From positions 12,679 through 76,678 of the forward strand of contig CAZGTU010000001.1 in the NCBI GenBank assembly GCA_964528675.1: a stretch of 64,000 nt of DNA, given 5' to 3'. A program made the position numbers and the translations under genes. A model generated the notes under the pieces. The model was not told where the DNA came from. It was given only the letters and a program-made list of their open reading frames with translations, and made no database searches. Positions 1 through 64,000 of the stretch are shown here, piece by piece (the stretch's first letter is position 1; each line of letters opens with the position of its first letter). The DNA is from an uncultured Bacteroidaceae bacterium (GTDB lineage: Bacteria; Bacteroidota; Bacteroidia; Bacteroidales; GCA-2748055).

Positions 1-74
1 GAAAAACATGTTTTCTGAGATTTAAGAAATTTATATGATTTTTTAATAAACAGAATTACAGACATTTAACTGTA

Positions 75-200
75 TGAATTTGTGTTCATTTGTGTTCTTT
101 ATTTGTGTCTATTTGTGGATAATTGACTTTTCGGAGTGGCCTCAACCCTTAAACGATTAAATCCATCAACCCTTAAACTATCAACCCTTAAACTCTTCAA
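75..200. repeat. Short-word stutter island: four ATTTGTGT-like words (78-118) and three TCAACCCTTAAAC words (142-154, 166-178, 181-193) on either side of a conserved core motif
   Basis: Direct reading. Strand composition flips from G/T-rich on the left to C/A-rich on the right around 117-139. The right arm overlaps the stop codon of the aldehyde dehydrogenase gene. Confidence 0.6.
117..139 (+). repeat. Dispersed core motif, copy a: GGATAATTGACTTTTCGGAGTGG
   Basis: Near-identical to 15099-15121. Related copies lie at 17508-17530 and, reverse-complemented, at 28889-28914. Confidence 0.6.
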
Positions 201-1557
201 CATAAACTGTCTTCACATTTACAAACTCTCTTATTCCTTCGGAAGACAATTCCCTGCCGTAGCCGGAGCGCTTGACTCCTCCAAAAGGAAGCCTGGGATC
301 GGATTTTACCATTGCATTGATAAACACTGCTCCTTCACTGGCATTGTCGATAAATAGTTGTGCGTTTTTTTCAGAGCCGGTAAATACATTTATACCGAGG
401 CCAAAAGTTGAATTATTAGCTAATTCAAGCGCCTCTTCGGGAGATTCTACAGGGGGTGAAACTGCGAAAACAGGTCCGAAAACCTCTTCATCAAAAGCAG
501 TCATGCCTGGTTTGACACCGGCAAGGATTGTGGGTTCGAAAAAAGCTTTTTCTCTTATACCCCCGGTAATTATTTCAGCTCCCTGTTGCTTGGATTCAAT
601 GACCTGTTCTTCCACTATTTCAGCCTGAGTAACGGATGATAAAGGACCGATGTCAATATCTTCATCTTTCGGATCACCTACCACATATTCTTCCACCCTC
701 TTTTTCAGTTCTTCCATAAATTCATCATAAACTGATTCTTCAACGATAAATCTCTTTGCAGCAATACAGCTCTGTCCTCCGTTTTGTAACCTTGCTGTAA
801 GAGCAACCTCAACTGCATTTTTAAGATTACTGTCGGCAAGAACTACGAAAGCATTGCTACCCCCTAATTCCAGTACGGATTTCTTGATTTGTTTACCGGC
901 AGTTTCTGCAACTGCAGCGCCGGCAGTTTCACTTCCGGTAAGGGTTACAGCTCTTACAACGGGACTTTCAATTATCTTATTCACCTTTGACGAGCCAATT
1001 GCCAGATTCTGGAATACTCCTTTTTCAAAACCGGCCTTCAGAAATAATTCTTCAATTTTCTCTGCACACCCCTGTACATTGGACGCATGTTTCAAAAGTG
1101 CTGTATTGCCGGCCATTACTGTTGGTGCTGCAAAACGAAAAACCTGCCAGAATGGAAAATTCCAGGGCATTACAGCCAGTATTGTTCCAATGGGCTCATA
1201 CTTAACATAGCTTTTTTCAGCATTAGTTTCAATCGTTCTCGTTGAAAGAAAATCTTCTGCATTTTCTGCATAATATTCACAAACCCATGCACATTTTTTG
1301 ACTTCGGCACGGGACTCGCTTATGACTTTACCCATTTCTTCCGTCATCAGGATTGCAAGCTCTTCAACATTGCTTTTTAATAATTCAGCAACTTTGAACA
1401 TTTTAGCTGACCTTTCTTCAAAACTGGTGGTTCGATAAATCTTATAAGTTTCACCTGCCTGCTCCAGTATCTTCGCAATAGTATCACTATCTATTTCCGG
1501 ATATTCAGCAATTTTTTCTCCCGAATAAGGATTTATTGATTTTAATTTTTTTGCCAT
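181..1557 (-). CDS. NAD(P)+-dependent aldehyde dehydrogenase (succinate-semialdehyde dehydrogenase-like)
   Basis: 458 aa ORF. ALDH catalytic motifs are present: LELGGSNAF (Glu) and GGQSCIAAKRF (Cys). N-terminus resembles GabD-type ALDHs. Confidence 0.85.
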   Translation of the reverse strand: MAKKLKSINPYSGEKIAEYPEIDSDTIAKILEQAGETYKIYRTTSFEERSAKMFKVAELLKSNVEELAILMTEEMGKVISESRAEVKKCAWVCEYYAENAEDFLSTRTIETNAEKSYVKYEPIGTILAVMPWNFPFWQVFRFAAPTVMAGNTALLKHASNVQGCAEKIEELFLKAGFEKGVFQNLAIGSSKVNKIIESPVVRAVTLTGSETAGAAVAETAGKQIKKSVLELGGSNAFVVLADSNLKNAVEVALTARLQNGGQSCIAAKRFIVEESVYDEFMEELKKRVEEYVVGDPKDEDIDIGPLSSVTQAEIVEEQVIESKQQGAEIITGGIREKAFFEPTILAGVKPGMTAFDEEVFGPVFAVSPPVESPEEALELANNSTFGLGINVFTGSEKNAQLFIDNASEGAVFINAMVKSDPRLPFGGVKRSGYGRELSSEGIREFVNVKTVYVEEFKG

Positions 1558-1715
1558 GATTTCTTCAGGTTTTAATAAGTTACTGCTATTAAAACTAACA
1601 GAGAAGAAAAGCTTTGGTTTTTTTTAGGAAAAGGAAGATGGGGAAGTCCAGCATTAACCTGATTTACAACTAATTAGTCATAATATTGCATTTATTCCAA
1701 TCCGTATAAATCCAT

Positions 1716-2156
1716 TCATGTTAGGTTCTCTATATCATTCATGTCTTTATGACGCCCGGTTGCTCTTTTATTTTTAAGAAGATCTTCCAGACCAATGAAA
1801 AAAATTGCTAGTTCATCAATCTCAACCAGGTGCCTGTTTTTGTAGCATTCATTAAATTCCAGACCATCAATATCAGTAATTAAATCAATACGATTAGGAG
1901 GATAACCCAGTTGAATGACTTTCTCAGGCATTAGAAGATCCTCAACTTTTAGTTTTAAAACCTCAAAGCCAAAATCTTTTAAAACTTTCAAAACATTTTG
2001 AGCATTTACTTCTGTTCTATCCAGCCAGATGTCAATATCATTTGTAAATCGAGGATATCCATGAATAGTAACTGCATATCCTCCAACAATTAAATATTTG
2101 ACTCTATGATCGTTCAATAATTTTATAAACTCTCTGAAATCGCTGTTGAGAACCAT
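1716..2156 (-). CDS. Nucleotidyltransferase-fold protein (DUF6036/AbiEii-like small NTase)
   Basis: 146 aa. Reads KYLIVGGYAV..HGYPRFTNDIDIW, a pattern typical of small minimal NTases found in toxin-antitoxin-like pairs. Confidence 0.5.
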   Translation of the reverse strand: MVLNSDFREFIKLLNDHRVKYLIVGGYAVTIHGYPRFTNDIDIWLDRTEVNAQNVLKVLKDFGFEVLKLKVEDLLMPEKVIQLGYPPNRIDLITDIDGLEFNECYKNRHLVEIDELAIFFIGLEDLLKNKRATGRHKDMNDIENLT

Positions 2157-2298
2157 ATTTCCAGATTATATATTGATTTCTCATTGTCTCCAGTGCTTCC
2201 AGTCTCTTTTGTTCCGGCTGGTTTTTCCAGAAATCAAGATCTGATGGCTGGTTTTTCAATGATACTTCTTTGAGAACCCTCTCTACTTTGTCTTTCAT
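2104..2298 (-). CDS. Small hypothetical protein, putative partner of the NTase
   Basis: 64 aa ORF directly upstream on the same strand. It overlaps the NTase start by 53 nt in another frame. No domain recognised. Confidence 0.35.
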   Translation of the reverse strand: MKDKVERVLKEVSLKNQPSDLDFWKNQPEQKRLEALETMRNQYIIWKYGSQQRFQRVYKIIERS

Positions 2299-2380
2299 TG
2301 AATCCCTGGTTAAAATGATGAATTATTCCAGCTAATTTAATGATTTATATTGAATCACAAAGAAATTCAGTATGAATCCT

Positions 2381-3412
2381 CTAAACTGAAATAACAACCG
2401 GTTTTCCCATTTCAGCAGATTTATACACAGCCTCCTGAACGACCAGGCTTTTTAAATAGTCATGTCCATTGGTTTCAAATTCATCTCCTGTATTCAGGCA
2501 ATCCATAAAGTGCCTCTGTGTTGTGTAAACACAATCTGCAGAGAAATCAATATCACTATATTCATAAGGATGTTCCATTTCCTTTTCACCAAGCTTTTGG
2601 ATTGTGATCCGGGCATCTTCATAAAAACGGACAGAGCCCTTAAAACCTTCCAGCAAACAATTTCCGAAGGTTAACCTTGGATTATCGACTGTAGGTTCAT
2701 TATATCGGTTCGCATCCCATATTGCTTCCACTCCGTTTTTAAACCTGAAGAATATTTTCGCGGAATCTTCTCCTTTTATTACTTTATTCAGCTTTCGTAA
2801 TGCGGCATAGACCTCCTTCACCTCGCCAAAGAGAAAACGGAATGTATCAATAAAGTGAATACCATTTTCATACACCAGAAACCTCGGGTAAGTTCTAAAA
2901 TAAGGTTGACGGGGAATATAAGCATTATCACCCCAGCCATCTCCCATCCTTGAACGGAAATACATGCTATGAATATCACCGATAACTCCCTCTTCCATCA
3001 GGCTTTTCATTTCCCTGTACCACGGCTGAAATCGCCAGTTTTCGTGAACCATAAAACGTACATTCTTGCGACCAACATACTCGACAATCTCCCTTGCTTC
3101 CTCAAGAGTTGGAGCTAAAGGTTTCTGGCAGATAATGTCTATTCCCCGGTCAGCCGCTGCTTTACACATTTCAAGATGAGTGTCGGGAGGGGTAATTATA
3201 TCAACTATATCAGGTTTTTCCTCATTCAACATTTCGATATAGTCACTATAGTGCCGTGGAATATTAAATTCTTCCATCAGGGGTTTTGCCTTTTCAATAA
3301 CTCTGTTGCACATAGCTGTTACTTCAACTTCAGGTATCCTTTCTGTCCACGCCCTGTATTGAAAACCGGCAAAATATCCTGATCCAATGCCTACGAGTTT
3401 ATGTTTTTTCAT
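2381..3412 (-). CDS. Gfo/Idh/MocA family oxidoreductase
   Basis: 343 aa. N-terminal Rossmann fold (LVGIGSGYFA) and an ICQKPLA motif typical of the family. Confidence 0.85.
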   Translation of the reverse strand: MKKHKLVGIGSGYFAGFQYRAWTERIPEVEVTAMCNRVIEKAKPLMEEFNIPRHYSDYIEMLNEEKPDIVDIITPPDTHLEMCKAAADRGIDIICQKPLAPTLEEAREIVEYVGRKNVRFMVHENWRFQPWYREMKSLMEEGVIGDIHSMYFRSRMGDGWGDNAYIPRQPYFRTYPRFLVYENGIHFIDTFRFLFGEVKEVYAALRKLNKVIKGEDSAKIFFRFKNGVEAIWDANRYNEPTVDNPRLTFGNCLLEGFKGSVRFYEDARITIQKLGEKEMEHPYEYSDIDFSADCVYTTQRHFMDCLNTGDEFETNGHDYLKSLVVQEAVYKSAEMGKPVVISV

Positions 3413-3423
3413 TTTCTGGAATT

Positions 3424-4704
3424 TTATTCAATTAATGCTTTTTCAGGATTCATGTATACCCAACTGAGGATCGATATTAATGCCAGTGAGGCAGCTACTA
3501 TAAAAAATGTACTTTCCGAACCTGTCCAGGACAAAAGATATGGAAAAGCCAATGCAGTTATAAAAGAACCGATATTACCGGCCATATTCATGGTTCCGGA
3601 CACAGTTCCTGAATTCTTTTTGCCAATATCAATGCAAAACGACCAGGATGGACTGAGAGTCATGTCAGCCCCGAAAACAGCGATGGATAGCATGATAACC
3701 GCACCGTTGACACTGTCCATTCCCATACTTCCAAGCATTCCTGCCATTACAAGGCTAAAACCTATAATTGCCGGCAATTTCCGGCTTAGTTTCCATTTGT
3801 TTTTGCGGTAGATCATATCTACAAGAACACCGGAGAACCAGTTTCCCGCCGCTCCGAATAAAAGCGGCAGGGAGGCATAAAAACCTGCTTCCATCAATTC
3901 AAGATTATAAGTCTCTTTCAGATGTGGAAACAGCCATGTAAGGGTAAAGAAGAAAGTAAAATTACTTCCGAAATACTGAAGCATGGCAAGCCAGACATTT
4001 TTGCTGGAAAAAAGTATCTTAGCACTTAACTTTGAAATGGTTGGCTCTTCGGTTTTTTCCTGTCTGTTTTCAAGAATGAATTGTTTTTCCTCTACGGAGA
4101 GTGCAGGATGATTTTCCGGTTTGTCCTTGAAAAGAAAATACCACAGAAGTGCGAAAAGGATACCGGCAACCCCGAGGATATAAAAGCTCGCTCTCCAGCC
4201 TACCTGGCTAATCATCCATGCAACAAGAGGCATAGCAAAGGCAGCCCCTATTCTTGAACCGGAAAAGTTAATTCCCTGTACTATTCCTCTTTCTCTTAAT
4301 GGGATCCATGAATACACTGCCCTGGAAATACCTGGAAAAGCTCCGGCCTCTCCTGCTCCGAAAAAGAAACGGACGATCAGCATACTTATGTAAGTCTTGA
4401 CTGCCCCTGTAAGGGCAGTAAACAGGGACCAAATGCTAATAATAATTGTTAATACTCTCCTCGGGCCATATTTATCAGAAAAATAACCTGCCGGAACCTG
4501 GAAGAGGGCATAACCCAGTGCGAAGGCAGATAACACCCATCCCATCTGGTTGTCGGTAAGTCCCAGATCACCGGATACCTCATCCTTGGCAGCCGATATG
4601 CAGGCCCTGTCAATATAAAGAAAAAGGGTTAATATGAAAGATCCGGCTACAAATAGAAATCGTCTTGGAATGTAAAATTTACTTTTCATGCTTTTGCATT
4701 TCAA
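3424..4704 (-). CDS. MFS transporter (anion:cation symporter / sugar-acid transporter-like)
   Basis: 426 aa with about 12 hydrophobic segments. GYFSDKYGPRRVL loop motif between TM2 and TM3. Confidence 0.8.
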   Translation of the reverse strand: MKCKSMKSKFYIPRRFLFVAGSFILTLFLYIDRACISAAKDEVSGDLGLTDNQMGWVLSAFALGYALFQVPAGYFSDKYGPRRVLTIIISIWSLFTALTGAVKTYISMLIVRFFFGAGEAGAFPGISRAVYSWIPLRERGIVQGINFSGSRIGAAFAMPLVAWMISQVGWRASFYILGVAGILFALLWYFLFKDKPENHPALSVEEKQFILENRQEKTEEPTISKLSAKILFSSKNVWLAMLQYFGSNFTFFFTLTWLFPHLKETYNLELMEAGFYASLPLLFGAAGNWFSGVLVDMIYRKNKWKLSRKLPAIIGFSLVMAGMLGSMGMDSVNGAVIMLSIAVFGADMTLSPSWSFCIDIGKKNSGTVSGTMNMAGNIGSFITALAFPYLLSWTGSESTFFIVAASLALISILSWVYMNPEKALIE

Positions 4705-4732
4705 AAAATATTAAAATATCTACTGCTGCCTG

Positions 4733-6565
4733 CTATATTTTTCGCAATAGGCACACCCAATCCCCTTCACTCTCACTTCCCGGATACCCGGGATCAACAA
4801 TTTTTCCACCCCTTACTTCCGCGATATTACCTTCAATTAATTCTCCTCCTGTGCGAGGATTAAACCATCCTACAGAAAATTCCCCCGATACCTTTCTGAG
4901 GTCAATTCCTGTTTCAGAAAGATCAGGATAATAAACAGCATAAACTTCATTTTCTTTGGCAAAACAATAGGCTTCCTGATTTACAAGGTCATCCATGCTT
5001 GTCATTTCGTGGAATGGCAAATATTTATGAAAGAAATCAAGTGCAATTGCAGTCTGTTCCCATAAATTATCCCTCGAGCGCCAGTCTTCACAGCTAAGAT
5101 CACCATGGGGAAATTTGTAGCCAAAATACCACTCCACTCCTCCTCCACCGGCCATCAGGTTCCCCCACAATACATTATGACGTATGGTATCATGATCCGG
5201 ATCAACCTCATCGGGCAGGGCACCTTTCCAGTGAGGTCCGATTTCATCAATACAAACCACCCACTGGTGAGCAGAATCTGAAGACAGATCAAGCCATTTC
5301 AATGTCTGACGATGCGCATCAAGGGGATTGTAAATCTGTATAGAAGGTCCATTAAAATTTTCGAATCCAAGATATTGCGGGAGGTATTTTTCCTTTTGAC
5401 GCGGACTGGCATGGGTATGCATAACAATAAAATGGTCGTAAGGATCAATTTCTCTCAGGTAATCAGCCATTCGTTTGGTATCTTTGACCGTCTGTCCATA
5501 CGGAGACCAGTTGGTGGCATGATGTTCTTCACCAAGGTTCCATGTTATGGCCAGGTGATGTGAAAATCTTGCTACCAGCTCCCGGAGATAAAGTTTTCTT
5601 TGCACATCAAGATAGCCGGCGTCAAGTAAACATTCATTTTCTGTTTCCTGGAGGACAACATGGAGCATGATACCGAGAGAATCCATATGGGAAAAGACAA
5701 TTTCCCACTGATCAAGCTTTGAGCAATCAAAACGGTATCGTTCGTTTCTCTGGGTGTAGGGCCACACATCTTCCCCATCGCCGAGAATATTCATCGTAAG
5801 AAAATAAACGGAATTCATATTTTTGCCGGCAAGATAATTCAATGCCCCTATGATGCCTTTGCCTTTACCATCCTGCCATGTGGGATCAGTCTCTTTCCAG
5901 TCCTTCACATGTGGTTCATATGCATGGAGTCCGAGATTCGGACTATCTTCGCCCGATCTTTGCTTGTTGTATCCTCCGTAATAAGTACTGTCAAATTCAT
6001 TATAGGCGAGAAAATTTTCAGGACTGTCAGCTCCGCCCTTCAGGAAGTATTCACCTGTACCAGCATGTTTTAAGTAGCGTTCACCGGTATAAAACAGTCG
6101 CCCTTTAGCTCTGAAATCTTTTCCTTCCTTATCGCTTTCTTCAACCTCGAGTTCTCCTGTAAAACCATTTACCGGCAAGGATTCACCGTAATTCTTTTTT
6201 TCCGAAACTGCTATATTCTTCCCCTTCTTAAAGTCTATCTCATACTTCCATACACCAGGTTCATCGGGAGAAAAATGAGCTCTCCATACAGATCCCCCAT
6301 TAGCGCTGCTTTCTGCTGCGTTCTCGTCAGCAGCAAAGTATCCCGGAACAGTAAATTCTTTGTTACCCTTTGAAAAGGTAACATCGAGCTTATAGTCAAG
6401 GAAAGGATTGGGAACTGCCTGTTCATATGTCTCCGGGCCATCAATCTCAATTGTTATTTTGTGCCAGGTTTTCATTTCACCGCTTACAGTGACTTTTTGA
6501 TTTTCACTACAGGAATTAAAAAGGAAAATCACAGCTAAAAAAGATAAGAGCTTAAAAAAATTCAT
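4733..6565 (-). CDS. Secreted DUF5060-domain protein with cellulase-like (DUF4038/GH-A-like) core and collagenase-type C-terminal binding domain
   Basis: 610 aa. Lipoprotein-like signal (LFNSCSE). N-terminal block WHKITIEIDGP...FTVPGYFAAD. The C-terminal GWFNPRTGE..DWVCLL block parallels the GH140 protein at 33800-35287. Confidence 0.65.
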   Translation of the reverse strand: MNFFKLLSFLAVIFLFNSCSENQKVTVSGEMKTWHKITIEIDGPETYEQAVPNPFLDYKLDVTFSKGNKEFTVPGYFAADENAAESSANGGSVWRAHFSPDEPGVWKYEIDFKKGKNIAVSEKKNYGESLPVNGFTGELEVEESDKEGKDFRAKGRLFYTGERYLKHAGTGEYFLKGGADSPENFLAYNEFDSTYYGGYNKQRSGEDSPNLGLHAYEPHVKDWKETDPTWQDGKGKGIIGALNYLAGKNMNSVYFLTMNILGDGEDVWPYTQRNERYRFDCSKLDQWEIVFSHMDSLGIMLHVVLQETENECLLDAGYLDVQRKLYLRELVARFSHHLAITWNLGEEHHATNWSPYGQTVKDTKRMADYLREIDPYDHFIVMHTHASPRQKEKYLPQYLGFENFNGPSIQIYNPLDAHRQTLKWLDLSSDSAHQWVVCIDEIGPHWKGALPDEVDPDHDTIRHNVLWGNLMAGGGGVEWYFGYKFPHGDLSCEDWRSRDNLWEQTAIALDFFHKYLPFHEMTSMDDLVNQEAYCFAKENEVYAVYYPDLSETGIDLRKVSGEFSVGWFNPRTGGELIEGNIAEVRGGKIVDPGYPGSESEGDWVCLLRKI

Positions 6566-6576
6566 AGTAGTAGTTT

Positions 6577-7221
6577 TTATGTTTTTTCAATGATTATTGC
6601 TCTGACAGGTGCTCCATCCCCTCCTTCTATTTTTAGGGGGAGGGCAATTAACTTTACGAAATCGGTTTTTACACTTTCCAGATTGGTCAATCCTTCCAGG
6701 ATAAGGATATCCGCTTCAAGCAGTATTCTGTGAATTTCCCTGAGTTCTTGGGTTTTATTCACATCAGCAACAGAGGGTGGTTCTACCCCCACCAAATTCA
6801 CCTGTTTCATTGCCAGCCATTCAGCAAGTTCTTTTGAAATCCTGGGTAGCTTATTTCGATACATTTCCGGATCATCATGGTAACGGCTCCAGCCTGTATT
6901 GAATATCACAGCCTGTCCTTTTTTGATAATTCCGGAAACATCTCCAAGACAATCCGGAGTCAATAATCCGCCCGGTTCAATATCCGGAATTCTTACAATG
7001 TGACAATCACACAAAAACCTTTCAGCCGGAATCTGGTCTATCGTTTTTGAATTAATATCAAAATGCACCGGAGCATCCATATGCGTTCCGGCATGAGAAT
7101 AGATTTTAAGTTCTGTAGCATTCCAGCCGTCTTTTTCCATTGTTTTTGCCACAGTTTTACTAAAACCCCTCATGGGTTCCTTAAGTGGCAGTGTAATATC
7201 AATGGTCCTGGAATTTTTCAT
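6577..7221 (-). CDS. Cyclase family protein (kynurenine formamidase-like metal hydrolase)
   Basis: 214 aa with the signature HAGTHMDAPVHF (HxGTHxDxPxH). Confidence 0.8.
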   Translation of the reverse strand: MKNSRTIDITLPLKEPMRGFSKTVAKTMEKDGWNATELKIYSHAGTHMDAPVHFDINSKTIDQIPAERFLCDCHIVRIPDIEPGGLLTPDCLGDVSGIIKKGQAVIFNTGWSRYHDDPEMYRNKLPRISKELAEWLAMKQVNLVGVEPPSVADVNKTQELREIHRILLEADILILEGLTNLESVKTDFVKLIALPLKIEGGDGAPVRAIIIEKT

Positions 7222-7224
7222 TTT

Positions 7225-8274
7225 TTAGAGTTTCTCACTGACCAAATCAGCAAGTTCCATGGTTTTTTTAGTTCCGCCAATATCAACGGGTAAGTTTCCG
7301 GCTTCAAGCACGCTGTCTGTTGCATTAATAATTGCTTCTGAAGCCCTTATCTCTCCGAGATGTTCAAGCATAAGTGAAACGGACCAGAACATACCCACCG
7401 GATTTGCAATATTCTGTCCGGCTATATCTGGAGCAGATCCGTGGATAGGCTCAAACATGGAAGGGTATTCTTTTTCCGGATTCAGATTTCCGCTCCCCCC
7501 GAGACCAAGGCTGCCCATAAGAGCTCCTCCGAGGTCACTGAGAATATCGCCAAAAAGATTGGTGGTTAGTACAACATCGAAGATCCACGGACGCAGAACA
7601 AAATTTGCTGATGTTGCATCAATATACATAAAGCGGTGTTCAACATCAGGATATTGCTCTGATACTTCACCAATTACACGGTCCCAGTAAGTTAAGCTGT
7701 TTATAAGTGTATTGGACTTTGTAACGGTGGTGACTTTTTTGTTCCGTTTCCTGGCCAGTTGAAAAGCATAATGAGCAATTCTTTCGGTTCCGAAACGGGT
7801 AAAAATACTTGTATCCACTCCCATTCCCTGAGGAGTATCGGGACTTATCTGGTTCCCTACCTGTACAAATTCACCCTCGTTATTTTCCCTGACAACCACA
7901 AAATCGAAGGGGGTCTCATCCCTTAATGGTCGCTTTACTCCCTTCCAGTTCCTTACCGGTCGAAAATTAACATATTGCTGAAAGTTTGTTCTTACTTTAA
8001 AGGTATAATCCTTAGCGGGTAAAGTATCGTCAACATCGGGCAGCCCTACAGCACCAAATAGGATGGCATCATAATTTTTCAACTTCTTAAGCCCGTCATC
8101 CGGCATGAATACTCCATTTTTTTTATAATAGCCTGCACCATAAGCATATTCATCAAATGAAACCTTAAAACCGAATGAGGATGCAGCCTTTTCAAGTACT
8201 TTCACACCTGCCGGAGTTATTTCATGACCGATTCCATCACCTGGAACCAGGGCAATTTTGTAAGAGTTAGTCAT
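7225..8274 (-). CDS. Isocitrate/isopropylmalate dehydrogenase family enzyme (tartrate / D-malate dehydrogenase-like)
   Basis: 349 aa. Contains KIALVPGDGIGHE, the NLFGDILSDL motif and GSAPDIAGQNIANP. Confidence 0.85.
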   Translation of the reverse strand: MTNSYKIALVPGDGIGHEITPAGVKVLEKAASSFGFKVSFDEYAYGAGYYKKNGVFMPDDGLKKLKNYDAILFGAVGLPDVDDTLPAKDYTFKVRTNFQQYVNFRPVRNWKGVKRPLRDETPFDFVVVRENNEGEFVQVGNQISPDTPQGMGVDTSIFTRFGTERIAHYAFQLARKRNKKVTTVTKSNTLINSLTYWDRVIGEVSEQYPDVEHRFMYIDATSANFVLRPWIFDVVLTTNLFGDILSDLGGALMGSLGLGGSGNLNPEKEYPSMFEPIHGSAPDIAGQNIANPVGMFWSVSLMLEHLGEIRASEAIINATDSVLEAGNLPVDIGGTKKTMELADLVSEKL

Positions 8275-8935
8275 TTTTAAGTATTTTTTCCTGTTGTTTT
8301 ATTTGATTTTCAATGAGATTTCTGGCTTTTCTGGAATGTATTCTTATCAGTTCCTCGGCTTTATCAGAAGATCTGTCTCTGAAAGCCCGGAGGATGAGTC
8401 GATGATCCTGCATCGATTCTTTCAGAGGTAGTATGATCCCTTTGGGATATGTCCTGATCAGAATGCTTCCCATATTATTCAACTTCTGCAATACACCGTT
8501 TCCACTGTATTTTATGATTGATTCATGAAATGTATGATCTGCAGTCTGGTATTTGTTTTCATCAATATTATCAAGGTCTTTAAAAGGAAGGAAAAGATCC
8601 TCCAGAAAGCTTAGTTGTTCATCTGTCATGGATTGAGCGGCTCTCCTGGCTGCTATCCCTTCGAGTCCCTCCCTGCATTCAAAAGCTTCCATTATGGCCA
8701 CCAGGTCAGTTTTTTTTACGTAAATTCCACGCCTGGGAACGCTTTCAACAAGAAATTCATCCTCCAGCATCTGGAATGCTTTATGCAATGGCATACGGCT
8801 AACCCCAAGCATTGAAGCAATTTTTTCCTGGGGTATTTTTTCACCCGGCGCAAGTTCTCCTGAAAGGATCATCTCCCTGATTTTAGCATAAACCTGGTAA
8901 CTAAGGTCTGTATATTGAATGGGTTGTATGTCCAT
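8267..8935 (-). CDS. GntR family transcriptional regulator (FadR/FCD subfamily)
   Basis: 222 aa. N-terminal winged HTH (GEKIPQEKIASMLGVSRMPLHKAFQMLE) followed by a helical FCD-like C-terminal domain. First gene of the minus-strand operon. Confidence 0.85.
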   Translation of the reverse strand: MDIQPIQYTDLSYQVYAKIREMILSGELAPGEKIPQEKIASMLGVSRMPLHKAFQMLEDEFLVESVPRRGIYVKKTDLVAIMEAFECREGLEGIAARRAAQSMTDEQLSFLEDLFLPFKDLDNIDENKYQTADHTFHESIIKYSGNGVLQKLNNMGSILIRTYPKGIILPLKESMQDHRLILRAFRDRSSDKAEELIRIHSRKARNLIENQIKQQEKILKND

Positions 8936-9316
8936 TTCCGAATATTTCAGTTTATACGGTTGTATTTTTATGAAACTTTTTCAAATATAATACTTTTTGT
9001 ATACAAAATACAGAATACAGATTTAAATTTTTACATTTCTAAGAATCTAAGTTTTTTTTAATAAGATGATTTTTCAGACAACCCTTTTTTAAGGTGAAAA
9101 CATTTTTCGAAGTGTGCTACATCTTTATATCCCTGAGAAATCTTAACGAAAACCTCTTCAGAAAGAAAAGAGGAAACATACATTTGAATATTTTTTTACA
9201 AAAAAACGCTGAGATTTTTTGTTTTTTTCTATTAATAAGTAGAAAGTAAAAATTAAGAATCTTATTTTAGGCTTTATATTCGGGAGAATAAAAATTCGGA
9301 TTGGCTTATTAACACT

Positions 9317-11866
9317 TTGCCTATGGAAAACACCAAACTTGACCTGGCTTATCGTTTTGTGAATTACACCGGTGAAAACATTTTCCTCACCGGAAAGGCA
9401 GGAACGGGAAAAACGACTTTTTTGCACAACATTAAAAGAAAAGGTTTGAAAAGGGCAGTGGTTGTAGCTCCTACGGGTGTTGCCGCTATTAATGCAGGTG
9501 GTGTGACCATACATTCCTTCTTCCAGATGCCTTTCGGTCCCATTATTCCGGAAACACAAAGAAACTCTACTCAGCGAGATAAATCCTCATTTCAGCGAAA
9601 GTTTAATAAAGAAAAGATAAACATCATCAAAAGCATGGATTTGCTGATCATTGATGAGATCAGTATGGTGAGGGCTGATCTGTTGGATGGCATTGATGAA
9701 GTTTTACGCAAATACAGGGATCACGAAAAACCTTTCGGCGGGATACAATTATTGATGATAGGTGACCTTGAGCAGCTTGCTCCTGTTGTTAAAGAAGATG
9801 AGTGGATGCTTTTAAGAGATCATTATCAGAATGCTTTTTTCTTCAGCAGTAAAGCATTGCAAAAGACAAATTTTGTAAGCATTGTGCTCGACCATGTATA
9901 CAGGCAAAGCGACCAGAGTTTCATTGCAATACTTAATAAGGTAAGGAACAAAGACCTTGATAGTGAGTCAATTCAAAAATTAAACAGCAGGTACATCCCG
10001 GGTTTTATTAAAGAAGATCAAGAAGGCTATATAATTCTCACCACTCATAATGCCACGGCAAGAAATATCAATAAAACCCGGTTGGATCTTTTATCCCATA
10101 AAACCCGGACATTTGAAGCCGAAATTGTCGGCGATTTTCCCGAGCACTCCTTCCCTACTGACCCCATACTTGAACTCAAAACCGGTGCCCAGGTAATGTT
10201 TGTAAAAAATGACCAGTCGAAGGAAAAAAGATACTTTAACGGGAAGATCGGCGTCATTGTTGAAATGGAAGAAGACACCGTCTTTATAAAATGCGAAGGA
10301 GAAGAGGATGTAATTGGTGTAGATCCTGTGGAATGGGAGAACATGAAATACAGCATCGACAGGAATACGAAGGAGATCAGTGAAAAAGTTACCGGTACTT
10401 TCACCCAGCTACCCCTGAAATTAGCATGGGCCATCACCATTCACAAAAGTCAGGGATTAACTTTTGAAAAAGCCATTATTGATGCCGCGGCTTCATTTGC
10501 TCACGGCCAGGTTTATGTAGCTCTCAGTCGTTGCAAAAGCCTGGAAGGAATGGTGCTTAACACTCCCATTGACCCATCATGTTTCATTCACAACTCCGAA
10601 GTGACCGGTTTTACTCAGAATGTGGAAAACAATCCTCCCAACGAAAATCACCTCTCACGTGCAAGAAAAGCATTTGAAGAGAATCTTCTGACGGAGCTAT
10701 TCGGTTTCAAACAAATTAATTTTGTTCTTTTAAAATTGAAAAAAGATCTCGATTCACACAGTAGAATAGTTGTGGGTAATCTTCGGCAGATCATTGAAAG
10801 TTTGCACCCTTTGTTTGCAAAGGATATACTTACAATATCTGAACGTTTTCATCCCAAAATCAGACAGATGCTCAGGGAAAATATGGAGTTGGACAAGAAC
10901 CTGAGATTGCAGGAAAAGATTTCCGGAGCTTCCGCTTATTTCCAGGATAAGTTGAAAAACATCCTTGGTGAGAAAATTGAAAATGCAGAATTTGAGACTG
11001 ATAATCAAGAGGTAAAAAAGCTTATAAACAATTCGGTTGATCAGATCCGTCAGCTTATACATTTTAAAAATACCTGTTTAAAGGCCTGTCAAAATGGCTT
11101 TGATCTTGCCAGTTATCTTGAAGTCAAAGCCAAAGCCCAGTTGGAAGAATTACCCAAAAAGAAAAAGACCTCCGTTTCGGAAAAAATTGAGACTGGTGAT
11201 ATTGGCGATGTCCGAAATCCAAAGCTATACAAAGATCTTATTCGTTGGAGGAACAGGGTGGCAGAGGAAAAATCCCTTCCCCACTATATGGTAATGCAGT
11301 TGAAACCCTTAATCACCTTGAGTAATTATGCACCAACCACCTTAAAAGAAATGAAGAGAATAAAAGGCATAGGAAAGGGAAAACTGAAAGCATACGGGGA
11401 AGAGCTCATACAGATCATCCAGTTGTCCGGTGCAGCCAACACCTTAAAGGTTGAAGAGCAGAAACCCAATGTTTCAAAAACGAAGGACAAAAAGAAAGGA
11501 TCAGGAGAAGAATTAACAAATGAAAATAAGAAAGAAGTAAAGAAAACCAGGGCAGAAAAAACCCCAACTGCTGATATTAGTTACAGAATGTATAATTCAG
11601 GTATGAGCATTGAAGATATCGCGAAAGAAAGAGGCCTGGTTGTCAGTACAATTGAAGGACATCTTGCGGAAAAGATAAAAGAAGGATTGCTTGACATTTC
11701 AGATTTTGTTGAGAACGAAAAGATCAACAAGATAAAAGAGTATTTTTCTCGCACAGAAAGCAATAAATTAACCGATGCAAGGGAGGCCCTTGGCGAAGAA
11801 TACTCATTTGCCGAGTTGAAATATACGCGAAAATATCTGGAGCGCGAAGAGAATAAGCATATATGA
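9317..11866 (+). CDS. Pif1/RecD-like AAA helicase with HRDC domain and C-terminal helicase-associated HTH
   Basis: 849 aa. Walker A GKAGTGKTT, DEISMV (Walker B), an HRDC-like segment (LYKDLIRWRNRVAEEKSLPHYMV...IKGIGKGKLKAYG) and a C-terminal HTH (SIEDIAKERGLVVSTIEGHL). Confidence 0.8.
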   Translation: MPMENTKLDLAYRFVNYTGENIFLTGKAGTGKTTFLHNIKRKGLKRAVVVAPTGVAAINAGGVTIHSFFQMPFGPIIPETQRNSTQRDKSSFQRKFNKEKINIIKSMDLLIIDEISMVRADLLDGIDEVLRKYRDHEKPFGGIQLLMIGDLEQLAPVVKEDEWMLLRDHYQNAFFFSSKALQKTNFVSIVLDHVYRQSDQSFIAILNKVRNKDLDSESIQKLNSRYIPGFIKEDQEGYIILTTHNATARNINKTRLDLLSHKTRTFEAEIVGDFPEHSFPTDPILELKTGAQVMFVKNDQSKEKRYFNGKIGVIVEMEEDTVFIKCEGEEDVIGVDPVEWENMKYSIDRNTKEISEKVTGTFTQLPLKLAWAITIHKSQGLTFEKAIIDAAASFAHGQVYVALSRCKSLEGMVLNTPIDPSCFIHNSEVTGFTQNVENNPPNENHLSRARKAFEENLLTELFGFKQINFVLLKLKKDLDSHSRIVVGNLRQIIESLHPLFAKDILTISERFHPKIRQMLRENMELDKNLRLQEKISGASAYFQDKLKNILGEKIENAEFETDNQEVKKLINNSVDQIRQLIHFKNTCLKACQNGFDLASYLEVKAKAQLEELPKKKKTSVSEKIETGDIGDVRNPKLYKDLIRWRNRVAEEKSLPHYMVMQLKPLITLSNYAPTTLKEMKRIKGIGKGKLKAYGEELIQIIQLSGAANTLKVEEQKPNVSKTKDKKKGSGEELTNENKKEVKKTRAEKTPTADISYRMYNSGMSIEDIAKERGLVVSTIEGHLAEKIKEGLLDISDFVENEKINKIKEYFSRTESNKLTDAREALGEEYSFAELKYTRKYLEREENKHI

Positions 11867-11983
11867 TCTTAAGTCAGAGCTTTGGGCAATGCTGTCTATT
11901 TTCCGGTGAAGCTATTCAAGTCTTTTTCCAGGAAATAATAACCCCATACTTTATTTGATGTTTTATTCCGGGCTGGTCGAACA

Positions 11984-12015
11984 GACCCTTAGGGTTTAAG
12001 ACCCTAAGGGTTTAA
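11984..12015. repeat. REP-like palindromic pair (GACCCTTAGGGT / GACCCTAAGGGT) upstream of the RAYT gene
   Basis: Two 12-mers at 11984-11995 and 12000-12011. They are reverse complements of each other and each is self-complementary (ACCC..GGGT). Confidence 0.7.
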
Positions 12016-12042
12016 TGACAAGTTCTTAAATATCTGTTATTT

Positions 12043-12675
12043 ATGAAAAAACCAAAGTATGAAAAGCTGGAATGTGGGAGCTATTACCACATCCATAACC
12101 GGGGCATAAATTCCTGTGATTTATTCCTTGAAAATGAGAATTATGAACATTTTCTTCGTCTTTTTGATCGATATATTATACCGATCGCAAAGTGTTTTGC
12201 CTGGGTTTTAATGGGAAATCATTTTCATTATTTTGTGAAGATCAAAAAGAAGGAAGAAATTTTAAATTATCAAGAAGTTGCAAGATTATCAGAAATGAAT
12301 GCCGAAGACAGGGCGTATCAACAGTTTTCCAACCTGTTCAATGCCTACACAAAGGCTTTTAATAAGAGATATGGCAGGACCGGGAGTTTATTTGAACATC
12401 CTTTTCGCCGAAAAAAGGTTGAAACCCGAATCTACTTTCAACAATTAATATTATATATCCATATGAATCCTGTCAAGCATGGCTTCAGGGACCATCCCCT
12501 GGACTATTCCTGGAGCAGTTTTAATGACTTCATTTCCAGAAAACCCACCAATCTGGATAAAAGAAAGGTCTTTGAATGGTTCAATAAAAAAGCAGATTTT
12601 AAGACCATGCATGATGAGATGGTTCAACTGGTTCATGCAGAGGATTTGAGTATTTTTTATCAAGAGATAATTTAG
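12043..12675 (+). CDS. REP-associated tyrosine transposase (IS200/Y1 HUH transposase family, RAYT-like)
   Basis: 210 aa. HUH motif in GNHFHYFV and a catalytic-Tyr motif in LILYIHMNPVKHGF. Flanked on both sides by GACCCTNAGGGT palindromes. Confidence 0.8.
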   Translation: MKKPKYEKLECGSYYHIHNRGINSCDLFLENENYEHFLRLFDRYIIPIAKCFAWVLMGNHFHYFVKIKKKEEILNYQEVARLSEMNAEDRAYQQFSNLFNAYTKAFNKRYGRTGSLFEHPFRRKKVETRIYFQQLILYIHMNPVKHGFRDHPLDYSWSSFNDFISRKPTNLDKRKVFEWFNKKADFKTMHDEMVQLVHAEDLSIFYQEII

Positions 12676-12726
12676 TTAATTGGCTTTATAATATTGATTT
12701 ACTAAAACTTAAGCGCTCGACACTTT

Positions 12727-12782
12727 CACACCCTCAGGGTCTAAGACCTTCGAGGTTTTTAAAACCTCGAAGGTCTTGGTGT
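12727..12782. repeat. REP-like element downstream of RAYT: CACCCTCAGGGT plus a perfect palindrome with 17-bp arms
   Basis: 12743-12777 reads AAGACCTTCGAGGTTTT-T-AAAACCTCGAAGGTCTT. The 12-mer at 12729-12740 matches the family core. Confidence 0.7.
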
Positions 12783-12848
12783 AAAGTAAAACTTAAGCCC
12801 TGCTCCCATCCCCGTTTTTTCATATCTTCGTAAAAAAACACCAGCACT

Positions 12849-15065
12849 ATGCCCGCTAAATTATTCTATATTATCCTCATTCTCAATATACCAGCTCATG
12901 CCCTCGCTCAACCCCTCCTTGAATGGAAAAGCATCGATTCATTCAACAGCAAAATGCCTGTTGGAATAGAAATATTTAAAGCGACAGGAAGTATAGAAGG
13001 AGATACCCTTACAGCATATTACAGCATCACAGATATTTCCAGGGGTGATCTTGTACTCTATCCTTTGTATTCTGAATATAATCAAAAACCTGAAAAATAT
13101 TTTTCAGAAAGTCCTGAAGACATTGTTATAATCACCAATGGAGGGTATTTTGGCACCAACGTTTCCTATAGCCTGGTGCTCAATAATTATAAAACCCTCG
13201 TGCCAAACATCAGAGCAGTTAATCGTTCTCATAACAACACAAACTATCTTTATTACCCTACGAGAAGTGCATTTGGTGTTGACCCGAACCTTAAAGCTGA
13301 GGCAGCTTATGTTTATACATTCAGTGATAATAATCAGACCTATTCATATCCGGAACCCAGTCCAAATACAACTGAAAATCTTCCTCTTCCACAACCCACA
13401 CCGGAATACCCCGAAGGAGGGGAAATATGGAAGGTGAGTGAGGCAATTGGCGGTGGACCCCTGCTTATAAAAGATAGTATCATCAATACAAATTATAGCC
13501 CTGAGCTATTTCCCAACGACATTACCGGATCAATTGCCCCAAGAACAGCAATCGGAATAAGGGGTGATGGAAAACTAATCAACCTGGTGGTCGACGGAAG
13601 ACAGGACCACTCAAAAGGAATAAGCCTTCATAGCCTTTCTGAAATACTTCTTGAATTGGGCTGCGTCGATGCCATAAATCTCGATGGAGGTGGATCCTCC
13701 GTTTTAACGGTATATGATGAGGTAATCAATAAACCCTCCGATGGAAATCCACGTTATATTCCATCAGTGGTAAGCATCAAGAAAGCACTGATGCTGAGGA
13801 ATAACGATCCTGCTTATTTTAATCCTGTACAACAAGCATCGGACAGTCTGAAAAATATCAGATTCCCCGAAACCAAAACCTTGATCTTTGGCAAAGGAGA
13901 AACAGGAGTTTATTCATTTAAGGATATATTACCCGCAGAATACAGACTGGAATTCTACAATAATTCTGAAAGTGAATACAATTATAGTGATTCCATCGAA
14001 TTTATATTCTCTCTGGGGTCCGAAAGAAAGGATACCATTTATCTGAACCAGGGTTCATTAACCGGAAATCAGTTCGTAAATCTCGGCAGCAGGCAACTGG
14101 GCCCCCATGACACTTTTAAGATCAGCAATAAAAGTGAAGATGGTTATCTGCATCTTGATGTCCTTCGTCTGATCAAAACCGGTTCCGGTCTTCCTGAAAT
14201 AGATCTGGATCCCAGGGTTTATTATGGGAATTACTCTACAGGAGATTCCATTAAGTTCAAAATTGAAGCATTTGCAAGAAACCGTTCAAGAAAAATTACA
14301 GCGTTTAAGGTTTACGAAATAATCCAGGATAATTATGTAAAATTATCACAAAGATCGTTTGCACCTGTTGAAAGTTACGAAGATTCTGTTCATTACATCA
14401 TTCAAAAAGACCCGGACCAGATCCGTCTTAAATCGGTTGTATATGATGAATTGAATGATTCTTCCTCAGTTTTCTATACCCTGAACATTGATAATACTCC
14501 TCCCACAGTTGCCTTTGGAAAAAACTCAGTTTTACAGGGAGAAAGGGGTGATACTCTCATTTTTGAACTAAAATTGCTTCCCGGAAATGAATCTCGTCCC
14601 CTGGAAATCCTGGAGATTTTTAAAGATCCGGCAAATGAAAATAAACTTCTAACCACAATTAAACCATCCCCGCAGGGCGACACGATCAAATTCCATTATG
14701 AAATAAAGGAAGAGGATCTTACGGGAGTTGAATTTCGCTTTATCATTCATGATGAATCCGGATATTCCGCCAGCCGGGACTTTTCATATTTTTACAATTC
14801 CATATTTGATATTAAGAATCATAATCTCAGTTTTCAATATAATCCCAAACTTAAGCAACTGGAAATAAACTCCAGGATATCCCAGGCCCGGGAAAAACTT
14901 CATGCAGGTTTTTATGATCTTTCCGGAAGATTACTCTATCAGAAAAATATTATACATTCCATGCATTCGACATTAGATCTGGATTTTATTCCCCCGGGAA
15001 TTACCCTGGTTAAAATCGTTTATGGAAGTAAAATATATAATTATCGCTTCATTCAACCATACTAA
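12849..15065 (+). CDS. Secreted phosphodiester glycosidase (NAGPA/DUF2233) family protein with T9SS-type C-terminal sorting domain
   Basis: 738 aa with a signal peptide. Contains GGGPLLIKD...PRTAIGI...VVDGRQ...AINLDGGGSS. The C-terminal ~80 aa ends in a beta-strand tail (GITLVKIVYGSKIYNYRFIQ) typical of Por secretion tails. Confidence 0.75.
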   Translation: MPAKLFYIILILNIPAHALAQPLLEWKSIDSFNSKMPVGIEIFKATGSIEGDTLTAYYSITDISRGDLVLYPLYSEYNQKPEKYFSESPEDIVIITNGGYFGTNVSYSLVLNNYKTLVPNIRAVNRSHNNTNYLYYPTRSAFGVDPNLKAEAAYVYTFSDNNQTYSYPEPSPNTTENLPLPQPTPEYPEGGEIWKVSEAIGGGPLLIKDSIINTNYSPELFPNDITGSIAPRTAIGIRGDGKLINLVVDGRQDHSKGISLHSLSEILLELGCVDAINLDGGGSSVLTVYDEVINKPSDGNPRYIPSVVSIKKALMLRNNDPAYFNPVQQASDSLKNIRFPETKTLIFGKGETGVYSFKDILPAEYRLEFYNNSESEYNYSDSIEFIFSLGSERKDTIYLNQGSLTGNQFVNLGSRQLGPHDTFKISNKSEDGYLHLDVLRLIKTGSGLPEIDLDPRVYYGNYSTGDSIKFKIEAFARNRSRKITAFKVYEIIQDNYVKLSQRSFAPVESYEDSVHYIIQKDPDQIRLKSVVYDELNDSSSVFYTLNIDNTPPTVAFGKNSVLQGERGDTLIFELKLLPGNESRPLEILEIFKDPANENKLLTTIKPSPQGDTIKFHYEIKEEDLTGVEFRFIIHDESGYSASRDFSYFYNSIFDIKNHNLSFQYNPKLKQLEINSRISQAREKLHAGFYDLSGRLLYQKNIIHSMHSTLDLDFIPPGITLVKIVYGSKIYNYRFIQPY

Positions 15066-15098
15066 ACGCTGTGCTGCTCTTTTGTTTGGCAGGGGAAA

Positions 15099-15121
15099 GG
15101 ATAATTGACTTTTCAGAGTGG
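15099..15121 (+). repeat. Dispersed core motif, copy b: GGATAATTGACTTTTCAGAGTGG
   Basis: 22 of 23 positions identical to 117-139. Lies 34 nt after the stop codon of the upstream gene. Confidence 0.6.
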
Positions 15122-15275
15122 ACTTAATAATTCAAAATATAAGCTTATCATTCCTGTAATATCATAATTAGCTGCCAATTTGACAAAATAGATATTTATA
15201 TCAATAACGGAAAGATTTTTGTATTTCCAGTTTAAGAATTGGAATTATTGCGCTTAAGGAATTAAAGCTTCAAAA

Positions 15276-17513
15276 ATGTCATATAAAGAATTAATACGGG
15301 AATACAGAAAAATAAATCAGCTTATTGAGCAGAAAAGAATTAAAGAAGCATTTGAAATTCTGAGTAAGCTCACGAGTATCTGTCATAATGCTGATTTTAC
15401 CAATCGCCTGGAAAATTATCGTGAGACTTACAGAAATATCCTTAGGTATACATTTGAAAAAGGAGACGATCCTGAAAAAGAACAGGTATTCAACAGGCTC
15501 ATTAAATCCATTCTGGAACTCAGTGATGAAGTAAAGGAAGAAATTATAATCCAGGAAGGAATGCTGGCACATTATAAATTGATGGAAAGGTACAGAAGAG
15601 AATCTGAATTTAAAATTGAAGAGCTTGAAGAATGGATAAAAAAAATATTAGTCAGTAGAGAAGTTGAATTAACAGGAGAAGCGACTGATGAATCTGGTAA
15701 TAAATCCAAAGAAGCGGAAAATGATACACGCAATCGATTATCCGAATTCTTTAAGGTATTCTGGTTAAATAACCGTCTCACTGAATCCCATATAAATTTG
15801 TTGCAACAAGCCAGAAGCAATCCAGAGTTTCCCTGGTATTATAAATCCCTACTTGTAAGTGCTCTTACCTTATCACTTTTGCGTCATTTTGATATTGAGA
15901 AGATCAAGATCCTTTTTGATATTTATGAAGATCAGGAGAACAAGGTATGGCAAAGAGCGCTGGTGGGAATGTTGCTGGTATTTTACATCCATGATAACAG
16001 AATTTCTTTTTATCCAGAAATTGAACAGAGAATAAAATTACTGAAAGGAAATCGCCACTGGAACAAAACCATAGAAAGCTCGGTTATTCAGCTTCTCAGG
16101 GCTAAAGAAACGGAAAAGATTACGGAAAAGATCAGGAATGAAATAATGCCCGAATTATGGAAAATGCGATCCACCCTTGAAGATAAACTAAACATCGAGG
16201 ATCTTCTGAAAGATAAGATGCTGGAAGACAAAAACCCGGAATGGGAAAGGGTTTTTGAAGACACTCCCGGCCTCTATGATAAAATGGAGGAATTTTCAAA
16301 TCTGCAGATGGAAGGATCGGACGTATTTCTTTCTGCATTTGCCATGCTTAAACGCTTCGACTTTTTCAATGATATTAATAACTGGGTTTTACCTTTCTAC
16401 AAAGAAAATGAACATTTCTCCGATATTTTCAGCCAGGTGAAGGAAGGATTTGACAGCAATACATTCCTGGAAGGACTGGAGAGAACCAGTTTTCTCTGCA
16501 ATTCGGATAAATATTCTTTTTGCCTGAATGTAAAGCATATGCCTGATATGCAAAAAAACATGATGGTGGAATTATTTAACAAGGAGATGGAGGCAATGAA
16601 TGAAATGGCAAGTGAAGATGAATTGCTGAAAAAGGATGTTCATGACAGATCTGTCATCGTTCAATACACCCAGGATCTTTACCGTTTTTTCAAGCTTCAT
16701 CCGATGAAAAAAGAATTCAAGGATATCTTTGAACTTCCACTTGATTTTCATAATAAGGACTTTTTCAGATCCATGGTGGACGATGAGGACATCATCCGGA
16801 ATATTGGGGAATTCTATTTCGAGAAAGATCATTATTCGGAAGCTCTGGATATTTTTCTTTCTCTTGAAGAAGAAGATGGCGGACATGAGTTGCTGGAGAA
16901 AATAGCTTATTCTTATCAATGTTTGGGAGACTTTGAGAAGGCCCTGGAATTTTATAAAAAGGCAGAACTGGCAACAAAACCCCGAAGCTGGTTATTTAAT
17001 AAAATAGCCTTCTGTTATCGTCGTCTTGAAAAACATGATTCTGCCATTAAATATTACCAGGAATCCGAAAAGATCGATCCGGAAAACCTATATATCCAGA
17101 CTTCTTTAGGACAGGCAAACATGGAGAAAGGAGATTACGAGACAGCTTTGAAATATTTCTTTAAGGTTGAATATCTTGCGCCTGATAATGTTAAGGTTCA
17201 CCGCCCGATAGCCTGGTGTTCATTTGTGCTTGGGAAGACGGATAATGCCAGAAAATATTTTGAAAAGATCGTCCAGAAAGAAGGGAATAAATACGATTAC
17301 ATGAATCTGGGCCATGTATACTGGAGCACTGGCAACAAATCTGAAGCAATAAAGAGCTATCGGGAGAGCCTTAAAAAATCAAAGCTTGATGTTGAATGGT
17401 TTACAGAGATCATGAAGGAAGATAGTGTTCATCTTCAGAAATACAACATTCCTACATTTGATATCCTGTTGATGGTTGACTATATAAAATTGATTGCGGG
17501 TGAAGAGGGATGA
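15276..17513 (+). CDS. Tetratricopeptide-repeat protein
   Basis: 745 aa. The C-terminal third contains several TPR-like 34-residue units (AL..Y.KA....P). The N-terminal two thirds are unassigned. Confidence 0.65.
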   Translation: MSYKELIREYRKINQLIEQKRIKEAFEILSKLTSICHNADFTNRLENYRETYRNILRYTFEKGDDPEKEQVFNRLIKSILELSDEVKEEIIIQEGMLAHYKLMERYRRESEFKIEELEEWIKKILVSREVELTGEATDESGNKSKEAENDTRNRLSEFFKVFWLNNRLTESHINLLQQARSNPEFPWYYKSLLVSALTLSLLRHFDIEKIKILFDIYEDQENKVWQRALVGMLLVFYIHDNRISFYPEIEQRIKLLKGNRHWNKTIESSVIQLLRAKETEKITEKIRNEIMPELWKMRSTLEDKLNIEDLLKDKMLEDKNPEWERVFEDTPGLYDKMEEFSNLQMEGSDVFLSAFAMLKRFDFFNDINNWVLPFYKENEHFSDIFSQVKEGFDSNTFLEGLERTSFLCNSDKYSFCLNVKHMPDMQKNMMVELFNKEMEAMNEMASEDELLKKDVHDRSVIVQYTQDLYRFFKLHPMKKEFKDIFELPLDFHNKDFFRSMVDDEDIIRNIGEFYFEKDHYSEALDIFLSLEEEDGGHELLEKIAYSYQCLGDFEKALEFYKKAELATKPRSWLFNKIAFCYRRLEKHDSAIKYYQESEKIDPENLYIQTSLGQANMEKGDYETALKYFFKVEYLAPDNVKVHRPIAWCSFVLGKTDNARKYFEKIVQKEGNKYDYMNLGHVYWSTGNKSEAIKSYRESLKKSKLDVEWFTEIMKEDSVHLQKYNIPTFDILLMVDYIKLIAGEEG

Positions 17514-17530
17514 CTTTTTTCGGAGTTTGG
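17508..17530 (+). repeat. Dispersed core motif, copy c (degenerate): GGGATGACTTTTTTCGGAGTTTGG
   Basis: Overlaps the TGA stop of the TPR gene and shares the ACTTTT..CGGAGT core. Confidence 0.45.
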
Positions 17531-17578
17531 CTTTGGATTATCTTTCTGAATTACAGCTTATTGAATAGCCTGAAATGC

Positions 17579-17627
17579 CAGACCCTCAGGGTTTAAAACC
17601 CTCGGGGTTTTAAACCCTGAGGGTCTG
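17579..17627. terminator. Perfect 23-bp-stem hairpin (REP-family sequence) between convergent genes; probable bidirectional terminator
   Basis: CAGACCCTCAGGGTTTAAAACCC-TCG-GGGTTTTAAACCCTGAGGGTCTG. Carries the same GACCCTCAGGGT core as the RAYT-flanking repeats. Confidence 0.6.
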
Positions 17628-17638
17628 CCTCTCCCCAA

Positions 17639-18352
17639 TCACAAAACCTCCTTCAACATCAAAGCATTCTCCACCGAATTCGCACCCACATCATTATTGA
17701 AGTATACATAATAATCCTTCGCCCGCGAACGTTTCATCCGGTCAGCCCACCCCTCCAATTCTTCCTCACTATATTTATACTTATACCACTCTTCCTTCCC
17801 GTGAAAACGCAGATATACCTTTTTTGTCCGGTCTTCAAGAAATTCTGGTAAATCATCGGGTGCAGAAAGACTGCAGGTGATAACATCATAGCCGGCAAGT
17901 AAATTATAAATATCCTCTGTAAACCACGAAGAATGACGGAATTCTATCACATTCAGGAAATCCCTGTCCAGCAGCCTGCAGAAATTTTCGATCTTTTCTT
18001 CATTTTTATGAAGATTCCCGGGTAACTGCCATAGAATAACACCGGTCTTTTCCTTGATTGGTTCTATACCATCATAAAAATTATCCAGATGCTCTTCAGG
18101 ATCCTTCAACTTTTTCATATGTGTAATATATCGGCTTCCCTTTACCGTAAACCTGAAACCGTCAGGCGTGATCTTCACCCACTCTTTCAATGTCTTCTTT
18201 TCGGGAATCTGATAAAAAGTATTGTTGATCTCAACCGTATTGAAATGTTCGGCATAATACTCAAGCCATTTCTCTTTTTTCAGATCTTCAGGATAAAATT
18301 TACCTCTCCAGTCTTTATAATGATAACCCGAACATCCAACATAATAAGCCAT
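17639..18352 (-). CDS. DUF72 (YecE/UPF0759) family protein
   Basis: 237 aa. Begins YVGCSGYHYKDWRGKFYP and contains NNTFY..P, characteristic of DUF72. Lies 10 nt downstream of the Fpg-family gene. Confidence 0.8.
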   Translation of the reverse strand: MAYYVGCSGYHYKDWRGKFYPEDLKKEKWLEYYAEHFNTVEINNTFYQIPEKKTLKEWVKITPDGFRFTVKGSRYITHMKKLKDPEEHLDNFYDGIEPIKEKTGVILWQLPGNLHKNEEKIENFCRLLDRDFLNVIEFRHSSWFTEDIYNLLAGYDVITCSLSAPDDLPEFLEDRTKKVYLRFHGKEEWYKYKYSEEELEGWADRMKRSRAKDYYVYFNNDVGANSVENALMLKEVL

Positions 18353-18362
18353 AATCCATCAT

Positions 18363-19142
18363 TTATTTTTTCTGACAGGAAGGGCAGATATAACAGCCTC
18401 TTCCTGAAATTTTTATTTTTTTGACTTCACCTTTACAGTAGGGACAACTTTCCCCTTTATTTCGAACCGGAATGAGATAATTTTTTGGCAATTTAGAAGG
18501 ATCAGCCTGGACTTCAATAGCTTTCTTTAATACTTCATTCATCTTAGTGTAAAGTTCTTTTCGTTTCTTCTCATCAATCTTGCTTAGATCCTTTTTCGGA
18601 TGAAGCCTGACCTGGAATAGAATTTCATCAGAATAAATATTGCCTATTCCCGACAATAAACTTTGATCCATCAAAGCCCCCTTTATTCCTCCCCTCTTTT
18701 TATCAAGCAATTCCAAAAATTCCTCCATGGTCAATTCCAGGGCATCCTTCCCAATATTGTTCTTTTCAGCAAATTCATCAGGCGAGTCGCATACCTCGAT
18801 CTTACCCAGTTTTCGCTTTGTTATGACACTCAAATGTCCGTTATCCTTAAAATGAAAAGAAAAAGCAGAATATTCAGGCTCTTCTTCATCATCTTCATAA
18901 TAAGATACCGAACCGGTCATACCGAAATGCAAAACAAGCCAGTCGAAATCCTTCACTTCCAGGAAACAATATTTCCCTCTTCTCATTGTGAACGCTAACT
19001 TATGATCCTTAATTCCATCAAGTTTCTGGCGGGAACTGTTGACCAGATCTTTTTCATGAATGGTATAATCGCTAATCGACTTTCCAACGGCTTTTTTGTC
19101 TATAATTTTTCTAAAAACTTCAACATCTGGTAATTCGGGCAT
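18363..19142 (-). CDS. Fpg/Nei family DNA glycosylase / AP lyase
   Basis: 259 aa. N-terminal MPELPDVE (catalytic Pro2/Glu3), an H2TH region and a C-terminal C4 zinc finger, CPYCKG...CYICPSCQ. Confidence 0.85.
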   Translation of the reverse strand: MPELPDVEVFRKIIDKKAVGKSISDYTIHEKDLVNSSRQKLDGIKDHKLAFTMRRGKYCFLEVKDFDWLVLHFGMTGSVSYYEDDEEEPEYSAFSFHFKDNGHLSVITKRKLGKIEVCDSPDEFAEKNNIGKDALELTMEEFLELLDKKRGGIKGALMDQSLLSGIGNIYSDEILFQVRLHPKKDLSKIDEKKRKELYTKMNEVLKKAIEVQADPSKLPKNYLIPVRNKGESCPYCKGEVKKIKISGRGCYICPSCQKK

Positions 19143-19164
19143 GATGATAAAATTATTGATTTAC

Positions 19165-19342
19165 TTCTACTTTGACACATTAAAAAATCTTCCTGTTTTT
19201 TACCCTTAATCCGCCTTAGGCAGAACAGGAAGATTTTTATCCTTTCACCCTTCGTGCCTCCGCTAAAGCTTCAGTGACACGCGGAAGGGCCAGCGCAAAA
19301 AGGATAAAAATCTTTTTAAAGTCTTAATCTGTCAAAGTAGAA
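19165..19342. mobile_element. MITE-like non-autonomous element (178 bp) with 13-bp terminal inverted repeats and TTAC direct flanks
   Basis: TIRs are TTCTACTTTGACA (19165-19177) and TGTCAAAGTAGAA (19330-19342). TTAC occurs at 19161-19164 and 19343-19346. There is an internal 15-bp stem (19183-19197 pairing with 19224-19238). A diverged second copy lies at about 49013-49200. Confidence 0.5.
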
Positions 19343-19845
19343 TTACTTAATTCTCCGATAATTAATTAATAAGATATAAAAATCATGCCATATCATTGCC
19401 CGAAAAAACAGGGAATGGAAAAATATCTTCAGGAAATGACTTAGACGACAAACGGAAAGGAAACAAGTATATTTTTATTTTTTCCATTTTTTGGCCAGAG
19501 CTATGGCAACACTATCAAGAATGGTGGTAAAGAATCTGAAAATTTGCTATGCCTTAGAATCTGTAATAGTTGATTTTTTCAAAACATCAATATATCGTCA
19601 TTAACGGGAGCTTATATAAACTTCAATAAATAAATACAACCCCAGAGTTATTTCTTTCATCGCCTGTAGAATGTTTATTACAAAATGTGTAAATAATCAA
19701 CATAAGACCTCAGGTAAAGCTTCCACTCTAAAATCTCTGTAATTGCCCATACATCAGCAATGAATACCTGAATATCCAAAATATCTGTTTTTGGCATGAA
19801 TTTTAACCTGTATAAGACAAGTTAAACATTAAAATATCTATTATT

Positions 19846-20055
19846 ATGAAGAAAATGATAAAAGTAATTGAAGTAATAGCAGCATCAGACAAAGGCTTTA
19901 CAGAAGCAACCCAGGTCGCTGTTGCTGAAGCTTCCAAAACAGTAAAAAACATCAAATCTGTTTACATCAAAGAAATGAACGCTAATGTGGAAAATAACGA
20001 AATTGTTTCTTATGCAGTGAATGCAAAAGTTTCATTCGAGATTGACAAGCAGTAG
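19846..20055 (+). CDS. Dodecin family flavin-binding protein
   Basis: 69 aa. KVIEVIAAS..GF.EA...AV.EASKT.KNI....I, typical dodecin length and pattern. Confidence 0.75.
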   Translation: MKKMIKVIEVIAASDKGFTEATQVAVAEASKTVKNIKSVYIKEMNANVENNEIVSYAVNAKVSFEIDKQ

Positions 20056-20378
20056 TGTTTTCGATTACAGCACAGATTTATTACAACTGATGAATTATCC
20101 GGTCAGGGTTGTTTACTACTTCCCGGCTGGATAATTATTAATTTTTACCCCTCTATTCCCGAAAGTTCTCACTGGCCAGACCGAAGCTTCATTTTATCTC
20201 CCTTTTTTTTAATAAATGGCACTAAACCTCTGATTATAAACCTGGATCCTTGTCTTCAGAGAATAACTCCGAGGAACCGAGTTTACGAGCTTTGTAACCA
20301 TATACCTTTCCGCGAGCGCCAAAGCTACACTGCGGAGGCGCTTTGCAAACGCGAAAAGAGATTAAATAATACTGAACA

Positions 20379-22100
20379 ATGCCTGTTCACAATAAAGATA
20401 TCGCTGATATTCTATTCGAAGTAGCCGACTTTCTGGACCTTAAAGGAGAAAATGAGTTCAGAATCAGATCATACAGAGACGCTGCCCGCACCATTTCTGA
20501 AGGATCAGAAAGCATTGTAAAAAAAGCTCGCAATGAAGAAGATATTTCTTCCCTGCCGGGTATAGGAAAAAGCATGGCTGAAAAGATACGGGAAATCGCA
20601 AAAACCGGAACACTCAAACAACTGGAAAAAATCAAAGAAGATATTCCTCCCTCGCTTATAGATATAATGAAGCTTGAACAATTGGGTTCTGAGCGCACCA
20701 GAATATTGCACGAGAAACTGAACATTGAAACCATCGAAGATCTGAGGGAAGCGGCGGAAGAAGAAAAAGTTGAAAAGATAAAAGGCTTTGGCAAGAAGAT
20801 ACAAAAAAATATACTCCGTGAAATAAAAGAATTTTCAAAAAAAGGATAATCCAGACGTTTCAAACTCGCTGATGCAGTAAAATATGCATCATCAATCATA
20901 GAATATCTGGATAAAAAGACAGATAAGCTTACCCTCGCAGGTAGTACACGAAGGATGAAAGATAATATCGGGGATATTGATCTTGTTGCCACCAGCCGTG
21001 ATTCCAAAGAAGCAATGAAACATTTTACAGACTATGAAGATACAGATCATGTTCTGGCACATGGAGAAACAAAATCTTCCATCAAATTAAAGAATGGGCT
21101 TCGTATCGACTTGCGTCTGGTTAGTAAACGTTCGCTTGGAGCGGCCATCTTGTATTTTACCGGTTCGAGAGCTCATACCCTCGCCCTACGTAAACTGGCC
21201 CAGGGCAAAGACCTGAAGCTTAGCGAATATGGCCTGTTTAAAGGGAAGAAAAGAGTGGCCGGAAAAACGGAAACAAGAATTTATAAAAAACTGGGCTTAC
21301 AATTCATAGAACCTGAATTAAGAGAGAATAAGGGGGAAATTAATGCCGCTGCGAAAAATAAGCTTCCCGATCTGATTCATATACAAGACATTAAAGGAGA
21401 TCTTCACACCCATACAAAAGCCTCTGACGGCAAATACAGTCTTGAAAAAATGGTAAAAAAAGCAAAAGATATGGGTTATGAATATTACGCCATTTCAGAA
21501 CATTCAAAGAAAGTGGCAATGGCGAACGGGCTGACCGAAAAAAGGCTCAGAAATCAAATGGAAGAAATTGACCGGCTCAACGAAAAAATGAAAAAGATAA
21601 AAATATTAAAATCCATTGAAGTCGATATCCTTGAAGACGGCAAACTGGATTTTTCCAATGATATCTTAAAGGAACTGGACCTGGTCATCTGTTCCATCCA
21701 TTATAACCTTAATCTTTCCAAAGAAAAGCAGACAAAACGAATAGTAAAAGCCATGGATAATCCTTACTTCAATATTCTTGCCCACCCGACCGGCAGAAGG
21801 ATAGGAGAAAGAGATGAGATAAACATCGATCTGGATAAAATAATGAATGAGGCCGGGAAAAAGAACTGCTTCCTGGAAATTAACTCCCATCCCGACAGGC
21901 TTGATCTCAGGGATAAATATATCCGGATGGCCAAAGAGAAAGGAGTAAAAATGGCTATATCCACCGACGCCCACTCAAAAGCCAATCTGGAAAATATGCG
22001 ATATGGCGTAGCCCAGGCACGCAGAGGATGGCTGGAGAAAAATGATGTGATAAACACCCGTTCATGGAAGGAATTAAAAAAGCTTTTGAAAAGAAATTAA
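20379..22100 (+). pseudogene. polX: DNA polymerase X with C-terminal PHP phosphoesterase domain, interrupted by one in-frame TAA (20847-20849)
   Basis: ORFs 20379-20849 and 20955-22100 are in the same frame, and translation across the gap is continuous (..SKKG*SRRFKLADAVKYASSIIEYL..AGSTRRMKDNIGDIDLV). The N-terminal HhH 8-kDa/fingers region, the GDIDLV catalytic aspartates and the PHP motif GDLHTHT are all intact. Confidence 0.8.
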
Positions 22101-22106
22101 ATACCC

Positions 22107-24173
22107 ATGGCCTCAAATCCATATAAAAAAACTCCATTTCCTGAGTTTGAAAAGCTCAACAGCCTATCAAAAAAACAGGCAGAAAAAGAGATCAGACAAC
22201 TGAGAGATGCCATAAATTATCATGATCACAGGTATTATATTAAAAATGATCCCGTGATTTCCGATAAAGCCTACGATACTTTGCTTCACAGGCTTGAGGA
22301 AATTGAAGACAAATACCCGGACCTGAAAACGGAAACTTCCCCTACACAAAAAGTCGGGGCACCCCCCGTTGACAAATTGAAAAAGAAAGAGCATAAAGCC
22401 ATTATGCTCAGTCTTAATTCCTCTGATAAAGAGAAAAAGATCAGGGAATTCATTGATTCCGTCAAAAAACTCACCGGACTAAAAAAACCGGAACTGGTAC
22501 TGGAACCAAAACTGGATGGATTGTCTGTAGAAGTTTATTACGAAAATGGCCGCTTTTCTTATGCAACCACCCGCGGAGATGGAAAAACGGGTGAGGATAT
22601 ATCTGAAAATGTAAAAACCATTTCCTCGCTCCCCCTTCAATTACGCAATAATGATTATCCGAATTCCATTGCTTTTCGAGGTGAGATTTTCATGCCCCTG
22701 GATGCCTTCCGTAAAATCAACAAAGAAAAGATCGAAAAAAATGAAGATCCTTTTGCCAATGCAAGAAATGCTGCTGCCGGTATTGTAAGGCAACTCGATT
22801 CGAAAAAAGTTGCAAAAATGCCGCTCGATATCTTTTTCTATGAAATAATGGCTTCCAATGAAGACGGGGTTAAAAGTCATTACGAAATGTTGAAAAAACT
22901 CCCGGAATGGGGACTGAAAACAAATACCATTGTCGAAAAGTGTGATAGCTTTAAAAAAATAAAATCTTACTATTCTGATTTATCTAAAAAAAGAGATGAA
23001 CTTTCCTTTGAGATTGATGGCATAGTCATTAAATTGAATGATCGGAAGTTAAGAGAAAAAGCAGGCATAAGGGAAAGGTCTCCCCGTTGGGCCTATGCCT
23101 GGAAATTCACGCCAAAAAAAGAAAAAACCATTCTGCGTGATATTGTCATCCAGGTAGGAAGAACAGGAACACTTACCCCGGTAGCACTCTTTGATCCGGT
23201 GGATGTTGGAGGAGTTACCGTAAGCCGGGCAACTTTGCATAATGAAGAAGAGGTGAAGAAAAAAGATGTGAGAACAGGTGATAAAGTCCTGATCCAGAGA
23301 GCAGGTGATGTGATCCCTGAAGTGGTGAAAAGAGTTGAAAAAGCCGGAAAAGGAAGAGGAAAAGCTTTTGAAATGCCATCAAAATGCCCTGTGTGCAACA
23401 CAAAAATTAAAAAAGAAGGGGCTTATAATATTTGTCCTGCAGGTCTTGCCTGTGAAGCCCAGCTCAAAGGAACATTATCCCATTTTGTTTCAAAAGGAGC
23501 CATGAACATTGAAAATATGGGTGAAAAGAATATCTCTATGTTAGTGGATGAAGGCATGGTAAAAAGCATTGCGGATATTTACAAACTGAAAAAACCGGAT
23601 ATCATGAAGCTGGAAGGATTTGGAGAAAAATCTGCTGAAAAACTGATTGACGCCATCCGGAATTCCCGCAATCCTGCCCTTTCCGATTTTATTTATGCAC
23701 TTGGAATCAGGCATACAGGAAAACATATTGCCCTTTTGCTTGCCGGTCATTTTCACAGTCTGAAAAATATCCGAAAAGCAAGTTTCAGGGAAATCAGATC
23801 CATTCATGAGATTGGAGATGAAATTGCTGAAAGCATCATTAATTTCTTCGATGCAGAAAAAAACCAAAAAATGCTGGATGAGCTTCAAGATCTGGGCGTG
23901 AGAGTAAAAACAGAGAAAGGGAAAAAATCCGACCAGCTTTCCGGAAAAACTTTTGTTATAACTGGTAAGCTTGAAAGATATTCAAGGGATGAAATCAAAG
24001 AAAAGATTGAAACACTGGGTGGAAATGCCACGTCGAGCATAAGCAGCAATACAGATTATCTAATTGTTGGTGAAGATCCCGGCAGCAAGCTTGATGATGC
24101 AAAAGAGAACAATGTTCAGATAATTAATGAGGATGAATTCAATAAGATGATTGAATCCAAAAACAAAAAATAA
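22107..24173 (+). CDS. ligA: NAD+-dependent DNA ligase
   Basis: 688 aa. Adenylation motif EPKLDGLS, OB fold, Zn finger (CPVCNT...CPAGLAC), HhH repeats and a C-terminal BRCT domain. Starts 6 nt after the PolX stop. Confidence 0.95.
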   Translation: MASNPYKKTPFPEFEKLNSLSKKQAEKEIRQLRDAINYHDHRYYIKNDPVISDKAYDTLLHRLEEIEDKYPDLKTETSPTQKVGAPPVDKLKKKEHKAIMLSLNSSDKEKKIREFIDSVKKLTGLKKPELVLEPKLDGLSVEVYYENGRFSYATTRGDGKTGEDISENVKTISSLPLQLRNNDYPNSIAFRGEIFMPLDAFRKINKEKIEKNEDPFANARNAAAGIVRQLDSKKVAKMPLDIFFYEIMASNEDGVKSHYEMLKKLPEWGLKTNTIVEKCDSFKKIKSYYSDLSKKRDELSFEIDGIVIKLNDRKLREKAGIRERSPRWAYAWKFTPKKEKTILRDIVIQVGRTGTLTPVALFDPVDVGGVTVSRATLHNEEEVKKKDVRTGDKVLIQRAGDVIPEVVKRVEKAGKGRGKAFEMPSKCPVCNTKIKKEGAYNICPAGLACEAQLKGTLSHFVSKGAMNIENMGEKNISMLVDEGMVKSIADIYKLKKPDIMKLEGFGEKSAEKLIDAIRNSRNPALSDFIYALGIRHTGKHIALLLAGHFHSLKNIRKASFREIRSIHEIGDEIAESIINFFDAEKNQKMLDELQDLGVRVKTEKGKKSDQLSGKTFVITGKLERYSRDEIKEKIETLGGNATSSISSNTDYLIVGEDPGSKLDDAKENNVQIINEDEFNKMIESKNKK

Positions 24174-24189
24174 AGGAAAAGTCCCGGTA

Positions 24190-24651
24190 CTAAAGCCGGA
24201 ACTTCCCCATATATTCTGCTTCATCTAATATATAACCATCTATTGCTTCAAGAAAATCATCACGACTGTTTATGGATTCCCTGGGAATTTGCCGGTTAAG
24301 TGCATAAATTTTGAAAAAATACCGGTGTTCTTCACCTTTTGGAGGACAGGGTCCTCCGTAACCAATCTTTCCAAAGTCATTTTTCGCCTGGATAGCTCCA
24401 TTCTCGAGATGTTTTTCAATGGGAATTACTTTCTCCAGTTCATGACAATCATCCGGAAGGTTATAAACCATCCAGTGTGTAAAGGTTCCTCCCGGAGCAT
24501 CCGGATCTTCCATGATAAGGGCAAATGTTTCTGTTCCTTTGGGTTCGCCGTCCCACCTCATTAAGGGAGAAGTATCATCTCCTTTACATGAATGTACTTC
24601 AGGGATGGAGGCTCCCTGTTCAAATGCAGGTGTTATTAAAGTAAATGCCAT
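24190..24651 (-). CDS. YbhB/YbcL family Raf-kinase-inhibitor-like (PEBP) protein
   Basis: 153 aa. Contains DPDAPGGTFTHW and GYGGPCPP..EHRY. Confidence 0.85.
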   Translation of the reverse strand: MAFTLITPAFEQGASIPEVHSCKGDDTSPLMRWDGEPKGTETFALIMEDPDAPGGTFTHWMVYNLPDDCHELEKVIPIEKHLENGAIQAKNDFGKIGYGGPCPPKGEEHRYFFKIYALNRQIPRESINSRDDFLEAIDGYILDEAEYMGKFRL

Positions 24652-24672
24652 ATTTTTTTCCTTTCCTTTAGT

Positions 24673-25305
24673 TTATTGCATTCGTTCTCTTCCAAGATTA
24701 TAAAACATCAAACCTACATTGATATTTATATAACCCTGGTTATCCAATTCCTGGTTTTTAAATACATAGTTATAACGGGCACCAACATTGACCCTGATAT
24801 TGCTGGTAATCGGGATCAACACTCCGGCCTCAGGCTGCAATCCAAAACTCCAGTTATAGTTATTGGTGAAGGTATAGAGGCCTAAATCTGTCCGTTTTTG
24901 AAAATAATAAGCTCCGACTCCTAATTTCCCATAAGGCAGAACCCTGCTCTCCTCGCCCATAAAATTATACTGGAAAGTGGCCAGAGCGGGGAATGAATTC
25001 ATGTATCTGAACTGTTTCCCATAAACCGTGATATTTTCATCTGTATAGGTATCTTTTTCAAGTTCATCATAGAAAGTATGCAATCCTACCTTCAGACCAA
25101 TTGCGATCCTGCTGGTGAGGTGATGACCGAATTCAAAACTTCCACCACGGAAACTGGTCGGAATATAATCGGCTGTTTCACCGGTGGCAATGGAATAATC
25201 ATAAGTGAGCTGAATGTGATTTTGGGCAGATGCTTCAAAGTTGAATAGTCCAACTGCTATAAGGACAGCAAATATACCGATTTGAATTTTCTTTAGTAAT
25301 TTCAT
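24673..25305 (-). CDS. Outer-membrane beta-barrel (porin-family) protein
   Basis: The ORF extends to 25350, but MKLLKKIQIGIFAVLIAVGLF..ASAQ at 25305 is a credible signal peptide. Alternating aromatic beta-strand pattern with a C-terminal F/Y-rich strand. Confidence 0.6.
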   Translation of the reverse strand: MKLLKKIQIGIFAVLIAVGLFNFEASAQNHIQLTYDYSIATGETADYIPTSFRGGSFEFGHHLTSRIAIGLKVGLHTFYDELEKDTYTDENITVYGKQFRYMNSFPALATFQYNFMGEESRVLPYGKLGVGAYYFQKRTDLGLYTFTNNYNWSFGLQPEAGVLIPITSNIRVNVGARYNYVFKNQELDNQGYININVGLMFYNLGRERMQ

Positions 25306-25367
25306 ATCTGTAATTTTTTTATTGTTTCTTTTTATTGGGTTAAAGATCAAATTCCAAATCTGAACTC

Positions 25368-26075
25368 TTATTCATATAAATAGGGAGACTGATCAAATGC
25401 CTGTTCAATTCCGTCTCTGATACGTTCCTCTGTATTGCTGTAAGATAATTCAGCAAGCCCGTTCAGCACAGCCATCCATCGCACAGTATAGGAAACCTCT
25501 CCATTCCCTTCGTCAACGTTATAAGGTTCTGAGGGATCAACCATTTCAATAATAACAGTACCTACAGAGTAGGAATAAGAAATTGGATAGCCCCATGGAT
25601 AGTAATTATTCCAGTAATAACCGGGATAATAATAATTAAGTCCGTAATAACCTCCCCAATAATCATATCCATAATTGTAGTAATCATAATAATAGTCAGT
25701 ATATGAAACTGTTGCACGCGATGCCAGAAGGACTACAGCATTATTCATTTTTGTCTCATCCATAGTGTCAGCAGGTACCAACTGAGTATAACCGGCATTT
25801 TCCATCTGGAATGCAATTTCATCAAGAATAGCATTATCAAGCTGGATTTCATCATCGGTTTTCACATAATCTTCATCGGCTGTAATAATGGGAACGGTAT
25901 CGGCCAGCAAGAAATTATTCCGGGTGCCAAAATCAAATCCAACATCATATTGTGTCTGCACAACATCTAGGTCTGCAACATTTTCAGCCTCATCCGGATA
26001 ACAGGATGTAAGGAGTAAAGAAGTGATTAAACCGAACATCCCCAAATACATAATTTTATTTCTCATAATCATCAT
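25368..26075 (-). CDS. Lipoprotein, DUF4136-like, with an extreme Tyr/Gly/Trp-rich insert
   Basis: 235 aa. Lipobox LLLTSC. Contains the segment YYYDYYNYGYDYWGGYYGLNYYYPGYYWNNYYPWGYP. Confidence 0.45.
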   Translation of the reverse strand: MMIMRNKIMYLGMFGLITSLLLTSCYPDEAENVADLDVVQTQYDVGFDFGTRNNFLLADTVPIITADEDYVKTDDEIQLDNAILDEIAFQMENAGYTQLVPADTMDETKMNNAVVLLASRATVSYTDYYYDYYNYGYDYWGGYYGLNYYYPGYYWNNYYPWGYPISYSYSVGTVIIEMVDPSEPYNVDEGNGEVSYTVRWMAVLNGLAELSYSNTEERIRDGIEQAFDQSPYLYE

Positions 26076-26119
26076 TTTTTTTGCTTTATAATCATTATTT
26101 GTGTTATCAATAAAATCCC

Positions 26120-26911
26120 TTAAATCTTTTGTTTTACAACTTTTATCACACTTTCCATTTCATCATCTGATATTTCAAAATCAAAAATGTCCAGATTTTC
26201 TTTTCTGTGATCTTCACTGGAAGCTTTTGGGATAACGGATACATTTCCAAGTTGAATAAGCCATCTCAAGATTACCTGGGAAGCACTTTTATCATATTTT
26301 TCTCCCAGGTCCCGAAAAGTATTATCTTTTACAGCCTGCCCCTGCTCCAGAGGACTGTATGCAGTGAGGGTCTTTCCTGTTTCTTTTATGGTTTCCAGGA
26401 TTTCAAAGGCCGGACTGTACGGACTGAATTTTACCTGGTTATTAGCCACAGGACCAATATTCGTAGACTCTCTGAATAATTCCGGGCTGAAATTACTTAC
26501 ACCAACAAATCTCACTTTCTCTTTATCAACCAGTTCAAACATGGTGTCAAGACACTCCCTTAAATCCATAGATGCTGTTGGCCAATGAATTAACAGCAGG
26601 TCAACATAATCTGCATCCAGTTTTTTAAGGCTGTCTTCAAAGGATGATCGGATCCCTGGAGATGTTAAATTTCCAGAAGCAACTTTTGTAGTTATAAATA
26701 CATCCTCCCGATCTACACCACTTTGCTTCAATCCTTTTCCTACTTCTCCTTCATTTCCGTAATTCTGGGCAGTGTCCAGATGCCTGTAACCCATTTCTAA
26801 GCCACTTTGAACACTTTCAGTGCAGGTATTTCCTCTCATGTTCCAGGTTCCAAGGCCTATTACAGGGATGATATCCTTAATTTTTGTTTCGGGTGAAAAC
26901 ATAGTATTCAA
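26120..26911 (-). CDS. Aldo/keto reductase (2,5-diketo-D-gluconate reductase-like)
   Basis: 263 aa. Contains GYRHLDTAQNYGNE, LLIHWP and IPKAS..HRKEN. Confidence 0.85.
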   Translation of the reverse strand: MNTMFSPETKIKDIIPVIGLGTWNMRGNTCTESVQSGLEMGYRHLDTAQNYGNEGEVGKGLKQSGVDREDVFITTKVASGNLTSPGIRSSFEDSLKKLDADYVDLLLIHWPTASMDLRECLDTMFELVDKEKVRFVGVSNFSPELFRESTNIGPVANNQVKFSPYSPAFEILETIKETGKTLTAYSPLEQGQAVKDNTFRDLGEKYDKSASQVILRWLIQLGNVSVIPKASSEDHRKENLDIFDFEISDDEMESVIKVVKQKI

Positions 26912-26933
26912 TGATTTTTAATAATTCTTCTAC

Positions 26934-27611
26934 TTATCCAATAGTCACATTATTGACAATCCCTCTTACACCAGGGATATAAAGTAAAGCATCGTGAGCA
27001 GCATTAGCAGCAGCATAGTCCTGAACATTTCCTGAAATGGTAACAAGCCCACGATCAATGGATACCTCTATATCATCGGTATTTACCAGCGGATCAGCAT
27101 CGAGGGCATCATAAATGTTATCAGCAATCATTTCATCATTCACATCATGACGAGTGTTCACAACTAAATTGTTTCTGACTTCATTCACTCCATTTACATT
27201 TGAAGCTATTTCTTCTGCCAGCTTCAATTCATGATAAGTGTAAACAGAACCATTTAATTCCACTACCCCCTTGTCAACCACAACGTTGATATCATTAGAA
27301 TTTACCTGGGTGTTCCAGATAAGAAAAGACCTAACGCTTTCTTCAATTTGAAGATCCCCAGGCTGCTGATAGCTTTCAGGTCGTTCAACCTGAAGCTGAT
27401 TATCCACAGTTTTAACCCCCATTACCATGTATGCATCATTTTCAGCTGCGCGAAATGCATCAAAGCTTCTTACCATTCCTTCCAGGATGACGCTGGTGCC
27501 GGTAACATTCACTGTTATATCACTATCTTGAATACGATTGTCTCTTCGAAGATACTTTTCAACCTTAGTTTTAAGTTCACCTTCAGATCGGATAATTTCT
27601 TTTCTTCTCAT
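26934..27611 (-). CDS. BON domain-containing protein (three BON repeats, OsmY-like)
   Basis: 225 aa. Three repeats of the pattern I.V.V..G.V.L.G.V......A......V.GV..V.N.L.V. Confidence 0.75.
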   Translation of the reverse strand: MRRKEIIRSEGELKTKVEKYLRRDNRIQDSDITVNVTGTSVILEGMVRSFDAFRAAENDAYMVMGVKTVDNQLQVERPESYQQPGDLQIEESVRSFLIWNTQVNSNDINVVVDKGVVELNGSVYTYHELKLAEEIASNVNGVNEVRNNLVVNTRHDVNDEMIADNIYDALDADPLVNTDDIEVSIDRGLVTISGNVQDYAAANAAHDALLYIPGVRGIVNNVTIG

Positions 27612-27935
27612 TATTTTCCTCCTTTTTTCTCAGTTTAATTATCAATCATCCTTTTACTATAGTTTCAACAATTAAACCAATCAGGTTAAAAAGACATTTA
27701 TATAACTTTTGTTTAAAAATGACGCGGGTTGAGCCCTGTATATCAGTACCTTAATTCAATCAAGCCTATTGAATAAAAAACTTTCTTAGTGTGGATATTG
27801 CGCACAGATATGGGGTATTATTCATCACGATTGATAAATAATACACCACATTAGAAATATCATATAATGATTACAGATCAATTCCCTGTATAAATTGTTA
27901 GACTTAATGAAGACATTAAATCCATAAAAATCAAT

Positions 27936-28811
27936 ATGTTCGAAAAATACCTAACCAAACCAATGCAATCGATTAACCTAAGAGACTATGATCCCGCATA
28001 TATTGAATCGGGATTGACAAAGATCCAGGGGAAAAACAGAATGAAAAAAAACAGGAATGGGATTGCTGAACTACAGGATATATTATATGCCTATGATCGT
28101 TATTCCATCTTAATTATTTTCCAGGCCCTGGATGCAGCAGGGAAGGATAGTACAGTTAAGCATGTTTTCAGGAAGGTCAGGCCACAGGGGATTCGTTGTA
28201 TAAATTTTTATCCTCCTTCAAAAGAAGAAAACAAACATGACTATTTATGGAGAATACATAAATACATACCGGAGAGGAGAATGATCAGCATATTTATTCG
28301 CTCTTATTATGAAGAAGTTACAACAACCCGGGTTCATCCTGAATACATACTGAAACAGAAAATTCCGGGTATTGATTCGATTGATGATATTAATGATAGT
28401 TTCTGGACTCAACGTTTCAATCAAATCAACGATTTTGAGAAGTTGCTGATTGAGAATGGTACCATTATCCTCAAATTTTATCTCAATGTATCGGAAGCCA
28501 AACAAAACAAGCGGTTTTTGAAACGTTTAAGAAGATCCGATAAACACTGGAAGTTCTCCGAAAAAGACATTGATGATCAAAATTTAAGAGACAAATACCT
28601 CGATGCATATGAGAAGGCTATCAATCACACCAGCACTCAATATGCACCCTGGCACATTATTCCAGCCGACCGAAAATGGTTCATGCGCTACCTTGTGAGT
28701 AAAATAATCCTGCAAAAACTACAGGATCTGGATTTAAAATATCCCGAATTATCCTTAAGCCCTGAGAGAGACATTGAAGAAATAAGGCAGAAGCTAAAGC
28801 AAAAAACATAG
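27936..28811 (+). CDS. Polyphosphate kinase 2 (PPK2) family protein
   Basis: 291 aa. Contains ILIIFQALDAAGKDSTVKHVF (P-loop), YLWRIHKYIPERRMISIFIRSYYEE and PWHIIPADRKW. Confidence 0.85.
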   Translation: MFEKYLTKPMQSINLRDYDPAYIESGLTKIQGKNRMKKNRNGIAELQDILYAYDRYSILIIFQALDAAGKDSTVKHVFRKVRPQGIRCINFYPPSKEENKHDYLWRIHKYIPERRMISIFIRSYYEEVTTTRVHPEYILKQKIPGIDSIDDINDSFWTQRFNQINDFEKLLIENGTIILKFYLNVSEAKQNKRFLKRLRRSDKHWKFSEKDIDDQNLRDKYLDAYEKAINHTSTQYAPWHIIPADRKWFMRYLVSKIILQKLQDLDLKYPELSLSPERDIEEIRQKLKQKT

Positions 28812-28888
28812 GCCCCTCGTTATCACACCTGATTCTCAGTTGACAGTTCTCCAGGGGCGATTAAACGATTATACCATTAAACGATGAG

Positions 28889-28914
28889 CCCACTCCGAAA
28901 AATGATTATTATGG
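28889..28914 (-). repeat. Dispersed core motif, copy d (reverse orientation): CCATAATAATCATTTTTCGGAGTGGG
   Basis: The plus strand reads CCCACTCCGAAAAATGATTATTATGG. It is preceded by a TTAAACGAT stutter, as in copy a, and lies about 80 nt after the PPK2 stop. Confidence 0.55.
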
Positions 28915-29524
28915 TATTTCGTCTTTAACACCCCCCGGTCCGCCTAGGCGGAGGAGTCGCAAAGGATTAATTAACAACTTAGCAAAGTCCTCTTTAGAGC
29001 CTGTCCCGATTTATCGGAAGATTTTTGACCGGTTCAGATGAATGAAATCGACACAATACTTTTATTCGCACCATGCTAAAATTGAAATCCATTTATGGAC
29101 ATCCATACTGGAAATTGTAGAGCTAAATCATTTTTTTTTCTGCGATTCGGAGCAATTTGCCCACTTTTACTTTATTAATTACCTTAACAAGAGAGAGGTT
29201 TCTCACCCCCAGGAGCAGAGTGAGAGTGAGAATGAGAGCGAGATTTCCTCAATGAACATTGATTTATTTGGGCGCTTACTTCTAATATTCATGTTTTTTT
29301 TGCCAGAATATTTTGAAGCACCTTCTGTAGGATTGTTCCTATAGGCGCAACAGAGGCATGAAAAATATTTCAACTTTAAAAATTTGTTTGGTTCTGGCTT
29401 GTTCAGTTTAGGCTGTAAATGTCTTGATTAGATTCAAATCATTATAAGCTTACATGGCTGTTTTTATGCAACTTACTAAAATTTGTTATATGAGAGTGTA
29501 CAACTAATGGGTGATCTTCAGGCC

Positions 29525-29672
29525 CAATGGTCCACCTCCATGGTCCATCGTCCATCCCCGTCACTAAAGTCGCTTCCATCGCTTACGTCCCTTACGTCGC
29601 TTCCATCGCCCATATCGCTCTCTCCATGGTCTATGGTCCATCCCATCCCCCATCATCCCACCTCAATCTCTT
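29525..29672. repeat. Stutter island (C-rich on the plus strand, G-rich on the minus strand) overlapping the 3' end of the GH95 gene
   Basis: Repeated short words: CCATGGTCCA/CCATGGTCTATGGTCCA, GTCGCTTCCATCGC x2, TTACGTC x2 and CCCATCCC runs. Shares CTCCATGGTCTAT(T)GTCCAT with the island at 40312-40345 (opposite strand). Confidence 0.6.
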
Positions 29673-32048
29673 AACCCCCTTCACTTCCGTCTCAAATGAC
29701 TTAACATCCTTCTGGTATCTTATGGTGCATGGAAGGCCGGCCCTGGAAAAAACCTCTACCTTATCAAGCTTACCATCGCTCCATGCAATATTCAGGATGA
29801 AATCTCCTCTTGCCTTTATACCCTTTACTTCACCATCTTTCCATGAGGAAGGGATTGCAGGAAGAATTTCAATTTCTTCACCATGGCTTTGCACTAACAT
29901 CTCAGCAATACCGGCTGTTCCTCCAAAATTTCCATCGATCTGGAAAGGTGGGTGAGTATCAAAAAGGTTGGGAAGGGTTGAAATCTGCAGCAGTTTTGTC
30001 AGATGATTGTATGCCTCTTCACCATTTTTCAAACGTGCATAAAAATTAACCGTCCATGCACGGCTCCAGCCGGTTCCCGCTCCACCATGGCGAAGTCTTT
30101 TTTCAATTGTTCTTTCTGCAGCTTCAAATAATAGCGGAGTTTCTTCTGTAATAACAGTTCCCGGATGCAAGGCCAGCAGATGAGATATATGCCTGTGCCC
30201 CGGTTCAAATTCCTCGTAATCATGAATCCATTCCTGAATTGTACCATCAGCACCAATCTGTATCGGTGGAAGTCTGCCAAGCGTTTTCTCTATTTCTTCC
30301 CTGAGACCGGTATCATTACCCAGTATATCAAGAGCCTCCAGGTTGTATTTGAATAATTCCCTTATGATCATGATATCCATTGTTGGAGCATAAGTGAGCT
30401 GCATGGGGCCACCGGTATCCGGATCCTTAAAAGCATTTTCGGGAGAATAAGAAGGTGATGTTACAAGATAAGCTTCCGGACTTTCAATAAGAAAATCCAG
30501 TATAAATTCAGTAGCTCCTCTCATTAAGGGCCAGGCTTCATTTCTCAGATATGCAGTATCCCGGCTGAATTCAAAATGACGCCACACCGGTAGACAAACC
30601 CATGCAGCAGCTATGGGAAACATTCCCCACTTCACCGATGCATTCAGGGCAGTAAAACCAAAAGGATCTGTAACATGATGAATGGTCCAGCCACCGGCAT
30701 CATACATTTTCGCGGCAGTTACCCTGCCCGGTTGTTTAAGCTCATTAAAAAACTCAACATAAGGTTTGAAAGTTTCCGGCAAATTACAAACCTCAGCAGG
30801 CCAGTAGTTCATTTGTAAATTTATGTTGGTATGGAAATCGGAATCCCAAGGAGCATTAAAATGATGGTTCCAGATGCCCTGAAGATTCGCAGGAAGCCGG
30901 GCAAAAAACCCTGAGCTTCCCATAAGCAGATAACGTCCATACTGAAAATACAAAGCCATAAGGTCGTCATCTGTCACTCCGCCTTTCACTCTTTCCAGCC
31001 TTTTGTCAGTTGGAATTGAATCCATAGCCATATCACCCAGATCAATACTCATTCTTTCAAATACCGGACGATGCCGGTCAATATGTCTTTCCTCCAGTTC
31101 TTCGTAATTATCAGAAGGTAAGCTACCGAGCAATTTCATGCAAAGCTGAAGGGGTTCAATAGATCGGTCAAAATTTAAGAAATCCCGGTTATAATCGGTA
31201 AAGGCTGTCAGTGCCAGGGTAAGCTCTCCTGCATTCCTGATTTCAAAATATTTCCCATTTGCCTCATATTCTCCATCAGTATTCAACACCTTCAAAACCG
31301 AAGCAAAACGCATATGCTCACCACCAGGGCCTCTTTCAGCATCGGGTTGATCAATTATCTGTCCCTGCATGACAAGATGTCCCTCTTCACCGGGAAAGGT
31401 CTCCGCATCCTTCTCCCTTTCCATATAAATTTTCAAGCTCAGATCTTTTTTATCTTCTTTCTTTAAATGAATAATGATCACATTGTCTTTTGCGGAAGCG
31501 AATACTTTTCTGGAATATATATTTTCACCGGATCTGTACTGTACATTACTGATCCCCCTGTTCAAACTGAGTTCTCGCTTATACGCAGATACTGCTTTGG
31601 GCTCGTTTAGATCTTCGATAATAATATTCCCAAATATCTGATAAGAACGTATTCTCGGAGGTGTGCCAAGAAGATATTTTTCTGCCAGTTCATAGGCTTC
31701 ATTATTTTTGCCTTCGAAAAGAAGTCTTCGGATTTCGGGCAAATAGGTAAGAGCTTCAGGATTATTGGCATCCTTTTGCGAACCGGCCCATAGACTTTCT
31801 TCATTAAACTGAATGGTATCCATCTTGATGTTCCCGAATACCATAGCTCCCAGCCTTCCGTTTCCTACAGGAAGAGCTGTAACCCAGCCATCTGCAGGCT
31901 GTTTATACCACAACCTCCGCCCGGGGTTATCGCTATTCTTGCCAAACCGGGGATTATTGCATGAAACTAAAAAAAAGAACAGGGAGAAAATTATAAAATG
32001 TTTTCCCGGAAAGGTTTTTTCAAGGGAGAAGGACTTTGAATGTATCAT
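29631..32048 (-). CDS. Glycoside hydrolase family 95 (alpha-L-fucosidase / alpha-L-galactosidase)
   Basis: 805 aa with a signal/lipobox. N-terminal LWYKQPA..W..ALPVGNGRLGAMVFG...E.IQFNEESLW signature of GH95, and size typical of the family. The last ~14 codons run into the stutter island. Confidence 0.85.
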   Translation of the reverse strand: MIHSKSFSLEKTFPGKHFIIFSLFFFLVSCNNPRFGKNSDNPGRRLWYKQPADGWVTALPVGNGRLGAMVFGNIKMDTIQFNEESLWAGSQKDANNPEALTYLPEIRRLLFEGKNNEAYELAEKYLLGTPPRIRSYQIFGNIIIEDLNEPKAVSAYKRELSLNRGISNVQYRSGENIYSRKVFASAKDNVIIIHLKKEDKKDLSLKIYMEREKDAETFPGEEGHLVMQGQIIDQPDAERGPGGEHMRFASVLKVLNTDGEYEANGKYFEIRNAGELTLALTAFTDYNRDFLNFDRSIEPLQLCMKLLGSLPSDNYEELEERHIDRHRPVFERMSIDLGDMAMDSIPTDKRLERVKGGVTDDDLMALYFQYGRYLLMGSSGFFARLPANLQGIWNHHFNAPWDSDFHTNINLQMNYWPAEVCNLPETFKPYVEFFNELKQPGRVTAAKMYDAGGWTIHHVTDPFGFTALNASVKWGMFPIAAAWVCLPVWRHFEFSRDTAYLRNEAWPLMRGATEFILDFLIESPEAYLVTSPSYSPENAFKDPDTGGPMQLTYAPTMDIMIIRELFKYNLEALDILGNDTGLREEIEKTLGRLPPIQIGADGTIQEWIHDYEEFEPGHRHISHLLALHPGTVITEETPLLFEAAERTIEKRLRHGGAGTGWSRAWTVNFYARLKNGEEAYNHLTKLLQISTLPNLFDTHPPFQIDGNFGGTAGIAEMLVQSHGEEIEILPAIPSSWKDGEVKGIKARGDFILNIAWSDGKLDKVEVFSRAGLPCTIRYQKDVKSFETEVKGVKRLRWDDGGWDGP

Positions 32049-32097
32049 TGGAGAAGGGTTTTAAATATTTTTCAAATATAAGATGATGATTGAAAAC

Positions 32098-33231
32098 TCA
32101 AAACTTTATCCTCAACCTCACCTCTCTTTCTTCTCCTGCATCAAGAGTCTCTTCACCGGGAACACTCTCATCTGTATTCCCATCGTGATCAAGTGAACCT
32201 GAACCAATCTCAATCCCAATGCCGTCCCAGTTTTTCTCCAGCAATGATTTTCCATTCTTCAGAATAAACTCATCCGATCCGGCTCCACCACAGCAGGACC
32301 ATGTCTGGAAATATGGCGTTGGTGGAACAAAAAGCTCAATATCCCTGCCATCAGGATGTTTTATTATCACCTTATATTCTTCCTTACCATTAGTTTTTAC
32401 TTTTTTAACTTCTTTATGGATAATTCCGGTTTCTTCTCTTCTACCGGGTCGTGTAGAAGGTAACCACACTTCGGGTTCTTTCCCAATCACACCATTACCC
32501 CTGAGCTGTCTTTTTTCCGATTCAACAATAATTTCTGATCCCGGCTCAGGGAAGAAAGTGATATGATATCCCCAATCGGGAAGTATTTCTTCACCCGAAA
32601 TGTTTTTGAATGAATCGATTACCTCCAACTCCGGTTCTTTTGCAATATTCAATTCAAATGATTTCCGGATCCGGTAAAGGGGAGTTCCATTCTCGTACCA
32701 TGGTTGTGGATCCGCTTGCTTCATCTCCCGGTAAATATATTCAGTACTTATCTTAATCTTATCATCAAAAATTTCAAGCTGAACTTCATCAACTGGTATA
32801 TTCGATGTTTCACCGTGAAGTGGATATATCCTGCCCGTTCTCTCTTCCTGGTAAGGCATTCCCCAATTCTTCATTCCATAAAACTCAATTCCGGCAGCAA
32901 AAGTTGGTATATACGCAAATCCCGGGGAGGGTACATTATTGATCATTACCTCTTCAGACCACAGATCAAGTTCTTCCGGATCAGGCAGATCGTAGGGAGC
33001 ATCCCAGAAGAGTTTTTTCCCTTTATAGATAATCTGCCCGAGTGAAAGCCCTTTTGAGGGTAAAAATTCAGCTTTAACATTATTTTTTTCAACCAGAAGT
33101 CTGTTCACTCCTTCTGGTTCTTCATCTTTATGATATAATGTAATTCTAAGACCAGATTCATCTGCAAGGGTTTTCACTCCATCGATCTTCTGCTTGCATT
33201 GAATTTTAAAGCTATTTGTTCCTGTTTTCAT
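32098..33231 (-). CDS. Hypothetical protein, possibly aldose-epimerase-like (DUF4432-like)
   Basis: 377 aa with no signal peptide. The assignment is only a weak by-eye resemblance. Embedded in the glycan operon. Confidence 0.3.
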   Translation of the reverse strand: MKTGTNSFKIQCKQKIDGVKTLADESGLRITLYHKDEEPEGVNRLLVEKNNVKAEFLPSKGLSLGQIIYKGKKLFWDAPYDLPDPEELDLWSEEVMINNVPSPGFAYIPTFAAGIEFYGMKNWGMPYQEERTGRIYPLHGETSNIPVDEVQLEIFDDKIKISTEYIYREMKQADPQPWYENGTPLYRIRKSFELNIAKEPELEVIDSFKNISGEEILPDWGYHITFFPEPGSEIIVESEKRQLRGNGVIGKEPEVWLPSTRPGRREETGIIHKEVKKVKTNGKEEYKVIIKHPDGRDIELFVPPTPYFQTWSCCGGAGSDEFILKNGKSLLEKNWDGIGIEIGSGSLDHDGNTDESVPGEETLDAGEEREVRLRIKF

Positions 33232-33748
33232 GCTCTGAATTTTCGGGATATATTTTTTCAGGCAGATTCCTCCTTTTGGGTCTTTCGATCAATTCTATGG
33301 TAGTCCCGATAAGGTCTTCGGTATCGAGATAAGCATAATGACCGTCATCATCCGGACCAAAGCCTGCCCCATCCTGGGTCATTTCGATACCAGCTTCCTC
33401 AGCTTCTTTAAGAGATTGCTCCATATTGTCAGTAAGCACTCCAAGATGATGAACACCATAACCATGTTTCTCAACGAACTCTTTATACACTGTATCACCC
33501 TCAAGGGGTTCGATGAGTTCAATCCGCATATTACCGATATAAGATAGTGCTACTTTCATTTTATAATCATGTGGTTTGCCTTTCCTTGTCATTCTTTTGA
33601 CCAGGGGCTTGCCATAGGTGTAAAAATGCCAGGGCCCTACACCGAATCTTTCCCAGTAAGTTTCTACAGCTTTCTCAATATCCGGCACTATAATACAGAT
33701 CTGTGCGATATCAGGAAGCGGAAATTTCTTTTTGTTTTTCTTTTTCAT
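33212..33748 (-). CDS. VOC (glyoxalase/bleomycin-resistance/epimerase-fold) family protein
   Basis: 178 aa. Contains IAQICIIVPDIEKAVETY and HGYGVHHLG, typical of VOC/methylmalonyl-CoA-epimerase-like proteins. Confidence 0.7.
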   Translation of the reverse strand: MKKKNKKKFPLPDIAQICIIVPDIEKAVETYWERFGVGPWHFYTYGKPLVKRMTRKGKPHDYKMKVALSYIGNMRIELIEPLEGDTVYKEFVEKHGYGVHHLGVLTDNMEQSLKEAEEAGIEMTQDGAGFGPDDDGHYAYLDTEDLIGTTIELIERPKRRNLPEKIYPENSEHENRNK

Positions 33749-33799
33749 ACTTTTTCTTTTTTATTAGCCCCGTTTAATCAAGTGCAAAAATTCAATTCT

Positions 33800-35287
33800 C
33801 TATAAGTCCCCCGGCGTACCCAGAGCCAAAGTTTCGGAATCCAGAACCAGCATCCAGTCATTATCCAGACCTGAAGTCGGAGGAGTAAAGCTCTGTATTC
33901 GTTCTGTTATCTCTTCTGTTGGCAGGGCCTCTCCATTTCTCGGATTAAACCACCAGCCTACAACAACATCATCATCAATCTTGTCCGTGTAAACGGTCAC
34001 TTCCTGGCCTTTTGCGATATAAACCAGCAGGAATGTACCATCTTCAGCTCTTGCTGCACGAATGTGATCCTCATTCCGTGGATTCACTCCATAAACAATC
34101 GATTGATCGGGAATCAATTTTGAAAATAAACGGGTTTCAAAAAGTGCTCTTACATGTCTCATATCATCTGCTCCCGGACGGTCTAAAGATTCCTTCCAGT
34201 CGTAGAGTGCCGGAATGGCAAAACTTTCACCTTTCTCATACATTTGCCATATAGCATTGTTTCCGTAGGTATAGCCACAGGCACCCGAAAGCAGATTCCA
34301 GTACGCATGGATTCTCAGATCATAACCGGTGAAAAAACCTTTTTCAAAGTGCGACCTGTCTTTTACCAGGAATGAAGAATCAAGAACGCCCTCCGGAACC
34401 CTCATTGGATCGGACCAGTCGAGGTATTCCCAGAACCTCACAGGAATATCCTCGTACGCAGGTTCACCATCTATATATGGTTTTACAGGATTCAGGAGAT
34501 AGCAGGTCTTTGCATAGCGGTATACCTCATTAAATCTTTTCTCATGTCCGCTCTGATACATATTAAAGTCCAGCCAGGGCTCATTATGATACCAGTAATA
34601 AGACATACTCCCGCCCCTCGGATGATAACTGATAAGATTTAATCCTTTATCCCCCTCGGTGATTCCTTTTGCCATCGATTGCCAGATCTCAAAAACAGTA
34701 TCATTGGTTACCTGCCTGTCTCCTCCAAGTATCCAGATGACCGGCTTATCTGCATATCGCTCACCGAGAAATTTACCGTAGATCTCTGCATTCTCGGGAG
34801 TGAAGATAACTCCTTCTCCTCCATGTTCTGCGGTTACTTTATCTCCCCATGTAGGAAGCATGCCAATAAACAAGCCCAGTTCTTCGGCCTTATTTACTAT
34901 ATAATCGACATGTTCAAAGTATTTTTCGTTGGGTTTGGCTGGATCCCTGCCAATGAGTGGAAGGTCGCCATAAGCATTACCTGTAGTCAATCCCTGCATT
35001 TCAGCAAGAACAACAGCCTGGATAACCGTAAATCCTTTTTCCGCCCTGTTTTTGAGGTAATGATCGGCTTCCTCACGACTTAGTTTATGAAAAAGTTCCC
35101 AGGCAGTATCGCCAAGATACAGGAATGGAGTGCCATCAGGTTTTTGAAGGTATCTCCCATTTTTGCTTACCATCAGTGATGCATCTGTATCGGTTCTCTG
35201 AGTGGCGCTGCATGAGATTAACAACATTAAGAGAACAAGGGAAATTAACCTGTTCAGCTTCCGGAATTTTTCAATGTGTGTTTTCAT
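33800..35287 (-). CDS. Glycoside hydrolase family 140 (DUF4038) protein with collagenase-type C-terminal binding domain
   Basis: The ORF runs to 35353, but MKTHIEKFRK..LLISCSA at 35287 gives a lipoprotein signal and removes the overlap with the upstream gene. Contains PFLYLGDTAWELFHKL..EADHYL..RAEKGFTVIQ. Confidence 0.8.
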   Translation of the reverse strand: MKTHIEKFRKLNRLISLVLLMLLISCSATQRTDTDASLMVSKNGRYLQKPDGTPFLYLGDTAWELFHKLSREEADHYLKNRAEKGFTVIQAVVLAEMQGLTTGNAYGDLPLIGRDPAKPNEKYFEHVDYIVNKAEELGLFIGMLPTWGDKVTAEHGGEGVIFTPENAEIYGKFLGERYADKPVIWILGGDRQVTNDTVFEIWQSMAKGITEGDKGLNLISYHPRGGSMSYYWYHNEPWLDFNMYQSGHEKRFNEVYRYAKTCYLLNPVKPYIDGEPAYEDIPVRFWEYLDWSDPMRVPEGVLDSSFLVKDRSHFEKGFFTGYDLRIHAYWNLLSGACGYTYGNNAIWQMYEKGESFAIPALYDWKESLDRPGADDMRHVRALFETRLFSKLIPDQSIVYGVNPRNEDHIRAARAEDGTFLLVYIAKGQEVTVYTDKIDDDVVVGWWFNPRNGEALPTEEITERIQSFTPPTSGLDNDWMLVLDSETLALGTPGDL

Positions 35288-35315
35288 AGATTGGATATAG
35301 TTTATTGGATTAAAT

Positions 35316-36368
35316 TCATGGAATAAAAACGACTTTTCTTGCTTTTCCTTCAAGAGCCAGTTTCGCTCCTTTCACAAAATCTTCCAGTGAAAATGTATGT
35401 GATACAAAATTTGATGAAGATATTTTGCCCCTGTCAATCAATTCCAGAGCTTCCTGGTTGTGCCGGTGTGCAAATATGGTTGTCCCAATGAGGTGCAGGG
35501 CATTATAGTGCACCAGGTTCATATCCACTCCGGGTCGTGATCTTTCCTTTGGAAGGCCTCCGAATAAAAGTATCCTTCCACCCTTTCGTGCTATCTCAAC
35601 GGCTTCTACCTGTGTTTCAGGCGCAGGATTTGCTGTAATTATTACTTCAGGACCATAGCCGCCAGTGAGTTTCAATACTTTTTCTTTAAGATCTTCTTTC
35701 GAAGAATCGATAATATGATCGGGGGAATAAGATTCAACAAGTTTCAGCCTTTCTCCGGAAATATCGGCAACAATAATTCTATCAGCACTCCTGGACCTTG
35801 CCAGTTCAAGATGAAGTGTACCTATGGGACCTGCACCTATTATCAGTACGGTATCTCCAGACCCAATCCAGCCCTTTTCCTGTGCATTAACACAGGATGA
35901 CAGCGGCTCCACAATGGTGACGGACTCATGATTTAATCCTTCCGGAACTTTCTGAATTGTTCCCCTCTCAATAACCTCTCCCGGAATTGCCATATATTCT
36001 GCAAATCCTCCCTGCCATTTCTGTCCGATTTCTTTATAATCTATACATAATTCTTCTTTCCCTTCAATGCAGAACTCGCACTTTCCACAAAAAACAAGAG
36101 GCGAAACAGCCAGCCTATCACCCGGCTTCCATGATCCTGTATATTCTTTCCCTGTAATTTTTATCTCTGCACAAATTTCATGACCGATAATAAAAGGCAG
36201 TTCAACCCTGTGATGTCCGTTTCTCAATGTCCGGAGATCAGATCCGCACAAACCGCAGGCCAGCACTTTTAATAAAATTCCATCTGCCGGACATTGGGGC
36301 ACCGCTACCTCCTGGACATTAAAATCTCCGGGAGCATGAACAATTGCAGCTTTCATTGTATCTTTCAT
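35316..36368 (-). CDS. Zinc-dependent medium-chain alcohol/polyol dehydrogenase
   Basis: 350 aa. Contains CGLCGSDL, GHEICAE, the structural Zn cluster CGKCEFCIEGKEELC and GAGPIG (Rossmann fold). Confidence 0.85.
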   Translation of the reverse strand: MKDTMKAAIVHAPGDFNVQEVAVPQCPADGILLKVLACGLCGSDLRTLRNGHHRVELPFIIGHEICAEIKITGKEYTGSWKPGDRLAVSPLVFCGKCEFCIEGKEELCIDYKEIGQKWQGGFAEYMAIPGEVIERGTIQKVPEGLNHESVTIVEPLSSCVNAQEKGWIGSGDTVLIIGAGPIGTLHLELARSRSADRIIVADISGERLKLVESYSPDHIIDSSKEDLKEKVLKLTGGYGPEVIITANPAPETQVEAVEIARKGGRILLFGGLPKERSRPGVDMNLVHYNALHLIGTTIFAHRHNQEALELIDRGKISSSNFVSHTFSLEDFVKGAKLALEGKARKVVFIP

Positions 36369-37654
36369 GGATGCAATAATTTATCCTGTTCCTGTCTTAA
36401 TTTATATATGAATGTACCGGTATCAGGATCACACTTTTCGTAGGTAATTAATTCCCCTTTCCTGATATCACTCTTTACCGTGCAGTTTTCAGCCAGCCCA
36501 ACAGGGACGGCACCGAGTTTTCCCGATTCTTCATAAGTGTATATTCTTCCGAAAATATCCCCGCTTCCAATCCCTCTCAGTTTTTCACCCGCAGCAATGT
36601 CACGTTTGGCAATGGTCACTACTTCGGAATGCATATCCTCAGCGGCAACAGTTACCTCATTCAGCAAAACAGCCTCGGCAATAGACTGGGGTGTTTCAAG
36701 ATCACAAAGATGATAGGGACGAAAGAGCAAATAATAAGGCCCATTGGCATGAGTAATAAATTTCATATCCTTCTGGATCCTCTTATCTCCCGAGTAAACA
36801 ATAACAAAAACTCCCGGGGCAATTTTCCCGGTAGTATAATCTACAGTTCCACGATGTTTAAATATTCCTCCATTAACAGAAGGCTTGTACACTTTCAGCA
36901 ATTCATCGAGTTCTATCTTAGGTCCGTGCATTCCCGGAACATCCGGTATTAGTCCTGTAGCATTTGACACAGCCGCCATTTCCACCATGGTTTTCGTTCC
37001 ATCCTTGAAAGATACGAGAATCTTTGGATTCATGTCTTTCGAATGTGCCTCATCCCAGCAGCTTTCCGGAGTAGCATCATAATCAATGGGGTTATTCTTA
37101 CCTTTCCCTATGCAAACTACTTCAAATCCCATGAGTACAGCCTGCTCATAAAGCATTTTGCATACACCCGGCTCATCTCCGGAGGCTACCGTATAAAGAG
37201 TTCCGTTTTTCCTTGCTGTCCTGCTCAGGTAAGTGCCAATTGTAATGTCGGTTTCCACATTCAGCATTATTATGGGTTTCTTAAGCTGAATAGATTCCCA
37301 TGCTACACGTGCACCGATATCAGGGATACCCGTTACCTCGATATTTGCTTCAACAGGATCAAGAAGTGTCATCATCAGCGCATCTTCAGTAACAAGAGCT
37401 TTACCTTTATTCATCGCATCAATAGCCTCAGAAGCTTTATTGATCACTGATATTTGATTCCTTTCCCAGCCCATATCCAGGAAAGTGGAAATAGCTTTCT
37501 GTGGCTCAACATCAGCAATAGCACTGACCTTCATGCCCTTTATGTTATTAATTGTATGGGCAAGGCCTGATCCCATTTGTCCGCAACCAATAATCCCGAC
37601 ACTTACAGGCTTTCCTGATGCTTCACGTTCATACAGCTTTCTTAGTAATTCCAT
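36365..37654 (-). CDS. NAD(P)-binding oxidoreductase with C-terminal SAF domain (COG4091-like predicted dehydrogenase)
   Basis: 429 aa. N-terminal GIIGCGQMG Rossmann fold and a C-terminal SAF-like segment (AKRDIAAGEKL). Its stop overlaps the next gene's start by 4 nt. Confidence 0.55.
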   Translation of the reverse strand: MELLRKLYEREASGKPVSVGIIGCGQMGSGLAHTINNIKGMKVSAIADVEPQKAISTFLDMGWERNQISVINKASEAIDAMNKGKALVTEDALMMTLLDPVEANIEVTGIPDIGARVAWESIQLKKPIIMLNVETDITIGTYLSRTARKNGTLYTVASGDEPGVCKMLYEQAVLMGFEVVCIGKGKNNPIDYDATPESCWDEAHSKDMNPKILVSFKDGTKTMVEMAAVSNATGLIPDVPGMHGPKIELDELLKVYKPSVNGGIFKHRGTVDYTTGKIAPGVFVIVYSGDKRIQKDMKFITHANGPYYLLFRPYHLCDLETPQSIAEAVLLNEVTVAAEDMHSEVVTIAKRDIAAGEKLRGIGSGDIFGRIYTYEESGKLGAVPVGLAENCTVKSDIRKGELITYEKCDPDTGTFIYKLRQEQDKLLHP

Positions 37655-37665
37655 TTATTTATGCA

Positions 37666-39216
37666 TTAAAATGAATATTTATTCCTTAGCTCAGCCAGCT
37701 TTTCATAATCCTCTTTAACATGATGATAGAGTTCCTTATAAAGCTTGAAATAATCCATGTATAAATCATGATTCTTCTTGTCTGGTTCCATTGGGTCGAT
37801 ATAGTTAGTCCATTCTTTAGCAACAGAAAAATCATTAAATACACCTGTAGCAACACCTGCCAGAATTGCATCTCCGAAAGGAGCTCCTGTACGTCTTTCT
37901 ACCAGCACAGTAGGAATATTGAAAACATCCGTTATTATTCTTCTCCAAAGTTTGCTTTTAGCTCCTCCTTCATTCAATACAATAGGTCCGCTGATCTTTT
38001 TCCCCGTTTTCATAAGGATGTTGAAAGAATCGAAAAGTGCAAAAGCCACCGATTCCATCATTGCCCGGATAACATGCCCGCGGGAATGGTCAAGAGAAAG
38101 GCCGAAAATTGCACCACGGGCATTCACATCCCAGATGGGTGTTCTTTCTCCCATTAGAAAAGGCAAAACTACTAATCCATTACTTCCCGGTGGAATAACC
38201 TCCGCCTCCTGATTTATGATATCGAAAGTATCCACACCCATCACTCCGGAAGCTCCCATCTCCATCTTATAAAAGTTATCGCGCATATACCGGATCAACT
38301 GTCCCCCGGTGGTTGTTGTCGGAACAATGATATAGGTATTCTCAGAATCGGTGGTATAGGCAAAATTGATCATGGTTTCCGAAAAATTCGTGTCCCGGGT
38401 CAGAATGCCGAAATTACCACATGTTCCAAGGTTCATCTGCATATCCCCTTCGCCAGTCATACCAGCCCCCATCCAACCGGCATTGCAATCAACCTGGCCT
38501 GCTGCAACAGGTGTCCCTTCCGACAGGCCGGTTTCTGCTGAAGCCCTCTCAGTAACTGTCCCTATCACATCCTCGCAACGGAAAAGATCAGGAAATAAGG
38601 ATACATCAAGTCCGACTTCATCCAGCAGATCTGTGTCAAATTTTCTTTCCAGCAGGTTGTAGGCAACCCCGTAGAAAGCTGCCCCTGAATAATGACAGGT
38701 AGCTTTTCCGGTTAATTTAGCATTTATAAAGCCGTCAATAGTAAGGGCCTTGAATATCTGTTTGAAATCCCCTGCCCGGTTTTCTTTCTCCCACAACAAA
38801 TTGGTAATGATAGGATGATCCTCAAGTCTGTTTTTTGATATTTTAAAAATCCTTTCTTCTCCTATGTTCTCTTTCAGCCACTTTACCTGTTCAGTAGCTC
38901 TTTTATCCATCAGGTTATAGGCATTATGAACCGGTCTGAAGTTTTCATCTACCAGAACAAGAGAGGGCAATGCGGATGAAACTGCCATACCTTTTATGGT
39001 ATTGGGTTCCACCCCTGCATCATTTATCGCTTTTTTAATAAGCCTGCAAGCCACAGACCAGTAGTTCTCCGGATCATGTTCTGACCATCCGGGATGTGGG
39101 GTAAGAATTGGATATTCCTCAAAAGCATAGCTGAGTTCTTCTCCGCGAGAATTAATTATAACGCATTTGGCTCCGCCGGTTCCATAATCCAATCCAAGTA
39201 AACAGGCTTTATTCAT
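37666..39216 (-). CDS. FGGY-family carbohydrate kinase (xylulokinase-like)
   Basis: 516 aa. [14 protein letters not shown]-terminal phosphate-1 motif and GGGAKS-like C-terminal motif ([10 protein letters not shown]). Confidence 0.85.
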
Positions 39217-39221
39217 GGTTA

Positions 39222-40163
39222 TCAGTTTTCGTTAAGTAGTTTCTGAGCAGTTATATTATCGGTAATGAGTACGTTTACAAGATTGGCTTTTGCCACTGCC
39301 CTGAGGACTTCATATTTCTCATCTCCTCCGGCTATTCCGATTATTCTTGGTATTGCCCTGAGCTCTTGCGAGCTAATCCCAACTACTCTGTCATCGAGCG
39401 GAGTTGAAATGAACTCTCCCTTCCTATTAAAAAACCTGAGCGAAATATCACCCACGGCCCCGGCTTTTTTAATCTGATTGAATTCTTCAGCACTTAAAAT
39501 ATTATTATCCCTTATAAGCTGGGAATCTTTATCAAACAAACCAATTCCCACAACAGCAATATCGGCATTCACAGCCATATTCAAGGTATCCTTCACCTGT
39601 ATGTCATTTTTCAGCTCCTTGCAAATCCCTGAAGTTTTCACTATTCCCGGTGAATGGATCAGCCAGGGCCTGGTTCCAAAGTTTTGGGCCATCCGGCGTG
39701 TAAGATCTGCACCATGGTAACCGGACTGAGGCTGACCGAGTCCGCCAAGCATTTGCACCACTTTAAGATCCGGATAATTCTGCACCGGCAAATTATCCAC
39801 AAGGCTCAATAAAGAACGCCCCCATGTAAGACCGATGATTTCATTCCCGGTGATAACTGACCTAAGGTACTCTGCTGCTTCAAAACCGGCTCTGCTAATC
39901 CAATTATCTGTATTATGATCCGGATTTTCAACAATAATAAGCTCATTCAATTGATATTTTTCTTCCAGTTCATGCTCCAGTTCAATATAAGGATTATCAG
40001 GTTCAACAATCTTTATCTGAACGATCTTCTCCTTTTGCGCTTTTGCGAGCAAACGGGAAACTTTGATCCTGGATATTCCATAACGATTGGCAATAGCCTG
40101 CTGCGTCATACCTTTCTCGTAATAAGCCCTTGCAACTTTATAAATAAGACTGTCAGAATTCAT
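39222..40163 (-). CDS. SorC/DeoR-type sugar-binding transcriptional regulator
   Basis: 313 aa. N-terminal HTH ([21 protein letters not shown]) plus a sugar-binding domain (GLTWGRS..., AVVGIG). First gene of the minus-strand operon. Confidence 0.85.
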
Positions 40164-40241
40164 TTGATCATTTGTTCGGTTTTGTTCATTTGAACATTCT
40201 TAGACAAATCTATGGGATATTATTTAGAAAAGCAAGGGGGG

Positions 40242-40311
40242 AAGAGGTAAGAAGTAAGAGGTAAGAGGTAAGAAGTAAGAAGTAAGAAGTAAGAAGTAAG
40301 GGGTAAGGGGT
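40242..40311. repeat. Tandem array of ten 7-nt units (AAGRRGT)
   Basis: Reads aagaggt aagaagt aagaggt aagaggt aagaagt aagaagt aagaagt aagaagt aaggggt aaggggt, head to tail. Lies 79-148 nt upstream of the SorC-regulator ATG at 40163 (minus strand). Confidence 0.9.
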
Positions 40312-40430
40312 GAGCATAGACCATGGACAATAGACCATGGAGGGAGGAGGTGAACAGTGAAGAGCCCTTCAACTGTCGCTCAGCGACCGGGTAGGAGTAA
40401 ACGGTGAAGGGTGAACAGTGAAGGGTAAAC
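40312..40430. repeat. Stutter island continuing from the heptamer array
   Basis: ATAGACCATGGA x2 (period 14), GGTGAACAGTGAAG x2 (40348 and 40408) and GTGAAGGGT words. C-poor on the plus strand. Confidence 0.6.
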
Positions 40431-41082
40431 AATCAAGGCATTCATAGCCAAATGAAGTAACTACCCCCCGGCCCCTAAAAGGCATACGTGTCAACTTAAG
40501 CACAAACATTATGCGCAAGCGTAAGGTTTTGACCGCCGGTAACCGACGCGAAAGCCAGTACAATGGTAAGCGGGAACAATTCTCCTGTTACCCTCTCCGG
40601 GTGATACGGCCCCGCCGTGGCGGACTTTTATCTAACTACTTTCTGTAAATCCTTTATATATTTCAGACAATTTTATCCGTTTTGGTTCAGTATTATGTTT
40701 CAATACTTTAATCAGCTTTAATTCTAATCAGCTTTAATTCTTCCAAATCGTGCAAAATCCCCAAAGCCTTCCTGTTGGTTAACTCTATAAGTATCGTGTT
40801 TTTCATGGGTCTATTCATTTAACGTGCAACAAGCTTTGAATTTTTGTTTTAGCGATATACGCATCTATTAAAGAATAGTACAATTTTTTTATCTTCTGTT
40901 TAAACGTTTTTGCACATTTTTAGTCAAAAACAATCTATGAAAGTATGCTAATCCTTTAGGAATTACTAGTGTTTAATATCCATCCCGAAGCAAATTCAGC
41001 GAATTCTCCAAAAAAATATCCAATATACCCACCTTAGATCCACTAAATTTCATAAATTTATACAAATCAAATACTTCCACTC

Positions 41083-41622
41083 ATGAAAACCACAATTTGG
41101 ACAGGCATTTTAGTTTTCATCGGATGGGCAATCTTCAGCAATTACTGGTATGTGTGTAAAATCAAAGATCTTTGTGGAGATGAGCTTACCGCCGTCACCG
41201 CAATGGATGAATCCAGCACCCTGCCAGATACGACTGCTGAACAACGCAGAGCTGAAGAAGAGGCAGAAAAAGAAGCCGCCCTTATCCGTTCCATTGAACA
41301 AACCGTCATTTACTTTGCTTTCGATTCATCCTATGTGCTGAATCAAAGTCAGCTCAGTAATCTTACCCGCGAAGTAAACACTCTCTCTCCCGGACTTGTC
41401 GTACTGGAAGGTCACTGTTGCAATATTGGCACAGAAACCTATAATATGGAACTGGGACAGCGAAGAGCCGACCGTGTTAGAAGAGCTCTCGTTGATCAGG
41501 GAATATCTCCGCAAAACATCTCCACCATTTCTTACGGTGAAGAACAACCTGCAATTCCCAATACCAGTGAGGAAAACCGTGAAAAAAACCGAAGGGTTGA
41601 AATCATCATTAAAGAAAAATAA
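41083..41622 (+). CDS. OmpA-family peptidoglycan-binding protein with N-terminal membrane anchor
   Basis: 179 aa with one N-terminal TM helix. The C-terminal OmpA_C-like domain ends in NRRVEI. Confidence 0.8.
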   Translation: MKTTIWTGILVFIGWAIFSNYWYVCKIKDLCGDELTAVTAMDESSTLPDTTAEQRRAEEEAEKEAALIRSIEQTVIYFAFDSSYVLNQSQLSNLTREVNTLSPGLVVLEGHCCNIGTETYNMELGQRRADRVRRALVDQGISPQNISTISYGEEQPAIPNTSEENREKNRRVEIIIKEK

Positions 41623-41627
41623 ATACC

Positions 41628-42266
41628 ATGGAAAAATTAAGCGCCATTTTTCAGATCTCAATTTTGTTAATTGTTGCATTTCTTATCGGAATAGTAATGA
41701 CATGGGTGTATTGGCGGATAAAATACCGGAAGTTAAAAGATGAAACCGAACAGAAAGCAAAGGAACAGGAAAGACTCCGCATGGAATTGCAGCAAAGCAT
41801 CGATCAACTTAGCACCGATAACAGGGAATTAAAAGAAGAGCTGGAAGAAGTCAGAGATAAGAATATTCTTCTTATGAAGGAATATGTCCCCAGTAAGCTT
41901 TATACCACCATAGTAAAAAATATGGGTGAAGGTGTCTCTGTAAGCGATGAAAACGGTTTCTTCCTGGTGTATAATCCTAAGCTTGAACAAATAACAGGTT
42001 TTACTCGCGAGGAGGCTAATAAACATAAAGACAAAATCTTCCTGAATTCAATCTATCCCGATGATGATATCCGGCAAAAAGTAGCAGAGGATATAGAAAA
42101 TATATCTGAGGCACAGGAGCATACTAATATTAAAACCACCATCACAACAAAGGACAACAAAAAAGTTCCTGTGCTTGTTACATCAACAGTGGTGAGCTAT
42201 TACGGCAAAAAGTATTATTTGTCGGTATTCAGAGATGTGTCGGAGGAGCCGAGGGTGGAGGAGTAG
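41628..42266 (+). CDS. Membrane-anchored coiled-coil / PAS domain protein
   Basis: 212 aa. N-terminal TM helix, a charged coiled coil and a C-terminal PAS-like fold (GEGVSVSDENGFFLVYNPKLEQITGFTREE). No output domain. The last codons enter a G-rich stutter island. Confidence 0.65.
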   Translation: MEKLSAIFQISILLIVAFLIGIVMTWVYWRIKYRKLKDETEQKAKEQERLRMELQQSIDQLSTDNRELKEELEEVRDKNILLMKEYVPSKLYTTIVKNMGEGVSVSDENGFFLVYNPKLEQITGFTREEANKHKDKIFLNSIYPDDDIRQKVAEDIENISEAQEHTNIKTTITTKDNKKVPVLVTSTVVSYYGKKYYLSVFRDVSEEPRVEE

Positions 42267-42425
42267 GATGATGTGGTGGGATAATGAGGGAATGGGAGTA
42301 GAGCCGATTATAGCAACCGGTCATCGAGCGGTGGTTGGTGAGCGGAGTCGAACTAAGTCGAGATGGGAGAATGTGGTAGGAGAATGTGGGGAGAGAACTT
42401 GGGGGGATGATTATAACAGTAGTTA
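42240..42425. repeat. Stutter island (G/A/T-rich, C-poor on the plus strand) starting inside the last codons of the PAS gene
   Basis: Repeated words GGAGGAG, GAGCGG, GTCGA and GGAGAATGTGG x2, plus several GGG tracts. Confidence 0.55.
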
Positions 42426-42445
42426 TTAACTAAATAATTAACATT

Positions 42446-42727
42446 ATGGACAAAAAAGATTACAAAAAAGAAGCGAAAAAGAGCATTGATGATATTTTCG
42501 CAAAAATTGACGAAATGGAAGCCAAAAAAGACAAGGCTGAAGGAAAAACCAAAGCTGAATACGAAGAAAAACTTAATCGGCTGAAGAAGAAGAAGCAAGA
42601 ACTTAAGGACAGGTATGACGAGCTTATCAACGCTTCCGATGAAAAGTGGAAGGAAGTAAAAAGCTCATTTTCTTCCGCAACCAATTCTTTTAAAGAGGGG
42701 CTTTCTGAGCTTAAATCTTTGATTTAA
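42446..42727 (+). CDS. Small Lys/Glu-rich coiled-coil protein, hypothetical
   Basis: 93 aa, highly charged with heptad-like periodicity. No family recognised. Confidence 0.4.
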   Translation: MDKKDYKKEAKKSIDDIFAKIDEMEAKKDKAEGKTKAEYEEKLNRLKKKKQELKDRYDELINASDEKWKEVKSSFSSATNSFKEGLSELKSLI

Positions 42728-42825
42728 TGCCCTGGAAACAAATCTCTTAAGGGCTTCATAAATAAACCTGGTTAAAATTAGGTGAAGCGGCATTTTATAC
42801 CCACTCACTGATACCCCTTCGCGCA

Positions 42826-44133
42826 ATGAAAAAACTATTTTTCTATTGGAATGAACTAAAAGCGACATTCTGGTTTATTCCTGTGGTAATTATTTTGGCC
42901 TCCATCCTATTATCAATAGGATTGGTATATGTGGACGGTCAGGTCAGCTTTTCCCTGGATGGCTATGGCCGTTTCTTTTTTGTGAACAGCTCTGATTCTG
43001 CCCGCAGTATTTTGTCAACTATATCAGGTGCAATGATAGGAGTAGCGGGAACTGTTTTTTCAGTTACGCTTGTAGCCTTAACCCTGGCATCTTCACAATT
43101 TGGCCCAAGGTTAATCAAAAATTTTATGTATATACGGCTTAATCAGATTGTATTGGGCTCATACATATCTACTTACCTCTATTGTCTTCTTGTATTGAAT
43201 GCCATTAAAAAAAGTAGCGATTACACGTTTATCCCTTCCATATCCATTCTTATAGCTATAGTTGCTGCCATTGTAAATATTATTTTACTTATCATATTTA
43301 TCCACCAGATCGCCATAAGCATTCAAGCAGATAAAGTAATCTCAGATATTTCAGGTTTTATTTCTAAACAGGTCGAAACCCTGTTCCCTGAAAAAATGGG
43401 AGAAGAATTGGAAAACGAAAAAAGCTACGATTCTGATAATCTCAAATCAAAATATGATACTTCTGTTTCTTTGAGATGTCCTGTAAGCGGTTATCTGCAA
43501 TATATTGACAGCAAATTATTAATGGAAACGGTAGCCAGCCAGGATATGCTTCTGGAATTATATTACAGACCGGGAGGATATATGGTGAAAGGTATGGAGA
43601 TTGGAAGAATACATGCACACGATGATCCGGATGAAGAAAAGGTAAAGAGTATTCTTCAACACCTGGTAATCGGAAAAACCAAAACGGCTCAGCAAGATCT
43701 CGAATTTTCCATTCATCAAATGGTTGAAATTGCAGCTCGGGCACTCTCACCGGGAATTAATGACCCATATACGGCTGTAGCATGTATTGATAATTTGACG
43801 GCTACAATGTGTTATCTGGCAGAAGTTAAATTTCCTTCAAGATACCGCATGGATGACGACAATAATTTACGAATTATTACTGACACAGTAGAATTTGAAG
43901 GTGTTTTAGATGCGGCATTTAATCAGATTCGACAATTTTCAACAGGAAGCACAGCCGTTATAATAAGATTGATGGAGGCCTTGATAACAATCGCAGAATT
44001 CACGAAAAAGAAAAGCTATAAAGAAGCAATCATCAAACACGCAACAATGGTTTTAAATACCGGCAAAGCATCAATCAAAGAAGAGAATGATCTTCAAGAC
44101 CTGAAAGTAAGAGCGAAAGAAATAATAGGATAA
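42826..44133 (+). CDS. DUF2254 family membrane protein
   Basis: 435 aa. Four N-terminal TM helices followed by a soluble domain containing RALSPGINDPYTA, as in DUF2254. Confidence 0.7.
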   Translation: MKKLFFYWNELKATFWFIPVVIILASILLSIGLVYVDGQVSFSLDGYGRFFFVNSSDSARSILSTISGAMIGVAGTVFSVTLVALTLASSQFGPRLIKNFMYIRLNQIVLGSYISTYLYCLLVLNAIKKSSDYTFIPSISILIAIVAAIVNIILLIIFIHQIAISIQADKVISDISGFISKQVETLFPEKMGEELENEKSYDSDNLKSKYDTSVSLRCPVSGYLQYIDSKLLMETVASQDMLLELYYRPGGYMVKGMEIGRIHAHDDPDEEKVKSILQHLVIGKTKTAQQDLEFSIHQMVEIAARALSPGINDPYTAVACIDNLTATMCYLAEVKFPSRYRMDDDNNLRIITDTVEFEGVLDAAFNQIRQFSTGSTAVIIRLMEALITIAEFTKKKSYKEAIIKHATMVLNTGKASIKEENDLQDLKVRAKEIIG

Positions 44134-44136
44134 TAA

Positions 44137-44241
44137 AGAATCAGTGGAACCATAAAATCATTAATGGTTGTTGACTATATAAATAATGTTCTTACTGATT
44201 TAAAAGAGATACACCGAATTAAAAACGGCTGGCTGAATTAG
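44137..44241 (+). pseudogene. 3'-terminal relic of a paralogue of the 2H-phosphoesterase-like gene at 48233-48754
   Basis: Translates to ..ISGTIKSLMVVDYINNVLTDLKEIHRIKNGWLN*. The DNA is clearly alignable to 48690-48754 (..IAGSIESLMVVDYTDDVLTDIKEVQLN*). No upstream remainder is present. Confidence 0.55.
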
Positions 44242-44578
44242 TCTCGCTACTGAGGGAACTTTTTGAGCAGCGTTAAAAAAGGACTGTTGTTTGAGTCGCT
44301 GAAGAAAAAGTATACGGTGAACAATCCCGGAATTCTTTCGGAAATTCCTGGTTATCAGCCTACTAACGCGTTGGCCAGTGCTTCTGTCACCGTATACTTT
44401 TCCGGCGGATCTCTAACCAAAATCCGGTTTTTTCTTATATTTGATATATGATTTTATTAAGATATAGACGCTTCTGATCAGTTCGGCCAGGATGTAAAAA
44501 CACATGATGGGGTTGAAAGTCAAACAGGTATTACCGGTGAAGCAGTAAATAACAATATAAATATCATTTCTATTAACA

Positions 44579-45442
44579 GTGGCATCGCAAATCAAGACAT
44601 TACTCTCAAAAAGATATCCGCAAAATTATATGGTCAGAAGGCCGTTTATGGGCACCCTGGTATTTTTGATTTTTGTTTTTTTATTCGTGATTATTTACCG
44701 TCCCTTTGAGGTGCATAGTGCACGTTCTTTCGGACTGTTCTTTACCATTTTTCTCTATTGCATAGCAATATCTGTCCCGGTTCTGTTTATTACATTTATC
44801 TTAAAACGGACAAACTGTTTCAACATTAGCAGGGATTGGAGTGTATCAAGTGAGTTACTTTCAGATATTATTATCCTGGTAACAATTGGTGTTGCAGCCT
44901 ATTTCGCAGGTTTTCTTATAGAAGGAGGAGACCGCTGGGATCTTCGAACATTTAATGATTCATTCACCAGAGCTCTGCTTATCGGGATAGTTCCTGTATT
45001 AATTCCGTCTTTATTTAACATACGTTATTTACTTGCACCGGAGATCCTTCATGAGTTTGCAGCTAACAGGAATTCTATTGAAAAAGAAAGCAAAGAGCAG
45101 CTAATACAGATTGAATCGAAAGCTAAAAAAGAAGATCTGAGCTTTTATCCGAACCAGTTTATATATGCCGAAGCTAAAGGCAACTATGTGGTTTTTCATC
45201 TTTTAATCGAGGATAAACCAGTTGAGGTTATGATAAGGAATTCCATCACCAATATCGAACAGCAGCTTTCAGGCACTCAGGATTTCTTAAGAATTCATCG
45301 TGCCTTCATTGTAAACTTAAAGAAAGTCCGTTCAAAACAGGGTAATACCCTCGGGTACCGACTTAAACTTGCCGGAAGCAATAATGTAATTCCTGTTTCG
45401 CGACAAAATATAAAACAGTTCGATCAAATGATGATGGAATAA
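44579..45442 (+). CDS. Membrane-anchored LytTR-domain DNA-binding protein
   Basis: About 287 aa (start codon uncertain; the track uses GTG). Four or five TM helices followed by a LytTR domain (FLRIHRAFIVNL). Confidence 0.75.
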   Translation: MASQIKTLLSKRYPQNYMVRRPFMGTLVFLIFVFLFVIIYRPFEVHSARSFGLFFTIFLYCIAISVPVLFITFILKRTNCFNISRDWSVSSELLSDIIILVTIGVAAYFAGFLIEGGDRWDLRTFNDSFTRALLIGIVPVLIPSLFNIRYLLAPEILHEFAANRNSIEKESKEQLIQIESKAKKEDLSFYPNQFIYAEAKGNYVVFHLLIEDKPVEVMIRNSITNIEQQLSGTQDFLRIHRAFIVNLKKVRSKQGNTLGYRLKLAGSNNVIPVSRQNIKQFDQMMME

Positions 45443-45605
45443 AGACCTAAGCATTCATCATAAAAAATTGTTTTTCGTACCAATTTCCTGACCCTGGATT
45501 CTTCAGGTTTTCCAACGGTCACAAATTCTTGCTGAATATCCCTGTAATTAGGATAATACATGGAATGTTCATCCATTTGTAATTGTAAAACCAAACACGA
45601 TTACA

Positions 45606-47984
45606 ATGGAAAATATGAAAAATTCAGCAGAAAGAATAAGAAAGTATTTAAGTATTACTCTCCTGGCCATCATCTCTTTTTCTTTTACCGGTCTCAATGC
45701 ACAGAATGAATCCTCAGTAAGAGGAACAATCATTGAAGAGAAAAGCAAACAGCCTGTTCCTTTTGCTACCGTTTGTCTTATGGATCATTCCACTGATTCA
45801 GATCCGGTTAATGCCGCGACAATAAGTGATGAAAACGGAGCTTTCAGGCTTGGCTCTCTTAAACCCGGCAAATACATTCTCCAGGTGCGTTCAATTGGAT
45901 ATAAAACTGGATCCAGATCAATAAATATTGAAGCTCCAGGGATTTTAGATGCCGGGGTTATAAGACTTCAGGATACAACATTGCTGATTGAAGAAGCTGT
46001 TGTGGTTGGGAAACGTCCTGCTGGTAAAACGGAAGAGGATAAAACTGTCTATTTCATCAATAGTAAAATTCTCGGCGCAACAGGAAATGCACCTGGCATG
46101 CTCAGACATATACCCGGTATACAGGTTGATCTAAAGCAAAACATTTACCTTGAAGGAAGCCGGGACATACTCATTTATGTTAATGGCATTGAACGGGATG
46201 AAAGCTATATCGGTCAGCTGGATCCTGCCCTGATAGAAAAGATAGAGATTATGAATACGCCTCCATCCGTTTATGACGGAGATGTTGAGGGTGTTATCAA
46301 TATAGTCTTGAAAAAAGATAAAAATGCAGGGATAAGTGGAAAATTTTTCACTGATATACCTACATCCAAATCCATAGTTTACTCTTTTCCTACCGCGAGT
46401 CTGAACTATGGTTATAATAATTTGAATTTACACCTCTCCTACAATGGCGAAATAAATTACGAAGATATTGATGAAACTACATACCGTGAGGTCCGAAAGG
46501 GTACATTGGAAACTGATATAACTTCCATTCAGCAGGTAAGGCAAAAGAATCTGTCACATAACCTTCATTACGGATTTGATTATTTTTTATCATCCCGGGA
46601 TATTATTAATCTATATGGTTCTTATAATCCCTATTCCTGGGAGCAGGATGGTAATGTCATGATCGAAACCACCGGAATGGAAAATCACAACTGGAATTTG
46701 CTGAAAGATGAAACCGACAGAAACATCAACACTTATAATTCACTCTATTACAAGCATCTATTCAATGAAAAGGGTAATGAAATAAGCATTGATATCAGCA
46801 GATCCTCTATTCTCTCAAGGAATACAACAACTTACCTGAATGAAGAAGAAACCGGTATCCCTGCTTATAAAAATACCCAAAAACCCGAGCAAAATTCCTC
46901 AACTATTAAAATCGATTTTAAATCACCCATTGGTCATAAATTTTCCATCAGCACCGGAACAAAGGCCAGATTTAAAACCATGCACGATGACTCAAATGAT
47001 TTCACTTACAGGCAACAGATCTTTGCCCTTTACGGCATAATGGGTTATAAGCATATGAAAAATGACTTCAACATAGGGGTACGTGCAGAAAAGTCTGTAT
47101 GGGAAGATATGAATGAAGCTGGCAAATCGATATCTTCGTTTTTACCCTATGCCAGCTTCAGCCATAAAATAAATTCCCGACAAAGCCTGGGTTTTTCCTA
47201 CCGGCGTTCAATAGACAGACCTTCAATTTATCTCCTTAATCCATATTCATACAAAGACGATCCATACACTATCAGCAAAGGCAATCCACTTTTGGATCCT
47301 GAACTGCGAAACAACCTGTATTTAGAACATTCAATTCAATTTCACGGGAATTATCTCTCAAGCAGGCTGTTCTATAGCAAAGCAAAGGATGCTATCAATA
47401 AGCTTCTCATTTTGAATGACACAAGTGCTTTCGAGACCCGGATGCATAATCTCGGAAACATTCACCGCTATGGAATAAAGTTATCAGGATCATTTAACTT
47501 CGGCCCTCTTACAATCAATTCCAACATTCAATTATATAAAATATCCACCCATGGTAATGACCTGGCCCGGGCACATGATATTGAAAACCGGTCTGATATG
47601 GTTCTGGAGTCAAGCCTTTCATCCATATTATCCCTTAAAAATAACTTTGCATTTTCGGCAATTTTTCAATACTCCACCCCTGAAATCAACATACAGGAAA
47701 AAACATTTTGCGATCCTCTTTATTTTATTTCCCTTGATAAGAGCTTTAAGAACAATATTAAAGCAGGAATAATGACAGCCTTGCCATTTAAAAAATCACT
47801 TGTTTACCAGGGATCCGAAATTGAAGAAGCTGATTTTAGCAGCTATTATACCGGAAACCTGAAGCTGCCGGTGGTTCCTGTCATGTTCAGGATCAGTTAT
47901 CAGTTCAATGCTGGTAAAGAAAGGACATTTATAAAGCGTGATAAAGTTGAGGTGGAAAAGAAGATGAAGTCCGGGTTAAAATAA
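45606..47984 (+). CDS. TonB-dependent-receptor-like outer-membrane beta-barrel protein with CarboxypepD_reg N-domain
   Basis: 792 aa with a signal peptide. Contains VRGTIIEEKSKQPVPFATV (carboxypeptidase regulatory-like domain), a plug-like region and a long beta-barrel ending in an aromatic-rich strand. Confidence 0.8.
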   Translation: MENMKNSAERIRKYLSITLLAIISFSFTGLNAQNESSVRGTIIEEKSKQPVPFATVCLMDHSTDSDPVNAATISDENGAFRLGSLKPGKYILQVRSIGYKTGSRSINIEAPGILDAGVIRLQDTTLLIEEAVVVGKRPAGKTEEDKTVYFINSKILGATGNAPGMLRHIPGIQVDLKQNIYLEGSRDILIYVNGIERDESYIGQLDPALIEKIEIMNTPPSVYDGDVEGVINIVLKKDKNAGISGKFFTDIPTSKSIVYSFPTASLNYGYNNLNLHLSYNGEINYEDIDETTYREVRKGTLETDITSIQQVRQKNLSHNLHYGFDYFLSSRDIINLYGSYNPYSWEQDGNVMIETTGMENHNWNLLKDETDRNINTYNSLYYKHLFNEKGNEISIDISRSSILSRNTTTYLNEEETGIPAYKNTQKPEQNSSTIKIDFKSPIGHKFSISTGTKARFKTMHDDSNDFTYRQQIFALYGIMGYKHMKNDFNIGVRAEKSVWEDMNEAGKSISSFLPYASFSHKINSRQSLGFSYRRSIDRPSIYLLNPYSYKDDPYTISKGNPLLDPELRNNLYLEHSIQFHGNYLSSRLFYSKAKDAINKLLILNDTSAFETRMHNLGNIHRYGIKLSGSFNFGPLTINSNIQLYKISTHGNDLARAHDIENRSDMVLESSLSSILSLKNNFAFSAIFQYSTPEINIQEKTFCDPLYFISLDKSFKNNIKAGIMTALPFKKSLVYQGSEIEEADFSSYYTGNLKLPVVPVMFRISYQFNAGKERTFIKRDKVEVEKKMKSGLK

Positions 47985-48023
47985 ATTATAGGCATTTTAT
48001 GAGAGATACACTTATCAGAGAAA

Positions 48024-48173
48024 ATGTCTATCTTTGAAAAAAGCACAGTAAAAATGAATAAAAGACTGGTCCTTAACCGAATAAAAAAAGCTATCCACGA
48101 AAAAGATCCCTGTACGAATACATATTTATTTGGTTCAAGAGCAAGGGGTGATAATCGTCCGGATTCAGATTGA
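48024..48173 (+). pseudogene. Truncated minimal nucleotidyltransferase (MNT-like) fragment
   Basis: A 49-codon ORF, MSIFEKSTVKMNKRLVLNRIKKAIHEKDPCTNTYLFGSRARGDNRPDSD*. It ends with TGA inside the GS-x9-DxD active-site motif. Confidence 0.5.
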
Positions 48174-48232
48174 AAGATAAGGCATATTTTCCAAAGAATT
48201 ACCTAAATCAGTTATACCATTAAATGTAAACC

Positions 48233-48754
48233 ATGGCATTAGCAGTATGCGCATATCCTCAAATGAAAAATGAAGATTACTCTGATATACAAAGTTTTCG
48301 AAAAGAGCATGATGGATACTATTCAATAGTAAAACCTCATTTCTCATTCGTCTTCCCCCTTGAAGGGATCGAACAAAATGAGTTTATTGAAGAAATAGTG
48401 CAAAAGTCAGATGGTTTTGAAAAGATCGATTTTGAAATCTGATGTGCAACGGTAAATAAGGATGCTATTCTGGATATATATCATTTGTTATTAGTTCCCG
48501 ATAAAGGATATAGCAATATTGTTAAACTTCACGATAAACTATACAGCGATAAATTATTTAATCACCTGAGGCTGGACATTGATTTTATTCCCCATATGGG
48601 CATTGCAAATTCACGGGGTAAATATAAGCTTAAAAAATGGGCTGATGAATGGAACGCTAAGGATTTTTTAATCGCAGGAAGCATCGAATCATTGATGGTG
48701 GTGGATTATACAGATGATGTTCTTACTGATATCAAAGAGGTGCAGTTGAATTAA
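48233..48754 (+). pseudogene. 2H-phosphoesterase (LigT/2'-5' RNA ligase-like) superfamily gene with one in-frame TGA (48440-48442)
   Basis: ORFs 48233-48442 and 48485-48754 share a frame and read through as ..KIDFEI*CATVNKDAILDIYHLLLVPDKGY.. Two H-x-S/G-x motifs are present (PHFSFVF and PHMGIA). Confidence 0.5.
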
Positions 48755-49012
48755 CAAGAATTCTGTCAAATAAATTCAATCCAATACACAGGTCCTAACA
48801 ATACGATAATATCCTTAAATGATTTTTCAAATGCTGTAAACAATTTAATCTTAAAGGATTTAAATAAGGAATCCAAGGAATAAAGTTTATCCTAAGATCC
48901 TTATAGAAAATCTATTGACTGCGGATTGAATTTTAAATTAGCTCAGCCATCAAGCTTTCTTTATAAATATCCAGGGAAAATTTCATAACATAGTTATTTC
49001 CGAAAATTTCAA

Positions 49013-49200
49013 TCTACTTTGACAGATTGGATGAATAAGTGGATTTATATCCGATAATACCTGGATTACTGAATTTCGTTGAAGCTTAGGTGCAAAGGGT
49101 GAATGGAAAAACTCTTATTGCTTTATTAAAGGGAATTAGGGGAAAATCAAAAAATTAGCTTTAATTCCAGGTCAATTAAAAAAATAAAAAGTCAAATGTT
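49013..49200. mobile_element. Diverged second copy of the MITE-like element (inverted relative to 19165-19342)
   Basis: Begins TCTACTTTGACAGATT, as does the reverse complement of 19165-19342. Shares GATTT(T/A)TATCC, GAAGCTT(T)AG..GCA..AAGGGTGAA.GGA.AAAA.TCT and ATTA(A/G)GGG blocks. The right end is degenerate (AGTCAAATGTT). Confidence 0.35.
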
Positions 49201-49324
49201 TTTCATATCAAATCACATTAAAAATGATAAAAAAATAATACTTTTTTCTTTGTGTGTTATTTATTTGTTTTATATTTGCCTAAACACTGTTAATAACAGT
49301 TATTAAACTATTAAACAACTACCT

Positions 49325-50341
49325 ATGATACTAATCTCTAACTATTTTATCGCTATAGGCCTAACTGTTCTGGCGATGATATGTTGGGGTTCGTGGGCCA
49401 ATACCCAAAAAATGGCTCAAAAAAACTGGCGGTTTGAGCTTTATTATTGGGATAAAATAACCGGCAACCTTGCCATGGCCCTTTTGGCAGCAGTAACCCT
49501 TGGCAGTTTAGGATCGTCTAGACGTAAATTTATAACAGACCTTCAGCAGGCCGATACCAGCAGTATAATTTATGCCATGGCTGGAGGAGCTCTTTGGAAC
49601 GCAGGAAATTTTCTTTTGGTGGCCGCTATTGCCACTGCAGGAATGTCGGTGGCTTTTCCCATTGGAGGAGGCATAGCCTGGATTCTAGGAATTGTGGTGA
49701 ATTATGTGGTTGTGCTTATGGCAGGAAAAGTACCTAGCATCAAACCTGAATTATTATGGTTTGGCGTGTTACTGATCATTGTGGCCATATTCCTGAGTGG
49801 GAAGTCTTATGAGCGACTGGCAAAAAAACAGGAAAAAACTCCTTTAAGGGGTATTTTACTTTCGGTATTTGGTGGATTATTCATTGCCTTTTTCTACGGA
49901 TTTGTAGTTAAATCACTGGATAGCAATTTTGTGGATGGAGGAACCGGCACCCTGACCCCATATACAGCAATCGTATTCTTTTCTTTCGGTGTGATTATCT
50001 GCACCATATTGTTTTACCTCTTCTTCATGCGGCCACTCAAAGTAGGTATTCCCGGTTCATTCCAAGAGTATTTCTCCGGCACGCTGAAAACGCATGCTGC
50101 CGGATGGCTTGGAGGTTTGATATGGTGCTTCGGAATGGTGAGTAGTTTTATGGCTGTTGGAGCAGCGAACCCTGCAATAGCCTATGCCTTAAGCAATGCT
50201 GCGCCGGTAGTAGCTATCCTGTGGGGAGTTTTCGTATGGAAGGAATTCAGGGAAGCCCCCCGGGGCACTAATAATCTATTAATTATGATGTTTTTACTCT
50301 ATATAATTGGATTGCTTTTAATAACATATTCCAACGCTTAG
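49325..50341 (+). CDS. DMT-superfamily sugar transporter (RhaT/GlcU-like, 10 TM)
   Basis: 338 aa with about 10 hydrophobic helices. The N-terminal CWGSWANTQK pattern resembles sugar:H+ symporters of the GRP/RhaT type. Confidence 0.5.
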   Translation: MILISNYFIAIGLTVLAMICWGSWANTQKMAQKNWRFELYYWDKITGNLAMALLAAVTLGSLGSSRRKFITDLQQADTSSIIYAMAGGALWNAGNFLLVAAIATAGMSVAFPIGGGIAWILGIVVNYVVVLMAGKVPSIKPELLWFGVLLIIVAIFLSGKSYERLAKKQEKTPLRGILLSVFGGLFIAFFYGFVVKSLDSNFVDGGTGTLTPYTAIVFFSFGVIICTILFYLFFMRPLKVGIPGSFQEYFSGTLKTHAAGWLGGLIWCFGMVSSFMAVGAANPAIAYALSNAAPVVAILWGVFVWKEFREAPRGTNNLLIMMFLLYIIGLLLITYSNA

Positions 50342-50456
50342 GCTATTAAAAAATCCTGATGCTGTTTCGTGTCTTATTGTTTTTGTAAATGAATATAAAA
50401 CAGCTTGTAACAAAATACAACGGTAAAAGAACCAAAACTATTATAATCCGGGGACT

Positions 50457-50996
50457 ATGATAGAGCTAATATTATTACAGAAGCTTAAAAAGGGTGATGA
50501 ATTAGCCTTTGAGTTAATTTTCAAGGAGCATTACCCATCTCTGGTAAGATACGCTACAGGATTGATAGGTTCAACTACAGAAGCCGAGGATTTGGTAGAA
50601 GACTGTTTCTTCTGGCTATGGCAGGAGCGGGAAACCATAACAATTAGAAAAACATTACAGGCTTTTTTGTATTCCGTTGTGCATAATAAATGTCTGAATC
50701 ACTTGAAGAAGCAAAAAGTTAACAGGAAATATGAAGCTTATTTAAAAGTTCACGCCATCAAAATGGAAATCAACTATCCTGAATCTATTTTAATATCAAA
50801 AGATTTATCTGGAAAGATAAAGGAAGGAATTGATAAACTCCCTAAGCAATGCAAATTGATTTTCTGTTTAAGCAGGCATGAAGGAAAAAAATACGAGGAA
50901 ATTGCTCTAATGCTGAATATTTCGATAAATACAGTCAAAAAACAGATGTCAAGGGCAATTTTCAAATTACGTGAAGACCTGAAAGAATATTTATAA
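50457..50996 (+). CDS. ECF-type RNA polymerase sigma-70 factor (Bacteroides expansion type)
   Basis: 179 aa. Region 2 (LVRYATGLIGSTTEAEDLVEDCF) and a region 4 HTH (YEEIALMLNISINTVKKQMSRA). Confidence 0.85.
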   Translation: MIELILLQKLKKGDELAFELIFKEHYPSLVRYATGLIGSTTEAEDLVEDCFFWLWQERETITIRKTLQAFLYSVVHNKCLNHLKKQKVNRKYEAYLKVHAIKMEINYPESILISKDLSGKIKEGIDKLPKQCKLIFCLSRHEGKKYEEIALMLNISINTVKKQMSRAIFKLREDLKEYL

Positions 50997-51065
50997 AATT
51001 AAATCATTACTTTTTTTAAATAAACAAGCTGAATAAGCCAACATATTGCAGTAAAACTTTTACAA

Positions 51066-51530
51066 ATGAAAAGAATTTGTCCAATTCTTATTCATTTATT
51101 AATGCACAGGAAGTAAAGCAATATGGCCCACCCATTGACTTTACAACGGTCCATTGAGGATCTCTGAAAACAGAAGGTTTCTTCTGCATGAAAATGGGAC
51201 TCCTTTTTTCTATCAGGGAGACACCTCCTAGGAATTGTTTCACCGGCTCAATCGTGAGGATGCAGAACAATACATCGAAAACCGCCGGGAAAAAGGATTC
51301 ACTTTTACCCAGGCATTCGCACTCGCAGAATTGAATGGCCTTAATGACCCAAATCCATATCGAGAAAAACCACTTTTCGATAATGATCCCACCAAACCCA
51401 ATGAAAAATATTGGGAGCATGTCGAGTGGGTCATAAAAAAAGCGGAAGAAAAGGGCCTAAAATTTTTACTCCGGAGAATACATTTCTTTATGGAAGATGG
51501 ATTGGAAAACCCTTTCGTTGCCATAGCTGG
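51066..51530 (+). pseudogene. GH140 (DUF4038) pseudogene: degenerate signal peptide, TGG->TAG in the GDTAWE motif, internal deletion and frameshift
   Basis: The frame containing 51139-51480 reads [52 protein letters not shown]...[24 protein letters not shown]. This parallels 33800-35287, with TAG at 51229-51231. The next homologous block ([15 protein letters not shown]) is in another frame. Confidence 0.7.
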
Positions 51531-51773
51531 TGGAATACCGCCTACCCTGTATTTGAAACACAGCCCTTCCTGGCTCAGCTCGAACAGTTCGCCCTTACCG
51601 ACCAGGGATCTCACCAGTTCGATGTGGTGCGCTACCTGTTTGGTGAAGCGGAAACGATCTATTCACAAATACAAACCGTTAACCCCACGATTAAAGGGGA
51701 AGATGTGGCTACCAGCCTGATCCGTATGAAAAACGGGGTGGTCGTAACCCAGGAAAGAACAAACAACCCATAA
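51531..51773 (+). pseudogene. C-terminal fragment of a Gfo/Idh/MocA-type oxidoreductase fused behind the GH140 relic
   Basis: Reads [25 protein letters not shown]....[17 protein letters not shown], which resembles the C-terminal dimerisation domain of the family. No N-terminal Rossmann part is present. Confidence 0.4.
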
Positions 51774-51795
51774 GGAATCCAATTTACCCGACACT

Positions 51796-52266
51796 GTGGA
51801 TCCCAGGCAGCCATCTGAATTTATTGCAATCTGGACCCTGGGTTCTATTTCCAAGCTGATGTTCGCCGGAGTTAGGTCAGCAAGCTTGTTTGAAACCCTG
51901 GGAAGAAGAGGAATAATGCAAAGTGAAAGCCTTTTGCCTGGCTATGGCATTTTCACAGAGCAAGCATTGAAGAGATACCCTGTTTACTTTATTTTGAGGG
52001 AACTTCTGAAATTTAAGGAGGCTGCATTCCGACCAATGGGTGATTTAGGAAATCGCTATTTAGGCAGTTTTCTGATTGAAAATAAACATGAAAAAGAACT
52101 TTGGATCTGGAACCTAAGTGAAAATACAATAAGGCCTCCTGAAGTAATATTTTTAGAATTTAAAACTATCCAGGTTTTGAATATGAGTTCTGGTAAACGG
52201 ATAGTTGTAAATAATAGTTATTCAATTGGGGGATATGCCCTTATGCCATTCAAAAATAAATTTTAG
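51796..52266 (+). pseudogene. Probable C-terminal fragment of an unidentified protein
   Basis: 156 aa ORF with no plausible N-terminus or signal. It lies directly after two gene fragments. No family recognised. Confidence 0.25.
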
Positions 52267-52306
52267 GCTCATACACCCACATTTTTCAGACTTCATTTAC
52301 TAAAAA

Positions 52307-52337
52307 ATTCCGCCCGGAAAAAATTTCCAGGCGGAAT
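52307..52337. terminator. Hairpin between convergent genes
   Basis: ATTCCGCCcGGAAAaaaTTTCCaGGCGGAAT, with an 8-bp outer and a 5-bp inner stem. A-rich and T-rich flanks. Confidence 0.5.
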
Positions 52338-52447
52338 CACTAACTAACTAAAACCAACCAACAAAGACTAAAAAACACAACAATCAACTCATTATGTGTT
52401 AAATAGCTTTACTACTAAAACTACTCTCTCCTAAATTTCTTTCATTC

Positions 52448-54085
52448 CTAAATATCCTCTTCCGGCTTGGGAAAATACCGCATAGGACCTGTATATCGTA
52501 CATAGGAATCAAATATTTCCTTATCGGGTCCCACCACCCTTGGATCACCCGATCTTTCCAGTTCCTCAATCAATAATTCTTTCAATTCATTTTCAATCTT
52601 TTCATAATCTGCCCTGCCGGAAAGATTAATGAGATTGAAAGGATCATTCTTACTGTCATATAACTCAAATTCTGGCCGTTTTGAATGAGCAAGCTCAAAA
52701 AATGGCCATATATTTTCATCTTTCCAATGTTCAGCAATAAATGATTTTGCAGGGGAAGCATCGATATCAGTAAACGCCCAGTCTGAATGATGAATTCCGT
52801 TTTCATCTATTCCATACATTGGAAACATTTCTTCAGGATTCTCAGGGTTCAAAGCCTGAGGAGCACCTGCCGGCCAACGCTCCGGTTTGATATTCCAGAT
52901 AAACAGGAAATCCTCTGTTCGAAGAGCTCTTTGAGGGTAGCCCCAATTTCTATATCGGGAAGAAGAATGCCTCTCCCTACCGAAAAAAGCTATGGTGTTT
53001 TCTTTATCAACCAGTCCTTGTTTTTTGGATTCCAAAACATTTAAAAAACTTCTTCCTGTCATAGGCATCATATCCTCAGCACTTATCCCGGTTATTTCAA
53101 AGAGGGTTGGAGCTATGTCAATAAAACCCACAAAATCCTCAACCTTCCTTTTGCCGGGAAACTTATCGGGATATCTGATGGCAAGGGGAACATGAACACC
53201 ATATTCATAGCAGTTGGCCTTGGCCCTTGGGAAAGGCATCCCATTATCGGCGGTGACAATCACAATGGTATTGTCCAGTTCCCCGATTTCTTCAAGGTAT
53301 TCAAGCATTCGCTGAAGGTGCAAATCAAACCACTCTATTTCAATTGCATAATCCAAAAGATCTCCACGTATTATATCACTATCCGGAAAAAAACCAGGGA
53401 CTTCCACATCTTCTAATGACTTGCCAGCTCTTTTCCATGAATCTTTTTCATAATCCCTGTGAGGTTCCCATGCGCCATACCAGAAAAAAAAGGGCTTTTC
53501 TCCTCTTACATTTTCTAAAAAGAACTTAAAATTCTCAAAGTAATTTACAGAGTTTATCTCATTTGCCGTTCTTTCATCATCCAAAGAGTTTGGGATATAC
53601 CGTATATTACTATGCTCCGGCCCGGCGGCATCGGTAGTTCTCCATAGTGAATCTTTTTCATCGCTTGCATAACGGAAAGGTACTACACCTTTACCGGTGC
53701 GCCCCGTAGCATATCCTCCTTCTTCCAGCAGATCAATAAACGGAACATGCTTTTTTAACCAGGAGGAGCCGTGCTGGCCCGATTGTTCATTTTGCCAATG
53801 ATGCCTGCCGGTAACCAGGGCGCTGCGGGAAGGGGCACACCCCGGTGAAGGAACAAAACAGTTCGAAAAGTAGATGCCTTCGGAAGCAACCCGGTCAAAT
53901 GCAGGTGTATTGACAAATTTGCAGCCCAGGAAGCTGGTATGGGCAAAAGATTGATCATCGCTGATAGCAAAAAGGATATTTGGAAGCTCAGGATCATTTT
54001 TGTCAGTCTGAGTTGAGCATGCTGTCATAAAAAAGGTACCTAAAATAAAAATACCTGATTGACTAATTTTTGATATTTTGTTCAT
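52448..54085 (-). CDS. Sulfatase (S1 family, formylglycine-dependent)
   Basis: 545 aa with a lipoprotein signal (FFMTACS). Contains the ISDDQS metal site and the SPGCAPSRSALVTGR (C-x-P-S-R) formylglycine motif. Confidence 0.9.
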   Translation of the reverse strand: MNKISKISQSGIFILGTFFMTACSTQTDKNDPELPNILFAISDDQSFAHTSFLGCKFVNTPAFDRVASEGIYFSNCFVPSPGCAPSRSALVTGRHHWQNEQSGQHGSSWLKKHVPFIDLLEEGGYATGRTGKGVVPFRYASDEKDSLWRTTDAAGPEHSNIRYIPNSLDDERTANEINSVNYFENFKFFLENVRGEKPFFFWYGAWEPHRDYEKDSWKRAGKSLEDVEVPGFFPDSDIIRGDLLDYAIEIEWFDLHLQRMLEYLEEIGELDNTIVIVTADNGMPFPRAKANCYEYGVHVPLAIRYPDKFPGKRKVEDFVGFIDIAPTLFEITGISAEDMMPMTGRSFLNVLESKKQGLVDKENTIAFFGRERHSSSRYRNWGYPQRALRTEDFLFIWNIKPERWPAGAPQALNPENPEEMFPMYGIDENGIHHSDWAFTDIDASPAKSFIAEHWKDENIWPFFELAHSKRPEFELYDSKNDPFNLINLSGRADYEKIENELKELLIEELERSGDPRVVGPDKEIFDSYVRYTGPMRYFPKPEEDI

Positions 54086-54106
54086 ATCCGATATATAATT
54101 TTCAAT

Positions 54107-55528
54107 TCAGTTCAAAAAAATCAAAACTGCCCATTGCCCCTTTCCGGGTTTCTTCAATATAACAGTCTGACCTGATACAATCTGTTCCTCCATCCACTGT
54201 GCATTGAGAATATCCAACCATCTAATCGTTAACCTGCCACCAGTATTTCCTGTATCCAATTCTACTTCCCTTCCTGATGCAGTAAAAAAAATTGCATATT
54301 GTTTCCCTTCGTTACCCATGATATATGCTTCATTTTCTTCCCTTGAGATAAGAAGATGAGACAATTCCTGGTGAGGCTTAATCGTTTTGAGTTCAAAATG
54401 ATCTGTAATCATCCTAAGACTTTTTATATTAGCCTGGGCAATTTCATTTAACCCCTGCCCTGCCGTGGGCCTATGAAATCTGACGCCGGCCTGCCCTGCA
54501 AAAACACTTCTCCAAACCCTCTCTATACCCTCATCCACACCCCTGGTCCAATATATTAGATCTCCACCATATTGCTTGACACTGTTAAGGGGGGCGGGAT
54601 GCACAGATAACCGGCTAACTTCTTCAGCTATGGTATTAAAATGCTCCTCCCCAATGTTTGAGTCTCTTGAACGATAAAGATTGCTGGCCGATTGCGATAA
54701 ATCCGCAAAATCAAAGCCATATTCCGTTACCGGAGATGAAGAAGGGATCATTAACATATCCCCGACATAAATCTGCCGATTCAATTTGCCAGCAATTTCT
54801 CTGATGTAATCCAACCATAAGACACTCCAGGATACATCAATGGCTGATTCATTATTAATGCAATACAATACATTAGGAAATTCAATTGATGACCTGATTA
54901 TCATTTCAACAAACTTTTCCTGGTATTTACGAACAAGTTCCATATTCTCCCCGGGAATATGAGCTCTAAAAAAAGGGTGATCATTAGCCTGCCTGACCCC
55001 AAAATCAATTTTTAATGGCAACTTTGATTCTTCAGATGTATAATTGATATTATTGACAGGATTAAAAGCCCTTTTTTCCCAATTTCCGATATACCAATCG
55101 TGCATATCCCAGAGTTCTATCTGAACAATAATATCATGATTCATTGCGATCTCCAATAAATTTCGAAAACTCTGCCAGTATTCAGGATTCCATTGATTCA
55201 GGTCATAAAGTCCGTTTTCGAGTTTAAGAAAGGGTTCCAAATTACCGCTATCCCTGCTGCTCATGGTATTCCTGATATAATTACCCCCAAAAGAGGCCAG
55301 TAATGCCAGATGCTTTTCCAACTTCTCTTTTTCCCATTGAAAAAGATTATCATCGTCACTTCCTCCGATCAAAAGAACCGATTCCCCTTTGTACTGCCAG
55401 TAATATGAATTCGCGGAATAGGGTTGTATCCCGATATCTTTGTTCTTATTACAGGAATATAGTGTGATAAGACACCCTATTAAGGGGAATAAAACGAACG
55501 TCCGGATTTTTATTTTGATAAATGCCAT
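54107..55528 (-). CDS. Hypothetical lipoprotein, cellulase-like (clan GH-A TIM-barrel) glycoside-hydrolase candidate
   Basis: The ORF runs to 55585, but MAFIKIKIRTFVLFPLIGCLITLYSC at 55528 gives a lipobox. Blocks such as GGNYIRN and IVQIELWD suggest a GH-A fold. The assignment is weak. Confidence 0.35.
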   Translation of the reverse strand: MAFIKIKIRTFVLFPLIGCLITLYSCNKNKDIGIQPYSANSYYWQYKGESVLLIGGSDDDNLFQWEKEKLEKHLALLASFGGNYIRNTMSSRDSGNLEPFLKLENGLYDLNQWNPEYWQSFRNLLEIAMNHDIIVQIELWDMHDWYIGNWEKRAFNPVNNINYTSEESKLPLKIDFGVRQANDHPFFRAHIPGENMELVRKYQEKFVEMIIRSSIEFPNVLYCINNESAIDVSWSVLWLDYIREIAGKLNRQIYVGDMLMIPSSSPVTEYGFDFADLSQSASNLYRSRDSNIGEEHFNTIAEEVSRLSVHPAPLNSVKQYGGDLIYWTRGVDEGIERVWRSVFAGQAGVRFHRPTAGQGLNEIAQANIKSLRMITDHFELKTIKPHQELSHLLISREENEAYIMGNEGKQYAIFFTASGREVELDTGNTGGRLTIRWLDILNAQWMEEQIVSGQTVILKKPGKGQWAVLIFLN

Positions 55529-55595
55529 TCTTTCAAACAGTTGGATATTGATATGTTGATTATTGAACCATTCATGAGATTTCAAAAAATTGCTC

Positions 55596-56813
55596 TTAAT
55601 CTAAAAGTTTGGATACTTCAACCCCTGCAAGTATTGTTATACCTACCCCATGTGTATCATTCTCAATCACCGCCCTCGAATAATAATAATCAATATCTTC
55701 ACTGATGCTGGTTCCTCTGCATATATTTCTGACCGTTCCTTCCGCAGTAATATTTGTCAGAAGTCCCTTCCAGCCATTAAGGGCGATTGTTTTATATCTG
55801 TCATCAACCCACCCGTTATTAACAGCCATTGCTATAGAATAGGTAAACATTGCAGTGCAGGAGGTTTCCAGGTATGAATCATTCTTATCAAGCAGCTGAT
55901 GCCATAGCCCACTCGGCGACTGATATTGAGCAACCCCCCTGATATTCCGGTTAAGAATCGAAACGACGTCAGCCCTTTTGGGATGATCTTCAGGGAGAAA
56001 CCTGAGCAGATCTGCTGTTGCCACCATCATCCATCCGTTGCACCTTCCCCAGAAATGTCCACCTACTGCATCTATATCTCCATAATAGCAGTGCCGCATG
56101 ATTTGTTTTTCAGGCATATACAATAAATTATTAAACAGAAAAACCTGTTTGACCGCTTCATCAAAGTATTTATTCTCTCCTGTAAGCTTACCCATTCTGG
56201 CGAGGAAAGGCACAGACATATAAAGATCATCTGCCCAAACAGTGTTATATTCCGGGAACGACCGTGAAAAGGTTCCGTCATCAAGCCTCATTTGCCTGTT
56301 CATAATATGGTCGGCTGCCCGGTCGATGTATGTTTTGTATTCCTTCTTTTTATCGGTATTGTACAACTCAATTAGACTTGCCCCCATAGAGCCGCAATGA
56401 TCAAGCTCTTCTACAACAATAGCCTGTCCAAGAGGAAAGTTCCATACATTTTCACCATTATATATTGATTTAAAATATTCAAGGTCCTCAAAAAAGAATT
56501 CGAAATTCTTACGTGTGAAATTTTTATATTTCTCTTCTTCCATTACCTGAGCCAGATAATTAAAAGCAACATGTACAACCCCAACGGCGTAGTGCCATCT
56601 ATTGAATTCACTTTGTGGTACCACGTATTTGTTGTAGCCGTAATTCTGAATATCATTTATCAGATTACCTGTTGCATTATCGTAATAAAGATACGTTGCT
56701 TCTTTTACGGCATTATCTGCAATTTTTTTTACTGTGTTAAGAACTTCGTCCTTCGATAAGTTCTGAGCATTTAGTGAACTTGCAGAAATAATAATTAATA
56801 CCAGGAATTTCAT
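55596..56813 (-). CDS. Glycosyl hydrolase family 88/105 (unsaturated glucuronyl / rhamnogalacturonyl hydrolase)
   Basis: The ORF runs to 56864; the probable start is MKFLVLIIISASSLNAQ at 56813. Contains VWADDLYMSVPFLARMG and FWGRCNGWMMVA, characteristic of PF07470. Confidence 0.8.
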   Translation of the reverse strand: MKFLVLIIISASSLNAQNLSKDEVLNTVKKIADNAVKEATYLYYDNATGNLINDIQNYGYNKYVVPQSEFNRWHYAVGVVHVAFNYLAQVMEEEKYKNFTRKNFEFFFEDLEYFKSIYNGENVWNFPLGQAIVVEELDHCGSMGASLIELYNTDKKKEYKTYIDRAADHIMNRQMRLDDGTFSRSFPEYNTVWADDLYMSVPFLARMGKLTGENKYFDEAVKQVFLFNNLLYMPEKQIMRHCYYGDIDAVGGHFWGRCNGWMMVATADLLRFLPEDHPKRADVVSILNRNIRGVAQYQSPSGLWHQLLDKNDSYLETSCTAMFTYSIAMAVNNGWVDDRYKTIALNGWKGLLTNITAEGTVRNICRGTSISEDIDYYYSRAVIENDTHGVGITILAGVEVSKLLD

Positions 56814-56960
56814 CCATGTTATTCTGCCGCGGAAAATTGATTTATTAATAATTACACTTTTCATTTTATTTTATTTTGGGGTTAGTATTTTACGTTCAAT
56901 ATTTTTTAGTCGAGTATGTTTTTAAATTCTAATATCTGTATCCACTGCAAAAAATAATTT

Positions 56961-59423
56961 CTACTTTTCCATAAAAAAAGGATCTGAACTTATCAGGATC
57001 TCACTTACCTGCATCTGATCTATTAACTGAAAATCAAGTCGATTCAGTCCTTTGTCCAGGAATACCTTGTCTGCACTTCTACCATTATTGCTGGCCAATT
57101 GAGCAGGTAACCACGCGGTTTTTTCTTTAATATCTTTAGTAACTGATGAACGATCCTCCGTTTTGACTTCCTGGTTGAGCCATAACCAATACCGGGCATT
57201 GGACGGGCCACTTTTGGCTTTCCCTGCTTTCATGTAGAAATGATAAATACCTTCCTTTTCAACCACGAATTCTTTTGTAATGATCTGGCCTGTTTTCATG
57301 TTTTTGGGGAGTTTCCAATTCATATTCTCTGCCTGTCCTCCTCTGAGTTCTGCCTTAACCACAATAGGAATTGAATATCCATTTTCAAGTTTTATAAAGA
57401 AAGAACCGTCTTCTATAAAATTATTTAACTGTGCTTTTCTGTTAATTCTTACTTTAAATTCCAGGCTGCCATTTTCCGGCAAAGTACCGGAGGAAGGCTC
57501 AACATCCAGCCAGTGAAATGCTCTATTCTTTTTGACCTGAAAATTTCTGCTTCCCGGCTCCAGTCCCTCGCAAAACAGTGTTATATATTCAGGTTGTGCA
57601 GGAATATTTGCAGTTTCGGATAGGACTATCCTGTTTTTATCTGCATAGATTGGTACCGGACGAAAAGGAACAAGGGTCATAATCCCATATTCATGAGCTC
57701 CCTTATCTGTATCGCTAAAATTATTCGATAGTGTAAAGTTATTCACCGGAACTGCTGTGCCAATTGCAGGGCTGCTATCCTGAAGGTCGAAACGATAGTT
57801 TTCAATAGAAACAAACTCCGGATTAGCCACAATAGCATTCTTTTCAATCCCCGGATGACCCTGAACAATTACATTTCCCATTCTCCTGCGGTTCGATTGA
57901 TTGTCAAAATCCAGCTGAACTTCATTTTCGAATGTTTCTTCTTCAAAATTCCACAAAAGATCAAAATCAAGATCATGCTCTGGTGTGTTGTGAACATCCC
58001 CCACAACAGTGTATTCACTTCCATCCACTACAATAATATTATTTCTTGAGAATCCACGGAAAGTTGCCCTGTCTTTTTCTCTTCCCATTCCTACTGAGCG
58101 TATCCCCAGTCCTTTTGATACAAAAGTATTGTTTATAAATACAGTAAGTCCGGAAGAATATTTTCGCCCGCCTCCATTTTTAACCATAGCACCTACCCGG
58201 CCTGTTTCATCATTCAAATCAGAAATCACATTCCTGAAAATATAAGAAGGTCCAATCATGTTAGGAGCAGTGCTGATTCCGCATAAAGAATGGATAAACT
58301 TATTCCCAAAAACCCTGATATTCATTTGTCCACCATCCAGTTCAATACCGTCATCGTTAGCCAGGGAAAAGAAGTTACCATAAATGTCACTGTCGCGGTA
58401 TGCGGATCCATCGTATTGCCCGTTTCCAAAACCCATTACAGCGTCATTCCATCGATTGAGTTCTGACCCGACAAAATCGTTATACCTGATAACATAATTC
58501 CCGTTGGTATTATCTGAACCCAGATATATGGCAACTGGACCTTCGGGATGCGCATAATACCAGGGATTAGCCCGGCCTCTGGGGTCGTGAATATAGCAAC
58601 GTTCAATAACAATTTTCTCATTATTGATGGTATGAATACCCGCGTCCCGATTGATCTCATCTCCTTTTTCGTCTTGGTATTTACCAACCCCTTCTGGTCT
58701 GAAAGTGGGTACACCTTTTCTGCCCCAACCAGAAATGTCGCAATTTACGATCCGTATATTGGAACAATTGATCAAATCAATACCATGATAATGCCCTCCT
58801 TTGATGACAATATTTTCCAGAATGAGGAATCTCTGTCCCTCAATACTGATTGCGGCCTCCCTTGAAGAGCCTCCCTCTACAGGCATCGTATCGCCGGTAA
58901 TTCTGATCCATTTGCCAGGTTCACCGGAAACATTGATTTCATAATTGTTGGATGCAAAATCGTGGATAGAGATCGTTCTGTCTACAGGCAGGTATTCAGA
59001 CCAGGTTTTGACAGTATCTATTTCCTCCCCTATCAATATTCCATTCTGCGTGAATAAAGCCTTAATTTCGTAATGTGTGTTTTCCTGTAGATTAACAATG
59101 CTTCCCCTGAAATTTGAGTATTCTTTCTGATGGACAGGCTTAAAGGCAGACTCCCAGCCCGGGGTGCCGGCTTTTCTGAATAATACCCGGCATTCAACAT
59201 CATTTGCCGGAGCCGGATAATAATAACTCACGGAGGCAAATGTAGGTACAAACTCTTTTTTTAACGGGATATGGCCTGTAAGATCAACCGGTTTCGATTC
59301 CCAGACATCATAAATGGTCAGTTTGGTTCTGTTTTCTCTGTTAGTGGCGGGAGTCAGATCCTGGGTAAATGAACTGTAGTTTATTGAAATAAATACAAGA
59401 ATAAGAAATAATCGTATGCTCAT
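56961..59423 (-). CDS. Secreted right-handed parallel beta-helix protein (candidate polysaccharide lyase/hydrolase) with N-terminal FN3-like and C-terminal beta-sandwich regions
   Basis: 820 aa with a signal peptide. Repeated I.N..I.G / N..I.N coil pattern (ILENIVIKGGHYHGIDLINCSNIRIVNCDISGWG...). Confidence 0.55.
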   Translation of the reverse strand: MSIRLFLILVFISINYSSFTQDLTPATNRENRTKLTIYDVWESKPVDLTGHIPLKKEFVPTFASVSYYYPAPANDVECRVLFRKAGTPGWESAFKPVHQKEYSNFRGSIVNLQENTHYEIKALFTQNGILIGEEIDTVKTWSEYLPVDRTISIHDFASNNYEINVSGEPGKWIRITGDTMPVEGGSSREAAISIEGQRFLILENIVIKGGHYHGIDLINCSNIRIVNCDISGWGRKGVPTFRPEGVGKYQDEKGDEINRDAGIHTINNEKIVIERCYIHDPRGRANPWYYAHPEGPVAIYLGSDNTNGNYVIRYNDFVGSELNRWNDAVMGFGNGQYDGSAYRDSDIYGNFFSLANDDGIELDGGQMNIRVFGNKFIHSLCGISTAPNMIGPSYIFRNVISDLNDETGRVGAMVKNGGGRKYSSGLTVFINNTFVSKGLGIRSVGMGREKDRATFRGFSRNNIIVVDGSEYTVVGDVHNTPEHDLDFDLLWNFEEETFENEVQLDFDNQSNRRRMGNVIVQGHPGIEKNAIVANPEFVSIENYRFDLQDSSPAIGTAVPVNNFTLSNNFSDTDKGAHEYGIMTLVPFRPVPIYADKNRIVLSETANIPAQPEYITLFCEGLEPGSRNFQVKKNRAFHWLDVEPSSGTLPENGSLEFKVRINRKAQLNNFIEDGSFFIKLENGYSIPIVVKAELRGGQAENMNWKLPKNMKTGQIITKEFVVEKEGIYHFYMKAGKAKSGPSNARYWLWLNQEVKTEDRSSVTKDIKEKTAWLPAQLASNNGRSADKVFLDKGLNRLDFQLIDQMQVSEILISSDPFFMEK

Positions 59424-59456
59424 AACACTTTCACTAAATTTAAACCATTTGAGTTT

Positions 59457-60989
59457 TTATTCCAGGTTCATTCCGTCTTCCTTCAAGGAATTCCATAATT
59501 TAATAAATCCATTCAGAGAAGGGCTGTCTGCATCTACCTTAAGATAGTGGAGATGACTGCCTTCCTGAACAAGTGGGGCCTCATGTTTAGGGAGGTAGAT
59601 TTTTAATTTTTCTTTTACTTTTTCGTACTCAATATTTTCGGCAAGATTATCCCATTCGTTCGGATCCTTTTCATGGTCATATAATTCTTCCGATCCATCA
59701 AAATAACGCGTATAGCGCCATTTGGAGGTTCGAAGGGAATAATTTCCACGGCCCCAGGTAGTAAGCGCTGGAGTTTCTTTTCCTTCTGAGGGGTTTAGCA
59801 ATAATTCTGCCAGGTCATATCCATTGCTGCCTTCTTTTGGCTGAATTCCACAGCGCTTGAGCAGGGTTGGATAAAGATCAATCAATGAAACCGGCGCAGC
59901 ACAGCTTTTTCCGGTGGATTCTTTATAACGGGGATCAACGATAATCAAAGGAACCCTTGTTGCTTCTTCCCAGAGCGAGAATTTACGATCGCTCCGTTTC
60001 TCCCCAAAATGATAGCCATGATCTGACCATAGGACAATGACTGTATTATCCCGGTACTCGCTGTTATTTAATCCCTCTATTACCCGGCCAACATTCTCAT
60101 CGGTATAGGCTATGCATGCAAGGTAGGCCCTGATCCTGTCTTCCCATGCATCTTGAGTACGCAACTGATGGTCAAACTTGATTTTTGCATTACTTCTTGC
60201 CACCCAGGAAAGATCCGCCAGATCATCATCTTTTATCTCCGGTTTTACTATTGTTTCTCTTGGAAACATATCAAAGTATTTTTTGGGGGCTACTAAAGGA
60301 GTGTGAGGTGCTTTAAAGCCAACTGCCAGAAAGAAGGGTTTATCGTGCTTTCGGTGCACTACATCAATACCAAACTTTGCAACATTATAATCAAACTCTT
60401 CTTCCAGGGGAGAAATTAAGGGTCTCTCGCAACTGTTACCGTAAGTTTTTGGCCCGACACCGTCTGTTGTATCCACTATTGGTTTGGGTAATAATAACAA
60501 CTTATCATTTATGCTCTCAGTAAATTCAAGCGAATCAAACATGGCGATAGACTCTTTCCGGGAATTATCGTGATGAATTTTACCAGCGGCATAAGTGTTG
60601 TATCCATTTTCCCTGAATAATTCGAACATACTTTTATGCTCGTTGAAAAAAACCGGATCCATTTTATCCCGGTTATAAAAAGGATAGAGTCCGGAATTAT
60701 GTGGTTCAATTCCATATAATATGGCATTCCTGCAAGGAGAACAGGCGGGAGCAGGTGTGTGTGCATTGGTAAACAGGATTCCCCGGGTCGCAAGCTTGTC
60801 GATATTTGGTGTTTTTGTTTGTGGGTGCCCTCCCAGTACACCAACCCAATCATTCATATCATCGATGGCAATGAATAAAACATTGGGTGTATCCATATCT
60901 TTATTTTTCTTATCCTGATACTGGCAAGCCGTTAAAGTCATTGATATTGCAAAAATGCAGAAAGAAGGTAATCTAAGTTGAATTTTCAT
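59457..60989 (-). CDS. Sulfatase (S1 family)
   Basis: The ORF extends to 61280, but MKIQLRLPSFCIFAISMTLTAC at 60989 is a lipoprotein signal. Contains FIAIDDMNDW and PACSPCRNAILYG (C-x-P-x-R). Confidence 0.85.
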   Translation of the reverse strand: MKIQLRLPSFCIFAISMTLTACQYQDKKNKDMDTPNVLFIAIDDMNDWVGVLGGHPQTKTPNIDKLATRGILFTNAHTPAPACSPCRNAILYGIEPHNSGLYPFYNRDKMDPVFFNEHKSMFELFRENGYNTYAAGKIHHDNSRKESIAMFDSLEFTESINDKLLLLPKPIVDTTDGVGPKTYGNSCERPLISPLEEEFDYNVAKFGIDVVHRKHDKPFFLAVGFKAPHTPLVAPKKYFDMFPRETIVKPEIKDDDLADLSWVARSNAKIKFDHQLRTQDAWEDRIRAYLACIAYTDENVGRVIEGLNNSEYRDNTVIVLWSDHGYHFGEKRSDRKFSLWEEATRVPLIIVDPRYKESTGKSCAAPVSLIDLYPTLLKRCGIQPKEGSNGYDLAELLLNPSEGKETPALTTWGRGNYSLRTSKWRYTRYFDGSEELYDHEKDPNEWDNLAENIEYEKVKEKLKIYLPKHEAPLVQEGSHLHYLKVDADSPSLNGFIKLWNSLKEDGMNLE

Positions 60990-61061
60990 GATTAAAAGCT
61001 GCTTTATCCCTTTAATTAAACTTAAATGGGAAAGTGACTTGTAATTATTAGTAAATCTAAA

Positions 61062-61080
61062 GTGGTTTTTGAGTGACAAA
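61062..61080 (+). repeat. Core-motif variant GTGGTTTTTGAGTGACAAA
   Basis: Related variants occur at 61695-61713 (AGACTTTTTGAGTGACAAA), 63675-63692 (AATATTTCGGGTGACAAC) and, reverse-complemented, 63925-63943 (CACTTTTCTGAGTGACAAA). Confidence 0.5.
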
Positions 61081-61811
61081 AAAATAAACTTTGATTCCGT
61101 GAAAAAGAGTTGACTTAAAAAGCTTACCTTTTGAAATTTGTCACTATTGAACATTATTCCGAAGCATCGGATAACATATTGCCAGTATCGCTTACCATTA
61201 AAAATATTTACATTCGAAAGAAACTGCGCTTTATCAGATATTTCAATCCCACACTCATAAATGACTTTTTTATTTCTCATGACTGAAAGGGCACAGGTGC
61301 AATTGAGGACATGGTCATACTTAATGAAATAAGTAGTTGTTTAACAATAAAAATCCTTGCTGAATTGGGAAGGAGCCAGTCCAATCCGTCCAGTTTTAAG
61401 GATCCTCCTAATCGGTGGATAAAAAGAATTTTCCATTAATTATCTCTTAAATCAGTATTCCTTCGGGATGGCACCGGTGCATCAACTTGCTCCCTCCCTT
61501 CTTCAAGAATTTTCATTACCCTGCTAACTTCACCCGGATTTTTTTACCAGGTTAGGTTCTTCACTGATGACCTTCCTTAGAATATAAAACTCCAGTTGTT
61601 AAATCCAGGTAGTTCTTCATTTTTTATCCATTTTCTCCAAACTATCCATAGAAATGGAAGAATGAGCAGTTCTATAATATAAAGTATATTAAAAAGACTT
61701 TTTGAGTGACAAATGACAACAATTTATATATCTCTGCCGAGCAATTCAGTGGGTCAGGAACAGGATATGCAATAGGGCTGGCGTTTGCAAGCTATGAATG
61801 GATTGCCGACC

Positions 61812-62714
61812 TTATTTTAAGGAAAGTTCATAAAACAATTTCATTTCTTCTTCGCCTAAAACAGTATCAAAGACAGCCAAACCACCAATATGTCCTTTGA
61901 AGAAGTTCCCCATTCCACTTTTTAAGATGACAGCTCCCACTGTGAAGTTAGATCCATTATTGCCTATTCCATCCGGGAAATAGTAAGGGTTTTTGGAATG
62001 TACAAGACCATGTGGGTAAGCCTTAAATCCTGTTGTATGATTTATTAATTCTGGTTCTCTTTCTTTAAAAACACCATTAAAATATGATTTAATGAACGTA
62101 CCGTCATATGTAAATGCTACACAACACCATTCATTTACAGGAACTTTTTGCTTACTTGCTGAGTAATCCAAAGAGTAAGGAAATGGGGGCGTTGGTTTTC
62201 CGGTTCTTGATATATGGCCACATACCTGATCTGCTCCATTGTAATAGGGTAAGGAAATAAATAATCCATATTGCCTCTTTCCACCATCCTGGTATTCATT
62301 CCACATTCCACCGATAAATCCGGTCTGCTCTCCTGTCCACTTAATAAATGCTATTACTGAAATTTCCTTACCAACTCCATGAATATTTAATTGCCCAGTC
62401 ATTTCGTTAGATAAGGTTAAAAAGTTTGATCCATCAAGCTTTATAGAATAACCAGAAACAGGTCCTTCATCCATTCTTACAACTTTTCCATTTCCTTCCT
62501 TTAAAGGATATGTATCAACTCCAATAGCTTTTCTTTCCGTACCAGGAGATTCATCAAACTTCCATAAAGCAACAAAACCTCTTCTTGATGTAATATAGTT
62601 TATTAATTCTGTATTGCTTAAATTGTCAACACTTTGACCTTCAGTAATCATGGGCTCATAAAATGAAAACAACCCTAAAAGGATTGTTCGAAAAAAGTAT
62701 TTGTTCATTTTCAT
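61812..62714 (-). CDS. Secreted concanavalin-A/LamG-like lectin-fold protein, hypothetical
   Basis: 300 aa with a signal peptide. Contains ALWKFDE..G......G...L..GS.F.L...... and CVAFTYDG, typical of LamG_3-type domains. Confidence 0.45.
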   Translation of the reverse strand: MKMNKYFFRTILLGLFSFYEPMITEGQSVDNLSNTELINYITSRRGFVALWKFDESPGTERKAIGVDTYPLKEGNGKVVRMDEGPVSGYSIKLDGSNFLTLSNEMTGQLNIHGVGKEISVIAFIKWTGEQTGFIGGMWNEYQDGGKRQYGLFISLPYYNGADQVCGHISRTGKPTPPFPYSLDYSASKQKVPVNEWCCVAFTYDGTFIKSYFNGVFKEREPELINHTTGFKAYPHGLVHSKNPYYFPDGIGNNGSNFTVGAVILKSGMGNFFKGHIGGLAVFDTVLGEEEMKLFYELSLK

Positions 62715-62761
62715 GCCGTATTATTAATTACGTTTTAAGATTTAGAATTCACCCACAGTTA

Positions 62762-63633
62762 TTAGTTTAAATTTATGATAGTTTCTTTTTTTGAGATAGC
62801 ATTTTGAGTATTAATCCTACTCCTGTTCACATCCTCAAAGATTTCTACCATTGACCTTTTAAGACTATCTGATAATTCCTCCAGTGTTCCTGCTAAATCA
62901 TTTGATTGTTTTTGAGAAACTGGATAGCAGAATCTGCAATTATATCGCGGGTATATCCTTTAATTGGTCCCAGAGGGGTTCCATCTACTCTAAAAAAATC
63001 TCCCGGGTGTTTCTGGGTATTTACCTTAAGTAAGCGGGTAAAATGTGGATCCTCCTTTGTAACTATAACATAATCAAACCCTTGCTGGTTTGGAAAGGAA
63101 CCGGTCCATCCCGTCCAGTTTTCAGGATTCTCCCAATCTGCGCCATTGAGATGCCATTTGCCAAATATTGCAGTTTGATAGCCCCTGGTTTTCAAAAGCT
63201 CAGGAATAGTAATTTCACTGCCGTGTAAAAAATGAACGTCATTTTCTTTTAGATCATCAATATAAAGATTAAGGTTGGTCCGGGAAGGAATCCTGCCAGT
63301 AAGTAACCCTGCCCTTGATGGAGAGCAGACCGGTGAAGTAGCGTAGTGATCCGTTAATATAAGACTTTCCTTTGAAAGCTCAGCCAGATGCGGGGTCTGG
63401 ATGAATGGATTGTTGAACTGATGTAGGTTTTTGTTTTCAAGATTTATATCACCATACCCAAGGTCATCCACAAGGATGTACACGATATTGGGATCGCTTT
63501 CCATTTTTCCTCGGGCTATGCCACCAAGGAAAAAACCATTCAACAGGCTGAATGAATTCAATTTAATATGGATCATAGCGATATTTTTTAAATTTAAATC
63601 CATTGTCAGATTTGATATCTGAAAGCATACCAA
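62762..63633 (-). pseudogene. Sulfatase with internal deletion and frameshift
   Basis: The N-terminal 246 aa are intact (ILVDDLGYGD, SPVCSPSRAGLLTGR) and then hit a stop at 62893. A sulfatase-like C-terminal tail (NDLAGTLEELSDSLKRSMVEIFEDV...) follows immediately in another frame down to 62762. The middle of the enzyme is missing. Confidence 0.6.
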
Positions 63634-63814
63634 ATCAAGCCAGGGAGATTATCTACAAATAAGTAAATTTTAGAAATATTTCGGGTGACAACTAATTAAT
63701 CCTGAACCAAACAAATTCAGCAAAACTTTTATACAGGTTTCCATTTAAGATATAGCATATATGCCGGTTTCGCATGCTCCTGGAAAGAAGCAAGGGGCAT
63801 TTATCCCTGTTTAT

Positions 63815-63912
63815 GATCAATTAATTCTGGTTCTCTTTCTTAAAAATACCGATAAAATATGATCTAATTAACTTACCTTCATATGTAAATGCTAAGCTAC
63901 ACCATTTACAAA
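63815..63912 (-). pseudogene. Relic of a paralogue of the LamG-like gene
   Basis: About 100 nt alignable by eye to 62040-62134 (..AATTCTGGTTCTCTTTCTT.AAAA..ACC..TAAAATATGAT.TAAT.AAC.TACC.TCATATGTAAATGCTA..). No intact ORF. Confidence 0.5.
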
Positions 63913-64000
63913 TCCGAATTGTTTTTGTCACTCAGAAAAGTGTTTAAGTTTACTTAATTACAGATTATTATTTTATCAATGTATTTCCAATTGATTGCTA

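Follow-up and report, generated by a model that had tools for sequence, protein, structure and literature searches.

The locus considered here raises the question of whether ten tandem heptamers in the promoter region of a SorC-led gene cluster act as a slipped-strand expression switch, as the preliminary description had suggested, or whether they are a by-product of the process that generates the repeat-rich stutter islands around them. Within the window, which is the whole 64-kb stretch of DNA that was analysed, direct reading of 40242-40311 confirmed ten phased units of the AAGRRGT type, which on the + strand follow one another as AAGAGGT, AAGAAGT, AAGAGGT twice, AAGAAGT four times and AAGGGGT twice. 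In the SorC sense, they read ACCCCTT twice, ACTTCTT four times, ACCTCTT twice, ACTTCTT and ACCTCTT, with 27 C and no G in 70 nt; the feature as such was not assigned to a strand. TRF reported a period of 7 for the same interval (10.0 copies, 92% matches, score 91) as well as the higher-order periods of 14 nt (score 104) and 21 nt (score 112, the best). The pattern of three consecutive AAGRRGT units had eight exact overlapping matches in the 64 kb, all inside the array, compared to an expectation of 0.00 from 100 dinucleotide-preserving shuffles. The array is imperfect, since it is made of three unit types and its longest perfect run is four copies of AAGAAGT (28 nt); the longest perfect run in the arrays of the relatives likewise has four units. 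It is not the long uninterrupted tract of identical short units by which contingency loci are recognised. The array lies 79-148 nt upstream of the ATG of the minus-strand SorC-family regulator gene (39222-40163, with an HTH and a sugar-binding domain; Pfam PF04198, E = 3e-67), as had been described, and its placement in non-coding, promoter-adjacent DNA was also supported. A 70-aa ORF at 40220-40432 (-) was treated as spurious, as it consists of low-complexity repeats and its length varies by non-multiples of three between the relatives. The window sequence is the sole source for the full count of ten units. A Logan assembly from another run has five promoter-proximal units and a flank that are identical to the window and then ends at a unit boundary within the array, for which heterogeneity and low coverage are both possible reasons. 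An assembly artefact was rejected as the source of the array and its position, since independent Logan and ENA assemblies contain the array as well. Our favoured reading, which we consider reasonably probable, is that the array is a slippage-born and partly degenerate minisatellite in a dispensable spacer, and that the operon is controlled from a conserved promoter and operators downstream of it.

SorC is the first gene of an apiosidase/GH95 cluster, in which it is followed by the genes for an FGGY kinase, a DRL oxidoreductase, a Zn-ADH, a GH140 apiosidase, a glyoxalase, a DUF4432 protein and GH95. The gene content agreed with the eight-gene operon that had been proposed, but it is not certain that it forms a single operon because a second full Bacteroidota promoter pattern, TTG-N18-TATATTTG (32073-32101, -), lies 25 nt upstream of the GH95 start, and the cluster may comprise at least two transcription units. 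The consensus of Bacteroidota promoters is -33 TTTG and -7 TAnnTTTG, as summarised in PMC7366714. Based on this pattern and on conservation, a sigma-A-type promoter, TTG-N20-TAGATTTG, is predicted at 40205-40235 (-), with the -33 TTG at 40235-40233, a 20-nt spacer and the -7 box TAGATTTG at 40212-40205, and its transcription start site would be located near 40200. TAGATTTG is the only TAnnTTTG box, and thus the only perfect -7 element, in the 919-nt intergenic region. The pattern TTG-N17-21-TAnnTTTG occurs four times in the 64 kb, and three of these occurrences lie 25-47 nt upstream of a gene start; that of SorC ends 42 nt before the ATG. Both promoter elements are conserved in all of the close relatives (L033, L040-L046), and, judged by the consensus, the candidate has the box, the spacing of about 19-20 nt to a TTG-containing -33 element, the distance to the gene start and the conservation of a Bacteroidota sigma-A promoter, with a -33 element that reads TTGC as opposed to the consensus TTTG. 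The predicted 5' UTR contains an operator-like palindrome, TGTTCAAATGAACA (40182-40195, -), which is invariant in the close relatives, and a second operator-like site that is related to it, GAACAAATGATCA (40166-40178, -). Because TGTTCA/TGAACA half-sites are also found directly upstream of the start codon in relatives with 60-68% SorC identity, these palindromes are putative SorC operators that would mediate autoregulation. The promoter and the operator-like sites are conserved where the array is not. Scans of the region for sigma-70-type promoters and intrinsic terminators yielded no matches, and no tRNA or tmRNA was found. Rfam (15) yielded no gathering-score match in the whole window and only chance-level matches (E >= 2) in 40100-41150; for the 919-nt intergenic region, a riboswitch or other structured RNA was rejected because of these Rfam results and because its GC-rich segment folded no better than shuffles. 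A + strand small RNA made of the SD-like AAGAGGU units was also rejected, since the + strand has no TAnnTTTG box ahead of the array and neither a sigma-70-type promoter nor a terminator was found.

The position of the array relative to this promoter bears directly on the proposed switch or rheostat, in which the gain or loss of a 7-nt unit or of an adjacent C would move or resize the DNA upstream of the -33 element. A 6-bp G6/C6 homopolymer (40236-40241, without strand assignment) that reads C6 in the SorC sense separates the tandem heptamers from the -33 TTG, upstream of which they lie, and, counted from the predicted transcription start site, they extend from about -42 to -111; this closeness to the -33 element speaks for the switch. 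On the other hand, according to the consensus-based promoter call, the array lies neither in the -33/-7 spacer nor in the predicted 5' UTR, and, with the predicted promoter between the array and the ATG, changes in unit number therefore cannot alter the -33/-7 spacing. On the same call, the array does not occupy any of the places in which tract length matters at contingency loci, i.e., the spacer, the leader or ORF, or the interval between the promoter and an upstream site. A precedent for a switch is the heptanucleotide repeat (ATCTTTC)n of hmw1A/hmw2A in H. influenzae (PMC12721329; PMC8262952), which tunes hmw1A (PMC12721329). The SorC array resembles it in being a tandem 7-nt repeat that is pyrimidine-rich on the sense strand, belongs to the regulatory DNA ahead of an operon and has a unit length that is not a multiple of three. 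However, the hmw repeats are perfect, with a natural minimum of eleven repeats mentioned, they are located downstream of the promoter and are transcribed, their RNA pairs with a G-rich segment to form a 5'-UTR hairpin that is cleaved by RNase III, and their number varies during infection (PMC12721329). The SorC array is imperfect with a longest run of four, has its predicted promoter downstream and no G-rich partner in its leader, and is constant in five strains. An hmw-like mechanism was rejected, as no promoter pattern was seen on the SorC strand ahead of the array and the short leader lacks a G-rich segment with which the repeats could pair. Another arrangement to compare is that of the TAAA tract of N. 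meningitidis nadA, a repeat upstream of the -35 element that reportedly changes the geometry of operator and promoter. Like tracts of this type, the SorC array lies upstream of the core promoter, so its length would act via the upstream DNA and not via the spacer. In nadA-type systems, regulator or IHF sites have been defined beyond the tract, whereas nothing is conserved distal to the SorC array in three lineages. In Bacteroidales, phase variation by invertible promoters uses site-specific inversion at inverted repeats that flank a promoter (PMC10403206, PMC8748976). A switch at this locus would share with these invertible promoters the phylum and the stochastic control of operon expression, but none of their flanking inverted repeats were noted here, where no inverted-repeat scan was run. 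A repeat-number switch, if true, would be notable because phase variation in Bacteroidota is best known from invertible promoters, and it would place a catabolic operon for apiose or rhamnogalacturonan-II-type glycans under repeat-number control.

The comparison with the sister lineages, whose contigs were recovered through protein clusters, separated what is conserved at this locus from what is not. A SorC protein search of reference genome and metagenome collections revealed nothing closer than 60% identity, and the LigA of the window has 60% identity to its nearest named MAG proteins (Tangfeifania, Bacteroidales, Bacteroidota). In the SorC gene, L042 shares 95% of its nucleotides with the window, and the L033/L040/L041 group 92.5-93%. 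At the same position, the array has four units in L042, ten in the window and 17 in L033, L040, L041, L044 and L045, while it is absent in relatives with 60-68% SorC protein identity (L002, L034, L039). Lengths of 4, 10 and 17 units in three lineages are what slippage would produce, and in this respect the assumed mechanism of length change held up; they also count in favour of a switch. In both sister lineages, the promoter and the operators are almost unchanged and the heptamer array is at the same place, but distal to it the three lineages share no conserved sequence. In this place, the window carries a CCATGG stutter, the 17-unit lineage has a second copy of a 25-nt motif within a 48-nt tandem duplication, and the only match of the distal DNA of L042 is a 17-nt exact stretch, which is located about 2.7 kb away in L040. 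As the distal flanks are unrelated, there is therefore no upstream element that a 7-bp step could shift, and the proposed displacement of such an element relative to the core promoter found no support. In the 17-unit lineage, the FGGY, DRL and ADH genes and the catalytic domain of GH140 are deleted (L040 3943-4980 compared with window 39211-33219): after SorC, the correspondence jumps from window 39211 to 35320-35245 and then to 34121, which leaves SorC, a 120-aa C-terminal fragment of GH140 and the glyoxalase gene. The longest array thus precedes a gutted operon, which is more in line with relaxed or neutral evolution than with a switch that is tuned for glycan use. Moreover, this is a repressor-controlled catabolic operon, a type that is not known as a typical contingency locus.

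Copy number in related strains, by which a switch should be recognisable, differs between the lineages and is constant among close strains. All five full-length 17-unit assemblies (L033, L040, L041, L044 and L045), which are consensus assemblies, have exactly 17 units, even though 13-29 mismatches over 1.4-5.4 kb set these strains apart (98.4-99.4% identity). The only differences inside the array are two substitutions in L033, which is approximately the background rate. Differences in unit number are found only between lineages that are 5-7.5% diverged in the SorC gene, and across the five assemblies the copy number does not differ among close strains as it would at a contingency locus. The array length changes on the time scale of species divergence and not in clonal populations, a comparison that is drawn from consensus assemblies throughout, which do not reveal minority length variants in a population. 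Neighbouring ERZ accession numbers suggest that the 17-unit assemblies come from one project, so their independence may be incomplete, and the assembly of short reads through 119 nt of repeat is not always reliable. A control is provided by the G-rich stutter island that begins inside the last codons of a PAS-domain gene (42231-42429), which contains a 13-nt array, GGAGAATGTGGGG (window 42367-42397; L040 389-505; L045 264-406; L041 44-89). TRF counted 9.0 copies of it in L040, 11.0 in L045 and 3.5 in L041, and 2.4 in the window. The 13-nt array is truly hypervariable among strains that are about 99% identical, unlike the heptamer array, and because it varies on the same contigs, the assemblies are able to resolve differences in copy number. 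Two further Logan contigs, L043 and L046, break at what we read as an internal duplication of about 30 nt in the 17-unit array and therefore carry no information on heterogeneity. The homopolymer beside the -33 element does vary and constitutes a point for the switch: it reads C6TC5 in L040, L045 and L046 and C7TC5 in L033, L041, L043 and L044, all of these strains being about 99% identical. It is C6 in the window and absent in L042, and no other indel separates L040 from L041 over 5.3 kb. The constancy of 17 units while a neighbouring array varies could also mean that length is under selection, in which case the array would have a function. Taken together, the phase-variable slipped-strand switch is unsupported, given the promoter downstream of the array, the 17 units in five of five strains and the decayed operon, and we regard it as unlikely. 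Most likely, the array has no effect on expression, or only a weak one through a change of the DNA context upstream of the promoter.

The reading of the array as a slowly evolving minisatellite agrees better with its wider surroundings. The heptamer array is the best-preserved, promoter-proximal end of a tract of approximately 200 nt with 7-nt periodicity (40236-40440), and in the other 129 nt of this island (40312-40440), the autocorrelation has z = 5.6 at lag 7 and z = 5.1 at lag 14. The earlier statement that the array is the most regular part of a larger stutter island was thereby upheld. The periodicity was found separately on either side of the 25-nt motif, and the same signal is present in L040. 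Between the array and the motif, a degenerate 7/14-nt-periodic stutter occupies 40312-40363 (lag-7 z = 5.0 and a framed listing; no strand assigned), the sense strand of which consists of TCTTCACTGTTCACCTCCTCCCTCC followed by two copies of TCCATGGTCTATNG. Beyond the motif lies a distal degenerate heptamer stutter (40389-40440, likewise unstranded; lag-7 z = 3.5, lag-14 z = 5.7, TRF rows at 40397-40438) with the sense strand CCTTCAC TGTTCAC CCTTCAC CGTTTAC and so on. Longer words are occasionally common to different islands; a 20-nt one, ATAGACCATGGA..., is found at 40323-40342 and 29641-29622, with 19 of its 20 bases shared. The array has the features that define a neutral VNTR or minisatellite, i.e., degenerate tandem units, a lineage-variable number of units and restriction to a narrow clade. 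It is similar to the intergenic VNTRs that are used in MLVA typing in its imperfect units, higher-order structure, lineage-variable number, absence in distant relatives and location in a non-essential spacer. It differs from an ordinary VNTR in being embedded among strand-asymmetric (G-rich, C-poor) stutter islands with the 25-nt motif, and neither this setting nor the motif and the islands could be matched to a described repeat family. In the mechanism that we propose, a tract that is pyrimidine-rich in the SorC sense would grow as blocks of 7, 14 and 21 nt are duplicated through slipped-strand or unequal events, and would decay by point mutation, and the heptamer array would be its youngest and most homogeneous end. 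The tract would sit in a dispensable spacer that extends from a decayed toxin-antitoxin module to the SorC promoter, and the 25-nt motif may have landed in the tract or seeded it. The operon would be driven by the Bacteroidota -33/-7 promoter and controlled by the operator palindromes, both of which lie downstream of the array, and the evolution of the array would probably be near-neutral. The alternative already raised in the preliminary description, that the array is a by-product of the process behind the stutter islands, fits best, as the periodicity extends beyond the array and other islands also expand and contract. The locus thus illustrates how a promoter-adjacent repeat can mimic a contingency locus by its sequence and behave as a slowly evolving minisatellite.

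The 25-nt interspersed motif, GGTCGCTGAGCGACAGTTGAAGGGC, occurs once in the window (40364-40388, -), and the relatives have two tandem copies of it. In the form GGTCNCTGAGCGNCAGTNGAAGGGC (core CCTGAGCG..GTCGAAGGG), it recurs near stutter islands, i.e., at 40364-40388 in the window and at 203-220 (-), 2725-2742 and 2773-2790 in L040; apart from its tandem copies, L040 carries an inverted one near the PAS gene. A 20-nt core of the motif has exact matches in two unrelated viral (IMG/VR) contigs, L047 (9964-9983 and 10351-10370) and L048 (2734-2753), without any stutter there. The motif resembles what we take to be a widespread 'CCTGAGCGAAGCGAAGG'-type repeat that appears in spurious ORFs in many phyla. 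A test for REP/BIME elements, which was performed by eye on unfolded sequences, showed no hairpin that is common to the copies of the motif. A REP/RAYT origin was rejected, as the repeat beside the Y1_Tnp gene of L040 is a different, CCGGCCTGAAAGGCCAG-like one. In L040, the segment 5140-6183 carries this IS200/RAYT-like Y1_Tnp gene with REP-like hairpin repeats on both sides (CCGGCCTGAAAGGCCAG... and ...CCAGCCCAGGGCAGAG) that are unrelated to the 25-nt motif.

The strand asymmetry of the tract and the genes upstream of it bear on a different possible role, that of a transcriptional insulator, in which a C-rich and G-poor sense RNA would serve as a Rho loading (rut) region and stop read-through from the toxin-antitoxin module before the SorC promoter. 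The composition is suggestive, as the sense strand has a C/G ratio of 3.3 in the window (205 nt) and of 3.8 in L040 (231 nt), compared to 1.1 genome-wide, and the array has no G in its 70 nt. A rut region is at least 70-80 nt of untranslated, C-rich and G-poor RNA after a co-directional gene; the composition matches this description, and the position matches it in the relatives, in which the stop codon of a co-directional antitoxin/PIN pair (L040 2105-2690) upstream of SorC immediately precedes the island, with no intrinsic terminator in a simple scan from this pair to the SorC promoter. In the window, however, the upstream gene is degraded. An antitoxin gene remnant that is co-directional with SorC lies at 40646-40810 (-). 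Its counterpart in L040 (1957-2249, 87.7% identity) overlaps with the 5' part of a 71-aa antitoxin ORF, which is intact there and precedes the PIN toxin gene. The remnant in the window is disrupted by a perfect 16-nt tandem duplication, TAATCAGCTTTAATTC, at 40709-40741, and beyond it there are approximately 200-230 nt of unrelated GC-rich DNA. A GC-rich segment without a counterpart in the relatives, which was delimited by homology breakpoints (40441-40645, unstranded), occupies the place of most of the toxin-antitoxin module, and the RNA fold of 40440-40650 was not significant on either strand compared to shuffles (z = 0.17 and -0.29). The module is dead in the window, while in L040 the toxin has an internal stop codon, and L042 has only four units and no such upstream gene visible within 30 nt. 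In the other islands, the strand that is sense for the upstream gene (the PAS gene or GH95) is G-rich, and with this opposite polarity an insulator cannot explain the islands in general. Furthermore, the Rho preference is extrapolated from other phyla. We consider the insulator doubtful, with a small chance of being correct. Two independent Logan assemblies, L013 and L014 (SRR15425354 and SRR15425355), both end at window position 40613, inside a CCGCCGTGGCGG palindrome of the GC-rich segment; this shared end could be due to a graph branch, a repeat or a drop in coverage.

The same asymmetry might point to a functional DNA element, either a series of regulator-binding sites or a purine-pyrimidine tract in a non-B form that affects the opening of the promoter. 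Six of the seven bases of each unit are purines on the + strand, the 21-nt higher-order period, which had the best TRF score, corresponds to two turns of the helix, and the array has the same length in five strains. However, the unit sequences and their number differ freely between the lineages, a T in every unit breaks the homopurine mirror repeat, the heptamer is found nowhere else in the window and there is no evident candidate for a binding protein, which makes such an element very improbable.

What remains of interest besides the minisatellite is the family of dynamic stutter islands and the 25-nt motif in this uncultured lineage. The islands abut or overlap the 3' ends of ORFs and differ in period, with one of about 9 nt at 29520-29700, one of 13 nt at 42231-42429 and one of 15 nt at 165-194. 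They also turn over between lineages; an extra G-rich stutter upstream of an OmpA-family gene is present only in L040. A broader reading is that a lineage-specific and still active process makes strand-asymmetric (G-rich, C-poor) short-period arrays at gene boundaries, often beside the 25-nt motif, some of which vary between strains that are about 99% identical. Such arrays might be put to regulatory use as G-less Rho-loading insulators or as a length-tunable promoter context, and the constancy of 17 units would then reflect selection; we consider this quite unlikely. Two islands (29520-29700 and 29200-29245) are located in the convergent gap between PPK2 and GH95, and one island of this gap is C-rich on the + strand, has a period of about 9 nt (TCGCTTCCA/TCGCTTACG) and overlaps the last approximately 20 codons of GH95. 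The same window encodes a PIF1-family helicase with an HRDC domain (9317-11866), a PolX-type polymerase (20379-22100) with thumb and PHP domains, which is possibly split from an upstream ORF, and LigA (22107-24173); any link between these genes and the G-rich islands is pure speculation. Short palindromic tandem units with a 16-nt period (AAACCCTNAGGGTTT-like) were also observed at gene ends, at 11983-12015 and 17582-17624, and they may be terminators or another small repeat family.

Follow-up and report, generated by a model that had tools for sequence, protein, structure and literature searches.

The window is a 64-kb stretch of DNA from an uncultured member of the Bacteroidota. Several of its intergenic regions contain islands in which short words are repeated in loose tandem. 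The islands are found at the ends of ALDH, GH95 and PAS genes, past the stop codon of a PPK2 gene, and at a type locus between divergent genes, upstream of a gene for a SorC/DeoR-type regulator (39222-40163, minus strand). All of them are intergenic, apart from overlaps limited to the last codons of an ORF. The features discussed below are as follows.

78-208, no strand assigned: ALDH-end island with ATTTGTGTYC x3.7 (78-117), a core GGATAATTGACTTTTCGGAGTGG (117-139) and ATCAACCCTTAAACT words (150-208); from Tandem Repeats Finder and shuffles.
15099-15121, plus strand: third copy of the core, GGATAATTGACTTTTCRGAGTGG, 34 nt past the stop of the gene at 12849-15065 and without flanking stutter; two full matches versus 0.00 expected.
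28858-28904, no strand assigned: CGATTAAA x3.5 stutter and then a reverse-strand core copy (CATTTTTCGGAGTGG), 47-93 nt past the PPK2 stop; from Tandem Repeats Finder, inverted pair.
29213-29243, plus strand: weak stutter of GAGAGT / 12-mer words midway along the PPK2-GH95 spacer, a doubtful member of the island family; Tandem Repeats Finder score 40-41, not above shuffles.
29526-29672, minus (sense) strand: GH95-end island with GGGATGR words, module M1 with the stop codon, AGCGAC-NNN 9-mers and an M1-like GGACGATGGACCATGGAGGTGGACC; redundancy above all shuffles.
40242-40311, plus strand: heptamer array of 10 units (AAGAGGT / AAGAAGT / AAGGGGT); Tandem Repeats Finder period 7, 92-94% matches.
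40316-40346, plus strand: M1, two 14-nt units (ATAGACCATGGACA, ATAGACCATGGAGG) and then GAG; shared, inverted, with the GH95-end island.
40363-40403, plus strand: 41-nt C-containing core in a heptamer field, read directly from the sequence.
40404-40431, plus strand: second heptamer array, GTGAAGG GTGAACA GTGAAGG GTAAACA; Tandem Repeats Finder periods 7 and 14 over 40397-40431.
40533-40574, plus strand: G+C-rich segment homologous to a 40-nt mini-element of the relative L016, motif GACGCGAARGCCAGYRCAATGG; single window match versus 0.00 expected.
42267-42425, plus strand: PAS-end island with G/A/T-rich stutters (GATG.., GGGAAT.., GAGAATGTGGKAG x2.4) around a 64-nt C-containing core; from Tandem Repeats Finder and the sequence.

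Organization of the islands

The type locus combines two heptamer families and 14-nt units in one spacer. Its first array is C-free and begins 79 nt ahead of the regulator start codon, with the G-rich strand being the non-coding strand of the regulator gene. The core at 40363-40403 has GTGAAG on both sides (40357-40362 and 40404-40409), and GTGAACA GTGAAG words also occur to its left (40350-40362). Within the core, the flanking word recurs in inverted orientation (ACAGTGAAG / CTTCAACTGT) and a short palindrome, GTCGC-TCA-GCGAC, is present; the core may represent an insertion.

Gene-end contacts at ALDH, GH95 and PAS, described in an earlier sequence-only reading, are correct: two stop codons lie inside an island and the third abuts one. 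The GGGATGR words of the GH95-end island encode the last ~10 residues of GH95, and the stop codon (29631-29633) falls within a CCATGG module. Tandem Repeats Finder reported TCCATCG x2.9 and a 9-mer x4.4 at 29537-29609. Variants of 9-mers alternate at a higher order (period 18), which is typical of minisatellite dynamics. Adjacent units were not significantly more alike than distant ones because the variants alternate in these higher-order blocks. At the PAS end, the island starts directly after the stop codon (42264-42266), its C-containing core covers 42299-42362, and a 13-mer is repeated 2.4 times at 42367-42397. The wider PAS spacer (42267-42445) contains 16 C and 65 G in 179 nt. The C-containing cores of two window islands are flanked by direct repeats of 6-7 nt. 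In the ALDH-end island, ATCAACCCTTAAACT occurs twice at 165-194, and the ALDH stop codon (181-183) lies inside the second 15-mer. The ATTTGTGTYC part (78-117) has more G than C on the plus strand, the ATCAACCCTTAAACT words (150-208) are G-free on that strand, and the ALDH sense strand is the G-rich one. The ALDH tail CTTCAACATAAACT resembles ATCAACCCTTAAACT.

Reality, redundancy and strand composition

The islands are real and not assembly artefacts, being reproduced base for base in independent assemblies. Five Logan short-read contigs from four runs matched the window at 100%. Contig breaks fell inside or beside islands at 29580, 29591, 40276 and 42342, so that one contig ends within the first heptamer array.

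Tandem Repeats Finder found words in all five stretches to which the sequence-only reading had ascribed a common stutter grammar, with periods of 7, 9, 10, 13 and 15, but only three of the stretches stood out from shuffled sequence. Short-word redundancy exceeded every local-composition shuffle at 136-228, 29522-29661 and 40219-40359, and was weak against the shuffles at 29205-29250 and 42240-42425. As in long simple sequence repeats (SSRs), units of 7-15 nt are arranged head-to-tail and run longer than expected by chance.

The suggestion that one strand is nearly devoid of C holds for part of the set. At the type locus, an 81-nt C-free run (40234-40314) that includes the first heptamer array was longer than in any shuffle. 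The depletion was marginal at 42251-42303 (53 nt) and broke down at 29525-29672 (65 C / 19 G) and at 75-200, where polarity flips across the central core. G-free runs in the islands were no longer than runs elsewhere or in shuffles. Much of the strand asymmetry arises trivially because one short word has been amplified. As for the G-rich strand, the nearest ORF lies on its 5' side at ALDH, GH95, PAS, the type locus and OmpA of the relative L153 (n=5, giving only p ~0.03-0.06), with L145 as a counter-example that shows the opposite polarity after a stop codon.

Modules shared between islands

Three window matches, versus 0.08 expected, were found for a block CTCCATGGTCYATNGTCCAT, at 29536-29555 (plus), 29622-29641 (plus) and 40323-40342 (minus). 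The block that had been proposed to link islands on opposite strands is thus real, lies a few bases from where it had been placed and has a third copy. An inverted pair, 29618-29641 / 40323-40346, extends over 24 nt at 92%. The islands are related and not independent, because ATAGACCATGGAGRGAG occurs at two window loci and in L016, and AGCGAC-NNN words occur in GH95 and PAS islands of different genomes. Beyond M1, a comparison of the two large spacers gave only chance 8-9-mers, and the flanks of different islands are unrelated.

A G+C-rich mini-element of 40 nt sits inside an island of L016 (3036-3075 of that contig). It has CCTGCC/GGCAGG ends and a 7-bp target duplication, GGACGAT, and its "empty" paralogous site is M1 at 40316-40346, which matches at 27/28 positions without the 40-nt insert. 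A target duplication with filled and empty sites was seen for this L016 piece only and not for whole islands.

Viral-contig scans using the core and M1 gave no match. A metagenome scan with (AGCGAYNNN)x4 returned 120 hits; it is a poor query because most hits are coding Ser-Asp-X repeats, and comparable non-coding arrays came only from L036, L125 and perhaps L026 and L056.

Turnover among relatives

The comparison drew on 64 kb from this genome and roughly 100 kb from relatives, which are named Bacteroidota, Bacteroidales or Bacteroidaceae MAGs. In ENA/NCBI assemblies of these relatives, the same gene boundaries bear islands whose content is very different. At the ortholog of the type locus in L149, ~94% identical in adjacent unique DNA, 17 heptamers stand in the same place as the 10 of the window. 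Likewise, a single clean indel of 27 nt, the length of one 20-nt repeat together with its 7-nt spacer, separates L023/L024 from L019/L020, to which they are 99.7% identical over 3 kb. Unit number is thus polymorphic among close relatives, which fits an earlier suggestion that the islands are footprints of error-prone copying. At the GH95 end, the 95% relative L016 has a rearranged island of ~360 nt in the same place, with 16 + 9 nine-mers and the 40-nt insert, and the C-terminal tail of GH95 differs between it and the window.

At the PAS end, too, the content at one position differs, here across five lineages (100/93/89/79% identity). L153, a 93% relative, lacks about 100 nt (42268-42367) and retains a 45-nt remnant; the start of this 100-nt insert resembles the sequence after it. 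The 89% relatives carry an unrelated island, G-rich and polymorphic for a 27-nt unit; the 79% relative has a different one again; and the 55% relatives have none at this position. In other words, the position of the island is kept down to 79% identity despite complete turnover of its sequence, and orthologous islands show no conservation of sequence or structure whatever. Upstream of OmpA, L153 has a G-rich array of GGGGATT / AGGGATT (the Nostoc unit) whose G-rich strand is the non-coding one. The only relative obtained from a genome-collection scan with the regulator protein, L005 (60% identity), has no island.

The islands coincide with changes in gene content. Homology of the window to L019/L020 is limited to 20368-28806 and 41009-42267 and stops at the PPK2 and PAS stop codons. 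Between these blocks, 12.2 kb of the window (28807-41008) replaces 396 nt of L019/L020. The 12.2-kb segment is a strain-specific sugar-utilisation operon with islands at both of its inner ends, and there is a further island at the breakpoint downstream of PAS. In practice, the islands rewrite last codons, mark gene-content breakpoints and fragment short-read assemblies. The relatives at 100, 95, 93, 89 and 79% identity form a natural series in which gain and loss of units, blocks and the 40-nt insert can be followed at single loci.

Signatures of known elements

Signatures of structured RNA, coding sequence and miniature transposable elements (MITEs) are absent. Rfam 15 gave no match in the window at the gathering threshold, and the two large spacers searched at E <= 10 gave chance-level matches only (E >= 1.6). 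A structured RNA was rejected, there being no Rfam family and no core whose fold was better than shuffles. The heptamer array folds at 0 kcal/mol, the DNA fold of the core at 40363-40403 is not significant (z = -1.2), no RNA or DNA fold in 40440-40640 was better than shuffles, and the segment at 40533-40574 has no significant RNA fold and no Rfam match. No tRNA or tmRNA was found. A coding repeat or small peptide was rejected because a period of 7 is not a codon multiple and all three frames of the G-rich strand at the type locus carry stop codons.

Intrinsic terminators and sigma-70 promoters were not found above shuffle expectation, and no terminator composed of a G+C-rich hairpin and a T run was present in or beside the GH95-end or PAS-end islands. 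Of the roles raised in the sequence-only reading, those as 3'-UTR element, terminator or binding platform gained no support. Canonical G4 motifs (four G3+ tracts, loops up to 12 nt) were absent from the window, L016, L019, L021, L023 and L149; two were present, in L153 only. None of the islands is bounded by terminal inverted repeats. A Pfam scan of 20 window ORFs, among them most of the genes next to islands, detected no transposase, integrase or RAYT-like gene. In a CRISPR array, identical repeats of ~24-48 nt alternate with unique spacers of about the same length. This candidate was rejected, the island units being 7-15 nt long and head-to-tail, without spacers.

Origin of the islands

The islands are probably compound, hypermutable assemblages of simple sequence repeats, mostly with 7-nt units, that are driven by slippage and located at recombination-prone gene boundaries. 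Short seeds in unconstrained DNA just outside ORFs would expand and contract through replication slippage and unequal recombination, with mutated units amplified again, often as multi-unit blocks. This would give several related words per island, and the strand composition would be inherited from the seed word. The sites would be gene boundaries that double as gene-content breakpoints. M1 and the AGCGAC-NNN words would have been copied between loci, probably by ectopic recombination, and at least one 40-nt element with a 7-bp target duplication appears to have inserted into an island of a relative. Any influence on promoters or on the 3' ends of transcripts would be a side effect. Most likely, slippage is the motor, recombination the spreader, and no cellular function is required.

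Slippage alone does not account for identical modules of 17-28 nt at different loci and on opposite strands, and therefore a dispersal step is needed beside slippage. Furthermore, two observations could speak against pure neutrality. The placement of the ORF on the 5' side of the G-rich strand, with L145 to the contrary, hints at selection or a directional mechanism, and the persistence of an island after the PAS stop to 79% identity could mean a position-specific function.

How would such a function work? One possibility, an unlikely one, is that the islands are functional boundary elements that insulate transcription or serve as 3'-end elements in an orientation-dependent way. Transcription leaving the gene would produce a G-rich, C-poor, unstructured RNA that is R-loop/G-quadruplex-prone or protein-binding, whereas transcription entering from outside would produce a C-rich, G-poor RNA like a Rho-loading site. 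The geometry agrees with this model: right at three stop codons the sense strand is the G-rich one, ahead of the regulator gene (by 79 nt) and of OmpA in L153 it is the non-coding strand that is G-rich, and the same geometry was reported genome-wide for transcribed repeats (Rehm et al. 2015, PMC4692102). The retention of the position after PAS down to 79% identity and the lack of terminator-like sites in or beside the GH95-end and PAS-end islands are also as expected. However, orthologous islands conserve neither sequence nor structure, a 45-nt remnant suffices in the 93% relative and the 55% relatives do without, no window island has a canonical G4, and folds are no better than shuffles. L145 has the opposite polarity after a stop codon, and other window genes end in ordinary palindromic hairpin repeats.

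It is improbable that each island is a non-autonomous mobile element, MITE-like with an internal minisatellite (BrickBuilt-like), that transposes as a whole between intergenic sites. MITEs bearing minisatellites do exist in Bacteroidota (BrickBuilt, PMC4596501), modules are common to several loci in both orientations, and the L016 piece with its defined ends, GGACGAT duplication and 27/28 empty site behaves like an insertion. However, insertion-like behaviour is confined to this 40-nt piece and does not extend to an island. The islands share no terminal inverted repeats, leader or tail, their words and ends differ from one to the next, and the window ORFs checked include no transposase or RAYT-like gene. 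The 6-7-nt direct repeats around the C-containing cores of two window islands would fit transposition but are expected anyway inside tandem arrays.

Similarly small is the chance that the islands are repair scars, that is, templated filler left by error-prone, template-switching synthesis at double-strand breaks during cassette insertion or exchange, in which case their presence at synteny breakpoints would be causal. The presence of islands at the breakpoint downstream of PAS and at both inner ends of the 12.2-kb segment points in this direction, as do words that resemble adjacent unique sequence (the ALDH tail CTTCAACATAAACT and ATCAACCCTTAAACT, the start of the PAS insert) and the inverted copy of a neighbouring word in the type-locus core. 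Against this, the junction proper (28807 / 41008) lies 0.7-0.8 kb from the shared M1 modules, and the same words occur in the unrelated metagenome contigs L036 and L125 with no sign of a junction. Unit number also continues to change between strains of the same gene order, that is, after the event, and therefore ongoing slippage is needed in any case.

A far more speculative idea, to which we give very little credence, is that the heptamer arrays are built by tiny mobile pieces embedded in them and then serve as cassette landing sites. An element of ~40 nt would duplicate a 7-bp target, and excision leaving both copies would add one 7-nt unit per cycle. A preference of the element for its own target word would make arrays self-amplifying, with unit length equal to the length of the target duplication, and such arrays could be preferred landing or recombination sites for cassettes, for example the 12.2-kb operon flanked by inverted M1. 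If true, this would explain mechanistically why heptamers predominate in bacterial long SSRs and STRR, a bias that has long lacked an explanation.

MAG assembly error or random low-complexity sequence can hardly explain the islands, even though short-read contigs break inside them and two of five stretches are not above shuffles, because independent assemblies from four runs agree at 100% up to the breaks, assemblies of relatives have islands at the same places, and shuffles come nowhere near the redundancy or the shared block; assembly agreement and shuffle excess refute artefact and chance outright for the three strong islands.

Comparison with known repeat classes

The sequence-only reading knew of no described element class to match the islands, but heptamer assemblages with the same features have been published (PMC4679880; PMC4692102; cyanobacterial STRR). 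The islands belong to this already described kind, known as STRR, long SSRs or heptamer-repeat assemblages. The finding reveals neither a new kind of element nor a function.

Cyanobacterial STRR are 7-bp tandem intergenic repeats with several unit families, described earlier than the repeats of MacGregor and Rehm and likewise of unknown function. They have been used for strain fingerprinting because they are variable. STRR unit families are dispersed at many loci per genome. Small dispersed repeats (SDR) exist in cyanobacteria alongside STRR, and SDR are reported to sit inside heptamer arrays (Elhai et al. 2008). The window islands share with STRR tandem heptanucleotides in non-coding DNA, but not the specific cyanobacterial unit families, as both the units and the phylum differ. 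Moreover, inverted arrays are often said to give STRR a hairpin structure, whereas the arrays of the window are unstructured.

Long simple sequence repeats with 5-11-nt units placed head-to-tail were described by Mrazek 2007, as cited in PMC4679880. MacGregor 2015 (PMC4679880) found intergenic heptamer-repeat assemblages in Bacteroidetes (Gramella, Aequorivita, Elizabethkingia), Cyanobacteria and Beggiatoaceae, and the heptamer bias was attributed to polymerase slippage. Both those assemblages and the islands have several heptamer direct repeats per intergenic region, with contigs ending in repeats. As here, the assemblages are absent from close relatives with the same neighbourhood and tied to horizontally acquired neighbours or rearrangement. 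MacGregor 2015 tracked one word, TAACTGA, which in most cases closely precedes a start codon; no TAACTGA repeats occur here, and the shared non-heptamer modules and the 40-nt insertion seen here are not described in that work.

In the G-rich heptamer SSRs of Xanthomonas and Nostoc, GGGAATC / GGGGA(C/T)T, the G-rich strand is either the coding strand, within 50 bp of or over a stop codon, or the non-coding strand, a short way ahead of an ORF (Rehm et al. 2015, PMC4692102). ALDH, GH95 and PAS follow this rule at 0 nt on the coding strand, in a small sample. The Rehm repeats are transcribed and hypervariable between relatives, with extensive length variation among Xanthomonas species (PMC4692102). 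Both sets consist of tandem 7-nt units that are G-rich, strand-asymmetric and over-represented in non-coding DNA, both occur at the same loci in relatives with extensive length or sequence variation, and in both the function is unknown. In contrast, the Rehm 2015 repeats belong to a single unit family spread across the genome, tend to have four units and have been shown to form G4, whereas the islands use many words, mostly with GG and not GGG, lack canonical G4 and mix heptamers with 9-15-nt words and C-containing cores. The Rehm 2015 repeats are also under-represented between divergent ORFs, which is where the type locus lies.

Two further comparisons are less close. BrickBuilt of Porphyromonas gingivalis is, like the islands, an intergenic, imperfect tandem repeat of variable number in Bacteroidota, present at multiple loci and strain-variable, with a copy range of 1 to 22.8 (PMC4596501). 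However, BrickBuilt has one 23-nt unit, a conserved leader and tail and inverted-repeat ends, while the islands have many short units and none of these. REP, BIME and REPIN elements resemble the islands as mosaic, short extragenic repeats concentrated at gene 3' ends, but REPs are palindromic hairpins mobilised by RAYT transposases, whereas the islands consist of tandem arrays that are not palindromic. The window does have REP-like palindromes, a distinct family ACCCTNAGGGTTTAA at 11983, 12727 and 17579. The closest counterparts of the islands are thus the heptamer-dominated, strand-asymmetric arrays at stop codons and promoters, a still unexplained class that now extends to an uncultured Bacteroidota lineage.

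Repeat content of the five stretches

Loose tandem words had been described in five stretches of the window (39% G+C), and were confirmed in all five by direct reading and by Tandem Repeats Finder.

Arrays reported by Tandem Repeats Finder
78-194: ATTTGTGTYC x3.7 and ATCAACCCTTAAACT x2
29213-29243: weak GAGAGT stutter
29537-29609: TCCATCG x2.9 and a 9-mer x4.4
40242-40311: AAGAGGT x10
40397-40431: GTGAAGG/GTGAACA
42367-42397: 13-mer x2.4

In a scan of short-word redundancy, only 136-228, 29522-29661, and 40219-40359 exceeded the maximum of local-composition shuffles, and the remaining two stretches were unexceptional. The islands were rightly read as related, because a shared block occurs in three copies (29536 and 29622 on the plus strand, 40323 on the minus strand) versus 0.08 expected, slightly displaced from where it was first placed. 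The idea that one strand is nearly C-free held only in part. An 81-nt C-free run (40234-40314) is exceptional and a 53-nt run (42251-42303) is borderline, but the other islands do not qualify: their G-free runs were equalled by runs in shuffles and in other parts of the window, the polarity of 75-200 flips across its centre, and the 65 C and 19 G of 29525-29672 represent skew, not depletion. The three gene-end contacts were correct: a 15-mer copy contains the ALDH stop, the CCATGG module contains the GH95 stop, and an island starts directly after the PAS stop.

Matches to the window proteins came from a 182-kb metagenome-assembled contig at NCBI and from Logan assemblies (runs SRR15425350-55). 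Five contigs in the Logan data, representing four runs, were 100% identical to the window and ended inside islands, at 29580, 29591, 40276, and 42342. Thus, the sequence is real, and its repeats suffice to interrupt de Bruijn assembly. Neither a tRNA nor an Rfam family at threshold was found window-wide.

Anatomy of the type locus

The type locus lies upstream of the SorC/DeoR-type regulator gene (39222-40163, minus strand), and its elements are listed rightward from that gene.

Elements of the type locus
40160-40198: operator-like direct repeats TCATTTGA / TCATTTGT, adjoining the regulator start codon on its upstream side
40205-40212, minus strand: TAGATTTG, a candidate Bacteroidetes -7 box, read from the sequence
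40242-40311: ten C-free heptamers
40316-40346: module M1, two 14-nt units ATAGACCATGGA(CA/GG)
between M1 and the core: GTGAACA/GTGAAG words
40363-40403: C-containing core, 41 nt, with GTGAAG on either side
40404-40431: four further heptamers
40533-40574: G+C-rich segment with motif GACGCGAAAGCCAGTACAATGG, ~100 nt beyond the last heptamers

The direct repeats are conserved in the contig L149 and recognisable in the distant relatives L005 and L150; they are probably the operator of the regulator, separate from the islands. Neither the listed elements nor the 40533-40574 segment folded better than shuffles, and no inverted repeats bound the elements.

Turnover in relatives

The relatives compared were MAGs labelled Bacteroidota, Bacteroidales, or Bacteroidaceae. 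At the PAS end, close relatives retain the position of the island, and its content is wholly turned over. L153 (93% identity) retains just the right-hand ~45 nt, 42268-42367 being absent; it also carries a plus-strand G-free heptamer array (reverse complement GGGGATT / AGGGATT) ~70 nt upstream of OmpA. Relatives at 89% have an unrelated G-rich island whose words include GACTTTAGCGACG, and in a 79% relative the stutter is G/T-rich and different again, with the stop codon shifted into it. At 55-56% identity, the island is absent. Among the 89% relatives, L023/L024 and L019/L020, 99.7% identical over 3 kb, differ in their island by one clean 27-nt indel, the length of a 20-nt repeat together with a spacer of 7 nt.

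At the GH95 end, L016 (GH95 95% identical) is identical to the window up to GGGATGATGGGGGATGGG and then diverges into an island of ~360 nt versus ~150 nt in the window, in which 16 + 9 AGCGAC-NNN units are accompanied by words of M1 and by a G+C-rich insert of 40 nt. The last residues of GH95 are island-encoded, and the tails of this pair differ (...GGWDGP* in the window versus ...GGWGMEAT* in L016); more distant homologues have other C-terminal endings. L149 (regulator 94% identical) keeps the unique upstream sequence and then has 17 heptamers versus 10. We give a low probability to an orientation-dependent boundary or 3'-end function of the islands.

A small insertion and other repeats

The 40-nt piece in L016 (3036-3075, GCCTGCCCGCCGACGCGAAGGCCAGCGCAATGGCAGGGGG) has the ends CCTGCC/GGCAGG and GGACGAT on either flank. 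Removal of the piece with one GGACGAT leaves GACCATGGACGATAGACCATGGAGGGAG, which agrees at 27 of 28 positions with the type-locus M1, where no insert is present. As judged from these paralogous sites, the pattern is that of an insertion that duplicated 7 bp of its target. Window 40533-40574 is a diverged copy of the piece. Direct repeats of 6-7 nt also flank the C-containing cores in the type locus and in the PAS island; such repeats are expected anyway inside tandem arrays, so these cores are uncertain cases.

Other repeats occur in the window. A nested palindromic element at 19162-19345 looks MITE-like. Its outer inverted repeats are 22 nt long (91%), its inner pairs (15 and 16 nt) are perfect, and the G+C-rich sequence at its centre, ACGCGGAAGGGCCAGCGCAAAAAGG, is similar to the 40-nt mini-element. 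A 23-nt core, GGATAATTGACTTTTCRGAGTGG, occurs at 117-139(+), 15099-15121(+), and 28882-28904(-) (0.00 expected). All copies lie 34-93 nt past a stop codon, and both orientations occur; two copies are within stutters and one is not. The core showed no fold and no match to a known identity. REP-like palindromes (AGACCCTNAGGGTTTAA and complement; 11983-12015, 12727-12780, and 17579-17627, the last with a perfect 23-nt hairpin) lie just downstream of plus-strand genes and probably represent the genome's ordinary terminators or REP elements. A 2',5'-RNA-ligase-like gene is represented by two diverged copies (77%) of its 3' end, at 44139-44213 and 48670-48744.

A 12.2-kb variable segment

Homology to L019/L020 (~87% nucleotide identity) covers 20368-28806 and then 41009-42267, ending at the PPK2 and PAS stop codons. 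Window 28807-41008 (12.2 kb) stands where L019, L020, L021, and L023 have 396 nt, with OmpA-PAS directly after PPK2; by eye, that spacer resembles a degraded gene fragment. The segment contains three spacer stutters, the type locus, and a sugar operon.

Genes of the segment
28807-41008, all minus strand: GH95, DUF4432, glyoxalase-family, apiosidase-like, zinc ADH, DRL_cat, FGGY kinase, SorC-type regulator

The two M1-bearing islands sit just inside its two ends, inverted, with their G-rich strands pointing outward. In a 68% relative (L150), the operon lies in another neighbourhood without islands. The homology limits and this displaced operon place the islands at breakpoints of gene-content variation. 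In L149 (1152-1577), an apiosidase C-terminal fragment follows the regulator in place of the FGGY kinase, DRL_cat, and ADH genes, indicating that the operon itself is rearranged between close relatives. A scan of 20 window ORFs found no integrase or transposase. Mobility of whole islands has a low probability, as does the reading of islands as repair-filler scars.

Elsewhere, two ORFs (20379-20849 and 20955-22100) together make up a family-X DNA polymerase (HHH_8 ... DNA_pol_B_thumb-PHP) that is one 573-residue gene in L019 and L020; the split reflects either a frameshift from assembly or a pseudogene. Just upstream, ~150 nt (20218-20367) have no L019 counterpart. Unusually long "intergenic" stretches at 47985-49324 (1.3 kb) and 50997-51795 (0.8 kb) are full of ORF fragments, which suggests decaying genes in a variable region downstream of PAS.

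Origin of the islands

How do such islands arise? We lean toward compound SSR assemblages driven by slippage and recombination. They are hypervariable and would nucleate in unconstrained DNA at gene boundaries, with occasional copying between loci and occasional invasion by a tiny insertion. Strand asymmetry is largely inherited from the amplified seed word, and we infer that selection may act as a further filter. None of the three stop codons contains C; a reading frame that runs into an island with a C-poor sense strand is therefore closed at once. Stops occur in all three frames on the G-rich strand of the type-locus and GH95-end islands and on the sense strand of the ALDH-end island, and in two of three frames in the PAS-end island; an open frame of 142 codons runs along the C-rich strand of the GH95 island.

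Comparison with known repeats

The sequence-only reading was largely right in its observations; its proposal of an undescribed class gave way to published precedents, and our assessment of the islands changed because of this literature (MacGregor 2015, Rehm 2015). The islands belong to an already known kind of bacterial repeat. Intergenic heptamer direct repeats occur in Beggiatoaceae, Cyanobacteria, and five Bacteroidetes, with repeat-free close relatives that have the same gene neighbourhood and contigs terminating partway through repeats; participation in the rearrangement of genes was suggested (MacGregor 2015, PMC4679880). As far as it is cited there, Mrazek 2007 found heptamers to be the commonest long SSR and explained them by polymerase slippage. 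Cyanobacterial STRR are older precedents for heptamer repeats. BrickBuilt is a Bacteroidota minisatellite-MITE; unlike it, the window islands have no leader, tail, or inverted ends.

Repeats were also seen in other contigs. L125, an unrelated low-G+C metagenome contig, has a AGCGACTTT-type 9-mer array 4 nt past a stop codon (1277-1403) and a like array, inverted, ~100 nt further on (1503-1563). L036 has a 376-nt array of AGCGACTTT-type words. These words are thus not confined to the clade of the window. L145 (14547-15107) has a perfect 280-nt tandem duplication that opens with the final codons of an SDR-family gene, stop included, and comprises an imperfect palindrome rich in G+C as well as a TTTATAAAC stutter poor in G; its sense strand after the stop is C-rich, a polarity opposite to that of the window islands.

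A parallel also exists with the G-rich heptamers of Xanthomonas and Nostoc, most of which are transcribed; at a given locus, their length differs extensively from species to species (Rehm 2015, PMC4692102). Every gene-abutting island here fits their geometry, in which the G-rich strand is the coding strand at or over a stop codon, or the non-coding strand just upstream of an ORF. At the stops of ALDH, GH95, and PAS it is the coding strand; in the type locus and the OmpA array of L153 it is the non-coding strand, upstream of an ORF. The heptamer unit of L153 is the Nostoc unit. The window islands differ from these published heptamers in lacking G4 motifs and in mixing many words.
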